A DNA stretch of 64,000 nucleotides from Epiperipatus broadwayi (GCA_028023455.1 JAQFVV010000002.1:33170001-33234000), one strand, 5' to 3'. Shown: positions 1 to 64,000, counted from the stretch's first letter. The notes: generated by a model from the sequence alone, not told the origin. A program made the numbers and translations.

Positions 1-164
1 GGTTTTGGATATTGTTATGGTATCAGCAAAAACAAAGTTAATAAGGTAATGTTTGATTGACGATTTATGTTAATGGCACTTTAGTAGTAATTATTTGTTG
101 GATTATTTCCATCATTTAATATTATTACTGAATAGCTTTAGAAAAAAACAAACTTTTATTTAAA

Positions 165-1710
165 CTTTTCAAGTATATCAACTGTTCGTATTTAGCATAC
201 AGTCTAGTATATAAGACATTTCAAATAGTATTGTTCTCCCTTTTTCAAGTGGGCTGGCCTGAGCAGTGAATAGCATGGGAATTGAATGTAGACCTTTAGG
301 TTTATGAATATTAAATTTAAAGTAACCCTCAAACCAATTAATCTTTTCTGCCTAAGCGTCTCCTAATTTCTTCACTTTTTCTTAAGAGCAAGGTTAATTG
401 GTGGTTTCCAGACATTAGGTATTGTTGCACTAGGTTGGCTTAAGGAGATTATTTGCCATTATCATGTGAATAGCTTTTTTGAATATCTTATTTGTATTTT
501 TCCCTCGCTATTCAATATTTTTGTATTTTCCTAATTGAACATACATGGTTTGCTGCTTTATATATATATTCATTTTCTCTTTAGAATCATCAGTTTGTGC
601 TCTTTCAATTGCTTTTCAGTGGGACAACTTGTCTCACCAATATACATCTTTCCATATTCATATGGTATTTTATAGATGAAATTTTTGTTTTTCAGCATTT
701 CAAGTTTAGGCTTTGTAGTTTTTGGAAAGCTGTTGTGATGTTATACTGATTGCAGATTTTCCTTAATTTGTCTGCTATTTCTGCTATATATGAATATACT
801 ATAGTACCAATAATTATTATTTTTTGTATATATTTCTTTTTGTTGTCTGTCTAAGATATTGTTAATGATAGCTGATGGATAATCATTCTTTATGAGAGTA
901 TGTTTTATGTAAATTTTTTTTTTTTCCAAATCACTGGTTTTTGAATAATTTTTCTTTGTTCTGTTCCATTATTATAGTATAACTCTATGTTCTATATCTG
1001 TTGTGATTGGATGAATATGTTAAGTATTTTCCTACGAGCATAGGTTTTCTGTAAACTAATTTTGATTTTGCCATGAGGGAATCTTGTCACAGTAATATCT
1101 AAGAATGCCAGTTTTTGTTCTTGTTTTGAATCTATTGTGAATTTTAATTGAAGAGGGATTGTTGATGTGTGTCCAGAGCATATGTAAATAGCACTTATCA
1201 TCGACATAGCAAAGCCAAACTTTAAATAAGTCTAGTGTACTCTTTGTGGCTGTTGTTTCAACTTTTTTCCTGTAAATACTGCTAATCAGGAGTGATAAGA
1301 ATGAGCTGATACCTATACTTTGATTTTGTTGGAAGAATTGTTGTATTGAAAGTATATTATGTAGAATGTTATTAGTTCTATTGTGCTATCAACAGAAAGT
1401 GTTGTTTTGGGTTGGAAGCTATTACTATCATTTAATCTTTTCCTTACGATAGATACTACATTTGTGAATAAAGTTTCCACATCAAAACTTATCAATGTGC
1501 CAGTTCTTTCAATTTTTATGTACTTGATTAATTCTATAAAATGCATAGAATCCTTGACAAAGAATCGTGTCTTGTATGCCAAAGAACTAAGAACTTTGAG
1601 AAGAAATCTTGATAAGTTTTGGCAAGGTGAATTTCTAGAACCAACAATAAGTCTCAATAAAAATCTTGTGCCAATTTTTTTTTTAATTAAAGAGTAAAAA
1701 TAAGGATTTT
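165..1710 (-). mobile_element. Decayed Penelope-like (PLE) retroelement: RT + GIY-YIG endonuclease + 3' terminal repeat
   Basis: Minus-strand peptides: SFDVETLFTNV (PLE RT motif, ORF 1313-1657); KFTIDSKQEQKLAFLDITVTR (RT C-part, ORF 992-1207); HTLIKNDYPSAII (741-929); YKIPYEYGKMYIGET...KQLKEH (GIY-YIG, about 595-675). Many stops and frameshifts. 165-295 matches the solo repeat at 24655-24815. Confidence 0.9.
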
Positions 1711-2884
1711 TGAAATGAATTTAAACATCAGTAGACTCCAAATATAGATGATGAAATATGGTTGCAATTACTGGACTACTTGACAGATATATTTCTGATT
1801 TTAAATGAAGTTAATACATCTCTTCAAGGACTTAAAGTATGTATTTAACATTAGATATATGAGTTTCATATATATATAGTGTTGTTAGTGTCATACCTGG
1901 CAAGTTTTCTTGTTGAAACAATAGAAATATTAATTGTATCAACAGTGGTAATAAAGCCAGAGTTAGTTTTATGATATCTAAGTATTGAAAATCTAATTTT
2001 TTTAAATTTTGATATATAGAATGTGAAAACTATAAAAATTCTTCAAGACTGAATATAGGACAATGCTGATGGCTAAGAAATTGTCAAGATTTAAATTCAA
2101 TATAGTCAAGATAGATGACTGCAAGTTTTTTTGGTAGGACAAATCAACCAGTGAAAGGAGAATGCATGGTATTGGATTTACTGGAAAGTCTAATTTAGCA
2201 TCCTCTATTTTTAGAATCCCTTATTGCATCAATGAACGATTGATGATGTTAAAACTTGGGCTTGTGCAATGGTACTAATGATCATTTTATTAGTCCATAT
2301 GCTCCAATCTTAGATTTAGAGAATACAGCGAAAAAAAGCTTCTATTTTTTGCTGGATAGCTTATTACAGCAATACCATTTTTTAAAAAAAGAAATTTTTT
2401 TGTAATTGGAGACTTTAATGCATATAGTGTTACAAATGGTAGGCTTTGATTGATAGTTGTAGGAAATAAAGATATTGGTGCTATAAACTCAGTTTGTTCT
2501 TATTGAATGTTTACACAACACATGAATTGACTATCACAAGTACTTGGTTTAGGCAGAAAAATTGTTACAAAAATACGTAGATGTTTCACCCTCATAACCA
2601 TGACACTTAATTGATTACATTATAGTTATGAGTCGGAATACAAAAGAAGAATACGAACATGTGCAGATTGTTGAATGGATTATACATTAGTATATTCCAA
2701 GTTTAAAATGATAGATCATATTCACAAAGAATTAGATGTTTAAATAGTCAAAATAAGAGTCATAGATCACATGACCCAATTCTCTTAAACTTGTAAGCTA
2801 TAAACAATGAGTATTGCCAATTGCTCAACAAGCTTTGTGATAAGTGCTTAGCCAGAGAAATTATTTAAAATATCTGTCAGGAAA

Positions 2885-3068
2885 TCCCCCAAACCTCTAA
2901 CTATGGTTTGGGTAGCTTCAGACCCTAGATCTAAAATACCAATCCAAAGCCAGCATTTATCTAACAGTTATCTATTGAGTGGAAAATCTGAAAATATTTC
3001 AGACACCTACATGTCTTCAAACCCAGCTATCCAACTCAAATAGCTATATGGAGCTGAGATAAATTCTA
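2885..3068. repeat. Old dispersed repeat related to 13945-14110 (subfamily A2, retrozyme-associated)
   Basis: Shares 'cagac.ctagatctaaaatacca...ggcattta...aaaatctgaaa.tttcagaca.ct.atgtct.caaa...gctat.aact.aaatagc.atatgg' with 13950-14105. Confidence 0.6.
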
Positions 3069-3229
3069 TTAATTCTTAAATATCGGTACTAAAATTGCTA
3101 ATTTGGACTTTCGGGATGGTTATATTACTAAGGCATGGAATTTTCTTAGAGAGTAGTTATAGATTTAAATAAGTCTACTTGCAGGTTCATCGGTATTTCT
3201 GACAGAGATATTATTTGTGATTTAATTAA

Positions 3230-4680
3230 AAGGACAATGTGCGGCATTTTTTGCTTGTCTGAATAATAAATATGGAGCTTCACAATAAATATAGAAAATT
3301 AAAAACAAAAGTTCAATGATTGACGAAAAGATTTAAAAATGATTGATAAATTAAAGCTGCAAAGGAGATATAATGTCTTTAGATCTTTTTTTAATGCATT
3401 GAAAGCAATATATGGACTTGGGAAAATTTGTATTACAATCCTATAAATCAAAAATGGCACTTTCTGATATAATATCAATGACATTTTGAATAAGTGTTAG
3501 GAGTATTTTAATTACCTTTTGAATAATGATGTAAGAATTGAGATGTTGACCCTATCTTCATTTTATCTACTCATTTAAATTTGAACAAGATATCCAGCTT
3601 TAATGAAATCAATACATCTCTTTGTAAAAAAAAAAATGGATAGATTGTAGGCCCTGATGAAATAGCTGGAGAAGTTTTAAAACATAATGGTAATATGTTA
3701 GTTTCAATTTTAGAAATTTATGAACTCATGAAATTGTACCGTCTCATTTTAAAGACGATTCTATTGTTCCAATTTTTTAAAATAAAGGGAATATGCAAAA
3801 TTGCAATTATTATATCATTATTATCCATTAAGTACTTTAAGGATTTTGTTGAATAGATTATTTCTGATCATAGAAAAAAAGTCACAGATAAAATGATTAC
3901 CAGAGACTCGATGTGGTTTTAGAGAAACAAGAAACAAATGAAGAAAAAAAATCAAACCAAAGTGATTTATACGTTGATTTTTATTGATTTGGTCAAAGCA
4001 AATGGCCCAGTTAATTTAATAAATCTGACATTATCTGAAATTAGTTGGATTACACCAAAATTTATTTGATAATATATAAATAATTATCAGAGACTCAATA
4101 TTGTTTTACGGAATCAAAAAGCATATGTATATGATTTGTATTGCCAGGCAAATGAAAAAAAAGATCAGAAACACGAGTGTTTTTTATATTTTTTTTATTG
4201 ATTTGATTAAGACAAGTGATTCAATTAATTGAATATATCTGTGACATTGTTTGAAATTAGTTGATTGTTCACCAATGTTTATTTTGTTATACAGTTTCCG
4301 ACGGAATGAAAGGAAGTATTATTGTGATGAATGGAAAATTTGAGATAGGATTAAATAAGGATACGTACTTGCTTTAATATTTTTGATTCTTATGTCTTCG
4401 ACTTTTGGAATTGTTTATAGTTGCCTTAATGACTCAGATACCAAAATGTGGTACAGCTTTGATGGTGAAATTTTTAATTCGAATCTCCACAATTAATAAA
4501 CCAAACTGAATAAACCTTTACTTCACCAATGTTCGTATCTTTTTGGATTTTGAATTTATACTATGCTGATGATTTTGCTTTTTGCCAGCTCAAAAGATGA
4601 TCTATAAACTGTACTTAATGTTTTGAATGCAACCTATAAAAGTCTTTGGCTTTAAACTTTCTCGTTTGTTATGATGGATG
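3230..4680 (+). mobile_element. Decayed RTE-like non-LTR retrotransposon (RT domain)
   Basis: Broken-frame RT motifs: GPDEIAGEVLK (about 3650), KDDSIVPIF (about 3752), PETRCGFR (about 3900), FIDLVKA (about 3980), YYADDFA (about 4560). Confidence 0.7.
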
Positions 4681-4737
4681 AGTAATTAGTATGTGAGTGT
4701 TAGATATTGTATCAGTTTTCAATATCATATTATAATT

Positions 4738-4841
4738 GTATATTGGTGATTATTTATCTTTTCAATGTGCGTGATCAGGTGGGTCAGCAATATGAGATGG
4801 CATGGAGGGCTGACGGTCGTGTGAAAGTCTGAGTTTGAATC
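4738..4841 (+). repeat. Family B fragment (3' part, downstream of HHR cleavage site, ending in B-box)
   Basis: gtata|ttggtgattatttatcttttc...cagcaatatgagat...gtgaaagtctgagtttgaatc matches the reverse complement of 55575-55690. Confidence 0.7.
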
Positions 4842-5068
4842 TTTTCTATATTACATTATATACATGGAGGTGTGTAAGCCTGTACAGTGTATTAAATTAT
4901 AATTGTATTTATACAAGTTAAATTTCTACCAATAAATTTGCTATAAAATATTAAAGAATATATGTATTATTTTTTACATGGATGAAAAAATTCATTAATG
5001 TGAATTATTAGTAAAAGAATGCAAAAAATTTTACATCGTTATTTTCTTAAATATATGAATTTTACTAG

Positions 5069-5213
5069 ATCACAAATCAAAGAAGAAGAAAAACCCAAAC
5101 AGACTGAACAGAAAACAGATAGTGATACATTAAGGCAAGAAAAATTAGAAGGTCAACTTAATGAATATTATCACAAAATAGATGAGCTTCAGGACAGTTT
5201 GCAGGGTTTTAAA
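5069..5213 (+). CDS. Exon of an unidentified coiled-coil protein (SQIKEEEKPKQ...EKLEGQLNEYYHKIDELQDSLQGFK)
   Basis: ttttactag acceptor; AAA|gtaagt donor; open frame with heptad-like charged composition; phase 2 to 0, compatible with exon 13551. Confidence 0.75.
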
Positions 5214-7354
5214 GTAAGTTTATTTCTTATTTTATATTTTACTGATATTTTTATCAATTAATTTGAAAGTCCACAGGTTATAGCCAAGACCTTTTACAAT
5301 GATTGAGAAAAATTTAGATAATATTACAATAGTATATACGATGTGATTCTGGATTCTTAGCATTATTTTATTTTGACCAAGTAAACTGAACATATAATAA
5401 TAATTCATCACTCTTCTTTTATTGTAAATATATATTTATATATCGACATGTATTTAATATATGTATACCTTTTTGTCAGTATTTTTAGAGATATTTAAGT
5501 GTGCATATGTTTATAGTACTAATAAATAATAAAAATCATATACAACAGTTATATAAATATATTTCTAATAAATACATATTAAAAGCCTTTTTCAACATAT
5601 GGTTTTGTACCCTTTTTAAATGGTAAGCATCTGTTTTAATGTTAACCAATTATTGCACATTGAACACCATCTAGTGTTTTATAATGAAAATAAAATAACT
5701 ATAATAAAATAAAACCAATAAAATAAAATAAAAACTTCATATAGAGATCCAATATAACTTCAAAGAATTGACTCTATATCATAACAATATACAGAATTGG
5801 TTAACGTTAAAATAGTTGCCTAACATTGGAAAAGGGCATGAAACAATATGCTGAAAAAGACTTTATAGTGTAATTATTATTGATATATATATTGTAGTGA
5901 TGAGCTACAACCTGCCACACAATCCAATTATTTAAGACACTCTACCAATTGGAGCCTCATAACATATTTGCTTAACCAATAAATTGCCAAGCAAATTGTC
6001 ATAGTAATTTTTTTTTCTTTCCAACATATACATGTGTATAAACATCTTTTCATTTCTAAAGAAGTAATAAAAGCCATTAAATTACTAGGGAGAAACAGAT
6101 AGGTATATTAACACTGGAATAAAACGTATTATATGTTAATAATTGGGGATGACTATGAAAAAAAAAAACAAACTTACACATAAACTTAAAAAAAATAAAT
6201 AAATAAAAACAATGACTGAATTAAAATGTAAACACATAGAAACCATTTATGGAAATGAAATTTAAAATATTTATAAATTATTATTTTTTATTTATAATCC
6301 CATTTATTTATATTAGTCAGTTAAACAATAGGAAATGTCAAGGTTAAAATGCTTAAAATAACTTCACGTGACATACAACGCAGTATTAATTGTTATAATT
6401 GTCTTCTGCATTCGAAGATAGAACATTATTATTTTTTTCTGCTTAAAAAAATAAATTTGAATACAAAATGGATGTGAATGTTCGAATTTAAATATATAAA
6501 TATTTTTTTTAAATATTAATCAAAATGATCAAAACCTGAAATTTCAAAGCAATCGTTTGAAAGGAAAGAAATAATTTGAAAGTAAGAAGATTTAAATTAT
6601 TTGCTGATTAGACAAATTTTAGTTAAATTTACGCGTTGCAGTAATATTCAATAAATAATTGTTTTGATATATAATAATATCGTCATTGAAATCTTGAGAA
6701 GCAAATGAATCAATAAATATATATTATTTTTATATCATGATTGCTTGCTGAAAAGTTTGTACCATGGGGTAATAGTACGTCATCAATAAAGCCATGAAAG
6801 TTTAAAGATTTTATCTGCCCATTTAGGAGAAATTTGAAAACCATCTTTGCTTTAAATAAAATGTCTAAACAAATCCAAGACAGGATAATTGGAGAACATT
6901 ATTATTTTTTGACTCAGACAAGAAACTTCTATTCTTCGTGGGAGCAAAACCTCATCTCCATTCCTAGGAATTTATTTAGCAAATGAGCAATTTCCAGCAG
7001 ACTTATCGAACTTTAATTAACATAATGGGATAAGAATTGTGATTTTTGTTTTATTATTTTGTCTATTGTAAATTTTATGTATTATTTTCGTTTCTACAAA
7101 TGGAAGGTAATGTGTATAATTTTAGAGAAACTGTATGAGAGTAATAAGGGGGGAAAATTAGATTTATATTTTTTATCATTAATTGCATAAGAATAAAAAA
7201 ATTAATAGTTCTGACTGATTTTTGACAACATATGGGAAATTAAGAGTTCAAAATACAGCAAAACTCTCCATATAGTAGTGCCATCTTGTGCTAACAAGAG
7301 CAATCAATGGATGCCAGAAGGCTTGTGCATAAAATCCCTATCTAGTGCCTACTC

Positions 7355-7413
7355 ATCCAATATCCCCAGACTAGTTTCTGGCTTGTGGCCTTCATCAGTG
7401 AGGAGCCTTGGAT
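7355..7413 (-). ncRNA. Type I hammerhead ribozyme (family A)
   Basis: Minus strand: AUCCAA ggc UCCUCA CUGAUGA a GGC cacaa GCC a GAAA C UA G UC / UGGGGA ua UUGGAU. Conserved core, stem I with internal loop, stem II, palindromic ACUAGU stem III, GUC cleavage triplet. Confidence 0.9.
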
Positions 7414-7819
7414 CTGAGAGCACTGCACCTAGATCTTAGGATCTAATGCAACCCTCCAGCACCCACCTTTTAACTCTATTTAACTACAAAACTATGAGAA
7501 TGAAATTGAAAACACTATTAATATTTTCAATCCAAGCTCAATAGCTTATATAGTCATATGGGTCTGAACTCAATTCAGTACCCATACATTTTGGTGTCTT
7601 TGGCTCTTTAACAACCATAGCCACCACTATCCTATTAGGCAGGATTGGTGTTAAATCACTAAACATCACATGATCACTATCTCATACTAGCACAATAATT
7701 GTTATAAACAATTCAAAATACAGCAAAACTCTCCATATAGTAGTGCCATCTTGTGCTAACAAGAGCAATCAATGGATGCCAGAAGGCTTGTGCATAAAAT
7801 CCCTATCTAGTGCCTACTC

Positions 7820-7878
7820 ATCCAATATCCCCAGACTAGTTTCTGGCTTGTGGCCTTCATCAGTGAGGAGCCTTGGAT
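7820..7878 (-). ncRNA. Type I hammerhead ribozyme (family A, second monomer)
   Basis: Same sequence as 7355-7413, shifted by 465 nt. Confidence 0.9.
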
Positions 7879-8631
7879 CTGAGAGCACTGCACCTAGATC
7901 TTAGGATCTAATGCAACCCTCCAGCACCCACCTTTTAACTCTATTTAACTACAAAACTATGAGAATGAAATTGAAAACACTATTAATATTTTCAATCCAA
8001 GCTCAATAGCTTATATAGTCATATGGGTCTGAACTCAATTCAGTACCCATACATTTTGGTGTCTTTGGCTCTTTAACAACCATAGCCACCACTATCCTAT
8101 TAGGCAGGATTGGTGTTAAATCACTAAACATCACATGATCACTATCTCATACTAGCACAATAATTGTTATAAACAATTCAAAATACAGCAAAACTCTCCA
8201 TATAGTAGTGCCATCTTGTGCTAACAAGAGCAATCAATGGATGCCAGAAGGCTTGTGCATAAAATCCCTATCTAGTGCCTATCTTGTTAGCACAAGATGG
8301 CACTACTATATGGAGAGTTTTGCTGTATTTTGAATTGTTTATAACAATTATTGTGCTAGTATGAGATAGTGATCATGTGATGTTTAGTGGTTTAACACCA
8401 ATCCTGCCTAATAGGATAGTGGTGGCTATGGTTGTTAAAGAGCCAAAGACACCAAAATGTATGGGTACTGAATTGAGTTCAGACCCATATGACTATATAA
8501 GCTATTGAGCTTGGGTTGAAAATATTAATAGTGTTTTCAATTTCATTCTCATAGTTTTGTAGTTAAATAGAGTTAAAAGGTGGGTGCTGGAGGGTTGCAT
8601 TAGACCTAAGATCTAGGTGCAGGGCTCTCAG

Positions 8632-8688
8632 ATCCAAGGCTCCTCACTGATGAGGCCACAAGCCAGAAATAGTCTGGGGATATTGGAT
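8632..8688 (+). ncRNA. Family A hammerhead, variant with 1-nt deletions
   Basis: tcctca CTGATGA ggccacaagcca GAAA tag TC tgggga; lacks the A after the core and C15.2. Confidence 0.6.
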
Positions 8689-9088
8689 GAGTAGGCACTA
8701 GATAGGATTTTATGCACAAGCCTTCTGGCATCCATTGATTGCTCTTGTTAGCACAAGATGGCACTACTATATGGAGAGTTTTGCTGTATTTTGAATTGTT
8801 TATAACAATTATTGTGCTAGTATGGATAGTGATCATGTGATGTTTAGTGGTTTAACCCAATCCTGCCTAATAGGATAGTGTGGCTATGGTTGTTAAAGAG
8901 CCAAGACTACCAAAATGTATGGGTACTGAATTGAGTTCAGACCATATGACTATATAAGCTATTGAGCTTAGATTGAAAATATTTTTTGTGTTTTCAATTC
9001 ATTCTCATAGTTTTGTAGTTAAGTAGAGTTAAAAGGTGGTTGCTAGAGGGTTGCATTAGATCCTAAGATCTAGGTGCAGTGCTCTCAG

Positions 9089-9141
9089 ATCCAAGGCTCC
9101 TCACTGAGGCCAAGCCAGAAACTAGTCTGGGGATATTGGAT
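9089..9141 (+). ncRNA. Family A hammerhead, degenerate (core deletion)
   Basis: tcctcactgaggccaagccagaaactagtctgggga: CUGAUGA box and loop II partly deleted. Confidence 0.45.
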
Positions 9142-11683
9142 GAGTAGGCACTAGATAGGGATTTTATGCACAAGCCTTCTGGCATCCATTGATTGCTCTT
9201 GTTAGCACAAGATGGCACTACTATATGGAGAGTTTTGCTGTATTTTGAATTGTTTATAACAATTATTGTGCTAGTATGAGATAGTGATCATGTGATGTTT
9301 AGGGAAATTAAGAGGTAAGACATTTTAATATTATCTTATAGTAAGCAAAACTCAATGAGAGATTTTTTTTCATTTATTATTAATTAAGCTTACTTTTGTA
9401 TTGCTTTTATAAATCAATGATTTATAACCATTGATTTATCTGGACAACAGAGATTTTTTTGTTGTTGTTGTTGTTATGTTTGTATACATATTTTAAATTA
9501 GCCAGCTAAAATCGAAATCACATATACATATTATAATTTTACAGATTCGTTGTTATAAATAGTTAGTCAAGTACATGAGCTTCTACCATTGGGTTTAGGG
9601 CAAGGGTTTTATTTTTATTAATATCATTATAGATATCGATATGGTAGAATTTCATCCTGACAAAATAAATTACATGTATCAGATTTAAGTGTTATTCATA
9701 TTTTTTTTTTTTTAATCAATAAAATGTTTATATAATTCGTTATTTTAATCTGGTCTCTAACTCATCATTATTTCAATATCCACCATCAGCTTTATAGTTC
9801 TTCATTATTTACATACCCGTTATAAAGATTATTATCTTATTTAGTTTTACACCTATTAATATTATTACTATGATAGAGGAAATACATATACATATTTAAG
9901 TCATTTATTATAACTTTTTGTACATATACATTTATACTGCACATACATATATATTTTTATATATCTTATGCTTAATTGATTTTTGGTAATTAATTATCAC
10001 CTATATAGAGGTGCAATAACTACTGTTAGTGTGATCTCCTTCCCTGATAAGAGAGCTCAGATAATTACTTCCTGAGTTTGAATACTGTGGTATAACGCGG
10101 CTAGAAAGGGGTGAGAATTGGATGAACTGACCCAAATTGTATCTAAGTTAATAAAAATAGGTAGAGCTAATCTATTGGAAGTAGGTACAATCATAGGTTA
10201 GGTATTTCATTGCGTAATCACTTGCATCCTATCCAAAGACCCAAAGTCCAACCATAGTAAGATGCGCTCCCCCTATCTCTTATGGAATCCACCAGCTCGT
10301 TATATATATATTACTTCGAATATAAGACACCCCCAAATTTAAGATGCATATATGTACTTAAATAGGAAACTAATGTAAATACAATAAACTTGCCTAGTTT
10401 ATTGCGAATCTTCTTCAAATATATAGTACTTTCACTTTCAGAACTTGAAATCTCATCTTCACTACTTCATCAGGGCGCATCATCTTCGGGCCATTTAAAT
10501 TGTAGCCGAACATTATAATTTCTTTGTCAATTTGCTTTCGTGTAAAAGTACATTTTTCTATTAAAACCTGAATCATTCTTCTAAAATAATTAATATTTTT
10601 ACAAATATTTTCTGAAAACAATAAATGTGTAAAGAAGATTCTATAACGTACGTTTTCACTTTAAAAATCAAAAGGAAGCTATTGGAACTATCAAAATTTC
10701 GACAGGTGCTCTCTCATGTACAGAACAACAATTAAAGGGGTAAACCGCTGGCCTATATGTTGGCCTTTATTTAGGTATTTGAAGTATAACATTTATAAAA
10801 TAATTGACTTTGGATAATATATAGTTCATAGTACTCTGAAAGGGATGCTTGAAGTGCATTCTATCCGATTTGAAACTACAAAACCTAGAAGAAAAAGTCT
10901 TGGAAGCAATGAATGGATTTTTCCTCATTAATGAATGTTATCTTCACCTTATCCTAGAATCATCTACTGGAAGATTGAGTAGTCAATAAACACCAGATGT
11001 TATAGTGCTATGCAATTCCCATCTCCAGAATGGTTTCTGCTTGAGGACTAGGATTCAAAATTGGATCTAATGCATTTATGCATCTAGTTAGATGTGTAAG
11101 TGTATTAGTTTTCAATAATGAAGGCAGAGAAGACCAAAGCCAAATCAGAAAATGGAGATTTTACAGCATTGTACCATTTGATGTCCATTGATTAACCCAG
11201 AAAGTGAGAGTGACGTGCAGTGTGGTTATTGGTATTAGTAAAAACCATACAAATTGTATGTACAATTAAATCTTTACTTACAAAAATCATGCATTAAACA
11301 TGGCATTCCGATATCTTTTCTAGTTTCATGATTTCTTTAAAACTGATTTATTTCAATCTTCCATTTGCACAAAGTTTTGCTTACTTATTAGCTTCGCCTG
11401 TAACATTTCTTTGATTACGTTGAAGCTAACCAGCTCAGCGGTTAAACTTTTGATTGCAAATTGTAAAAATTCTGAAAGTATGTTATAGTATTTTTTAAGA
11501 TAATTAAAAAATATTCGAAAATCTCTATAAATCTAATTTAGTGGAAAAAAAATTTAAAAAAATATCAGTATTTTGTAAAAGACAAAATCTGCGACTGTTT
11601 TTGAAAAATATAAATTTATAATAAACTTCATAAGGCGACTGTTTGTTAAATAGTTGTGATTCAAGAATTCAAGGCTTTCATCA

Positions 11684-12245
11684 TCAGTGAGCATTATCAC
11701 CTTTGATCTGAGAAGCAGCCCACACTATGGCTAGTACTTCTTTTTCAGTAACCATATAATTTATTTCTGGACCCTTTAAGAGATGGCGAATGAAGTAGAG
11801 CACTCCGGCTTGGCCGTCCTCCTGGATTTGGGATAGGGTCACCCCTAATCCATAGCCACTACTATTTGTTTGTAAGATAAGGTGTTTATTCAAATTAGGA
11901 AATCTAGCATTACTTGCTCCAAAAATACTGTTTTAATTGTAGCAAATGCATCATCTTGGTCTTTAGCCCAGTTCCATCTTCCATCTTTTCTGATCAATTT
12001 TAATAACGGTTCCATGTGTGGTCGGCAAATTTGGGATAAAAACGATTGTAAAAATTACAGATTAGACAACCAGCTCTTGAAATACAAGCTAAATAATGGC
12101 AAAAGTGAATGGAGGGTAGTAATACCGAAATTTAAAAACTCACTCAATATGTACATTATATGAGCACTATGGGCCCACAAAACTGAACAATTAATGAAAA
12201 ATTTGTTTTACTAGCCTAGAATGTATAGCGACATTGTAAAAAAAA
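11684..12245. mobile_element. Ty3/Gypsy pol remnant (RNase H on -, integrase zinc-binding region on +)
   Basis: Minus: LQTNSSGYGLGVTLSQ...NYMVTEKEVLAIVWA (RT-RNaseH). Plus: WRVVIPK...HYGP.K...LFY*PRMYSDIVK (integrase H2C2-like). Confidence 0.7.
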
Positions 12246-13550
12246 TTCAAATAAGAAATAGAACTGATATTTGAATAAAGCTATAATTATTTTTAAAATT
12301 ATATTTCACTTTAATAATCAAAAAGGTAAAAAAAAAGTTGAATAATATTCTGAAAGAAAATGGACAGTCAAAAATAAAAAAACATAAGTTGTTTAATAAA
12401 ATATATTGGGAATATTAAGTATCTTAGTTGTAAATCAGGAATATCTTGTATTTAAATGGGATTGTAAATAAAATCGATTATTAGATGTATAAAAAAAATA
12501 ATAATTGATCAGTTGTTTGTGAGATCAAATGATATTGAATTATTAATAATTGAATACAGTATATTTATCTTGATTGACCAATAAGCTCATCAGAAATAAG
12601 AGCTAGAAGTGAAGAATTTTTGATTGCTAGAAAACTGTTTACCACTGAAACAATTTATTAGTGTCTAAACTAGTAATAAAATTAATGAAGTAAATAGTGA
12701 ATTTAAAAACAGGGATAAGGTGCTTGCTGCCCCTGATATATATCATGCCACATAGAGCCTCATTACTCTTCCCTCTCCTTTATAATAATAGGTTGTTAAC
12801 CAAAGAATATATATTGAGAATATCAATAGTCACTTAGTATAAGTATATTTCTGGGAGTGTTGTTTCTGATATATAATTCCATTTCAAACTGGTTTTTTAA
12901 TAAGTAAATAACTTATATATATATACAATATAGACTATACAATATAGACTATTGTTCATCTGTATATTGCCTAAGCTGCAACATATATATATATATGTAA
13001 TATGTTTTAAACATTTAAAATAATATAAACTATGTAACCATATACTTCACCAATAAAGATTGTTAAAAGTAAATAATGAATTTAATTTTAACATGATTTC
13101 TATAAACATTTGTTTACGTTTTTAATCAAATTATTATTTTTTTATTCATAGCATATGACAATAGGAAGACCAAAAACTGATATAAAGTAAATCAATTTAC
13201 ATAAAAAAAAACAGTCTGAAATATATAATAAAAAATCTTATTTCCTATTTTAAAAATGAGCAACGTTCTACTTTAGCGCCATCTATAATAAGTTTGAGTG
13301 ATTTGTTGGTATTATTTTCTATATGAAGACTGTTTTATTTACTTTTTTTGTTTTAGCCATACTAAAAAAAACCGTTCTTAGAACACTTATTTTCTATTTA
13401 ATACTTTATTTTATCTGACTCTAGTCTAATGAATGACTAATAAAAATTATTAATATACTTTGTTTTGTCTGAGTTTTTTTTTCTTGCATTTTTAAAATCT
13501 AAAGAGTACGAGGATTATTTTAAAATTTTATTTAATTTATGTATTTTAAG

Positions 13551-13626
13551 GGTCAAGCTACAAGAGACAAACAAGAAATAATTCAGTTGACAGAAAAACT
13601 TAATTCTTTGGAAATAAAATGTAAAA
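13551..13626 (+). CDS. Exon of coiled-coil gene (GQATRDKQEIIQLTEKLNSLEIKCK)
   Basis: tattttaag acceptor; A|gtgagt donor; phase 0 to 1, continuing from exon 5069-5213. Confidence 0.75.
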
Positions 13627-13874
13627 GTGAGTCTTTTAATTATTTTTTTATATGTAAAATAAATGACAAAAGGATTTTTTTTTAATGTAAATCTTTTTTT
13701 TTTTTTTAAGGAAAAAAGGTGGTTAATTAATCAATCTTATTGCAAGCATATTTTTTTTCTGAATAAAACTGTAAAATATAATTGCATTATATTATTTTGT
13801 ATCTACTTATGTAATATAATGACCGTGCTAATAGCTCTAAACAAGCTTTTTGCTAAATGCTGCAAGAGAAAGCA

Positions 13875-14110
13875 TTTAAAATCTCTATCTAGAATTATCC
13901 CTATTCCCAAATCGGTTTTGAGCTAATGACTCTCATCAGTGAGGTACTAGGATATTCAGACACTAGATCTAAAATACCAACTCAAGCATGGCATTTATGA
14001 AATACTTAACTATTAAGTAGAAAATCTGAAATTTTCAGACATCTATATGTCTCCAAATCTTGCTATCTAACTTAAATAGCCATATGGGACTGAACTAAAT
14101 TCAGATATAC
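13875..14110 (-). repeat. Subfamily A2 repeat with degenerate HHR at 13904-13945
   Basis: Minus: cctca CTGATGA GAG tcattag CTC AAAA ccga tt tggga. Upstream aaaatctctatctag matches family A. Confidence 0.65.
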
Positions 14111-14489
14111 TATATATTAAAATCACATGATGTGTGACTTGTTTTCCTTACTATTTGTATTTACTTATACATATTTACAATAACGTGCTTGTCATATTTT
14201 TATATATTCATATACTCATCATTTTTTCTTATTTATATAACATTGTTATTTTTAATACACACATATATACACATATTTTAATTTACTGTTTGTGTAGAGA
14301 GATATAAATGCTACATACATTTATGTAAATTAATTAGCAAATGAGATCTGTTACATAACAGGTTAAATCCACAACTAAGGTGTATTGATGTGTAGCAACC
14401 AATCAGAACAGTCCTGCAGATTGAATGAAAACAATAGCAAATCTGTCAAGCCACTACTAATCAAAAGGAGGGTCTCTTTTGATCAGTCA

Positions 14490-14780
14490 TGTTGTTATGT
14501 ATGGATTAAAAGTTGAACATTATAGTATGGAGAGATGTATATCAGTAATAACATGAAGGAACTGAAATTGGGTGAGAGATCGATCATGTATTATTGACAT
14601 CATGAAATGGATCTGGACTGGACATGTTGCTAGAAGATCAAAGATTATAAAAGCCTAGAGAGATCACATGTGAAATGAATGGATGTAATAAGGAAAAGTT
14701 GGTTTGATATGGTAAAGAGAAGCTATGGATCACAGAATTTGCTTGAAATTGGTTGAAAATGGTGGTTACAATATATATGT
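14490..14780 (+). mobile_element. Old RTE LINE 3' fragment
   Basis: agtatggagagatgtat...aaatggatctggactggacatgttgctagaaga resembles the SMERCM...KWSWAGHIARR region of 60218-60836. Confidence 0.6.
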
Positions 14781-15289
14781 ACAAGCATTCACCATTGTCT
14801 TCTACTAAAGATGGCCTTTAGGTTTACACAAAGTACTTAAATAGTTTAAAATATGCCATCTAACTGAAACTAAATATTCTTTACTCATTTCATGACTAAG
14901 GATGATGAAAACTTATATGTAAATGACAGAACCTTAAATGTATTTGTTAAATACATATTGGCAGCTTTTCTAATGACTTCTTATGATTTCTTATTATGAT
15001 TTAGATGAAACCTACCTTTTTATTGCAATTATTCCAAAATCTTAAAGCAAATTTTTTGCTGATCTTCTTTTACCAACTTAAGGGCAATTTTCACAGGAAA
15101 TAAGATTATTGGTTTTACAAATACCATAAAACCAGCATTTTTTTATAACTAGGATGTAAAAAATAAAAACTGCTCCATTTTCTAATTTATTTTATTTTGC
15201 AAGTTGTAATTAATTTTTAATAACGAACTCATCAAAAGTTCCTAAACATTTCAAATATATTGTAAAGATTTTGCAATTTGTATGATCAC

Positions 15290-15760
15290 ATTATAGACTT
15301 GCTTTATAGTTCAATGAGCACTTTTTATTTTTTACATTACCTTTTATAATTCGTCATGTTTACACTTGTTCTTCAAATCTCTTAGCACTCTCAAGTTGTT
15401 TTATTGGTTATATAAGTCTAAATTTGAAGAAATGTGAGCTCCAATCATATTGGCAATTCATTTCTTTCTATAGCTTTTATACTATATGAAAAAATTGATA
15501 AATCGCTCTGTAGTACGCATGCCTTTCAGGAATAACTTCCTTCATCAGCCGTTTTAGAACTTTGTCAATAATCCATGCAAATATAATTTCCGCACAACTT
15601 CTATGCTGATCAAAACAGAATTGTAGATTCATATTATTAAGAAATCTTAATTAAGAAATCCAATATCGAAATATATAATAAAAAGTTTTAACACATCTTG
15701 AATTAAGTGTAAATAGATTTGAAGAGATGTGATTTCCAGTCATCATGCATAGTATATTTT
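15290..15760 (-). mobile_element. Decayed Tc1/mariner-superfamily transposase fragment
   Basis: Minus frame IDKVLKRLMKEVIP... followed by a degenerate DW..HSPDL-like segment; many stops. Confidence 0.4.
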
Positions 15761-16204
15761 TTCTACAGTTGCCATACTACTAAATAAGCTGACAAATTGT
15801 TCTGGAGTGTAGCTGCAGTTCAGGAATAATTTCCTTTTATGAAAATACTTTTTTAAATAGGAAATTGGATGATAGCAAAACAAGATTTTTGTTTGTTTTA
15901 TTTAAGAAAAAATTTAAAAGAAACTGCTGATCTAAAAATTAGATTTACTGTAAAGGTTGTAAGTCTCTAAATAATAGTTAAAACATAATATGTCAAGATG
16001 GTTACATATAATGTATTTATCAAGATTTTCATCTTTAATAGGGAGGTGTGACAATTTAATTTTCAGAATGTACCTTTGAAAAATATTCACGTGGAAATGT
16101 GTACACTAGTGGCTACTGTTGACTTCAAAGTAATTCTCTTGTATTATTAGAAATATATACTCTTATTCTTCTCCTTTACTTTCTTTGTATTTCTTCATAT
16201 ATTC

Positions 16205-16497
16205 ATATATATTGCTTATAATAACTTCTTTCATATACACTTTAATGCTAAAAATTTTTTTAATAAAACTTCTTTATTTTCTTGACAGTTTCGATTGTCC
16301 AGCAGTGTTCATCGGAGCTATCTCAAACTTCCTCCGTTTTTTTTTTTTTGATTTTATTTTAAAAAGCAGAGGAAGTTTGAGAAAGCTCTGATGAAGACTG
16401 CTGGACAGTCGAAACTGTCAGGAAAATAAAGAAGTTTTATTAAAAAAATTTTTACATTAAAGGGTATTTGAAAGAAGTTATTATAAGAAATATATAA
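16205..16497. mobile_element. Family C: inverted (head-to-head) Penelope-type terminal-repeat pair with minimal HHRs
   Basis: About 130-bp inverted arms (16205-16337 and 16369-16497). Plus arm: CTGATGA a GACTG ctgga CAGTC GAAA CTG TC followed by aataaa. Minus arm has CCGATGA. Confidence 0.8.
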
Positions 16498-16499
16498 TC

Positions 16500-17270
16500 C
16501 TCTTGTGCATCTATTCACTAATTAAAATGGCATTCCCATTTTTGGAAGCACACCTGGAACTCATTTTCAGGAATACTGTTGAGAAGTTGCCTCACCTTCT
16601 TTTGGATATCATTTATAATAGAAAATTTTTGTCCTTTCAGCACAGTTTTTAATTTTGAAATAACCAAAGATTAAATAATCTAGTTGTATAATTGATTTTT
16701 TTGGCTAAAAAGTCTCTTTATCCATCAAGATCCAAGGCACACTTTGCAGAAATCTTTCTCATGCCAATTATTTTTTTAATCTTCAATTCTTCAGCAATCA
16801 GTCTCACACTTAATCATCTGTCAGATTGTATTGCATCTCGCAGTTTGTTAATATTAATGTCAGTCATTGTTGTGTTTGACTGTCTTCTGGTATCATCTGT
16901 CACATTTCACTCATCTTTGAACCTCTTATGCCACTCAAACATACTTGATTTCTTCATAGCATCTTCACCATATGCCACTTGCAAGAGTTGTAACATTTCA
17001 TTACCACATTTGCCGATTTTCACACAAAATTTTGATATTAATATGTTCAAAATTTCAAGCACTCATTTTTATGTCAAAGCATATGCATGGATATTTATTA
17101 TCTTCTCATATGTTAGCTTAAATATGTTTAAACATGATTACTTTGTGATTTCGATGCATTTAGGTCACGGGTGATGCCATACCGCCATTTTGGGAATTAA
17201 ATTGGCACACTTTATATGCTGTTAATTTTTCATTGATCGAAGCCGTTTTGTTTTTTGAGTTATTGTTTGA
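16500..17270 (-). mobile_element. Mariner-family transposon remnant
   Basis: Minus: KFCVKIGK...VAYGEDAMKKSSMFEWHKRFK...SVRLIAEEL (mariner HTH) and IPENEFQVCFQKW. Same family as 47890-48650. Confidence 0.8.
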
Positions 17271-17572
17271 TATGTGTGCATATTAAGTTATCTGCCTGAA
17301 AATAGATGGAATAACTATTTAAAGGGATGTTACCATTCAAGAAATATCACTTTAGCATCATAAGTGACAGTTTATGATTATTTCCTATCTCATTATAAAA
17401 AGCTTACTTATAAAAATTAACGAATCTGTTATGCACATTGTTTTACATAACTACTTTTATTTTTTGATTATTAATAAAATTAACAGAAGTTTGTATATAT
17501 TTATGGACATGAAATTTGTCTGCTGTTAAAATAATGCAAAGAAAATATCTTCTACTTATGCATGGTATATAT

Positions 17573-18306
17573 CAGGGTTGGCCAAAGTTTTAGATGTTGG
17601 GGTTGACTTTTTTGGTGAAAGTATATCTGAGAGCAACTACGTTTTTTTTATGGCTTCAAACCAGAAACCAGAAAAAAACAGTATTTTTGCTGGAATGAAA
17701 ACTGGAACAGAAAAAAATAACAGTTCGAAGTCCTGATTTTTTTTAGAATATATTTATGAATTGGTGTTTTTTTTTTTTTTTTATAAGGGCTTTTTAGGTA
17801 TTCACAAATATTTGTGATGTTTTCAGAAGATACTTACAAACTGATGAATTTTTTTTCTATATGATACAAACTGTCAAAGACATTTTATTATGACTACTAT
17901 TAAATTATCTCAGCTTCCTCTACTATTACAATTTGTCCTTGTCGCTTTATAAAATATTTATTAAATTATTATATGAAGTGTTTTAAAAAATTCACAATTT
18001 CTTAGTTTTAAAATCAGTTCATTAAAATCCTTGTTTCTTCATGAGAAGTTATTTTCATTTCTCCGCAGGGAAAATGGCAATTAAATATTTCTAAATTTTG
18101 GCTCTAGCATTGCAGAAAAATAATTTAATTCTTTTCAGCTTTAACTATTTTTAAACAAGAATAATTTTGAATTTTTACTTTTTTTATTATTTTTTATATT
18201 CAAATCAGCTCTGAATTTATCATTATAATTGTCAATGTTCATGTCAATTTCGTGTTCGACTTCCAGTGATCTTGCAGTCGACTAGTCGATATCTTGGCCA
18301 CCCCTG
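17573..18306. mobile_element. Non-autonomous hAT-type MITE
   Basis: TIRs cagggttggccaa / ttggccacccctg; 8-bp TSD gtatatat (17565-17572 and 18307-18314). Confidence 0.85.
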
Positions 18307-18547
18307 GTATATATGATTATGAACTGTATACTGATATCCACAATTAAGGTTTAAAACATATTTGGATTAGGAATTATCTCTAATTTTATAAATGATTATA
18401 AATAAGCATTAATGTATTTATCTGAATTAGTTGGTGTTAAAATGGTGGCTGCAGAAAGTTTGATGCTTGTAAATTAAATTGGAATAATTTGATATTGATA
18501 AATATTGAGCAGATGTTGAAGATATATGTAAAAGATTAAGACTTCAG

Positions 18548-18589
18548 CCAACTGATGAGTGCTGGTTCAGCATGAAATATGCATCTTGG
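18548..18589 (+). ncRNA. Type I hammerhead ribozyme (family B)
   Basis: CCAA CUGAUGA GUGCUG guu CAGCAU GAAA U augc A UC / UUGG; intact core, AUC triplet. Confidence 0.8.
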
Positions 18590-19082
18590 GAATCAGTTGT
18601 CTTTTTCAGATGTCTTTATTCATATGTTTTAAGGATGCGTGATGAAATGGAGATTTAAAATATATCTTATATATGTATAAAATATACATACACACATATA
18701 CATATATATATATATGCAGAGAGAAAAGAGAAATAGAGTAATGGTGTGTGTTTTAAAATACTTTTTTGCACAAGGATTGTTATGTATATGTAAAGAAAAA
18801 AGAATGTTTGTGTATTTTAATTGTTTTTTAAAAATTGAAGATTATTTAAGTTTATTTTTAAAATTTGTATTGGCATCTTACTTAAATACCCCAAAATTGA
18901 TGATAAATTTTAGAAAAAAAATTCTGATGATTGTAAAATACCTTTGGTAATTAGATTTAAAACTGTTGTTGTTGTTTTGATAATATTTTAAAAATAACTA
19001 TGTCAAAAATTATAATTTTATTTGAACTGGCATTGGAAATTTAAACTTGCAGTAATTTAGTTGTTTGTTTTTTTTTTTGCAG

Positions 19083-19140
19083 GATCTACTCAAGAAAATA
19101 TAGAATTAATATCCAAAAATTTAGAATTACAGTCCAAAAT
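19083..19140 (+). CDS. Exon of coiled-coil gene (RSTQENIELISKNLELQSK)
   Basis: Long polyT-gcag acceptor; AT|gtaagt donor; phase 1 to 2, in frame with exon 13551-13626. Confidence 0.8.
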
Positions 19141-19363
19141 GTAAGTTATTTGTTATTTTTAAAAATTTTGTTCTTTATGTATATATGTACAGTGTATCCC
19201 TTGAAAAAAGTGATTTTCTCTCCAAGATATCTGCAGTAATATCTAATTCAACGCTTGAGTTACATAGTGATATGGTTTAGTTATTTTAAAAAATTTTAAG
19301 CACTAACTTATGTGATGCAACATGGAATATGATAGTATATTTCAATAAAGCAAGTCATATGTA

Positions 19364-19404
19364 GCGTGATATTGTCATAAGCTCGAAACCAATTGGTCTG
19401 GGGA
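19364..19404 (+). ncRNA. Degenerate HHR (A2-like)
   Basis: gtcataagctc GAAA CCAATTGG TC TGGGGA has a palindromic stem III and the same TGGGGA stem I strand as family A; the CUGAUGA box is decayed. Confidence 0.45.
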
Positions 19405-20548
19405 TAAGAACATTCCCGATAGAGATTTTAAATATTTTCTCTTACCGCACTTATCTATTAAGAGCTTGTTTGAGTTATTGGTATGCTCTCTATATTAGAT
19501 AGTATATTTCACATCTTAATGCAAGGTGGAAGAATGTGATAACATTGAATTTTGTTTTAAATTGGCCAAACACCTACGAAAACACGTGACATGATTTAAA
19601 CTGTGTACGGCAGTTTTGAGTCACAAGAATGGTTTACAAGATTACATAATGGCAGCAAGAGGCATGAAGACAATCAACAAAGCACAAAGCAGAGTCACAT
19701 GTTGGAGCTCATGATCCAAATATACTAGCACTTTAAAATTTTTGTGGTGAATAGTTAAACCTTGTTATTGTGTAATGCATGCTTTGATTCAAAGGTGGCA
19801 CTACAGGCAGCTTGGTGAGAGAACAGTTATCTTTTCAATGAGATAACGTTTTGTTTTTTTTCAAAAATAATTTTATCTACTGTTTTACATAGTCTTTCAT
19901 CACAGCATACTTTAATTAACATAAAAATTATTTGGCGCATCTTCATACTGTATAGATGAAACAATGAAAATAGATCTGCCCTTCTTATCAATAATAGAAT
20001 TTACTTCATATCTTATGTCTACAAGGTTCTTAATAAATATTACAAAAATAAGAAGGAGTTTAATGAAAGTATGAATGAGATGCTTCTTTCATTAATAATG
20101 ACGTCAATATCATGTTACAATCGTGATACTTCGATATTATCAAACTCAGATAATAACTGGTCTTTATCCTTCAGTTACGAATTATTAAGTATTCATTTCT
20201 GATGGCTGTTGGATTTCTGCCTGAGCTAGCTATTGGCTGTCTATCTGAGGGGAAAACGTATATATATTTATGACCTGAAAAAAATTTCAACGTTTATCTA
20301 TCCTCAATTCAAACTCTACATCATGGGCAGATGACAAGTAATATTGACTTCATTTTACTTTAAAAGATGTTATGCGTATTGCAGGGTAAAACATAACTAC
20401 TATCAAAACATTAAAATGACGAGAAATTTTGTCACATGATATTATTTATGATTATTTTGCCCAAATCTATCTTGCCAATAAAATGTTGATTCTATTGTCT
20501 TTTATAGAATTATTGTATGTCTAAAAACAAAAAGATATATATATATAA

Positions 20549-20635
20549 GGAGAAAGGTTGCCTTGACAACAGTGAGAAATATTGATTACTATCTATATTG
20601 CCATGTTTAAGTGGTGACTGGTTTCTAATGGTTAC
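20549..20635 (+). repeat. About 90-bp direct repeat, second copy at 22524-22610
   Basis: ggttgccttgacaacagtgagaaatattgattactatctat...catgtttaagtg.tgactggtttctaa.ggtt occurs twice. Confidence 0.8.
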
Positions 20636-20682
20636 ATATTATCCCATTTAGCTTTAAGCATTATTTCACTTATTATTTAAAT

Positions 20683-22299
20683 CAGTGTTTCCCAACCTGT
20701 GGTACGTGAGTTGCTGGTTGGTGGTACACGAAAAATAATCAATAATGGCGGACATAAAAAAAAAATTAAATCATAAAAATATAGAAACGTTTTTTCCTAT
20801 AATTCATAAAAATTATTTTAATTAATAATAATATACAGTAAAGTTGTTTATATGTACAGTCGATAACGATCTTTAATATTAATGATAAAATTGAAAGTAT
20901 GATTAAGAAATTAGATTTTTAAAACAGTAATGTATATAAGTATCAAAAACAATCAACTGGAAGTATTCGAAACTCTACACATTTTTTTGTTTGAAAATAA
21001 GGTTAGTCTGTTTCAAGATATATGAGAAAATATAATAGCACATTTAACAGGATTAAAAACGTCGGTTTTTCATGAAATATTTTCCAAAACCCGAAAACAC
21101 AAATGATAATTGGATTTCAAACCCCTTCTATCCAGAAAATTTAGAAAAAGCTACATCATTATCAATAAAGGATAAAGAAAATTTAATAGAATTATCATGT
21201 GACAGAACTTTACAAGTAGAATTCAAACAACACAATCTAATTAATTTTTGGTTAAACATTAAAGAATATGAACAACTTTCTGAGAAAGCTCTTAAATTAT
21301 TATTATCGTTTACTAGTACAGAATTAATAATAGGAAGAGGTTTTTCTTCATATATTTTTTTAAAAAATAAGTATCGAAACAGATTGAATGCAGCTGTAGA
21401 CTTAAGGGTATACATCACATCTTTTGAACCAAATTTCAAAAAATTATGTTGTTCGAAACAAGCACAAAGATCTCATTAAATTTATTTTATAAACATATTT
21501 GATTATGATAAGAAATTATATTAATTGGTTTTTTATAATTTTGTGTTTTTATTAAAACCATTTATTAGTTAGTAAACGAAATCATGACAAAATAGTAGAT
21601 AAAGAATGAGTCGGATCAAGGCAAATCAATCTAAATTATTTAATTTGAAAGAATGTATCAGAAAAGGATCATACCCAGAAATTAGACTCATTAATTCTTG
21701 ATCATCTATTGTGGATTACTAGATGTAAGCTAGTATTTAATCATCAAAATTTTAATCCTATTAACTTCATGCTGAACAATATAAAGAAAACAAGAACAAG
21801 AGATAGCCTGATAACCCCTGAGGTTATTTTTACCATGACTTGGGACATGCTGGATTTATCCTTTCCATGGCCCACCCAATAAGATGCTCCGAAAAAGAGA
21901 AAACGACTTAAATTCGGGAAAACCAAATGAAGGCATGAGAAAACACTTTGAACAAAATATGTACCAAATAACCTTTAATGTAATAATGTAATCTTTAATA
22001 AATTATTTTGGAAAAAATATAAAACTTTGAACAAACACATACATATAAATATGTTACAGTGCGTTTATAATTTCAGTGAGTTTATAATCTGGCATGACGT
22101 TTAGGCGTGTTTAAATGTAATTTGTCTCATTATGAGATGTGAAAACATACATGGTCACCCTATAATATTTATAATGCAAATAAAATAACACACTCACAAT
22201 AACAAATTTCACGAAATACAATCATTTTTACGAAGTGGTACGATTTAGTGTAATGTACTACCAAGTGGTACGCGAGCCAAAAAAGGTTGGGAAACACTG
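20683..22299 (+). mobile_element. Internally deleted hAT (Buster/Charlie-type) element
   Basis: TIRs cagtgtttcccaacct / aggttgggaaacactg; 8-bp TSD atttaaat; ORF 21072-21479 (NWISNPF...LIELSCD...FWLNIK...GFSS...KNKYRNRL) is a Buster-type transposase C-terminus. Confidence 0.92.
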
Positions 22300-23067
22300 A
22301 TTTAAATAATACATTAGCAATTTAAAAGTATTGCAGTTTGTAATGTTATAATTGACTATTTATTAGTCTTCATTACATGGACATGTTTATTTCATGTTTA
22401 AAGAGGTTTATTTAAACTTCATTGTATCAATATTTCACACTCTGTAGTCAAGTTGCAATCTTTAAGTGTCCATATATATTCATTGGACCATTAGTAAGAG
22501 TGGATTTCCACTCTTATTATTAAAGGGAGAGAGGTTGCCTTGACAACAGTGAGAAATATTGATTACTATCTATGTTAGCATGTTTAAGTGATGACTGGTT
22601 TCTAAAGGTTTTATATTGAAATGGATAAATTATAAACTATCTTTTAATTTTGCTGTTGAATGTAATGATGGAAAGAAATCATTATATAGACATGCATTGT
22701 TCTTTCATTGTTCAATCTGACAAAGGTCTGGTTTACAATATATCCAGCAATTTAAGTATGTATTGATTACATTTATGATCTTGTTATTGTATTTTAAAAT
22801 TTTTCAGCACATTCTTAAATGAAACTTTTCTAATTGCTTTATATTGCATTGACAGGATTATATTTTATTTTTTCATAGTTCTGTAACAAAGTATAGATCA
22901 TATTTTTGTCTTGTATTCAGACAGCTTATTAACTTTTTATATATATTTCCTCCATTCCTACATCAATTATTTATTTTCGTCTTACTCTTTCTTTGATTAT
23001 ATAATAATTAAATTAGTTCTATCTATTATAGTCATATCTCAGTTGATTCTATCACTATTTAATATAT

Positions 23068-23600
23068 TAAACCACTAAAGATTACATGATCACCATTTCT
23101 TATGCTTGCTCGTAATTGTTATTAAAACAGGCAAAACTCTCCACACAGTAGTGCCACTCATTGCAAGCCAGAGTAATCAATGGATGCCAGAAGGCTTGTT
23201 CATAAAATCTCTATCTAGTGCCTACTCATCCAATATTCCCAGACTAGTTTCTAGCTTGTGGCTTTCATCGGTGAGGAGCCTTGGATCTGAGAGCACTGCA
23301 CCTAGATCTTAGGATCTAGTTTTGTAGTTAAATGGAGATAAAAGGTGGCTGGTGGGGGGTTGCCTTTGTCAGTGAGGAGCTTTGGATCTGAGAGCACTGC
23401 ACCTGCAGTGCTCTCAGAAACTAGTCTGGGGATATTGGATGAGTAGGCATTAGATAGGGATTTTATGCACATGCCTTCTGGTATTCATTGATTACTCTGG
23501 TTGGCACAGGGTGGCAATACTGTATGGAGAGTTTTGCTTTGATTATAAACAATTATGTGCTAGTATAAGATAGTGATCATGTGATGCTTAATGGTTTAAA
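23068..23600. mobile_element. Family A insertion, head-to-head with several template switches
   Basis: Left part in array orientation with HHR 23228-23286 (-, CCGAUGA variant); short switched segments at about 23317-23415; right part carries gaaactagtctgggga on +. Confidence 0.88.
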
Positions 23601-24162
23601 TTGAAATTAATTATTTGTTTATTTTTAGATATAGACTCCCATTCTACTACTTGCTTATAAACATTTTTTCTTGCCTAATTTTTTTATTATTACGACTATG
23701 GTTGTTATTGATGAACTTTAATGTTATAAGGGCCGATTAAATCTTAAGATGTAGCTCATAAGTCTTAAAATGCTTGATTAGAATTTTGACAGTGATCAAG
23801 TATTATTATTTCTGCTGCTTCTTGTTCTTTTGAATGAGAATATAACATACAACCATAAAACTCTTTTTTTGTTTGGATTTATAATTTTTTATAATTATAA
23901 TAATGTACATTAAGAAATGAATAAGGGTCATGTTTTTGTTATATAGTCTGTAAATGTAAAACCCTGTTTATTGTGATTTTTGCAGTCATATTATATCTTC
24001 TGTCAGCCACATATTACGGTCTTAATAAGTAAAACTGGTCTTTCTATTAGCATTATTACTAGAATAAAGATAATTGAAATTTTAATAGCAGCTATTATGT
24101 TGGTTTTTTGATCAGCTAGAACTTACATTTTATATGTTGCTTTGGTATTTAATTACAATAAG

Positions 24163-24245
24163 CATCACATGATCGCCATTTCTTACCATTAATTACTCTA
24201 GCTTGCTGTGAGTAGCAATACGTATAGTGAGTTTTGCCTGTTTTA
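24163..24245. repeat. Short family A fragments
   Basis: catcacatgatcgccatttc followed by attactctagcttgc...gagttttgcctgtttt. Confidence 0.55.
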
Positions 24246-24654
24246 ATGTGTTTAATTACGATGAATTTTTCCTCTTTTTCTTATTTTGTTTGTTGGATAA
24301 CTTGGGATGTTTATAATTCATGTTATTTAAAGCTTCATTTTGAAGAAACATTGTGAATCTTTGCATTTTCATTTAAGATCTGGAGGGAATTTTACTATCT
24401 CTTAGCCATTTTTGAAAATTAATAAAATAAGCTTTGAAATATTGAAAATAAATATTAACAAAAAGGGTAATTCTGTTAAATGTGATTTAATAGCATAATG
24501 TATAAAATGCCAACTTTTTATCGATTGAGCAACTTTATTCATCCTAATTACCTAACACTATAATGTAATGCAAATATCGTCAATCAAATAATTAAATAAA
24601 AGACCATTAGAACCAAGTTTGAATCACATATAATCACTATTCTACTATATTCAA

Positions 24655-24815
24655 GAATCTAACGGTCCAGGTTCGATTCCCATGCTAGTACTTTCATTGG
24701 TCAGGCCAGCACATCTGAAGAAGACGGGAGAATAATTCCTCTCGAAACATACATATACTAACTTGTTGGATGTGTTATTACCAACAGTTGTATGTATTTA
24801 GAATATTTAAATGAA
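24655..24815 (+). mobile_element. Solo terminal repeat of the Penelope element with HHR-like core (24715-24751)
   Basis: ttcgattcccatgcta...tcaggccagc...gggagaa.aat...gaaa...tatacta...aacagttg aligns with the reverse complement of 165-295. Core CTGAAGA a GACGGGA gaataat TCCTCTC GAAAC(A)TA; stem I not resolved. Confidence 0.65.
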
Positions 24816-25285
24816 GTTAAATTTTTCTAAAGACATTCAGTACTCAGATGATGGAAATAGTCTAATGTAAAGATACTGTATATCAAAATTTTCATATTTT
24901 CAACAACTGCCATAAGAAATCATTTCTTTTACAAAAATTTTTATCACTATTTCTGTTTGCAATTCTTTGTTATTGACTAGAAATTTTTGATATGTCATTG
25001 TATTTTTAAAATGATCCTTTTTTTAATAAATAAGAAATAAATAAATAGCTGTACTCTTTAAAGGTGATTAATTTTAATAATCTGTTATTGATTCAGTATG
25101 CTTGTCTGTGCATTATGATGTGTATATAAAGATCTTACTAACTTTATTTATGTATATACATGCGTACAAATAGACTTGATATATATATTTTTTTTCTAAG
25201 ACAAAAAAATTTAATTTTATTAACAATTTCTATTTTAAAAAAAGTTGTTGTAATTGCTTTCTAATTTGGACAAATTTGCTGCAAT

Positions 25286-25806
25286 TAGGCACTAGATAGG
25301 GGTTTTATGCACAAGCCTTCTGGCATCCATTGATTACTCTGGCTTGCACTGAGTGGTACTACTATATGGAGAGTTTGGTCAGCTTTAATAACATTTATGA
25401 GCAAGCATAAGAAATGGTGATCATGTGATATTTAGTGGTTTAATACCAATCCTGCATAATAGGATAGTGGTGGCTATGGTTATTAAAGAACCTAAGACAC
25501 CAAAATGCATGGGTACCGAACTGAATTCAGACCTATATGACTATATATGCTAATGAGTTTGGATTGAAAACATTATTGTGTTTTCAATTTTATTCTCATA
25601 GTTTTGTAGTTAAGTAGAGATAAAAGGTGGCTGCTGGAGCATTGCATTAGATCCTAAGATCTAGGTGCAGTGCTCTCAGATCCAAGACTCCTCACTGACA
25701 AAAGCCACAAGGTAGATAGGGATTTTATGCACAAGCATTCTGGCATCCATTAATTACTCTGGCTTGCATTGAGTGTCACTACTATATGGAGAGTTTTGCA
25801 TGTTTT
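25286..25806 (+). mobile_element. Family A, about 1.1 monomer, HHR inactivated by deletion
   Basis: Full monomer body; at about 25680-25712 ctcctcactgacaaagccacaagg jumps to tagataggg, removing GAAA-stem III. Confidence 0.88.
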
Positions 25807-26545
25807 AAATGCTAATACAAAAACTTCCAAATTAAATACAATTTCTGTTAAAAGTGGGTCCAAATTTATCAATATAAAGTGTTTCTTTAATCACTTATTT
25901 TTATATTTTTTTTTTACATTCTAAATCTTTCTAATTACATAATAGTTCTATTTCTTATTTTTAGCATGTAAATATTATTAAAAATGTATTTTAAATAATT
26001 TGTTATTTTTTTCTAAAGAAAATAAAAACTGATTTAATATGCTTTGTAAATAGGATCATTCTTTAATATAGATTAAGCAAAAAATAAAACAGACTTTCGC
26101 TTATAATTACTTCTGTAATAGTATTATATTTTATTTTTATTTTTAACAGTTCAAATAATTTTGTAATGAATTAATAAATATAGCTATGTTAGTAAAAAAA
26201 TTTTATCAAAACAATTTTTGGCTAGTACTTTAATAATATTGGTTTGTTACTATATGCATTCGTGAGTAGAAAAAGACTATTAATTTAACTGCTAACTTTT
26301 TTATCCATGGGGATCGGAATTATTGAGAGATGCTATTATATTAAGGTAGCTACGATTAGTCTTTTAGTTTATGATATAATCAAGATTTTTTGTGCTAAAT
26401 TCAAGAAAGTAACCAAATTGCAGGCTTATATAAAGTCAAAAAGAACATTTGTTAGATAAATTAGTGCCTTGAATAAGAAATCAAAACAAAGAATAGTTAG
26501 AGAATTTGGGGTAAGAGTTGGACTTTCTAAGCCACTTTGCATATA

Positions 26546-26592
26546 GCATCACATGATGGCAATACTGTATGGAGAGTTTTGCTCTGTTTATC
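26546..26592. repeat. Short family A fragment
   Basis: gcatcacatgat|ggcaatactgtatggagagttttgc: two family A pieces in opposite orientation. Confidence 0.55.
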
Positions 26593-27269
26593 ACTTTGCA
26601 TATAATTAAATATTTGTTGCATACATATTCCACCATGCTCACCTAACCCATTTGCTATGATTATGAGAAGATAAAACTTCTCGAAAGCCCTCAACCAATT
26701 AATACTACAATTTGTACTTAGTTTCACCATTGCCTGCATTTTAATGCATTTAGACATATTAAGAGTATAAAGAAAAACCAAGGCAAAAGATAGTTAAGAG
26801 TATTTTTCTTTTTTCTAGTGATTAAGGCCAGATAGCACAATATATTTTTTACTCAATGGCTGTATTAGAATGGTGGAAAACAAATTAATTGTCATATTTA
26901 AAACTATATTTTTATAATTAAGAATTGTAAAATCCATTAATAAATAAAATTGCCAATTTATATAAAAATGAGAACTGATAATAATGAAATAATATCTATT
27001 TGTTAATGAAATTGCCTAGCTTACTTGTATTTTTATATTAATATCTAAATATTTCAAACATGCCATATTTTAAATTAGAAGACAAATGCATTAGACATCG
27101 AATTGGTTTAATGTGAATATGTATTGTCCATGACAAGGTTGCATGTAGAATGAAACCATAATATATGGTGTATCAATATGCACTATTTCAGTTATACTCT
27201 ATTCATAAAAATTAAATAGAGTAATAAGTTTAATGAATTTTATGATGCAACTGTATAATTAATATCCTT

Positions 27270-27420
27270 TTTTTTACATTTTTGATTGGCCAGCAGTCTT
27301 CAGCAGAATTTTAAACTTTGTCAAAAAAAATGGTAATGAAAGGTCTGCTGAAGACTGCTGGGCATTCGAAACTGTAAGAAAAAAATTGAAAATACTTTTT
27401 TTTATTCTTTTCAAATTTGA
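27270..27420. mobile_element. Family C inverted pair with degenerate HHR
   Basis: ggccagcagtcttcagcag ... ctgctgaagactgctgggcattcgaaactgta; core mutated to CTGCTGA. Confidence 0.65.
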
Positions 27421-28421
27421 TATGGAAAAATTTTGTGTAATAAAATATTTTCTGAGTGTGAAGTTAAAAGTTTTATGAAAATGTAAAAAATAATAAAGTA
27501 TCTTTCTTAAGCAATGAAAAGTAAGTTATTGATTTAGTAGTAACAGGAAAAAAAAAAAACTAATTGTTCTTGTATTGTGTCAGAAAGTTTAAAGTTTGAG
27601 GGGGTTAACCAGGAAAAGTTGGGTAAGCGTAAATAAGGATGACTATATAGATTCCAAACTCAATACGGACTTAAAAACAAGAAAACAACTAGAAAGGCTA
27701 TTATAGTCTCTTAATAATGAGACTATTGTTACATTTCCATAGACAAAAAAGTTGGGCCCATTATTATTCATTTTATTTAAATAATAAAATTATGGTATAG
27801 TAAGTTTTTTATTATTATTTTTTGAGTGAACACAGCAGATACATGTGTAAAGTGGTTTCCTTCAATTTATTATTAATTACTACATTATTATTTTTTTTAC
27901 ATTGTAGTTACAGTATAATTTTAATTTATATATTCATACTATACGCATAAAAAGGTACTGTACACTTGCAGTACAGTAAGCAATACATATTCAATTGTAT
28001 TTAAAGCTTATTTATAGAATATAAGTTATTTTATATATATGTGAGGAGAGCTTGAGATAAAATATAGCAGTTATTGCAGCTCTCCTGTATCTAAAAATAT
28101 ACTGCACTCTCAGTGTGATCAAGTGAATCGGGTAACACATCGTAGGAATTCTTACGTATGCCTCTGCATATTAATGATAAAATGTAAAGTATAGTTTAAC
28201 AAAGACTTATATTTAAGAAAAGACAATACAATTTACATATAGGGAAATCTTTTAATTAAAATAGCTTTATTATTTTTATTATTATTTTAGAAATTAATAG
28301 TTGTGATTGCTATTCTAAAAATTGACAATATATATATGGCATGTCCCGAAACTTTTTACGATAAACAGATGTTACACATTTACAGTAAGCAGCAATTATA
28401 GCCTTAGTTATTTCATAAAAA

Positions 28422-28495
28422 TACCAAACTCTCCATACAGTAGTTCCACCTAGCGCATCCTTTTGTAATCATCGGATTCAGGAAGGTTTGTGAAG
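28422..28495. repeat. Family A fragment
   Basis: aaactctccatacagtagttccac...gtaatcatcggattcaggaaggtttgtg. Confidence 0.6.
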
Positions 28496-28912
28496 TTAGT
28501 TATTTCATTTTTTTATGCGATAATTTTGTGAATTTTTTGATGTTAGAATAGGGTCACTCATCTTTCAGGTCAGTCATTTGATTTACCACCATTGAACGAC
28601 TTAAATTATTTGAATTTATAAGTGCACTAGGATTTGCGGTTATGTAACTGACTGGAAATTTTATGGGAACTGAGGCAAAAGTCAATCAGGGCCTAAAAAA
28701 AATAAAACTAATTGTTTCTGAAATAATACTATAAATGCAAAGTAGTTCTATAATCAAGAGTAATAAAAAATTAATCTTTTGAAATAGACCTAAACATAAC
28801 TGATAGGTGAAAAGATGTGTTCATACAAAAATAAATGAGGATCTTTGCTCATTTTTTTTATTAACCCTTTAATTTTTTTTTAATGCGCTTATTGTTTATC
28901 ATGTGATTAGTT

Positions 28913-29028
28913 TTTTTTATTTTTTTTATTAAATGTCATAGCATCGGCCGGGACGCGAACCCGCAACCCGGGCAACTGCCTGCAAGTGCAAGGCAGTCGC
29001 GCTGACCTCTCGACCACCAATGCAAGAC
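28913..29028 (-). mobile_element. Short tRNA-derived SINE
   Basis: Minus: GCATTGGTGGTCGAGAGG...GGGTTCGCGTCCCGGCCGATGC-TATGACA plus A-rich tail; 15-bp TSD atcatgtgattagtt (28898-28912 and 29029-29043). Confidence 0.9.
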
Positions 29029-29189
29029 ATCATGTGATTAGTTGCATGATTCTGTTGAATTAATAAACTGATTTTTTCATTTTCTCAATTGGGATTTGAT
29101 CTTGGAACCTTTACATTTGAGGTTAGACAGAGTTTTACAACTGAGTCAAGCTACTAATTTTTTCATTTTTACAATACTATTTAGTAATT

Positions 29190-29787
29190 TTGTGGAAGAA
29201 AACTAATCTTCACACACGTGCTTTAGAATTGATGAGCATTTGCCTATCAATAAGTGTTTTAAAAACACAGATGATCCCACCTGTGCTTAGAACTTATTCT
29301 TACTGATTGTGTCTAGATTACGGTTTGAACCTATTATGAGCCTGATTTTTAAATTGCTAAATTATTTACGCAAGTTCACTTTATATATCAAAGGAAGAAA
29401 AAGTTTCTCATGTTTAATAACCTGCAATAATGAATCTTATTCGTTTGAATATAAGTAATTAAAATATAATGATTTTATATATATTTAATATTCTGGAAGA
29501 AAACTAGTTTTCACACATGCGCTATAGAATTTTCATCTATTTCCTCATTAATAAATGTTTTAAAAAGTGGTTCCACCTATGCTTAGAAATTATTCTTTAA
29601 ATAAATCAACTTTTATTGACCGTGCTTAAATTAGGGCTTGAACTTATTATGAGCCTGATTTTTACATTAGCAAATTACTTGCACAAGTTCAGTTTATATA
29701 TCACAGGGAGTTTCTCATTTATAATTACCTACAATACTGAATCTTATTAGTTTGAATATATATAATAATTAATAATATGATATATAT
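29190..29787 (+). repeat. Diverged tandem duplication, unit about 300 bp
   Basis: ggaagaaaacta...tcacaca...ccacct.tgcttagaa.ttattct...attatgagcctgattttt...gaatcttatt appears at about 29190 and about 29493. Confidence 0.75.
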
Positions 29788-29792
29788 GTGTG

Positions 29793-30127
29793 TGCATGTT
29801 AGGAGTAACAAGAAATGATCGAAACGCAATTTATGGGTAAGAGAACAAACAGGTGTTACTGACCTCATTGAAAAAATTAAGAGACTGAAGTGGAGTTGGG
29901 CTGGACATATTGCTAGAAGAGATGATAATAGATAGACAATTGAAATCTTAAACCAGATTCCAAGAGATTGTAAAAGACCCAGAAAGAGACCACATGTGAG
30001 ATGGATGGATGAAATAAGGTGTGCAGGGATGATGTGGAAAAGAGAGACTAGAGATCAGAGAAGATGGATTGAACTTGGAGAGACTTTCATCCTGCAGATT
30101 GATCATGGCTGAAAATGTTGATGATGA
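29793..30127 (+). mobile_element. RTE LINE 3' fragment
   Basis: Close match to the 3' half of 60218-60836 (TGVTDLIEKIKRLKWSWAGHIARRDD), ending gatgatga. Confidence 0.88.
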
Positions 30128-30425
30128 ACATTCTTATATAATTTATTTATCATTTCAATATTTAGAGTTATATTTTTTTAATGAGATTTATTTCTTTTTT
30201 TCAAAATATTTTAGTAATTTAAAATCAGAAAAAAAAAAAGTGCTTAATTCTAATGTTTTTTATTGGTTTTAATTTTTGTATGTCATTATAAACAATCTGA
30301 AAGAGAATTTACGTTTTAAATCACTAGTTTATTTCATTACCGTAGTTTGATTTTTCTTTAATTGTATTAAATTATTTTAAATCAAATTTTGTAGATTGAA
30401 GTTTGCTGTATTGCTATCATTTTAG

Positions 30426-30455
30426 AGAAAAGATCTCGAAGAAAGTCGCTTCAAG
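30426..30455 (+). CDS. Possible 30-nt frame-preserving microexon of coiled-coil gene
   Basis: cattttag acceptor; AAG|gtcaca weak donor; phase 2 to 2 reads EKISKKVAS. Confidence 0.3.
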
Positions 30456-31057
30456 GTCACAAAAAATCTTCCTAATTGGTTTGAGCATAGTAGAACTCTT
30501 TGTCTGTCAAATTGTTGAAATTATTTTACATTGACAAAAGAAGCAACATGGTTTTTAAGTAGGTTCTTTGTTTCTTCTTGTTTTTGTTTTGTTATGAGAT
30601 TAATTTAACCAGTTATTTTAATTTTGTTGTTTTTGTTAATCCTTAATTATTTTTGATAAAAAGTCAATAAGCGTTATTGTTTTAGTATCAACTATATTTG
30701 GATATATTTTTTTTTTTTTAAAATGTTACTTTGTATCACGTTGCCATCAGTATTTTGATTTTATACACTTTAGTAAGGTTGTTTAGTTTATAATCGAACT
30801 TTAAACAATGTTAGATGAAATAGTTAATGATTTTTTTTATTATTATTAATGTTCTAAACAGTCATTTGATACTATGATCGATTTATTGGTGTTTGGATTT
30901 TATTATTGTTTTTATTTGCCCTGTGATATCAATGGAGGCCAACAAGATTATTTAAATATCTGAATGCAAGATGGTAAAAAAGACGCTACTTTGCTTTACG
31001 TCAAGATAAGAAAATAAATTACAGTGATCATTTTTAACCATTATCGGTTCACTGCTG

Positions 31058-32040
31058 AATGAAAGGCTCTTCAAGTTTTAATTTGTTCTCTTTGATCTAC
31101 GGAATCTCTTCTTCACATTACATCAGTAAGCTTCCTTATATCATCCATATCATATGTAGTCTCTTTTTATATCTTTTCCAGTCTCTTGGATCTAATTTAA
31201 AATTTCCATTATGTCTTGCTCAGTTCAGTTTCAGTCTTTTATTTTTTTCAGTGATGTCAAGGATACATTTGATTTTTCACCCCATGTATTTCATTTTCAA
31301 TCTTATCTTGTTATTCCTAATATCCATTTCTCTGTATTTCATTGAATGGTCTTAAATATCTGTATTACTTTTCTATTAAAAGCCCAGGTCGCAAATTCAT
31401 AACTAAGAGCTTGTAAAATGCATCTATTAAAAGTCTTTTATTCAAATGCATAGACATATTTTCTTTTAATATTAAGTTATTTCTACAAAAAGCATTTCTT
31501 CTGTGTTTAATTCTATGAATTTCATTTATTATGTTAGTAGTAATCTGGCCAAGGTATTTGTAGTTGATAGCCTCTTGTAATTCATAATTATCAATATTAT
31601 CTTCTTTTGGAAAATTTACTGAACATTAGTCTTTTTAGCATTCATCTTTACTCCTTCTTTTTCACTTTCATCAGATATTTATTGCAATATTTCCTGAAGC
31701 TCTGAAAGATTATTTGCCAAAACATTCATATCATTTGCAAAATCTAGATGACTTAAGCAGTCTCCATCTATTTATACTCCCTTAGTTTTCCATTTCAATC
31801 CCCAAAATCTCTCTTAAAGAACTGCTATGTAAAACATTTTGGAGATGTGGAGTCACCCTGTCACATATCCTTTTCAGTGTTAATCTTTTTAATATTAACA
31901 TGTATAACCTAATCACTGCTGTTGCATTTTAATAAATATTCTTCAGAATATGATAGTATACCAGATCTATATTCTGTTCATTCAAAGCTTTAATCATCAT
32001 CGTTCCTGAACACAAGGTATAACGGCAACTCACATTCATT
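31058..32040 (-). mobile_element. Decayed RTE LINE RT fragment
   Basis: Minus: DGDCLSHLDFANDM (FADD-like), YLGQIT..INEIHRIK, and a 3' region homologous to 60218-60836. Confidence 0.75.
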
Positions 32041-32059
32041 GGTTCTTTCTATAACTTAA

Positions 32060-32405
32060 AACAGTAGTGCCGCAGATGCAGGAAGGTTTGTATATAAATC
32101 TCTATCTAGTGCCTTTATCCCCAAACTAGTTTCTAGCTTGTGGCAATCATCATTGAGGAGCCTTGGATTTGAGAGCACTGCACCTAGATCTTATGCGACC
32201 CTCCAGAAGCCACCTTTTACCTTATTTGCTAGTCTGCGGATATTGGATGAATATTCACTAGATAGGATTTCATGTACAAACTTTCCTGCATCCATTGATT
32301 ACTCTGGCTTGCACCGAATGGCACTACTGTATGAAGAGTTTTGCCTCTGTGTAAACATTTTGTGTAAGCATAAAGAATGATGATTATGTGATGTTTGATG
32401 ATTTA
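32060..32405. mobile_element. Family A insertion, head-to-head, degenerate HHR
   Basis: Left: actagtttctagcttgtggcaatcatcattgaggagcc (core mutated). Switch at about 32230. Right: gctagtctgcggatattggatg...gagttttgcc. Confidence 0.8.
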
Positions 32406-32680
32406 TATATCTGTGAGTGCCATACTTACAACTAGGATTTGAATCCAGCTTGAGTGAATTTTTTTTCAAGACTTTGGCTCTTTTCCTCAGGTAGCTGGCT
32501 CATAACCTATTTAACTAATCATCCGATATTAGGAAGTAAGTAAGATATTTAGTAATTCTTAGACAGAGAGTAAATCAAGGATAGAAAACTGCTTCCACAT
32601 TCTTTATGAGAGGTTGTTGGAGAGCTTTTGACCTACAGTGGGATATTAAAATGCCTGAATTACCTTGTTTTTAACCATTA

Positions 32681-33290
32681 AACAGTCAACTGCAGGATGA
32701 AGATTTTGCTTCAAGTTTAATCCGTTTCTCTTATCCATAGTCTGATTTCTTCATATCACATTATCAACTTCATTCTTTCACCCATTTATCTCACTTCTGG
32801 TCTCTTTTAAGTCTTCTACAATCTCTTGGAATTCAGTTCAAGACTTCAACTGCCCATTTATTATCATTTCTTCTAACAAGATGTCCAGTCCTCTTCGATT
32901 TGAGTCACTTAACTCTTTCAATGATGTCAGTATTAGTGTTTATTCTCTTCCATTAGTATTTCATTTTCAATTCCTTCTTGTTTTTCCCAACATACTTCTC
33001 TCCATAGTTAGTCAGCTGTTGTGAAGTCTTGTATTGCTCTTAAATACTCAATTCTTAGATCCATATATATAAGAATTGGTAACACCCATCTATTAAAAAT
33101 CTTTTTCAAACCCATAGGTATATTTTCTTTTAATATTAAATTATTTCTATCAAAAGCCTTCCAAACAAATTTAGTTCTATTATTAGTTTTATCCATTGAG
33201 TTTCTTTCGGTATTATTAATATGGCCAAGGTATTTCTAATTGCTTATTTCTTATAATATGTGATTATCAATATTATTTTTTTCTGTGAAA
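32681..33290 (-). mobile_element. RTE LINE 3' fragment
   Basis: Minus ORF 33008-33196 WKAFDRNNLILKENIPMGLKKIFNRWVLPILIY is homologous to the 60202 ORF. Confidence 0.82.
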
Positions 33291-34425
33291 ATTCATGTAT
33301 ATATATATTGCAACTACAATTATATTTTGCATTCAAGAATTATAAATTAAATATAGTCAATTTTGAGCATAATAAAATGTAATATAGAATTGATAAAGAT
33401 TGGAGAAACTTTAGGATGGAAACAAATAGTACAAAAAATTAAAGCGATGAAAATAGGTAAAAGGGACAAAAATTAAGAGCAAGAACTTAGACAGGAAGTT
33501 ATAGAGCTTATTTACGCTTTGCGTAAGCAGATATCGAAAATAGTAATCATTAAAATTATTCCAAACAAAGTTTTAATATGTGTTGGAGATTATTCTGCAA
33601 ACCTTAGATTGAAAAGGCTTTTTAAATGTCTTAATTAAACTGTAGCTTTATATGAAGAAAAAACATGAACCATTACCAAAAAACTTTGCATATTTGAATT
33701 TTTCAGGAAAATGGAAAAGATAATTTGGAAAGAATGTCAGAAATGTGCAATGGTTGAAATCGGTGAATAAAATTTTTTTAAGAAAAAATGTGAAGGTAAA
33801 GAAAAATTGGATTTAATATACACTTGGAGACAGGGGAATTATGAAAGTTGGTGTTGGGAGTATAGAAAATATAAGGAAAAAAGAAATAAGAGTTGATTAA
33901 TAATCTTAATAAGGAAAATAGTTATGAATATTTAAAAAGCAGATCAATAAAATGTTTGAAGAATATGATTGGATACAGGGGATCTGCTTTTTGGCATTGG
34001 CAGATAACTGATAATAATGAGAATGGTGATCAACTTGAGAATAAATTTTGGTAAAAATAATGGTTAAACATTTTATTATTGCCTAGAAAGTCAGCATTAA
34101 ATTGGAACAAGATTTAAGAACTAGATAACTATATTTACTTAGGCTAGTTAGTATCAGCTAAAGCAAGTACAATTTGAGAAAATATTTAAAAAATGTTTCA
34201 ACCAATATGCTTTTATCTATTTAAGTCATAATTGTAAGATGTGGAATTTGGATTTAATGACAAAACAAAAAATTACAAATAATTCACATGATTGCCATTT
34301 TTTATGCTTGCTCAAGCTGTTAAAACAGACAAAACTCTCCATACAGTAGTGCCACTCAGTGCAAGCCAGAGTAATCAATGGATGCAAGAAGGTTTGTGCA
34401 TAAAGTCCCTGTCTAATGCCTACTC

Positions 34426-34484
34426 ATCCAATATTCTCAGACTAGTTTCTAGCTTGTGGCTTTCATCAGTGAGGAGTCTTGGAT
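34426..34484 (-). ncRNA. Type I hammerhead (family A, AGC/GCU stem II variant)
   Basis: Intact core; compensatory stem II pair relative to 7355; one mismatch in stem I. Confidence 0.75.
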
Positions 34485-34871
34485 CTGAGAGCAGTGCACC
34501 TAGCTCTTAGGATCTAATGCAACCCTCCAGCAGCCATCTTTTACCTTATTAGCTGCTACATGGAGAGTTTAGATTCTGTATAAACTGCTTGTGTAAGCAT
34601 AAGAAATGATGATCATGTGATACTTAGTGGTTTAAAACCAATACTGTCTAATAGGATTACGGTGACTGCAATTATTAAAGAACCAAAGATACCAAAAACT
34701 ATGGATGCTGCATTGAATTCAGATTTATACAACTATATAAGTAATGGGCTTGAATTGAAAACATTATTATGTTTTCATTTTGCACTTAAAGCTTTATAGT
34801 TAGCTAATAAGATAAATGGTGGCTGCTGGAGGGTTGCATTAGATCCTATCATCTAGATGCAGTGCTCTCAG

Positions 34872-34930
34872 ATCCAAGGCTACTCACTGATGAAAGCCAC
34901 AAGTTAGAAACTAGTCTGGGGATATTGGAT
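34872..34930 (+). ncRNA. Type I hammerhead (family A)
   Basis: Intact core; G.U in stem II; one mismatch in stem I. Confidence 0.7.
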
Positions 34931-35171
34931 GAGTAGGCACTAGATAGGAATTTTATGCACAGACCTTCTTGCATCCATTGATTACTCTGGCTTGCACTGG
35001 TGACGCTACTATATGGAGAGTTTAGCTTCTGTGTAACAGAATAGGGAAAAAGCATCCTAGAAAAGAATTATATCAATATATGTTGATGAAATTTACTAGA
35101 TTGTTACATCAAATAGCTATTTGTGGAAAAACATTGGAGAAGTTTTTGCTTTACAGTAAGCAAATAAAATT

Positions 35172-35415
35172 AAAAAAAGGAAGCAAAAATTCAGTTAATT
35201 TTCAACTAGCATAAAATATTGTATGAAGAAAAGAAGGAATATGAACACATTTTTAAATAAACCATTAAGAAGAATTGAATATTTAGAATAAAATAAAAAA
35301 AAGGAAGCAAAAATTCAGTTAATTTTCAACTAATATAAAAGATTATATGAAGAAAAGAAAGAATATGAACACATTTTTAAATAAACCATTAAGAAGAATT
35401 GAATATTTAGATTTT
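35172..35415 (+). repeat. Tandem duplication, unit about 123 bp
   Basis: aaaaaaaggaagcaaaaattcagttaattttcaacta...gaatatgaacacatttttaaat...ccattaagaagaattgaatatttaga occurs twice. Confidence 0.85.
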
Positions 35416-35554
35416 GTAAAATAAGGGTTAATAATGATATAAGAAAATATAAATTGTAAATTGGCAGTGAAAGATATATTAAGGGAATAAAAATCTCAAA
35501 AGTGTACAACAACATCTTGTTATTGAAAGAAAAGTATTTCAACAATAAGATGGA

Positions 35555-35675
35555 ACACTTTTTAGCAAAAACCTTTTATTGTACATATATACACGTACAC
35601 CTATGTTTGGCAGTCGAAACATAGGTATATGTGTATATATATATACAATAAAAGGTTTTTGCTAAAGAGTGCTCG
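35555..35675. repeat. Family C fold-back (3' half of HHR plus tail)
   Basis: tagcaaaaaccttttattgt...cctatgttt ggcagtc gaaacatagg...acaataaaaggtttttgcta; tail matches 41250-41300. Confidence 0.7.
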
Positions 35676-36554
35676 AAGTGATTTGGATAAATTGGAATTA
35701 TTTATTAGATTCAAGATAGATATGGGTTCTAAACTTAGTTAAAGTTCAATATTCTCTTTCCATAAAGGACTATATTTATATCAATATTAAATTAGCTTAG
35801 CTTAATATATACATAATTAATGGAAAAAAACATTCTCCCTTCGGGTTATGTCAAGAATAGAATGGATTTGTTAATGCTTACAAGTTAAGTCTACAATTAT
35901 TAACTTCTGCTTGATTTTTAAAACGTCATTAAAAATGAGATTCGGTCTCCATCCTTGCAATAATTAGCTATTAAATTTATAATTAATAATGCCATATTTT
36001 CATCTGGCTTATGTACTGAGTTCATTCAGAATTTCCATTAATGTTGGCAAATGTAAGTTTATAAACATGAAAAGCTTAAAGAATAGGTAACTATTCTTTT
36101 TTTTTTTTTTGTCAACAGTGTTATTTATTCATAGCCTGAGAGGGAGAGTGCTTTACTGTATTAATTACATATCTAATTGCTATTAAGTTTGCACTCTTGT
36201 ACAATAACTCATGAAAAAATACAAGGAATAAACAATGAATGATAATGAATATATTTGAGAGATCAAGATGAGCAAGGCAAACGGATGACGCTCATTCAAC
36301 CGAGGACAATTGCCTTTATCTGATGTGTTTATTGATTTGTTTGTTTGAAATTGATTCTTGTAAGCAGAGATGTTCAAATATGGCACTAACAATTTTTATT
36401 AGTTATTCATTAGACTAGAGATTATTCACTTAATGAATAATATTTCTGTAGGGTCATTTTCTCTACACCACTCTCACACAAGGTAAGGACTGCTTTTAAT
36501 AGTTTGTGAAGTGGCATAATCATAAACATATAACCAAAAACGTGAAAAAAATGT

Positions 36555-36700
36555 ATGATTCCCAAGATCAGTTGGACCAGATCACAGTCTCTTTACAACA
36601 TAGCTTTATCATTGTTCAGTATATATATATATAAATAGCCAATTACTAAAGCTTAATTGCATTCCAATATCAGCCTTTCAAGCTAATTGAGCACGCGCCT
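36555..36700 (-). repeat. Family B-related fragment with HHR core deleted
   Basis: tgattcccaagat|cagttggaccagat...cattgttcagtatata matches the reverse complement of 18548-18595 with the core missing, then the family B body. Confidence 0.5.
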
Positions 36701-37269
36701 TTTGAGAATGTTAAATAAATGAATACTCTCCTCTTCAATCCAAGATATAGTATTTATGCAGGAATAAAAAGAATCCCTCTTATTCCTACGACTCAAATTC
36801 TTTTATATGAGCAAATCTAAAGAATTGTTGAAGAGAGCTTGAGTAGATTCTCACTTTAAATTACTATTTACGATGTTTAATTGATAAATATAAAACTTAA
36901 TACTTTCATAACTTTGATACAAACCACTTAATGGAAGTATATTAATCATTTTTATTAGTCATTCATTAGACTTATCCACTTAATGAATAATATATCTGTA
37001 GTGTGATTTTTACTACAGTACTCTCATGCAAGGTAGGGTTTGTTTTCTATCACAAATGTTAAAAGCGAATAGAAACCAGTTCTTACCTTGCTTGAGAGGT
37101 ATAGAGTGGAAATTATACTACAGAAATATTATTGATTAATACTTAGTTGCATTTGATTACAATATTTCAATGTCAAATTTGCTTTATATTTTGTAATTTG
37201 TAATACTATTTTAATTTATGTTAATTTTATTATACAGTATATATTTATTTAATTATTTATTTTATATAG

Positions 37270-37310
37270 TGATTTGTTGTCAGTAAAAGATAAAGTTCAT
37301 TTTAATTCAG
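37270..37310 (+). CDS. Exon of coiled-coil gene (DLLSVKDKVHFNS)
   Basis: AT-rich tract + tatag acceptor; CAG|gtaatc donor; phase 2 to 1, bridging exons 19083 and 43854. Confidence 0.55.
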
Positions 37311-37469
37311 GTAATCTTAATTATATTATTAATAAAATATATGTTTGTTTTTGTAATATATATATAAATAGAAAAATTATCATAATAGCGACATAGCAAT
37401 CAGAAGAGATAAAAATATCATTTAGATTTTCTCATATATTTAATCATATGCTTCCAAGAGTTGTTTTCT

Positions 37470-37810
37470 TCATCCTACGCTAGAGCCATCTATTGTAAGC
37501 TTAAGTAATCAACAAACCCCAAATGATATAATGCTATAAAATCCCCATTTCCAGTCCATTTTCTGACTTTTGTCTTTAACAGTGAAGTTTTATATTCAAG
37601 ACTGGAATTAAAGCACTTACACATTTAACAGTATAAAGAAGTAGAAACTGATTGCTTGATGCATAAGTTCATTAATTCTAGGTTTGAATCCTAGTCTTCA
37701 CTTATGAAGGCAAAAGCCAGAAACCACCAGCCTGAAGATGAGGATTTTATAGCCCTGCATCATGGTGTCCATTGATTACTCGAGCTTGCAAAAAAATGAT
37801 TCTAGAATAG
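37470..37810. repeat. Inverted-ended repeat related to family A (degenerate HHR at about 37700-37730)
   Basis: tagagccatctattgtaagcttaagtaatc at left; cttatgaaggcaaaagccagaaacc...tccattgattactcgagcttgca at right. Same ends recur at 44510-44645. Confidence 0.5.
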
Positions 37811-39899
37811 GTGGAAAATTGAAAATAACTACTCTTAGAAGTAACACGTGTTAAATACAATAAATAGCAAATTAAAAAGATGAACAAAAATGTATAGAAT
37901 AATAATAGCAAACATTTACAAAAAATAAAATAAAAATTATAGGAAGTAATAATAATATATGTATATTAATAATATACTTTGCAGGTTTATCCATATATAA
38001 TTTTGATAATGAATATACCTACGTTTTGGTTTGATTACACAAGCCAACTGGATGATGAATAGATAGAAGCACCGTAAACACTGATTTATAACTAATAGAA
38101 AAACATTATTATAAACCAATGTTTACAATGCCTCTGCAACCATGTTTATAATATTTTATTCATCATTCAATTGATGGCTTCTATAATCAAGCTGAAACAT
38201 CAGTATATTCATTATCAAAATCATTCGAGGATAAGCCTGCAAAGTATATCTTTTATATCTGTAATCCATGAAAATCTTTGTGTTAACATATATATAAAGT
38301 TTATCAGATATATAAAAAATCATATTAAGTAATAAAAAGTATTAAAATTTTTTCATTAATGGGTCCCGGAAGTAGGTGAAATCGTCACATTTATGAATTG
38401 ATAACTCAATTTATATTAGTTACCAAATAGAAAAATTATATTGCATCTACTAAAGTAACCTTATTTCAGAGGGAAAATTATTTGATGCTACAATTGTATA
38501 AATATTTTTAGTTGAAAAATAACATTGCATCTGCATATCTCCATGACTTGAATACGGTTAGAGCTGCCGTAATTTCTTTTTTTATCTCGCAGCAGAAATG
38601 CAGTTGATAAGATCTAATTAAGCTTCAGATAATTTTGTACATGATTAAAAAATAATGGGAATCAATGTTATGGAGAAAAGTTTAACCACATAGTCAAAGT
38701 TAGTCGAAGACTATTTTCTGTGATCATTTAAGAAGACAGTGAAGAAAAGTCTGAGAACAAATTTATTTTCTCTGTTCGTCCGAGAATTTCATGGCAACAT
38801 TTTTTTCATTAGTAGATGGAATTTATTTATTTAGAGACTGCAGAAAGAAATTTTATAGAATTAATCAAATTTTATTCAAAGAAGTGAATGGAAAATGAAA
38901 TATTAGGAAAGTTCTGGAAATAAAGAGAATATGATCTACGAAAAACTTGCCTAGAATAAACCATTAGCAGGAAGCAAAATAAAAAGATTTTAAATTATCT
39001 ACATCTTAAATGGATGAGATATGTTTCATTAGTAAGTTAACATGTGTTTTAGAATATGCAATCTGATAGTGTTTCAAGTAATCTAATATCTTTTCTGCAT
39101 CTTTGCCTTTATGGATAAAGTATATATTGTTAATATTTATTTGGTCATAAGAAGTAATAAACTAAAACACCAACTTGTGGTGATTGAAGGAATACCGTAT
39201 TTAAAAGAGAATAATATCGTAGTCATTGTGAAATACAGGGAAAATTTTCTGGAATGATGAAACTTTATCCTAAATGTTCTGAGCTTAAATGTAGGATCAG
39301 TTGACACCTCAAACTGAAATATTTTTCTTTAATCTTTTTTTTAGTAATTGTTTGAAAAGAATATAGTTCTGTCATTCAAGTTTTTTTAACATATGATTTA
39401 TAAAATCATATGTGGAAGGTAAGCCTCTGTCATCAGAAGATGTAGAAGATTTATCTGTTTCATTAATTGAGAAAATTCTATTTCTTAAGAAAGTGATTTT
39501 ATTATGAATGTTATAGAATTTAACAAAAAGTTTATGGCATCTTCAAAAATATATCCTGTGTGAAATATGTAATGTTGCCATCATTTTATTGAGACTAATG
39601 GTCAGTTTTATCAGGGATACTATCAAAGTGTTATGATAGATACTGATTTTTGTCATTTTCTTCTACGAGATAGCAGACTTAATTTAGTGAAATGTTCACA
39701 TTACATTTTTTTGGATTATCAAAACTTTGTCACCTCTTATTGCACTACTTCTGTTAAATCGTTAAAAAAACTTACATTTTTCATAATGCTTTATTTAATT
39801 TCTTATGACAGTTTTGATAGCCTAAAATTCTTCTTCAAATATTCTGCTCACCAAACCTCTCAAATTGCAATCTGAGAAAAGGTTTGTGGGGAGATATTT

Positions 39900-39975
39900 C
39901 AGAATATCTGAAGAAGACTGTTAAGGAGTCAAAAGTGTTATAAGAAATTAAATAAAGCTTTATGAAAAATGCTAA
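39900..39975 (+). repeat. Degenerate family C HHR
   Basis: CTGAAGA a GACT gttaagg AGTC AAAA...aaataaagc; G12 mutated. Confidence 0.45.
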
Positions 39976-41154
39976 ATTAAGAGAAGTGTGGATTTTTTAA
40001 CAATCTCTTGCATTTATAAAATGGACTTCACAATAATTTAAATACCCTTTGATATGCCAAGTACATAAAAATTAGTCTTATATCAAATATCCTCAACAAA
40101 TTTTCCTGAAATCACCTTTGGCAGAATTCAAAACTATTTGTTCTGATCAGACTTAATAGCAGGTCTCTTAAGTTTAAGAATTGTTGCTACTTTTTGTCAG
40201 TGATGGTGTAAACAGATTTCTATTTAACTACAATATTTGGTGCAGATTATATACTCGCTGCAACCAAGAACACAAATTCAAATCTTGCAATCATTTAAAC
40301 AATCTTTTGCAGATAAATGCATAATTGTAAGAAATTTGCAAGCTCATAATAAGGAAGTCAAATAATTTCTCCTAGTGTGTCCAATTAATTAAAAGAAAAG
40401 AGTGCAAGCGACAAATTAATTCTTTAGATGAAGAACCGATTGAATAAATAAGATAAAGATTGAAATCTGAGATATCCTTGTGAATTAAATACATCATTAC
40501 AGTTTCTGCTTAATTTTGCAAAAGTGTTTGATATTATTTCTATTTTTTAGTTGATAATGATTCAAGTTACAATATATCCTTTCAAAGTTTATATATTTTT
40601 ACATTATATTCATTGTCCATAATTCTGTCTCTTATCTATAATATTTTTCTATTCCTTAATTATGTACCTATATTCTCTACAAACATCCAATTTTTTATAC
40701 AAATCCATAAAAATAAACTCTATTAACTTTGCATTTCACACCATCTTTCTGTTCTAGTCATAATTTGCTTCTAATTTCCCTCATTTAAAAAAGAATTTTA
40801 CCCTATTTGCCCCTAATAATCTCACTTGATATCCACAATTCATCTCGCCATGCAGTACATATCTTTTTTTTTTTTGACCTCTTTCTAAAAAATTTGGAAA
40901 TCTGTTTTACATATTTATTATATGATAAAATATGCAAGATTTTTAATCATTTTCATTTCATTTTCGATTTTTGTTTCAACTCTAATTCCAACTGTCCATA
41001 TAATTTGTCTTTTCATTTAACAAAATATGTATTTCAGAAATATTGCCAAATTCATCACTTTCTTTATTTTGCTATAATATCTTATATAAATGCAATTTAT
41101 CCACTAGTAGAAAACACTTTTATTATACATATATTCATACCCAATCTTATGTTT

Positions 41155-41310
41155 TGACTGTCCTGCAGTCTTCTTAACAGACTTTTTTTTTTTTACTTTT
41201 AAAAAATTAAAGTAAAAGTGGCTCTGAAGAAGACTACAGGACAGCCGAAACGTAAGATTGTGTATGCATATATGTATAATAAAAGGTTTTTGTTAAAAAG
41301 CATTCAAAGT
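41155..41310. mobile_element. Family C inverted pair with minimal HHR (41224-41254)
   Basis: gactgtcctgcagtcttctt ... CTGAAGA a GACT acaggac AGCC GAAACGTA ag...ataataaaaggtttttg. Confidence 0.75.
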
Positions 41311-41374
41311 AGAATGGATAAATTCCATTTATATAAAATGTGTATTTTTTCAATTTCTTTAAGATGAACATCTC

Positions 41375-41484
41375 TGTCTTGCATTGGTGGTCGAGAGGTC
41401 AGCGCGACTGCCTTGTACTTGCAGGCAGTTGCCCGGGTTGCGAGTTCGCGTCCCGCCGATGCTATGACACTTAAAAAAAAAAAA
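41375..41484 (+). mobile_element. Short tRNA-derived SINE
   Basis: Nearly identical to 28913-29028; polyA tail. Confidence 0.9.
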
Positions 41485-42742
41485 TCTCAGTTTCTGTCTT
41501 TACTAATTTTCATATTTCTCTGATCTCTATTTACTTTTATAATAATGGTTGTATACACTTACCATATTTCCAAAAAGTATCATCTGGGGAAAAGAGAGAT
41601 ATATTTCCTCATTTCCATCTCAATCTCTAATTTTTTTAGAAACAGAATAAGTAATAATAGTAACAATGTTTCAGCTTGATTTCATCTTTAATTCTCATTT
41701 GTTATTCATATAAATTATCTCTATATATTCTCATCTTTCCCTTATTTTTCTACAATCTACTTCTATTCATCCTACCATATGTCTTTTCTATATCTAAAAA
41801 TGCTATAAATAAATGCCTTTTTTTTTCCTGCATTTCATTCATCTCATTGAAACTGATATTTCAATTAATTTGCTGATTAATTCATCACCCAAAGTTTTTT
41901 TTTTTGTTTTTCCTTTATTTTTTTATTATTTTTGCATTCTTTTTCCTCTGCATTTAACAATATATCAGCCTTTTATATTTTCTTTGTTATACATCCAAAA
42001 TTTTACACAATCCTCCATTTTTATCTTTCGATTTCTGCAGTTAATTTCTTATTAATTTCATCCCGTTTCTGTCTTAATTCTATTCTAGTTTTTTTTAAAT
42101 AGCTATTCCATCTGACCTTTAACTTATTCTATTTGTTTTTTAAAGCTCCTTTATATTCTTAGATGATCTTTTTTCTTTTACATTTTGCAATATATTTGTT
42201 CTCCAGCTTATTTTGACATAATTATAAATTAATATTCTCTTGCAACATTCTTCACCGTATTCTTCCATCGTTCATAATTATTACTTCATCCTTTTTTTTC
42301 TCATAATTATCACAAACTTCTCCTTTCCCCCTTTCCTTAGTCTTCATTATTTAATCAATAGTGTTATTTGAATTGTGACTTGATCATGTAAACTTCTCAT
42401 TGTATACTCAGATTCTTTGCAGTAATTCATATTTTACCATTAATTTTATTAATATGACCATATCACTTATAATCGTTATTTTACAATTTTCTTTGAAAAG
42501 TCTCTTTCCACTTTTTCACAACTTCTTTATATTGTTATATATCTATTTCCTTCAGTCCAATTTCAATCTTATGCACACACATTCTTACAATTTCTAAATA
42601 GAAAAAAAAAATCTTATTGTCTTCATTCATTTATTCTCTTTCATTCACATTTTTTAAAATATGGTATTTTGATTCTCAAATCTTTTTTCCTATAAAAATT
42701 TTTTTAACTCCAATTCTTATATCTTTTTATTTTTGCATATTT

Positions 42743-43299
42743 AAACCATTAAACATCACATGATCACTATCTCTTATACTAGCACATAATTATTTATAAA
42801 CAAGGCACAGGGTGGCACTACTGTGTGGAGAGTTTTGCCTTGTTTATAAACAATTATGTGCTAGTATGAGATGGTAGTCATGTGATGCTTAACAGTTTAA
42901 CACCAATCTTGCCTAATAGGATAGTGGTGGCTATGGTTGTTAAAGAGCCAAAGACACCAAAATGTATGGGTGCTGAACTGAGTTCAGACCCATATGACTA
43001 TAGAAGCTATTGAGTTTAGATTGAAAATATTTTTGTGTTTTCAATTTCATTCTTATAGTTTTATAGTTAAGTAGAGAAAAAAGGTGGTTGCTGGAGGGTT
43101 GCATTAGATCCTAAGATCTAGGTGCAGTGCTCTCAGATTCAAAGCTCCTCACTGACGAAGGCCACAAGCCAGAAACTAGTCTGGGGATATTGGATGAGTA
43201 GGCATTAGATAGGGATTTTATGCACAAGCCTTCTGGCATCCATTGATTACTCTAGTTGGTACAGGGTGGCACAACTGTATGGAAAGTTTTGCTTTGTTC
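42743..43299. mobile_element. Family A insertion with short 5' inversion and 10-bp TSD
   Basis: ttgcatattt at 42733-42742 and 43300-43309; inverted piece 42743 to about 42807, then about 1.05 monomer. Confidence 0.92.
43137..43195 (+). ncRNA. Type I hammerhead ribozyme (family A)
   Basis: UCCUCA CUGACGA a GGC cacaa GCC a GAAA CUAG UC / UGGGGA; only the variable position 7 differs. Confidence 0.85.
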
Positions 43300-43853
43300 T
43301 TGCATATTTCTGATAATTTTTATATTGTCATTTTATCTTTCTTTTAAATATTATTTTTTTATAACTATTTCCAATCAGCATATTTAAAAAATTCCTTTAT
43401 ACCCTTATATCATTTTCCACCATTTTTCCTATCTTTCCCAAAATACAAACATCTTTTTATTTTGTGTTTTTCCATAATTAAATCTCATGTCCTTTGTTTA
43501 GTTTTAATTGATAATAAAATTTATTGTGATCATGTGATGTTTAGTAATTTAATTCACCTAGTGTTTTACTCTTCCTTTCCAATAAATGTAACCCATCCCT
43601 TTTAAATGAATTTTTATTAAACATTTTCAAACATCTAAAAAATTAATGCAACTTTTCTCTCATAAACATTTTAATCTTACTTATATTATGTCCAGAAATT
43701 ACTGTTCTATTCAGTTTTGGCAATAACATTGATTATGATTTCAAAATCCTTATCATTTGTTCATAGAGTCTTTTCAATTTAGAAATAGTGTGTAATATGT
43801 TAAAAATCCTCTGGTTGGTTAGATTAAGTAAAGATTTTAATATTCGGTTTCAG

Positions 43854-43918
43854 GTCAAGAGTTACCTTCTGCTTCAGATGACATTGGCACGTTGAAGAAA
43901 CAGTTTGAACCTGACAAG
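43854..43918 (+). CDS. Exon of coiled-coil gene (GQELPSASDDIGTLKKQFEPDK)
   Basis: ggtttcag acceptor; AAG|gttagt donor; phase 1 to 0. Confidence 0.7.
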
Positions 43919-44509
43919 GTTAGTATTAAATATTATAGCTGAATTTTCTTTAAAGTTAATTGCTGATATCAAACTGAAAAATATTTTGGAATATTTTAAG
44001 TTGATATTTCTGTACAAAATTTAAATTGTATTGTTTTGAATTTAAAGAGGGTTGAGGAGTAACTAAAAAAAACATTAGAAAGAATTTGTTGAAAATTCTT
44101 TAGTATTTTTTGGAAGATGTTTAAAAGAGAATGTGAACATAGTGACATGGTGCAGGAGATACCATTATCAGATAGGTAGTTCTCCCAGGATGAAGTATTA
44201 TCATTGCACTTACTGCGATTATCGCAAATGTTGATATCTCAGATTTAAAACTTTATGTGGTTGGGATCTGCATTCATATTATCTCCTGTTACAAATTAAG
44301 TTACTGACAAAAATATGTAACTCATGGTTGTAGTCTTGGGGCGATGGCTCTAGTGTTATGGTCATCATGATAGGAAATAATCTTACCCTGTTATCTGGTA
44401 ACAATTGAATCAACATAAATTATACTAAAAGCAGGTGTAAATATTCAAAATATCTTAGAAAAAGTTAGAATGATATTTTCATATGATTTCGGAATAATTC
44501 TCTTCGTTA

Positions 44510-45375
44510 TACTTCAGAGCCATCTATTGTAAGCTTAAGTAATAAGTGAACAAAAGATGAGATAGCTTTTATATCCACATCCCTAGATGACTATTTAGTA
44601 TCCATTGATTACTCAAATTTACAATAGATAGCTCTGAAATAGAGTTTGATATTTTTGTTAGTATTGCATTTGAACCATAAAACATTTTAAGATGTAAACT
44701 TATTATTAGCAATAACTCTCTAGACACTAGTGCCACCCAGTGCAAGCCTTAATAATCAGTTTGTGCATAAGATCTCCATCTAGTGACTACTCATCCAATA
44801 TTCCCAGACTAGTTTTTAGCTCATGGTTTGCACCTAGATCTAAGGATCTACTGCAATCCTTCAGCATCCACCTTTTATCTATTTAGTTAACCATAAAACT
44901 ATGATTACTAAGGCTTGCACGGGATGGCACTATAGTTTGGAGAATTTGTTACTGCTAATAGTAGCTTGTCTAAGCATAGGAAATGGTGATCATGTGAAGT
45001 TTTGTTGGTTTTATACCATTTCTGCTTTTGGGATGAACCAAGGACACCAAAATGTATAGTTGCTGTACTGGGATCAGATCTATATAACTATCAGGCAAAT
45101 GAGCTTGGATTGAAAACATTCATGTGTTTTCATCTTGAGCTCCTAGCTCTATAGTTAGTTGAAAGGTGGCTGCTGGAGGATTGCATTAGATCCTTAGATC
45201 TAGGTGCAGTGCTCTCAGATCCAAAGCTCCTCACTGGTGAAAGCCACAAGCTAGAAATTAGTCTAGGGATATTGGATGAGTAAGCAGTAGATGGAAATTT
45301 TATGCACAAGCCTTCTTCAATCCATTGATTCTTAAGGCTTGCACTAGCTGGCACTACTGTATGGAGAGTTTGCTA
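44510..45375. mobile_element. Older family A insertion, head-to-head, HHR 45219-45277 mutated (CTGGTGA)
   Basis: Left minus-sense part 44716 to about 44907, then plus-sense monomer; 44510-44645 carries the variant inverted ends also seen at 37470. Confidence 0.8.
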
Positions 45376-45539
45376 TATCTATTGAAAATATGGATTTTAA
45401 TATGAAATCAGAACTGTATTTTTAAATATAGAAACATCTATATTGGTAATATTGAATTTAATTATTGCCTTCTATTACAGTAAAAGAACAATAAAATGAA
45501 CACACTTTTGTGCACTTTATACAATGCGCACACACATAG

Positions 45540-46558
45540 TAATGCAAAAATGCACAATTATGATCGCTGAGCTCCTACATCAAATCCGCTTCTCAAAAGC
45601 TCTCAATCCGGCCCTTGGATATTTTTAAAAACTTACATAAAATGGCCCTGGTATAAAACTTCCATTTAAACATACATATAGTGCAAATATTAAATTAAGA
45701 ATAAAATAAAATATTTATTTTCTTAACTATATCTTTTTTTCCACCAACCTTTATAGTAGTTCTAATTTATTCCATCAAAGGTGCAATATTCCAATAAATT
45801 ATCTATATTGTGTTGCTATCTGACTACGGATTTAATCTACAACACTGAGGGCATTTTGTTTGTTTTAATAGCAATTTGTGCAGATAACGAATACTAGTAA
45901 AAATAAAATTCGAAGTTTACTTCGTTTTATTATTATTATTATTTTGTATTAATTTTTTTTTTGAATGGCTAACACTTAGAATAAGATAAAAATTGAGACA
46001 GAAAATTGCGCATTTCAAAAGAAATGGACCGATGCATTTTTTTTTTTTATAGAAAGAAATTGTAAATCAATATGCCTCATAGGTCTGGAAAATATTTCAG
46101 TTAATAAAGAACTTAGATGCATTATTTGTCAAAACATTCTGATTACAACCAAAATGGTGGGGAAGACAAAAATATCCAATAGAAAACTTGAACAAGAGCT
46201 TCCTCAAGTAATTGGTATGTGTTATGAAAAGCAGAAACAAGTCAGACAATTTTGTGAAAGCAGGTTACATTATTTAAAAAGAAAAGCAGTACATTTAAAA
46301 TCATTTTCTGACGTAGTCTCTATAAAAGACTGCATTCTATCTGCTGTAGAATTCGTTTATCCAGATCATAAAAAGAAATTCAAGAATATAAATGTCAAAA
46401 AAACAGCTACAAGATAAATTAAAAAATTGTCCTTAAATATGGAGCAGTCATTAATAATTATTATCTTACTTTATATTTAATTCACAAAAAGATTATGGCC
46501 CTCGTTCAAAAACGGAAACTTGAAATCGCCTTACCAGTTGAAAAGGTTGCCCACCTTG
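45540..46558 (+). mobile_element. hAT (SPIN/Buster-type) transposase 5' remnant
   Basis: ENCAFQKKWTDAFF..ERNCKSICLI (about 46000); KSFSD...IKDCILSAVEFVYPDHKKKF (ORF 46154-46417); TIR-like ggttgcccaccttg at the right end. Confidence 0.75.
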
Positions 46559-47149
46559 AATGGCTTCAGTTTTAAACAAGGTTACGTGATTTCTGAATGT
46601 AAAACCTTTTTATGGTTCAAAGTCCACTTCAAATCAATCCATTCTATGTAGTGTCAAAGACAAGTGGCTCTCATAGCCTTAATATTTCTCGTTTGTTCTG
46701 ATATTGGAATCTATTATTGGAGGCAGATAACATTAGAAGAAGCAATGGAATTTTACTAAAGCTTTTATTTATACCATATTCTTCTAAGAAATTTCTTAAA
46801 TCAATGTCTTTTCACTGTTTCTTGAGCAAAAACAGTATGCCTTTTAAGCTCCTGATCTTGAAATTACTCAAAGAGGCTAATTTTAAAATGGTAATTCTTT
46901 GTGAGTTCATAAGAAGTTTGGAAATAACAGAGATGGAGCCATAATCCATGGGCCTTGAACCCCAGACCCTAGTCTATCATTGCACTCGAGATAACAGACG
47001 GGGTGAATATGTTTTATATCATATTTTTGATTAGCCAGTAAAAATGCTTAAAATTCGTAAAGATAGTCCATTTATAACAAGATTAATTGGCATTTTTCCT
47101 TGGATCAGTATGTTTATTGTTGAAGTAAAAATCCGGATTATGTCTATAG

Positions 47150-47208
47150 CTGAGGATGAAAAAAGCAGTAAATTGAATATCTTGGTCCCATTGGACAAGT
47201 CTAAGAGG
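47150..47208 (+). CDS. Probable exon of coiled-coil gene (AEDEKSSKLNILVPLDKSKR)
   Basis: Strong AGG|gtaagt donor. Acceptor uncertain: tatag| gives phase 1 and needs an extra phase 0-to-1 exon such as 46966-47002; alternatively ttag| at 47034 gives phase 0 with an open frame. Confidence 0.5.
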
Positions 47209-47357
47209 GTAAGTGTGAATTAGTTTTTTAGAATTTATTGGTCTTAAGTATTTAAAAGATGATTTTTAAGAATGTATTTTTTTCCAGGTAAATATTTACA
47301 GCAACAAGAAAATTATATATTTGTAATTGTTGTGTTTTTTTTTTTTTCTATTTTCAG

Positions 47358-47447
47358 CAAAAAATGGACTTCATTAGAAAAATCATAGCTTTTGAGAAAG
47401 AAAAATTGAACAATCAGTGTAAAAATGAATATCAACTAAACTCTTAA
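47358..47447 (+). CDS. Terminal coding exon of coiled-coil gene (QKMDFIRKIIAFEKEKLNNQCKNEYQLNS*)
   Basis: Long polyT-ttttcag acceptor, phase 0, TAA at 47445-47447; aataaa about 180 nt downstream. Confidence 0.65.
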   Translation, partial: QKMDFIRKIIAFEKEKLNNQCKNEYQLNS

Positions 47448-47889
47448 TTTTTTTTCCGTTTCCTGCCATTATTTTATTTAACCTTTTTTTTAAAATCAGC
47501 CATTATGTTCAGGCCCGATCTGATTAAAATATATATATTAAATGATCATCCACTGATTGTTGTAATTAATAATTTAGAATTGTGTATTATAGCTTTTTTT
47601 CCTTGTTTGGTTTCTAAAATTAATAATAATAAATCTTTTTTTAAAAAAAAATAAGTTTTTAAAATCTTAATTATTATAGATTTGGAATTATACTTTAACT
47701 ATTCTGGGGTATTTACGTAACACCTCTCTTAATTGTCTTGGATTATTACTGTGTCAGTTACGCTCGTCAACTTTTATTGCAATTTTTAATAAAATTTATT
47801 TGCAGATTACTTAATAACTACGAATTTAAAAATGAGTCGTAAGTATAAATATATTGTTTATCTTATACATACTGTACGCATTGCTTATA

Positions 47890-48650
47890 TACCAGTGATG
47901 TGTCACCCATGACCTAATTGTATCGAAGTGATACAAGTATTCGTGTTTGAACATGTTTAAGCTAAGACATGTGTAAATTTTAAGCTGATATAGCTACTTA
48001 GTTGTTGGTTAGTTATTAAGAAGAGAATAAATATCCGTGCATATGCTTTGGCATAAAAATGGGTGATCGAAATGTTGAGCAATTTTTTATCAAATGTTGT
48101 GTGGAAATTGGCAAATATGCTACTGAAACATTACAAATGTTGTAAGTGGCATATAGTGTATGTGTTTGAATGGCCTAAGAGGTGCACAAATGGGCAAGAA
48201 CATGTGATGGATGATCCCAGAAGTGGACAGCCAAAAACAACAATGACAGGCATTAATATTGGTATGGTTCAATTGATCCGACAGACGATTAATTGCGAGA
48301 TTAATAGCTGAAGAATTGCAGATTAATCGAGAAACAGGAACATTTTATCTAAAGAATTGGGCATCAGAATTATGCCCCAATAAGTGGATCATTCATCATG
48401 ACAATGCGTCAAGTCATAGTGAGAGACGTTTTGGCCAAAAATTCAATTACACAACTAGACCATCCTGTCTATTCACCAGATTTGGCTCCCTGTGATTTTT
48501 GGTTATGTCCGAAATTAAAAACTGCCCTGAAAGAATGTAGATTTTCTATTATAACTGATATCCAAAAAAATGTGAGACATCTGCTCAATATTATTACTGA
48601 AAATGAAGTCCAAGTGTGCTTCCAGAAATGAAAACATGCACAAGGGGACC
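47890..48650 (+). mobile_element. Mariner-family transposon remnant
   Basis: VFEW.KR...DDPRSGQP (HTH); HHDNASSH; DHPVYSPDLAPCDFWL.PKLK; ENEVQVCFQK. Confidence 0.88.
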
Positions 48651-51479
48651 ACAGTAGCCATTAGTATATACTTCCACATCTATATTTTATAAAGGTGCAT
48701 TCTAAGAATTAAATTGTCACTCTCGTAAATATATATTGTAATGATATGGATTCTAGGGGATGAACCTGGGGCGATAGGATTCATCATCATCAACTCCAGG
48801 TCAATACATCAAATTTTAAATGCATAAATAATATCATGAGGTAAGAATATGAGGAGCATGAGTCTGAGAGATCAACACCAACACTATAAATAAGTATAAG
48901 TTCAGGATTACCCAAAAGTAATAATCATTAATCGTCATGAATGATCAACATTAAAAATAAATCAACAGTCAATCTGGTGACTGGATTTGAAATGGGCCTA
49001 CTATAAACCAGGATAATTATTTAGCTTTTGCCAGTTTGGGGCAGATTATTTAAATCATAATTTGGATATACTTTAAGTGCTAATCCATAAGAATATGACA
49101 AAAAAATAAATAATGCTGAAAGACTAAAAGATGCTGATCATCATCAATGTTCTGGCCACTTAGTATCTTTAATATATTGGCCAACTATAAATTTAAATTT
49201 CTAATAAATGCTAAACTAAATATAATACAGCATATAATAATTTATATTTTAGAATTAAATAAATTCATTGGAATAACTTTAACAATGAAATATAAATTTA
49301 TTAATAACAATCAAATTAAATTAAGGTCTGCTGATTATGGTTTGCATATAAATTAAGCCCTCTGATTTTCATTAATACCAAAAAGAAATTCACAATTACC
49401 TTGTAATTTACCTATATTTTACAATAGGTTTACATAAAACACTTATGTATCAGCATACAGATCATATTTGAATTGTCATAAACCTATAAATGAAATTCAT
49501 TTTTATAATTACAATGACTGATTTAACGTATATGTATCTACGTGACATTTATCTACATAAGCACACAGACATGCTGTAACATATGGGAACTGTTATATAA
49601 TGATAAAAAATAAGCTATCACATTTTTATGATATATAAATAATGACTGATTTTACAGATATGTGTATGTGCATGGAAATATGTGCACACACTGATGTTTA
49701 TGTCATGATATTTTAATTTGTCAAATAAAATTATTAAAACTATATTTTCACAATTCTATATTCAAAGTATACATAAAATTCACACCTGTGGATATATAAA
49801 AAAGAATATGAATCGATTATTGATTCATTCATTGTCTAATGGTAAACAAAAAAAAAAGTTTTTCTTTTTTTTAAAAAAAAGTAATATTAATTATTTGATG
49901 GTCCTTCATAAAAGTTTTCTTTTTTAAAAAAAATTAATACCACATCTTTGATAGGTTACTCTTAATTAATTATAAATATCTTTGAGTTTTTTTTGTTCCC
50001 TAATCTAATAAGATTTTTAGAATTTACTTTCTTTTTTCAAAATAAAATTATCTATGAATCAATCATTTGTTTTTTAGACTTTTAATTCATGCAAAAATTA
50101 TTTACTTGCTTTTACTTATAGTTGACGAAACTCATTTAGTTTTAAGATTTATTAATTAGAAATTTTAAATCCCATTTCAAGAAATTTAAAATACTATTTT
50201 CAATATGTAAGATACTACTCACCAGCTATATTTTATATATCCCACACATTACCTTTATCTGCATGTAGATAAAACAGTATTATAAATCCTCAGCAAGCTG
50301 ATGGCCTCTCTGGGTTAGCTGGTCCCTACTAAACAGTAAACTGGCTTATTGTCCATTTTTAGGAAAGGTATAATCCAGATAACTGTTAGCCTGCAGTGAG
50401 CTCCGTTCAGTCTCATGCTGTCTAATATATAGATATATGTATATGGGCTATGAATACATAAAAGCTAGGTCTTGCTTCCATGTGAATCCAAACACTACTG
50501 TAGTAAATTAGCAGTAGCTGGACTTGGACTATCTTGTCTTCAGTTATAACTTCATGGTAAAACTTTTAAAAACTTTAATCTTTTTTTCAATCTTTTTATA
50601 GCCAGAAATGGGAGGGAGGGACTTACAGTAATTAAAAATGTTTTTCTATCTTGATAAAAAAAAAAGTTAATGACTTTTTCACTTCAACTTAATTCTTTGA
50701 AAAACAACTCTGTGGAGTTTTATCAATATATGTTATATAAGACTTAATTTAAAAAATTTGCTAATCAAAATAGATAGTGGTATTTTATCATTACCAGTAT
50801 ATCTATTGTAACATGAAAGCATGTTTGTGTTAATTTCAAAATCAGAATTAGCAAAATCTTAATTAGACCTTTTTAAATGCTTAATTTATAATAATTTCTT
50901 TTAAAGTTCAAAATTATTTAATATTTAACTATTATTCCAGTGCAGTATAGAAAATATCTTTAAAATTTTTTTGTCTGTGATTATTTCTATTTTTCCTTTC
51001 AACTTTATCTATATGCACTCACACTACTCTGTTGTATGCCATGAAACAAACATCTCAATATATTATTATAATTTGATTTACAAGTGTCAAACTTTCTGCA
51101 CCCACAACTTTGATTCCACCCACTTCAGATAAATACATTTATGATTATTACTAATTATTTAATTGGCTAGATATTATCTTATCATTTCTAATCGAGCTAT
51201 AAAGTTTAAACATCAGTTAAAGATTAATATATTTGTTTTTAAATAAACTTATATATGAGTAAATGCATCTTGAAGATTGTTTTTTTTTTCCAGATAGCAT
51301 CTATTCATGTGTTGCAAGTATGTAATGGAGAAGCAGAAGTTTTTAAGTATTTCTAAAATAAAATTAATGTATGAAACATCTGCCCAAATGCAGAACCAAT
51401 CTTAATGAAAGGGCAAGCAATTGTCAAAGTCATCATTTGATTAATTTGAATCTTCAGTAATTTAAATTTCACAATCATT

Positions 51480-52500
51480 AATATATTCTATTTAACTAAA
51501 TATAATTTTATATATTATTTGCCAATTATTGATCAAATGGTAGTCTTACCAGAGGAGATCACATTCTCCAGATCTTTTTACATTTTCAAAAACTTGTGGT
51601 TAGTTACCTCTTTGAGATTATCAATCAAAATCTGTCATACTCTTCATAATTCTTTTGCTTCTAAATATTTGCCCAATTTTCTTTTTCTCTTCATAATTTC
51701 CACTTAATCTTTTCTATATTTTTGATCTTATATGTTCCAAATCCCCATCTCTAAATTCTTCAACTTTCTCTAATTTCTTATATTTCTGCTTCAAATAAAA
51801 ACATAATGCAATCAAAATATTTAACAAATGTTTTTTTAGATCTAAATCCAGTGATTCACAAGACAATATCCTACCTTTATTACAATCTTTTTTGGTCACT
51901 ATAAGTCTCATTCTTAACATCACTAACTCTCAAACATTTGGAAAATTCTGACCATATTAATATTTAAAAGAACTAATTGCTATATGATTTCTTGGTATCC
52001 TCAAGTTTACTGTTTTGCGATGTTTTCCTAATCTTTCATTCTACCAGATATCACAAGAGAAGTTGCTGTATAAAAGTTATAAAAAAGCTGTTAAGCGAAT
52101 CAGACTTGCCTATAACTCAAGATATAGTTTACTACCTAAAACTGATTTCAAATCAAGATCTTCCTTTTGGGTGATAAACTAAGAATCTACAATCAAAGAA
52201 TTATGATATAAAAAATGGAATTCTTAAGATGTTCCAAACAAATTTCCAGATTCAATAATAAAATCAGCTGGATTTAATCTTCCTAGTGAAATTTGATTCC
52301 CATCAAGGTTTAGAACAACCCATATTGTGCTCGTCTTCTTCATAATTGGCATTTAGCAGCCACTGATTTATGTGAATGTGTACAAACTTGATCTATGAAC
52401 CACATAGTTGAGGACTGCTGAATCAATTGATACAGTGGCAAAATTCAAGGACTTAATAAAGACATTGGTAATTCTATCTCAGTTGGAATTTCTACAGGTT
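51480..52500 (-). mobile_element. Decayed L1/Tx1-like RT fragment
   Basis: Minus: NY.PMSLL... and WKFVWNILR-like segments reminiscent of RT domains; heavily mutated. Confidence 0.3.
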
Positions 52501-52580
52501 TCTTTATAATACTTTGTTAATCATTAAGCTCTCGAAAAACACTAAATAGTAATACCGTATTAGTTTGAATTTAAGCTGCA

Positions 52581-52821
52581 GTAGGATTTTAAAATTGGAC
52601 AAAAATATTAAAACGATTTTATAATAGGTGTAGAAAAATAATAAACATTTTTATTTACTTAAATCGAAGTTAAAAGAAAAGTGTGAACAGGGAACTCCCG
52701 AATAAACTGCGATATGCGCATAGTAGGATTTTAAAATTGGGAAAAATATAAAAATGATTTTATAATAGGTATTTAAAAATAATAAACATTTTTATTTACT
52801 TAAATAGGAATTAAAAGAAAA
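52581..52821 (+). repeat. Tandem duplication of an about 100-bp unit
   Basis: gtaggattttaaaattgg...gattttataatagg...aataataaacatttttatttacttaaat at about 52581 and about 52723. Confidence 0.8.
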
Positions 52822-53420
52822 CTACTATCAACAATTGGAATACTATGCGCAGAGCGTAGTGCAAATGCACGATCATTGGAGAGTCGGCGGAAATAAGATA
52901 TTAAAATTTTCGCTTTGAATTTAAACTACAGCCCACTTTTATGTCTTCAAAATTTAAATAAAAAGTATGGCTTAAATCACTATGGGTAATAATAATAATA
53001 ATGCTTATTCAATTTTTTCATTGCTTTTTTTTTTTTTTGTTCTATTTGCATTTATTGCCTTCTCAAACATTGTAAATCTATCAGTCCTACGTAATAGTTT
53101 ATTGAGATCGCTCCCATTGTTTGAAAGAAATATCATCATCAGCAAATCTGATCGAATTAATTTTCTTACTGCCAATGCTAATTCAATCTTATTCATTTAA
53201 CAACTCATCTAAGGGTATATTGAATAAAACAGGAAATAGACAACAAAACTTGCCTTATATCTCTTCCTATATCTCTCTCTCTTCCATAATAAGACCATTT
53301 AATTTTACATATAGTTTCAATTCATATACAAGTTTTTCATTTAATAAACATTTCCAAAATTATATTTTCTTTTTAAATATCCTCAACAAAGTAATGCAAT
53401 TGTTTTATCAAATAAATATA

Positions 53421-53800
53421 AGGGATTTGAACTCAAACTTTTCAAGCAACTTGCAACTATTCACACTCTCTCAAACTACTGATACGCATGACCACACATG
53501 TAGAAAAGACAAATAATCACCAATAAACGTATTTTGTGCAGAACCAGTACTCATCAGTTAGTCCAGATGATCATCTCTCGCACATATATATAATCAGTGC
53601 TCAGTTTATATTAAGATAGCAAATCTTCATACTTTAATGGACAGGCTTCAATCTACTTCAACCTCCAATTCTTCAGCCATCCATACCATTGAAAATCTGA
53701 TGATAGAATATCTAAATCCCATACTGATGCCAGTATTGTTGTTATGGCCATGTTGACCTCAAGTCACTCTGACCCCTCATGTATAGGACAGTATCCATTT
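53421..53800 (-). mobile_element. Family B element (HHR at about 53518-53562, G12 mutated)
   Basis: Reverse-complement match to 56700-57066 along about 370 bp. Confidence 0.82.
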
Positions 53801-53969
53801 AAGTACATAGAAGAAAGATGGGCAGAATGCAGGCTTAATGTGTAAGATTTGAAATACAGGCATTCTTATACCTGAAACATCAAATAAAGTGAATGAAACG
53901 AGTATCCACCTCTTATTATTCTCACCACTTCAGTCACATCTATTTAAGGATTGTGAAAACATCTATTTG

Positions 53970-54758
53970 CAGAGGCGGATCAAGCCAAGTGGAGGCCCCA
54001 AGCGATAAAAATTTCGGGACCCTCAAATTCAAGTTAGAAAAAAAATTTCCAAGAAAACTCTCATTAAATTAACAAAAAAGAAAGGGAGTCAAAAATTTCA
54101 TATCATAACACATTAAACTTGTTTTTCTTTCTCTTCTTTAGAAGTTTCGAAGTAGGCAATTCAGGATTATCTGATGTAGTTGTTGATGGCAACTCTGCAT
54201 TAACTTTTAAAAATTTATGCAATGAATTTCTGTGGCTTTCAGCAATTTTCAGGGGGTTTTTTTTTTGCTTTTCTGCCCCACTTTGATGTTGATTCATTTT
54301 TTTGCTGTGAAGAAATTTTTTTTTTTTTGTAAAATAGTTTAAACACTTTTAACCTCACAAACAATGCCTATTAAAAATACTTTTTTTAAATGATAATGTT
54401 GTTAAGATGTTAACAAAGAAAATTCATTTTTACTTGTCTCCAATCAAAATATAATTGAGAAAAAACCCTCCAGAGATAAATAAGCTGCATAAAAACAGCA
54501 AAATTTATTTACGATAATTTTTCAAAAGCAGAGTATTTAAATCAAATTATTATTTTGGGAGGGGTCGAATTTTTTATGTAATTAAAATATATATATATAT
54601 TTTACTTAATTTTGGCCTATTTATGTTATATTAATTTTATTCCCTGATGTCCAGTTAAAAAAACAAGAACAATTTTCCTCGAATCCTAATGAAGACATTT
54701 TAAGACCTTGGGGCCCCTTAGATTCCGAGGCCCTACGCAGACGCTTAATCCGCCTCTG
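53970..54758 (-). mobile_element. Non-autonomous hAT (Tip100-like) element
   Basis: TIRs cagaggcggat / atccgcctctg; 8-bp TSD tctatttg; minus ORF MNQHQSGAEKQK resembles a transposase N-terminus. Confidence 0.88.
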
Positions 54759-55574
54759 TCTATTTGATATCTATTTAATCAAAAGTCACAAAAACATATT
54801 GGATGCAAAGGAGATTTAAGCTCCATGTTTCAATGAATTAGATCTTTTTTGTGTGTGAAATCATAATTGTCGCATAGAATTGTTTAATGATATTTCTTAT
54901 TTTAACTTTATGTTTGAAATGTAGATAAAGTAAACTAATTTAAAAAACCATTCATTTTTAAATTCTATAAAATGTTTGTGTATAATTTTTTTTAAATATT
55001 TATTTCTGTAAAGGAATATTTGGTGCTATGAGCACAAGTTTTTAAATGTGTTTTCTTAATCTTTAGTCTTCTTGATATTTTAAAACTATTGACTCTTTAA
55101 TTATTTTTAATAAATATATTTTAGTCTTAAACTTGCTAATTTCACCTAGAAGTAATATATACATATAGATTCAAATTATATTCTTATCTCTATGCATCTT
55201 TTGCTTTAACTTTCAAAAACTAGGTATTAATGCAATAGTCTCTAGAATCAAAGCAATCCATATTCCCGATGAAACATAAATCCACTTTCTCTTGGCATCC
55301 GTGATCTTATATGAATTATAGTTTAACTAATAATATTTCTTATGACATATATATATGTTGTTTAATTGATAAAGACAGCCATTGCAAATTATTAAGTTTA
55401 ATTTATACATTCATGCCAAAAAGCAAGAACATAGTTTCTATCTCTTATAAAATTCTAAAAAAGAAATGTTTTGGCCATAGAAGATTTTTATTATGATTCT
55501 AACAGCTAAAGAATAATCCTCATAAATATCACCAAATTCACTACTTCCTTTACTTTGCTGTAATATAAATATAT

Positions 55575-55722
55575 GGGGGGGGGGTTTGAACTCGGACTTT
55601 CACATGACCCTCAACTATCCACGCTATCTCATATTGCTGATACCCTCGATCACATACATGTCGAAAAGATAAATAATCACCAATATTCGTATTTCGTGCT
55701 AAACTAACCCTCATCAGTTGTG
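55575..55722 (-). mobile_element. Family B fragment with HHR (55678-55722) and B-box
   Basis: Minus: caa CTGATGA gggttagtttagcac GAAA T acga A TA ttggtg...gatagcgtggatag...gagttcaaacc. Confidence 0.78.
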
Positions 55723-56699
55723 TAAAGTAGAGTGGATAAATTGCTTATGAATATCATTGAAAATTGAGAAATAAATCATTCGAAGTATATCAGTTAGTGA
55801 TGAAAATATATTTAGAAATGATTGGTTTAATATTTAAATTATTTTAGTTTTATCAGAGGTGAAAAGGTATTTTTGATCTACATTAATTTTAAAATCGTGC
55901 TCATGTCAAAAATGAATAATATTTAACAGTAGGGTCATATCCGAATTAAAATTTCACTGTGCTTGATTAATCTTACTTATAAAAGTTGATAAATTATTTT
56001 TTTCTCTTACATCTTTGTTTTTAATTTAATCTCTACATTTTTAATGCCACGTGACATAAAATTTTGAAGAATCATTGGCTGTATAGTATTTTTAAAATGA
56101 TCCTGCAAAAATGTTTATTTATATATGAGTTAGTTTTGGGGTCAGGCAAGTAAGTCTTGATGCAAATTCAGTTTATAAACCAGTGCTAAGGGGAATATAA
56201 AATCGTCTTAATTTGAATTCCAACTATGAAAGATGCTAAGCCCAATATTGACAAACCTTATAGAATAAAATCTAGTAATGGTAACGATAGGTTCATCCCC
56301 TGTAATATTATATAATACCATCAGCCTCAAATCCATATTCTATTAATCTTTTTATTTATCTATTTCCTAGCTAAGTTAGATATCAATTTACCTAATATTA
56401 TTGGATGACTGGATCATCTATCTACCTGAGAAAGTTCTATTCCATTTAATATTTTTTTAACAATTGTATGTCTTCTCTAAGCACAGTTTATTCTAACATA
56501 AATATTTAGAATTATTCATTCTGGATAAATAGAAAAGTAAAAGAAACTAACTTTGTGCCTATATTTTGAAAGAGGTCTTTATTAAAAATTGCTCTAATAC
56601 AAAAGATGGAATAAACAAAATTATACTCATATTAGGCTTCAGGTAGAAGAGTGCCTGGTATTTCAAATCTTACATATTAAGCCTATATTCTGTCCATCC

Positions 56700-57066
56700 C
56701 TCTTCTATGTATTTAAATGGAGGGGTCAGAGTGACTTGAGGTCAACATGGGCATGATAATATTGACATCAGCATGGGATTTGGGAATTCTATCATCATAT
56801 TTTCAATGGTATGGATGGCTGAAGAGTTGGAGTGGATTGAAGGCTGTCCGTTAAAGTGTAAGGATTTGCTATCTTAATATAAACTGAGCACTGATTATAT
56901 ATATATATGGGAGATGGCAGTCTGGACCAACTGATGAGTGCTGCTTTAGCATGAAATACCTATATTAATGATTATTTATCTGTTCTGCATGTGTGTGGTC
57001 ATGTGTATCAGTAGTATGAGATAGTGTGGATAGTGAAGGGGCTTGAAAGTCTGGGTTCAAATTCCC
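56700..57066 (+). mobile_element. Family B element (HHR 56925-56970, B-box at about 57052-57064)
   Basis: accaa CTGATGA GTGCT gcttt AGCAT GAAA T acct A TA ttaatg...gggttcaaattccc. Confidence 0.82.
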
Positions 57067-57634
57067 TATATTTAAAATTATACTTTGAATTTTCAACAAG
57101 TAAATCACTACCTATGTTATTGGCAATTAGAAACTCACAATCTGATGATGATAGGTAATTAATTAAAAAAGCACTTAATAAAAATGTTATTAAGAAAATC
57201 TATTTTCAATTCCCATTTGTATATATGGTTATGCATCTTATCTTTATTGTATATATTTGTGCAATTATTATTTTAAATGTTTGGGCTTGAAACTTAATTA
57301 GAAACTCAAAATGCTAATAGAATAGGAAGTGTTAATATAATTTAGATTAGTCAAAATATATATCTGTAAGAATAGCTTTCTCATCTTGGATTGGTGCCTA
57401 TTTGAAATAGGCAAGACAGAATTGGATTACAGAGGATGATATTCTGAAATTAGTTGCAGCAAACTTGCAAATGAAATGGTACCCAGTTTGATCCTTATCA
57501 TTATTTCATGGTAGGATTAATATTGCAAAATAAAATAAAATGTAACGTCCTCATTTGGCAAACATTTTTCTTCCAGTTACAATATATATGCAATAAATAT
57601 TTATTTATACAATAAATCACAATTATTATATTTG

Positions 57635-59356
57635 TTAAATATGATTAAATTTAATTAATAAAAGATCTTGTAAAAATTTTGGTAATAGTCTCATATTATC
57701 AGGAAGAATCGTAGAATTTGCATTGGAAAATGTCCTCTGTATGGGAGTCATAGTTGCAGGAATACTTAATAAACGTCTTGCTAATTTGCAAAGAATTGGC
57801 AAATCTTGGATCTTTGAAGCCCAGTACTGTAAAGGACTGGTCTCCATTTCGAGTCTAGGCTCTTTTAAATAAAATTCTATTTCTTGATCTAAGGAAGAAG
57901 GTTTAAAGGGTATGGGAGTATCTTTGATGAAAGAAAAAAGTCTTTTCTTTTTGGGGGGTGAACTAGAGCTTAAAGACATAACTTTATTAGAATCGGTGGA
58001 ATTTGGCTTAATTTCCTGGGGTAGAAAGTTGCAAACCGCTGCAAAATGCTGCACAGAATTTTTAATGAACAGTATTTTGTCCTCAGAACACCAGGATATT
58101 TTAAAACGTGGATCAACAACAGCAGCAGTTATGAATAGCGGATCATTATGCAAATAGCCAAATTTTTCTTCAAGCATTTTTCTTAGCAAAATATTCATAG
58201 AAGTTAAATATATCAAACTTTCTTGCTGAAGAACAAAATTGAGACCAACCAGTGTTGGCAGAATAAGGCTAATAGGAACATGTGAATCGCTCTCCATGTT
58301 ATCGATTGCTTCTTCAAACGGTTCTAAAATACTTAACATTTCACGAAGAATGGTCCAGTCATAATTGTTCAATTTATGGCCGACCTCATCCAGTCCTTCG
58401 AAACTCAGCGTGGAAAACTGCTTTAGAAATTTTAACTGCGCATTCCATTCTTCTCTTATTTCACTAATTTTTAATTTGGTGCACAGGTTTTGAGCCGTTT
58501 CTGATGATGGGACCATTTTCTGAAGTAAATGAATAGCACTTAATACCTTTGACAGAACATTGCCAATAGCGGGCGTTTCTTCAAGTGTACTCCGAATCAA
58601 CGTTTGAAGAACCTGTGAAAAACAGATTATTTTTTTAGGCCATTGAACAGTATCTAACATTTTATGAATTGATGCTGCATCTTTACTTGCTTTCACTATA
58701 TTTTCGGCACAATTGTAGTTTAAGGATGTTAACTGCGGTAAAGAAAAAATTCGTTTGGCAGATAAAAAACTGCTAACAATGACACTGCTTATTTTTTCTT
58801 TAATTTTGAATTTGTCCGATACTTCTTCAAAATGTTTAAGCAAATTTTCCATAGTAATCACTTCTTCCATCACTCGACACGTTAACAAATGCAAATTAAT
58901 CTTCCAATCCGAAGTTGGATGGTGAGCTGCAATACATAACAATGGTTTACAATTGTCTGAAATGAAAATTTCTATAGTAAGAGAAACACATTCCGTTTGA
59001 TTTAATGCTAGCCGAATTGCATCTTCTATTCGTATTATAGTATTTGGTAACCAAGAATTACAAAATTCTTCTGAAGTGAGAATTTCGTATCTAGGTTCAA
59101 ATGTAGACAAAAGTTCATGAAAGGCTTTACTTTCCAAAGTCCACAATGGTCGCAAGTCTTGAACAACATGATTAATAATAGCAGTTGAAATAGCTTTTTG
59201 CCTAGGATGATCTGGATAGAATTTGGTATTAGGGTCATCAAAAGATGCTGGTGGTACTGAAACAGAATTATTACTCCGTCTTATCCGTGAAACTGTCGTA
59301 TTGCCATCTACTTTTCTTTCATTGTCATATTCTTCGAACTCAGTTTGATGTCTTCT
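57635..59356 (-). CDS. Last exon of a domesticated hAT-transposase-derived (ZBED-like) protein
   Basis: Frame is open from acceptor tttttttag|AGA AGA CAT (59356, phase 0) to TAA at 57635 (574 codons including stop). Begins RRHQTEF (BED-finger end); hAT motifs DLRP, LEPFEEA, AAVVDPRFK; dimerisation domain PLQYW...LARRLLSIPAT..IQRTFS. Confidence 0.88.
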   Translation of the reverse strand, partial: RRHQTEFEEYDNERKVDGNTTVSRIRRSNNSVSVPPASFDDPNTKFYPDHPRQKAISTAIINHVVQDLRPLWTLESKAFHELLSTFEPRYEILTSEEFCNSWLPNTIIRIEDAIRLALNQTECVSLTIEIFISDNCKPLLCIAAHHPTSDWKINLHLLTCRVMEEVITMENLLKHFEEVSDKFKIKEKISSVIVSSFLSAKRIFSLPQLTSLNYNCAENIVKASKDAASIHKMLDTVQWPKKIICFSQVLQTLIRSTLEETPAIGNVLSKVLSAIHLLQKMVPSSETAQNLCTKLKISEIREEWNAQLKFLKQFSTLSFEGLDEVGHKLNNYDWTILREMLSILEPFEEAIDNMESDSHVPISLILPTLVGLNFVLQQESLIYLTSMNILLRKMLEEKFGYLHNDPLFITAAVVDPRFKISWCSEDKILFIKNSVQHFAAVCNFLPQEIKPNSTDSNKVMSLSSSSPPKKKRLFSFIKDTPIPFKPSSLDQEIEFYLKEPRLEMETSPLQYWASKIQDLPILCKLARRLLSIPATMTPIQRTFSNANSTILPDNMRLLPKFLQDLLLIKFNHI

Positions 59357-59827
59357 CTAAAAAAAAGATTAAAAAAATGCACACATATAGTCAATGTTAC
59401 AACTTTTTATAAAGGATACAGTTCAATTGCAAATTTACAAGGGAAAAAGCAAAAATAAGATGCAATGTATTTTATAAATCAAAAAGCAGTATTACGTTTA
59501 TACTGAATCACTAATTATATTAGTTGTTTTAAGTGTAATGAGATTTGAAAATATAATTTATATTTATATATATGAATTAACACAATATGTGTTAAAATAC
59601 AAAGATAATTCTTAGGATTGTTTTACAAAAGTAAAAAAAAAGACTCACATCAATTATTATAGGATAAATGACCTGTGAAGAGATACACAGTTCAATATCA
59701 AGATTTATAAGGTTAGAATCATATTAATAATAAGTGAAGTATTGAATAGTTTCACGCTCTTAGATCTAACCGCTTCAGCTTCACCTATTCATATAGAAAG
59801 TAGGTTGAAGTAAAGAAGGGTTCCCCT

Positions 59828-60878
59828 CTTTTCTTCCAAAGCGTAAGCTTGTGGTTAAGACCTGTAGAGGTCCCTACCTTCGCATTTTCACGTACATATT
59901 CTTGAGGTTTACAGCCTTAGTAAATATTATTAATAATTAAAATAAGTACAAAGATGGTCCATAGAAGAAGTCAATGAGTATACAAATTAATAACATGTAT
60001 ACATTAAAATATGTAACAATCTCTTCTTCAAATACTTTTCTTCCAAAGCGTAAGCTTGTGGTTAAGACCTGTAGAGGTCCCTACCTTCGCATTTTCACGT
60101 ACATATTCTTGAGGTTTACAGCCTTAGTAAATATTATTAATAATTAAAATAAGTACAAAGATGGTCCATAGAAGAAGTCAACGAGTATACAAATTAATAA
60201 CATGTATACATTAAAATTAAAGATTGATTATGAAGAATTAGAAGAAGTTAACAGTTACAAATACCTTGGTCAGATTATTAATACAGATGGAAACATAATG
60301 GAGGAAATTAATCATAGAATTAAACTTGGTTGGAATGCTTTTGGTAGAAATAACTTGATACTAAAAGGAAATATGCCTATGTGTTTGAAAAGGATGTTTT
60401 TTAACAAATATGTTTTACCAGTTCTTACTTATGGATCTGAGACTTGGACACTTAATAGAAGAGCAATACAGAGACTTCAGACAACTCAAAGGAGTATGGA
60501 GAGATGTATGTTGGGAGTAACAAGAAGAGATCGAAAACGCAATGTATGGGTAAGACAACAAACAGGTGTTACTGACCTTATTGAAAAAATTAAAAGATTG
60601 AAATGGAGTTGGGCTGGACATATTGCTAGAAGAGATGATAATAGATGGACAATTGAAATTTTAAACTGGATTCCAAGAGATTGTAAAAGATCCAGAAAGA
60701 GACCACATGTGAGATGGATGGATGAAATAAGAAAATGTGCAGGGGTGTTGTGGAGAAGAGAAGCTAAAGATCGGAGAAGATGGATTAAACTTGGAGAGAC
60801 CTTCATCCTGCAGTGGATTGATAATGGTTGATGATGATACATTAAAATATGTAACAAACTCTTCTTCAAATACTTCAC
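59828..60878 (+). repeat. Recent 207-bp tandem duplication whose second unit is split by the RTE insertion
   Basis: cttttcttccaaagcgtaagc at 59828 and 60035; unit tail atgtaacaa.ctcttcttcaaatactt resumes at 60849. Confidence 0.88.
60218..60836 (+). mobile_element. 5'-truncated RTE-clade LINE, young
   Basis: Uninterrupted RT C-terminus YKYLGQII...YVLPVLTYGSETW...KWSWAGHIARR...RWMDEIRK; (gat)n tail; 12-bp TSD atacattaaaat (60206-60217 and 60837-60848). Confidence 0.95.
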
Positions 60879-61310
60879 GCTAATTTGATTCAGCATATTT
60901 CATTAAATAAATCACCCAAATTTATATAAAACCTTCATTTATTCCTGAATCTAATGTTTCAGTTATTAAAAACTATAAAAATGCTGAAGTATATAAACTA
61001 TAAGTGTAAAATAATAATACATATAAAAATATATGCACAAATATATAAATTAAGTTTCACAAGAAAGATTACAGAAATACTAAATTCTACTACATTAAAC
61101 ATCACATCATGGATTACAATATTAATTTACTTCAGCTGACTGAAAACATAAAAGTTTGACTTTCAATGCAATATTCAAAGCTGACAGATTTCAAAGCTTA
61201 AATATTCAGTTTGATGTTATTACAGTAAATAATTTTAAGATAGAGTTAAATCAATTACAAATTATTATACTGTATTAAATATTAATTATCTAACAGTAAC
61301 TAATCTACTA

Positions 61311-61590
61311 TTTTAACTCGATGTAAACATGTTCGCCGTGTCTATTTATCCACAAATAATCTGCTTAGCATGCTATCCCTTTGTCGAAAAAATGGAGTAG
61401 GTAAATTAAATCATTTACATTTTCACAGGAAGTAATTAAATATCACCCTGGTATAACTGATATCACTTGTTATAATTTTAAATTGGTGTGGATATTTGAT
61501 AGTTGAAAGAATGCTAAGCATATTATTTGTGGATAAAATATAATATTTTCTTACTAGACATGGCAAATGTGTAAACATTGAGCTGAAAGA
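61311..61590. mobile_element. MITE-like inverted-repeat element
   Basis: aactcgatgtaaacatgttcgccgtgtcta...tttatccacaaataatctgcttagcat mirrored by atgctaagcatattatttgtggataaa...tagacatggcaaatgtgtaaacattgagct. Confidence 0.6.
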
Positions 61591-63130
61591 AAAAAAATTA
61601 AATAAGTATTTAATCTACTATTTATATATCAAAGATGCTCAAAACTGAAAATATTTACAGTAGTCATCACAATAAAGTTTAAAATTACAGCCAATTAAAA
61701 CTGTCAACATTCTGCAGTGTGACCATTTCATGACTTACAACACCCATTTTTTAGCAGACTATTAATGCAATGATTAAATCACAATGTAACTTAAAACTCC
61801 TAATCAGTTTAAATATCTAATCCAAGATTAGGCTGATTTTGAAGTATGAAATAATCATAAATCTGGGTTAATGTTATTATACATTCTACCTATAGCAAAT
61901 AATTTTAAAATTATTGAAACAACTATATATTTCAACATGATATCTAGCAATAAGTTTAGTATTTTAACTGCCTGTAATCTTAAATTTTGTTCTGATAATT
62001 AATTTATGCATTTCCAATTTGCATTTGAGCATCTTTGACTTATACATAACTATGTATGTCATAAATAATTAAACATGGGTGTGTATAAATATGCTTACAT
62101 TTACATAAATAATATCTTCCATAGAATCTTCTCAATATTATATAACATATAATTAATATCAAAAACAAATAGTCTATAAATAAAATCTACTTCTCTTCAA
62201 TTAAAAAATCTATTCTCAAAGTATTTGAATTTCAAATCCTATTCCTCTTAAATCATTAATTCAATCAAATCTAGCGTTAGCATTATTAATCAATTTAACC
62301 ATCGAAGATAACTTTTTCAAAACTGTTAAATCTCAACTTACCTTAAGCTAAGAAACTAGTCCAGATTCCATCTTATTCAATCGGACTGAGCATTCATTGC
62401 CATGGACCAACAGATATATGAATAGATAACACATATTTAACAGTTACTGGCCAATGAGTAATGATGCTCAATGAATCTGGTTGTTTTCATTATGGAAAGG
62501 GATCTGACTGAGGTACAATTTACTATCAGACCTGAATGACAGTATGCCCATTGTCTCCACTATATGATTAAAACAGAGTAAGGCAAGTTCGCATTAGAAT
62601 TGGAAGCTTCTAAAAACTAAATCAGACACAAAGCAATCTATCGTAAAATAGCTGGATGTGTCATCATACCTATTCACAAGGCAGGTTGTCATGGTATAGC
62701 TGGAAGTAGTAGGTATATACAAAGGTATCTGAAGTCCCTTACATTAATAGTTGCATGGCAACTAGATCCTATATCTTGCTAACAATATCAGGTAAAGTAT
62801 AACAGTTGTATATATTGAAATACATATTTGTATATTTGTTTTAATTAACAAATATTTAATAGTATTTTTTACGAGTCCATGTTTATTTTAATCACGCGTA
62901 AACACAACAAAAATATAATAGCTATCGAATTAAAAATCAAAAATATATTCAAATAGCACCTGTTATATCCATATAATTCTATAATTAAAAATATGTACTG
63001 TATATTTTTGAAAAGAAAAAAAGATTGAGTCGTGATTAGAAACAGAAGTAAATGGATTTGTCACCTGTTATATATATTCACAAACCAAAAAAAAAAATTT
63101 AAGCAAAAAAAAAAAATCTTGTCTTATCTT

Positions 63131-63237
63131 TTTTTTCTTCTCATGTGTCATAGTATCAGCCAGGAAGCGAACACGCCAAACCGGGACAACTGCCTGTAAA
63201 GCAGCCATCGCTGACCTCTCGACCACCAATGCTTGAC
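63131..63237 (-). mobile_element. Short tRNA-derived SINE, diverged copy
   Basis: gctgacctctcgaccaccaatgc shared with the other two copies; 15-bp TSD atcttgtcttatctt (63116-63130 and 63238-63252). Confidence 0.85.
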
Positions 63238-64000
63238 ATCTTGTCTTATCTTAACACTTAATTTGCTCCAGTTTGGTATTTTTAATTGGCAAATGACTGT
63301 TTTTTTACTCAGCGTAAAAAAAAAATAATAATTATTTAATATTTATGAAAGCAAAAAATGTTTTAAATTTAATTCAAAATTATAAAATTTAATAATGTGA
63401 ATTTGTAAAAAATTTGGATAAAAAATTTCCAATAAATAACTGTGAGTCAAATTGTATTTTTGTTCTCTAGAGTCTATTGAACAGTATTTTGAACTGTTGT
63501 AGGCTTACAAATATGTTTTTTTTAAACTCATCTTTAAAAAATATAATTATTTAATTTAAAATTATAACAGCTTGGACCATCTGTATAAAAACATTTTCAT
63601 GAAATTAAATTGAGTATTTACCAGAAGTAGATAAATGCTATCATCTTTAGATCACAGTCTAAGTTTTGAATTAACAAGTGATATAATCCACTTCAAATTA
63701 TCTTCATGAGCTATATCTTGCCCAATCTGCTTCCGATTGAAAATTAGGAAGAGTTAAATATCAAAGTAGGACGCTTCTTGAACTTCTCTGGTTTAAATAA
63801 CTTATTTATTTCAGAATGAATGCCCAGAGTTGATGTTTCAGATGTTACAAGTTGAGTTGATGAACATATAGATATTGCAAATATCCCAGTGTGGCATTAG
63901 TAAAAGATTTTCATCAGTCAAGTTTAGATGGACTGAAGATGTTCTAGCGATATATCAATAGCAAAAATATTTAATCTATAATGTCAATCCAGTAATAGTC

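Follow-up and report, generated by a model that had tools for sequence, protein, structure and literature searches.

A repetitive segment of about 2 kb, at positions 7247–9301 of a 64,000-nucleotide stretch of Epiperipatus broadwayi DNA (the window, analysed here as a whole), raises the question of what kind of element it is, and by which machinery it reached its present site. Animal retrozymes have only recently been recognised as a route to abundant small circular RNAs, and arguments over which enzyme mobilises them still draw on indirect evidence. The kind of element is one already known: an animal retrozyme with a layout in the style of Penelope-like elements (PLEs). As to its origin, we lean towards a recent insertion of a non-coding type I hammerhead retrozyme, of the animal non-LTR kind, that would have been copied by a PLE reverse transcriptase (RT)/endonuclease. 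The family to which it belongs is referred to below as family A.

Architecture of the insertion

The segment is a single ~2-kb insertion between two perfect copies of a 13-bp target-site duplication (GGGAAATTAAGAG), one abutting the element on the left at 7234–7246, and the other at its opposite end, at 9302–9314; an exact 13-mer repeated at that spacing was found at none of 61,744 positions elsewhere in the window. The target was opened with a 13-nt stagger. The left arm (7247–8281), delimited using TRF, blastn and terminus alignment, contains 2.2 copies of a 465-bp unit that are 100% identical by TRF and blastn, bearing out the monomer given in the preliminary description of this DNA. Its sense (ribozyme) strand is the minus strand, with the sense 3′ end at 7247, adjoining the duplication, at a terminus class designated T1. 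The right arm (8282–9301) also holds 2.2 units, in inverted orientation, with the plus strand as sense and the sense 3′ end at 9301, near a second terminus class, T2. The head-to-tail array proposed earlier for the whole of 7247–9301 therefore stands for the left arm, but not for the right, which is the reverse complement of the first half. Compared with the left-arm unit, the right arm differs at 29 positions, including 16 deleted bases and 12 substitutions, whereas neither kind of change occurs in the 1,035 bp of the left arm. Nor do the right arm's two full units agree with each other: they depart from the left-arm unit by 7 and 21 changes, only two of them in common.

The head-to-head junction between the arms is blunt and brings together unrelated positions of the unit. 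Sub-threshold matches to microRNA models in Rfam at 8196–8315 were dismissed as a reflection of the palindromic centre. The outer ends of the element differ, lying at unit position 1 on one side and about 406 on the other; the arms start at different internal template sites, T1 and T2, and an extra ‘tail’ of 61–71 nt is present at one element end only. In both arms, the strand running 5′-to-3′ from the flanking target into the element has cDNA polarity, antisense to the ribozyme, which is the layout expected if both target 3′-OH ends primed inward synthesis. As each arm exceeds two units, the template was either multimeric or circular.

The longest ORF in the element is 76 amino acids, so it has no coding capacity, as had been stated, and its GC content is 38%. 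The features by which retrozymes are recognised (taken from PMC7229834 and bioRxiv 10.64898/2026.07.22.740005) include a non-coding sequence, low GC content, the lack of an LTR and, where the target is duplicated, a duplication exceeding 4 bp, all of which are seen at 7247–9301. A LINE-type SINE was rejected as the main reading, there being no poly-A or simple-repeat tail. To judge from the perfect 13-bp duplication and the identical units, the insertion is evidently very young.

Other copies in the window

Related copies, the presence of which had been noted previously, were located at 23067–23599, 25286–25799, 32075–32406, about 34277–35027, 42741–43296 and 44761–45378. A second duplication-bounded insertion, at 42741–43296 (plus strand), is flanked by an 11-bp duplication, TT[T/C]TTGCATAT, at 42730–42740 and 43297–43307. 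Its inverted ‘tail’ arm is 63 nt long and reaches T2; 1.07 sense units follow, ending at T1, and there is an intact hammerhead at 43152–43181. Both duplication-bounded insertions thus have one arm terminus of each class; after re-alignment, these termini were counted as firm for these two insertions only. A wider pattern, in which most arms would end at T1, was rejected as being in part an alignment artefact, caused by subfamily divergence in the tail.

The twin-arm layout recurs at five further loci in the window, of differing ages, with the central junction varying each time. Older examples include 23067–23599, with both outer ends at T2 and a U4-to-C change in its hammerhead, and 34277–35027, which retains an intact AGC/GCU-type hammerhead on each strand (34469–34440 on minus and 34887–34916 on plus). 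No arm terminus or central junction in this window falls at the predicted cleavage site, unit position 122/123.

Hammerhead motifs

From the sequence and a descriptor scan, considered together with folds and a conservation profile, two identical, intact type I hammerhead motifs were placed on the minus strand of the left arm, at 7355–7415 and 7820–7880, which is where the motif string quoted in the preliminary description was found (reading 7415–7355 and 7880–7820). Their descriptor spans, 7398–7369 and 7863–7834, are spaced 465 nt apart. Cleavage is predicted after C7369 in the first motif, between 7369 and 7368, and after the C at 7834 in the second, the two sites delimiting a 465-nt monomer. 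All core nucleotides of a type I hammerhead are present (C3 U4 G5 A6 N7 G8 A9, G12 A13 A14, A15.1-U16.1, H17), together with a helix I of 6 bp that continues through an internal loop into a distal stem, a helix II of 3 bp (to ~4 bp) flanked by A·A, and a helix III of 2 bp inside the palindrome ACUAGU. The left arm accordingly provides what is expected of a retrozyme array, in which two or more tandem units follow one another and none lacks a complete type I hammerhead (bioRxiv 10.64898/2026.07.22.740005). The earlier claim of a complete hammerhead in every monomer is right for the left arm but fails for the right, leaving two of the four motifs intact. By alignment, the motif at 8632–8688 (plus strand) is missing one A after CUGAUGA and the helix III C, with consequent loss of the palindrome, and that at 9089–9141 (plus strand) has a 6-nt core deletion, by which both CUGAUGA and helix II are left incomplete.

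The elements CUGAUGA, GAAA and UC follow one another in type I order, that is with helix I open and helices II and III capped, in five family A copies. A type I descriptor scan of the window returned six intact motifs, where 100 shuffles gave 0.02 on average, an excess of about 300 times over chance, and by this measure the family A motif is genuine, beyond chance matching. Rfam hammerhead models, recommended as a check in the preliminary description, left family A unmatched at the gathering score across the whole window, and at E ≤ 10 for both a 2.6-kb segment and the 91-nt motif alone; a motif of an unrelated family B, at 18546–18591, scored 17.1 bits, below the threshold of 34. An exact-pattern scan of metagenome and viral contig collections gave no match to the hammerhead core, nor did a literal search of literature text for the core strings.

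Conservation and covariation

In a comparison confined to assembled contigs, from runs that were labelled ‘RNA’ by guesswork, the core was nearly invariant across thousands of contigs from four organisms. Nine of the eleven core sites (C3, G5, A6, A9, G12, A13, A14, A15.1 and U16.1) each vary in less than 3% of depth. The three most variable sites are N7, the free position, which varies in 43, 47, 10 and 4% of depth in the four organisms, and both partners of one helix II pair, which vary in 17, 26, 13 and 27%, and in 10, 27, 13 and 13%, respectively (G:C to A:U). Variability differs between core and non-core sites (Fisher p = 0.0045), and a conserved core with covarying helices, the pattern characteristic of a hammerhead, is found across the four organisms. 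Among the window copies there is one covarying pair; alignment upheld the compensatory change in stem II that had been remarked upon, with GGC/GCC in four copies and AGC/GCU in three. A U-to-C change breaking the helix III palindrome occurs in 9–19% of copies.

Family A has a high copy number and is common to several related organisms. It is abundant in contigs from runs guessed to be RNA in at least 11 organisms, a depth that DNA of a high-copy repeat could also give, and some of these contigs are of unit or dimer length (463–470 and 938 nt), as DNA carry-over or genomic tandem copies would likewise appear. At this contig level, no accumulation of molecule ends was reported at the cut site.

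Predicted RNA folding

With a helix III of only 2 bp, the hammerhead would need a partner copy, and the combination of a 1–2 bp helix III with a palindromic loop implies a dimeric ribozyme, as in amphibians. When two motif copies were co-folded, the minimum-energy state was a domain-swapped double hammerhead with a 6-bp helix III, at −41.8 versus 2 × −19.1 kcal/mol; in these models the double hammerhead is thermodynamically favoured. A single motif folds no better than its shuffles (z = −0.39). The monomer, taken from cut to cut, is predicted to fold as a rod (−164 kcal/mol, z = −8.7) in which a long helix, prolonging helix I by roughly 60 bp, keeps the two ends together. Hairpins are also predicted on the minus strand directly 3′ of each terminus class, a small one at 7697–7713 beside T1, 111–122 nt downstream of the cleavage site, and another at 7623–7651 beside T2, about 183 nt downstream; neither is significant against shuffles.

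A model for mobilisation

From its sequence, we infer that the family A retrozyme would self-cleave and give rise to circular RNA. Source arrays would be transcribed as multimers, within which adjacent ribozymes could pair via the ACUAGU palindrome into a double hammerhead that cuts after GUC, freeing the 465-nt monomer with its ends kept together by the helix I extension. A host RtcB-type ligase may then circularise the monomer, a step on which our opinion is evenly balanced. A PLE enzyme encoded elsewhere in the genome would reverse-transcribe the multimer or circle into new sites, where both 3′-OH ends of the target would prime DNA synthesis inward.

Several aspects of known PLE biology are consistent with this scheme. 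Hallmarks of PLE insertions are partial tandems, an adjacent inverted and 5′-truncated copy, and a tail at one end only (PMC8557442), and this anatomy is present at 7247–9301 and 42741–43296, and also at the older twin-arm loci. In work with a purified PLE protein, both DNA strands were nicked and extended, and reverse transcription began from two places within the RNA, about 85–92 nt downstream of its hammerhead cut site (PMC11167929). More tentatively, with confidence falling a little short of even, the locus may preserve, in clean form, the outcome of Penelope-type two-strand target-primed reverse transcription of retrozyme RNA, with two discrete internal starts just 5′ of predicted hairpins and more than two units copied. 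Among window ORFs of at least 65 amino acids, Pfam identified no PLE RT or GIY-YIG domain; outside the family A loci such ORFs gave two matches, a hAT transposase and a Gypsy-type RT-RNase H remnant (11684–11893). The lack of a PLE ORF in the window weighs against the scheme, as do the unmatched Rfam models, the change that breaks the helix III palindrome in some copies, and a tail longer than in described PLEs.

Alternative explanations

The alternative that survives best retains the Penelope-type non-autonomous element and dispenses with the circular-RNA stage, the tandem units arising from linear multimers or template jumping, like the pseudo-LTRs of PLEs. The hammerhead would then just trim transcripts or aid the enzyme, and ‘retrozyme’ would be a structural label only. 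We regard this as doubtful, though it draws on the purified PLE system, in which unprocessed RNA is used in vitro, insertion is independent of hammerhead cleavage, hammerhead mutants insert normally, and no RNA-seq reads ended at the cut site (PMC11167929); as cleavage is unneeded for insertion there, the circular-RNA step may lie outside mobilisation. The lack of arm termini or junctions at the predicted cut site in this window points the same way, as do the unequal full units of the right arm, which are not what rolling-circle copying of one circle would give, although these differences are deletion-rich and may be assembly errors. Against it, circular RNAs have been demonstrated for tandem type I hammerhead repeats in coral, mussel and axolotl, by northern blot and RNase R (PMC7229834), and the long helix predicted to hold the monomer ends would suit ligation.

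An assembly artefact, in which the inverted right half (8282–9301) is a long-read fold-back chimera of a simple tandem array, is very improbable and was rejected as the main reading: the concentration of deletions and substitutions in the right arm is typical of an unpolished long-read consensus, but this arm ends at another unit position, with the other copy of the 13-bp duplication coming after it, the same layout occurs at five other loci of differing ages, and an inverted adjacent copy is a described feature of PLEs (PMC8557442). Barely credible, and likewise rejected as the main reading, is a fold-back DNA transposon or plain satellite with arms of tandem sub-repeats, in which the hammerhead-like motif is incidental or a dead relic, since the superficial likeness of inverted tandem-repeat arms with a target duplication, and the absence of Rfam hammerhead matches, are set against unlike outer ends, which mean that there are no true terminal inverted repeats, central junctions that are unlike at every locus, a core and covarying helix II pair maintained in thousands of copies from several organisms, and the excess of motifs over chance.

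Relation to known elements and implications

Three sets of known elements come closest to family A. Animal non-LTR retrozymes (coral, mussel, axolotl and newt satellite 2; PMC7229834) are likewise built of tandem repeats a few hundred bp long, each containing a type I hammerhead, are non-coding with low GC and a target duplication longer than 4 bp, and have a strongly self-paired monomer and a 1–2 bp helix III with a palindromic loop. The initial designation of the element as retrozyme-like is therefore supported at the level of testable sequence features, with a unit length (454–465 nt in family A) at or just over the quoted retrozyme range of ~150–450 bp; the RNAs are quoted at 170–400 nt, shorter than the 465-nt unit. 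Twin inverted arms and a one-sided tail are unreported in published descriptions of these retrozymes, for which cleavage and circles have been shown, whereas family A is known here from sequence.

PLEs (PMC4209133, PMC8557442, PMC11167929) share with family A the partial tandems, the inverted 5′-truncated neighbouring copy, the one-end tail, AT-rich targets, synthesis from both target strands, and a pair of internal sites, some 100 nt downstream from the hammerhead, at which copying starts. Their hammerheads also have an extra nucleotide after A9 (as do viroid motifs) and a palindromic helix III. They differ in carrying an RT/GIY-YIG ORF, of which there is none in the element or window, in the proportions of their minimal motifs (long helix II and short helix I, compared with the canonical metazoan type I proportions of family A), and in having a tail of 30–40 nt, about half that of family A. 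Sm-alpha of Schistosoma and pDo500 of Dolichopoda are likewise short, high-copy, non-coding type I hammerhead repeats, dispersed or tandem, with helix II and loop sequences unlike those of family A; a search of literature text found no sequence similar to family A.

Because the target duplications of family A insertions are retained, the two ends and the central junction are open to precise reading, making this young family a convenient system in which to ask whether retrozyme RNA serves PLE enzymes as a template, and where on it copying begins. Should a genome-wide census confirm two-strand PLE priming, it would tie animal retrozymes to PLE enzymes by insertion anatomy, which is what the published phylogenetic and co-occurrence arguments lack, and the RNA module recognised by the PLE enzyme would be defined. 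For genome annotation, the consequence is that Rfam models miss the entire family.

The ribozyme itself departs from the published retrozymes at one point, the usual G10.1–C11.1 closing pair of helix II being replaced by A·A, formed by the A following A9 and the A preceding G12, both of which are conserved. This could alter catalysis, and was counted against the preferred reading; precedents are the extra nucleotide after A9 in PLE and viroid motifs, and the active axolotl HHR_Amex2, which has a non-canonical U·U at the base of helix II (PMC7229834). Whether dimerisation is the only route to cleavage for a hammerhead that combines A·A with a helix III of 2 bp is a question that family A could answer, and its conserved A·A, lying between core and helix II, would merit kinetic study as a natural variant of the hammerhead.

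Architecture of the insertion

Tandem Repeats Finder resolves the element at 7247–9301 into two adjoining arrays, array 1 at 7247–8281 (period 465, 2.2 copies, 100% matches) and array 2 at 8282–9302 (period 454, 2.2 copies, 95% matches), with the consensus of array 2 being the reverse complement of that of array 1. When the unit was compared with the window by blastn, the left arm comprised plus-strand matches to unit positions 1–465, 1–465 and 1–105, and the right arm minus-strand matches to positions 53–1, 465–1, 465–1 and 465–410, in that order. The 13-mer GGGAAATTAAGAG abuts the element at both ends, just before 7247 and just after 9301, and no exact 13-mer pair at this spacing occurs at any other position in the window. 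As the arrays are inverted and the 13-mer uniquely flanks both ends, these 2,055 bp are a single insertion with a target-site duplication and two opposed multimeric arms. The preliminary description had a 465-bp monomer repeating head-to-tail throughout 7247–9301; 465-bp units do lie in tandem in the left arm, but both programs place the second array in inverted orientation. Its statement that the monomer lacks a meaningful ORF was correct, the longest ORF in the element being 76 aa.

The head-to-head junction (8196–8315) forms a near-perfect long hairpin; each strand gives microRNA-precursor matches that stay below the threshold (mir-458, 41 bits versus 59). Long double-stranded RNA would result if this junction were transcribed through.

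The hammerhead motif

On the minus strand, the left-arm unit reads, from the 5′ side, distal helix I (AUCCAA), an internal loop (GGC) and proximal helix I (UCCUCA), followed by CUGAUGA, A, GGC, the loop CACAA, GCC, A and GAAA, and finally CUAG, UC, the predicted cut, UGGGGA, UA and UUGGAU. The parts of the motif are in type I order with all conserved core nucleotides present, and cleavage is predicted after C7369 and after C7834. Two features are atypical: helix III consists of just A-U and C-G around UA, although ACUAGU is palindromic, and A·A stands where a G10.1-C11.1 pair is usual. Canonical metazoan type I motifs have a helix I of 6 bp, a helix II of 4 bp and a helix III of 1–2 bp, the last capped by a 2–4-nt palindromic loop, and those in tandem repeats are active as dimers (PMC4209133). 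Penelope-associated hammerheads carry an extra nucleotide after A9 (PMC4209133), and in an active axolotl retrozyme hammerhead U·U forms the base of helix II (PMC7229834). When two 71-nt copies of the motif were co-folded, the predicted lowest-energy structure was a domain-swapped double hammerhead in which helix III has 6 bp, at −41.8 kcal/mol versus −19.1 for each copy folded singly.

Rfam hammerhead models were proposed in the preliminary description as a check, and none of them detects family A, the hammerhead repeat family of the element: there was no match at the gathering score, nor with the cut-off relaxed to E ≤ 10, whether on 2.6 kb or on 91 nt, which is a genuine failure of one test for a hammerhead. 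The further claim that every monomer carries a complete hammerhead holds for the left-arm units, with their full core in type I order, and fails for two damaged motifs in the right arm, near 8632–8688 and 9089–9141.

The left arm has zero differences across its 2.2 units (1,035 bp). Compared with the left-arm unit, the right arm has 29, including 16 deleted bases and 12 substitutions, and their spread is uneven: the central 53 nt has 0, the inner unit 7, the outer unit 21 and the tail 1, with just 2 common to both units. As a single event brought in both arms, this divergence has one of three sources: a different and heterogeneous template, an inverted copy left unpolished in the assembly, or error-prone synthesis. 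With assembly error as the cause, both “damaged” hammerheads may really be intact.

Chance and selection

With a simple type I descriptor, the window yielded six intact motifs, of which five belong to family A, and 100 shuffles yielded a mean of 0.02. Family A was also found in 16 public runs, which cover 11 or more coded organisms. Contigs from four of these runs (418 to 7,468 per run) were aligned to the motif, giving 59 evaluable positions. In all four runs variant depth was below 3% at C3, G5, A6, A9, G12, A13, A14, A15.1 and U16.1, and the most variable site was N7, the sole free core position (U to C in 43, 47, 10 and 4%). Second and third in variability were the partners of one helix II pair, with G to A in 17, 26, 13 and 27%, and C to U in 10, 27, 13 and 13%. 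Core and non-core positions differed in variability (Fisher p = 0.0045), a trend kept within both the A/T and the G/C class.

Among the window copies this helix II pair covaries, with three distinct sequences carrying G:C and five carrying A:U, and no double change was found in these copies at any other pair of the motif; the compensatory change reported from the window alone is upheld, with both partners also variable in the four runs. Older copies carry core-killing changes (U4C, C3A, A6G and G8A), as expected of retroelement copies decaying after insertion. A U-to-C change that breaks the palindrome, present in 9–19% of copies among the contigs of the four runs, argues against the dimer being strictly required.

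Proposed insertion mechanism and a probable Penelope link

Read inward from the flanking DNA, the continuous strand of each arm is antisense to the ribozyme, the polarity expected of cDNA primed by a target 3′-OH. Each arm has its sense 3′ end towards a duplication, and the two sense 5′ ends abut at 8281/8282, where unrelated unit positions, 105 and 53, are joined without microhomology. The same twin-arm layout is seen at five further loci in the window, with a different central junction in each. Target duplications are kept at two insertions, 7247–9301 (13 bp) and 42741–43296 (11 bp, one mismatch), and in both one arm ends at the terminus T1 (…GUUUUGC…), 111–122 nt downstream of the cut, and the other at the terminus T2 (…GGUUUAA) or within 5 nt of it, ~183 nt downstream, each insertion therefore having a 61–71-nt tail at one end only. 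Both arms at 23067–23599 likewise end at T2, as does the right arm at 32406. A hairpin is predicted immediately 3′ of each of these start sites, though not significantly so relative to shuffles.

Penelope-like elements (PLEs) form partial tandems, with an adjacent inverted, 5′-truncated copy and an optional 30–40-bp tail at one end (PMC8557442), and the element shares all three: partial tandems, an adjacent inverted 5′-truncated copy and a one-ended tail. A purified Penelope-like protein nicks and extends on both strands; it initiates reverse transcription within the RNA, at two adjacent sites 111–118 nt into the ORF, the hammerhead cut site in that system being 26 nt into the ORF (PMC11167929). 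The anatomy of the insertion is that of a non-autonomous PLE. No Penelope ORF was found in the window by Pfam on ORFs of at least 65 aa, the matches being to a hAT transposase and to an RNase H remnant of Gypsy type.

A circle-free version of the insertion mechanism is a serious rival, as no arm terminus or junction falls at the predicted cut site and insertion in the purified PLE system did not depend on hammerhead activity (PMC11167929).

By those sequence criteria that can be tested, the element appears to be, and probably works like, an animal non-LTR retrozyme (a non-coding mobile repeat with a hammerhead ribozyme), in line with the initial designation as retrozyme-like. It differs from described retrozymes and PLEs in having a unit of 454–465 nt and a longer tail, in carrying A·A where helix II meets the core, and in escaping detection by Rfam. 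A derivation of animal retrozymes from PLEs has been argued via phylogeny and co-occurrence in a 2026 preprint (bioRxiv 10.64898/2026.07.22.740005), which appears not to use insertion anatomy, as a term search of it found ‘inverted’ and ‘TSD’ solely in other contexts, and no ‘tail’. The element is of moderate interest, its main value being as a clean test case for the retrozyme–Penelope link.

Monomer RNA and sequencing depth

The 465-nt RNA from cut to cut has a predicted fold of −164 kcal/mol, versus −119 ± 5 for shuffles (z = −8.7), in which helix I extends into a ~60-bp helix that keeps the 5′ and 3′ ends together. This strong predicted self-pairing resembles that of retrozyme RNAs described as “highly self-paired”, which were circularised in vitro by RtcB ligase (PMC7229834). 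In two runs, for which the RNA label is a guess and the data are assembled contigs, depth is 10^4–10^5 in the motif region versus 14–54 in the flanks; either expression or carried-over DNA of a repeat present in thousands of copies could account for this. Contigs of 463–470 nt and 938 nt match one and two units, respectively, lengths that genomic tandems would equally yield.

Summed contig depth for the family falls 100- to 1000-fold, relative to the hammerhead region, at 7672–7760 and 8156–8199 (the T1–T2 tail and unit junction). This region also differs among subfamilies; for example, 11 nt present in the element are missing at 42839/42840. Either no other part of the family varies as much as this module, or the majority of copies fail to extend across it.

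Other features in the window

A separate hammerhead family, family B, lies at 18546–18591 on the plus strand, with CUGAUGA, a 6-bp helix II, GAAA, and helix III within the palindrome AUGCAU. It gave a sub-threshold match to Rfam Hammerhead_1 (17.1 bits, E = 0.067), and has no sequence similarity to family A; related copies are at 53496–53559 and 55656–55728 on the minus strand, and at 56927–56958 on the plus strand. An intact-looking hAT-family transposase ORF of 506 aa is encoded on the minus strand at 57635–59155 (Pfam Dimer_Tnp_hAT, E = 3e-16), with ZBED-like proteins as its Atlas neighbours. On the same strand, 2.4 kb away from the insertion, a short ORF at 11684–11893 with an LTR-retrotransposon-type RT-RNase H domain (E = 5e-14) is what remains of a decayed Gypsy-like element. 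Short tandem duplications unrelated to family A are found at 59828–60217 and 35163–35411, with units of 207 bp and 124 bp, respectively, that are 95–99% identical.
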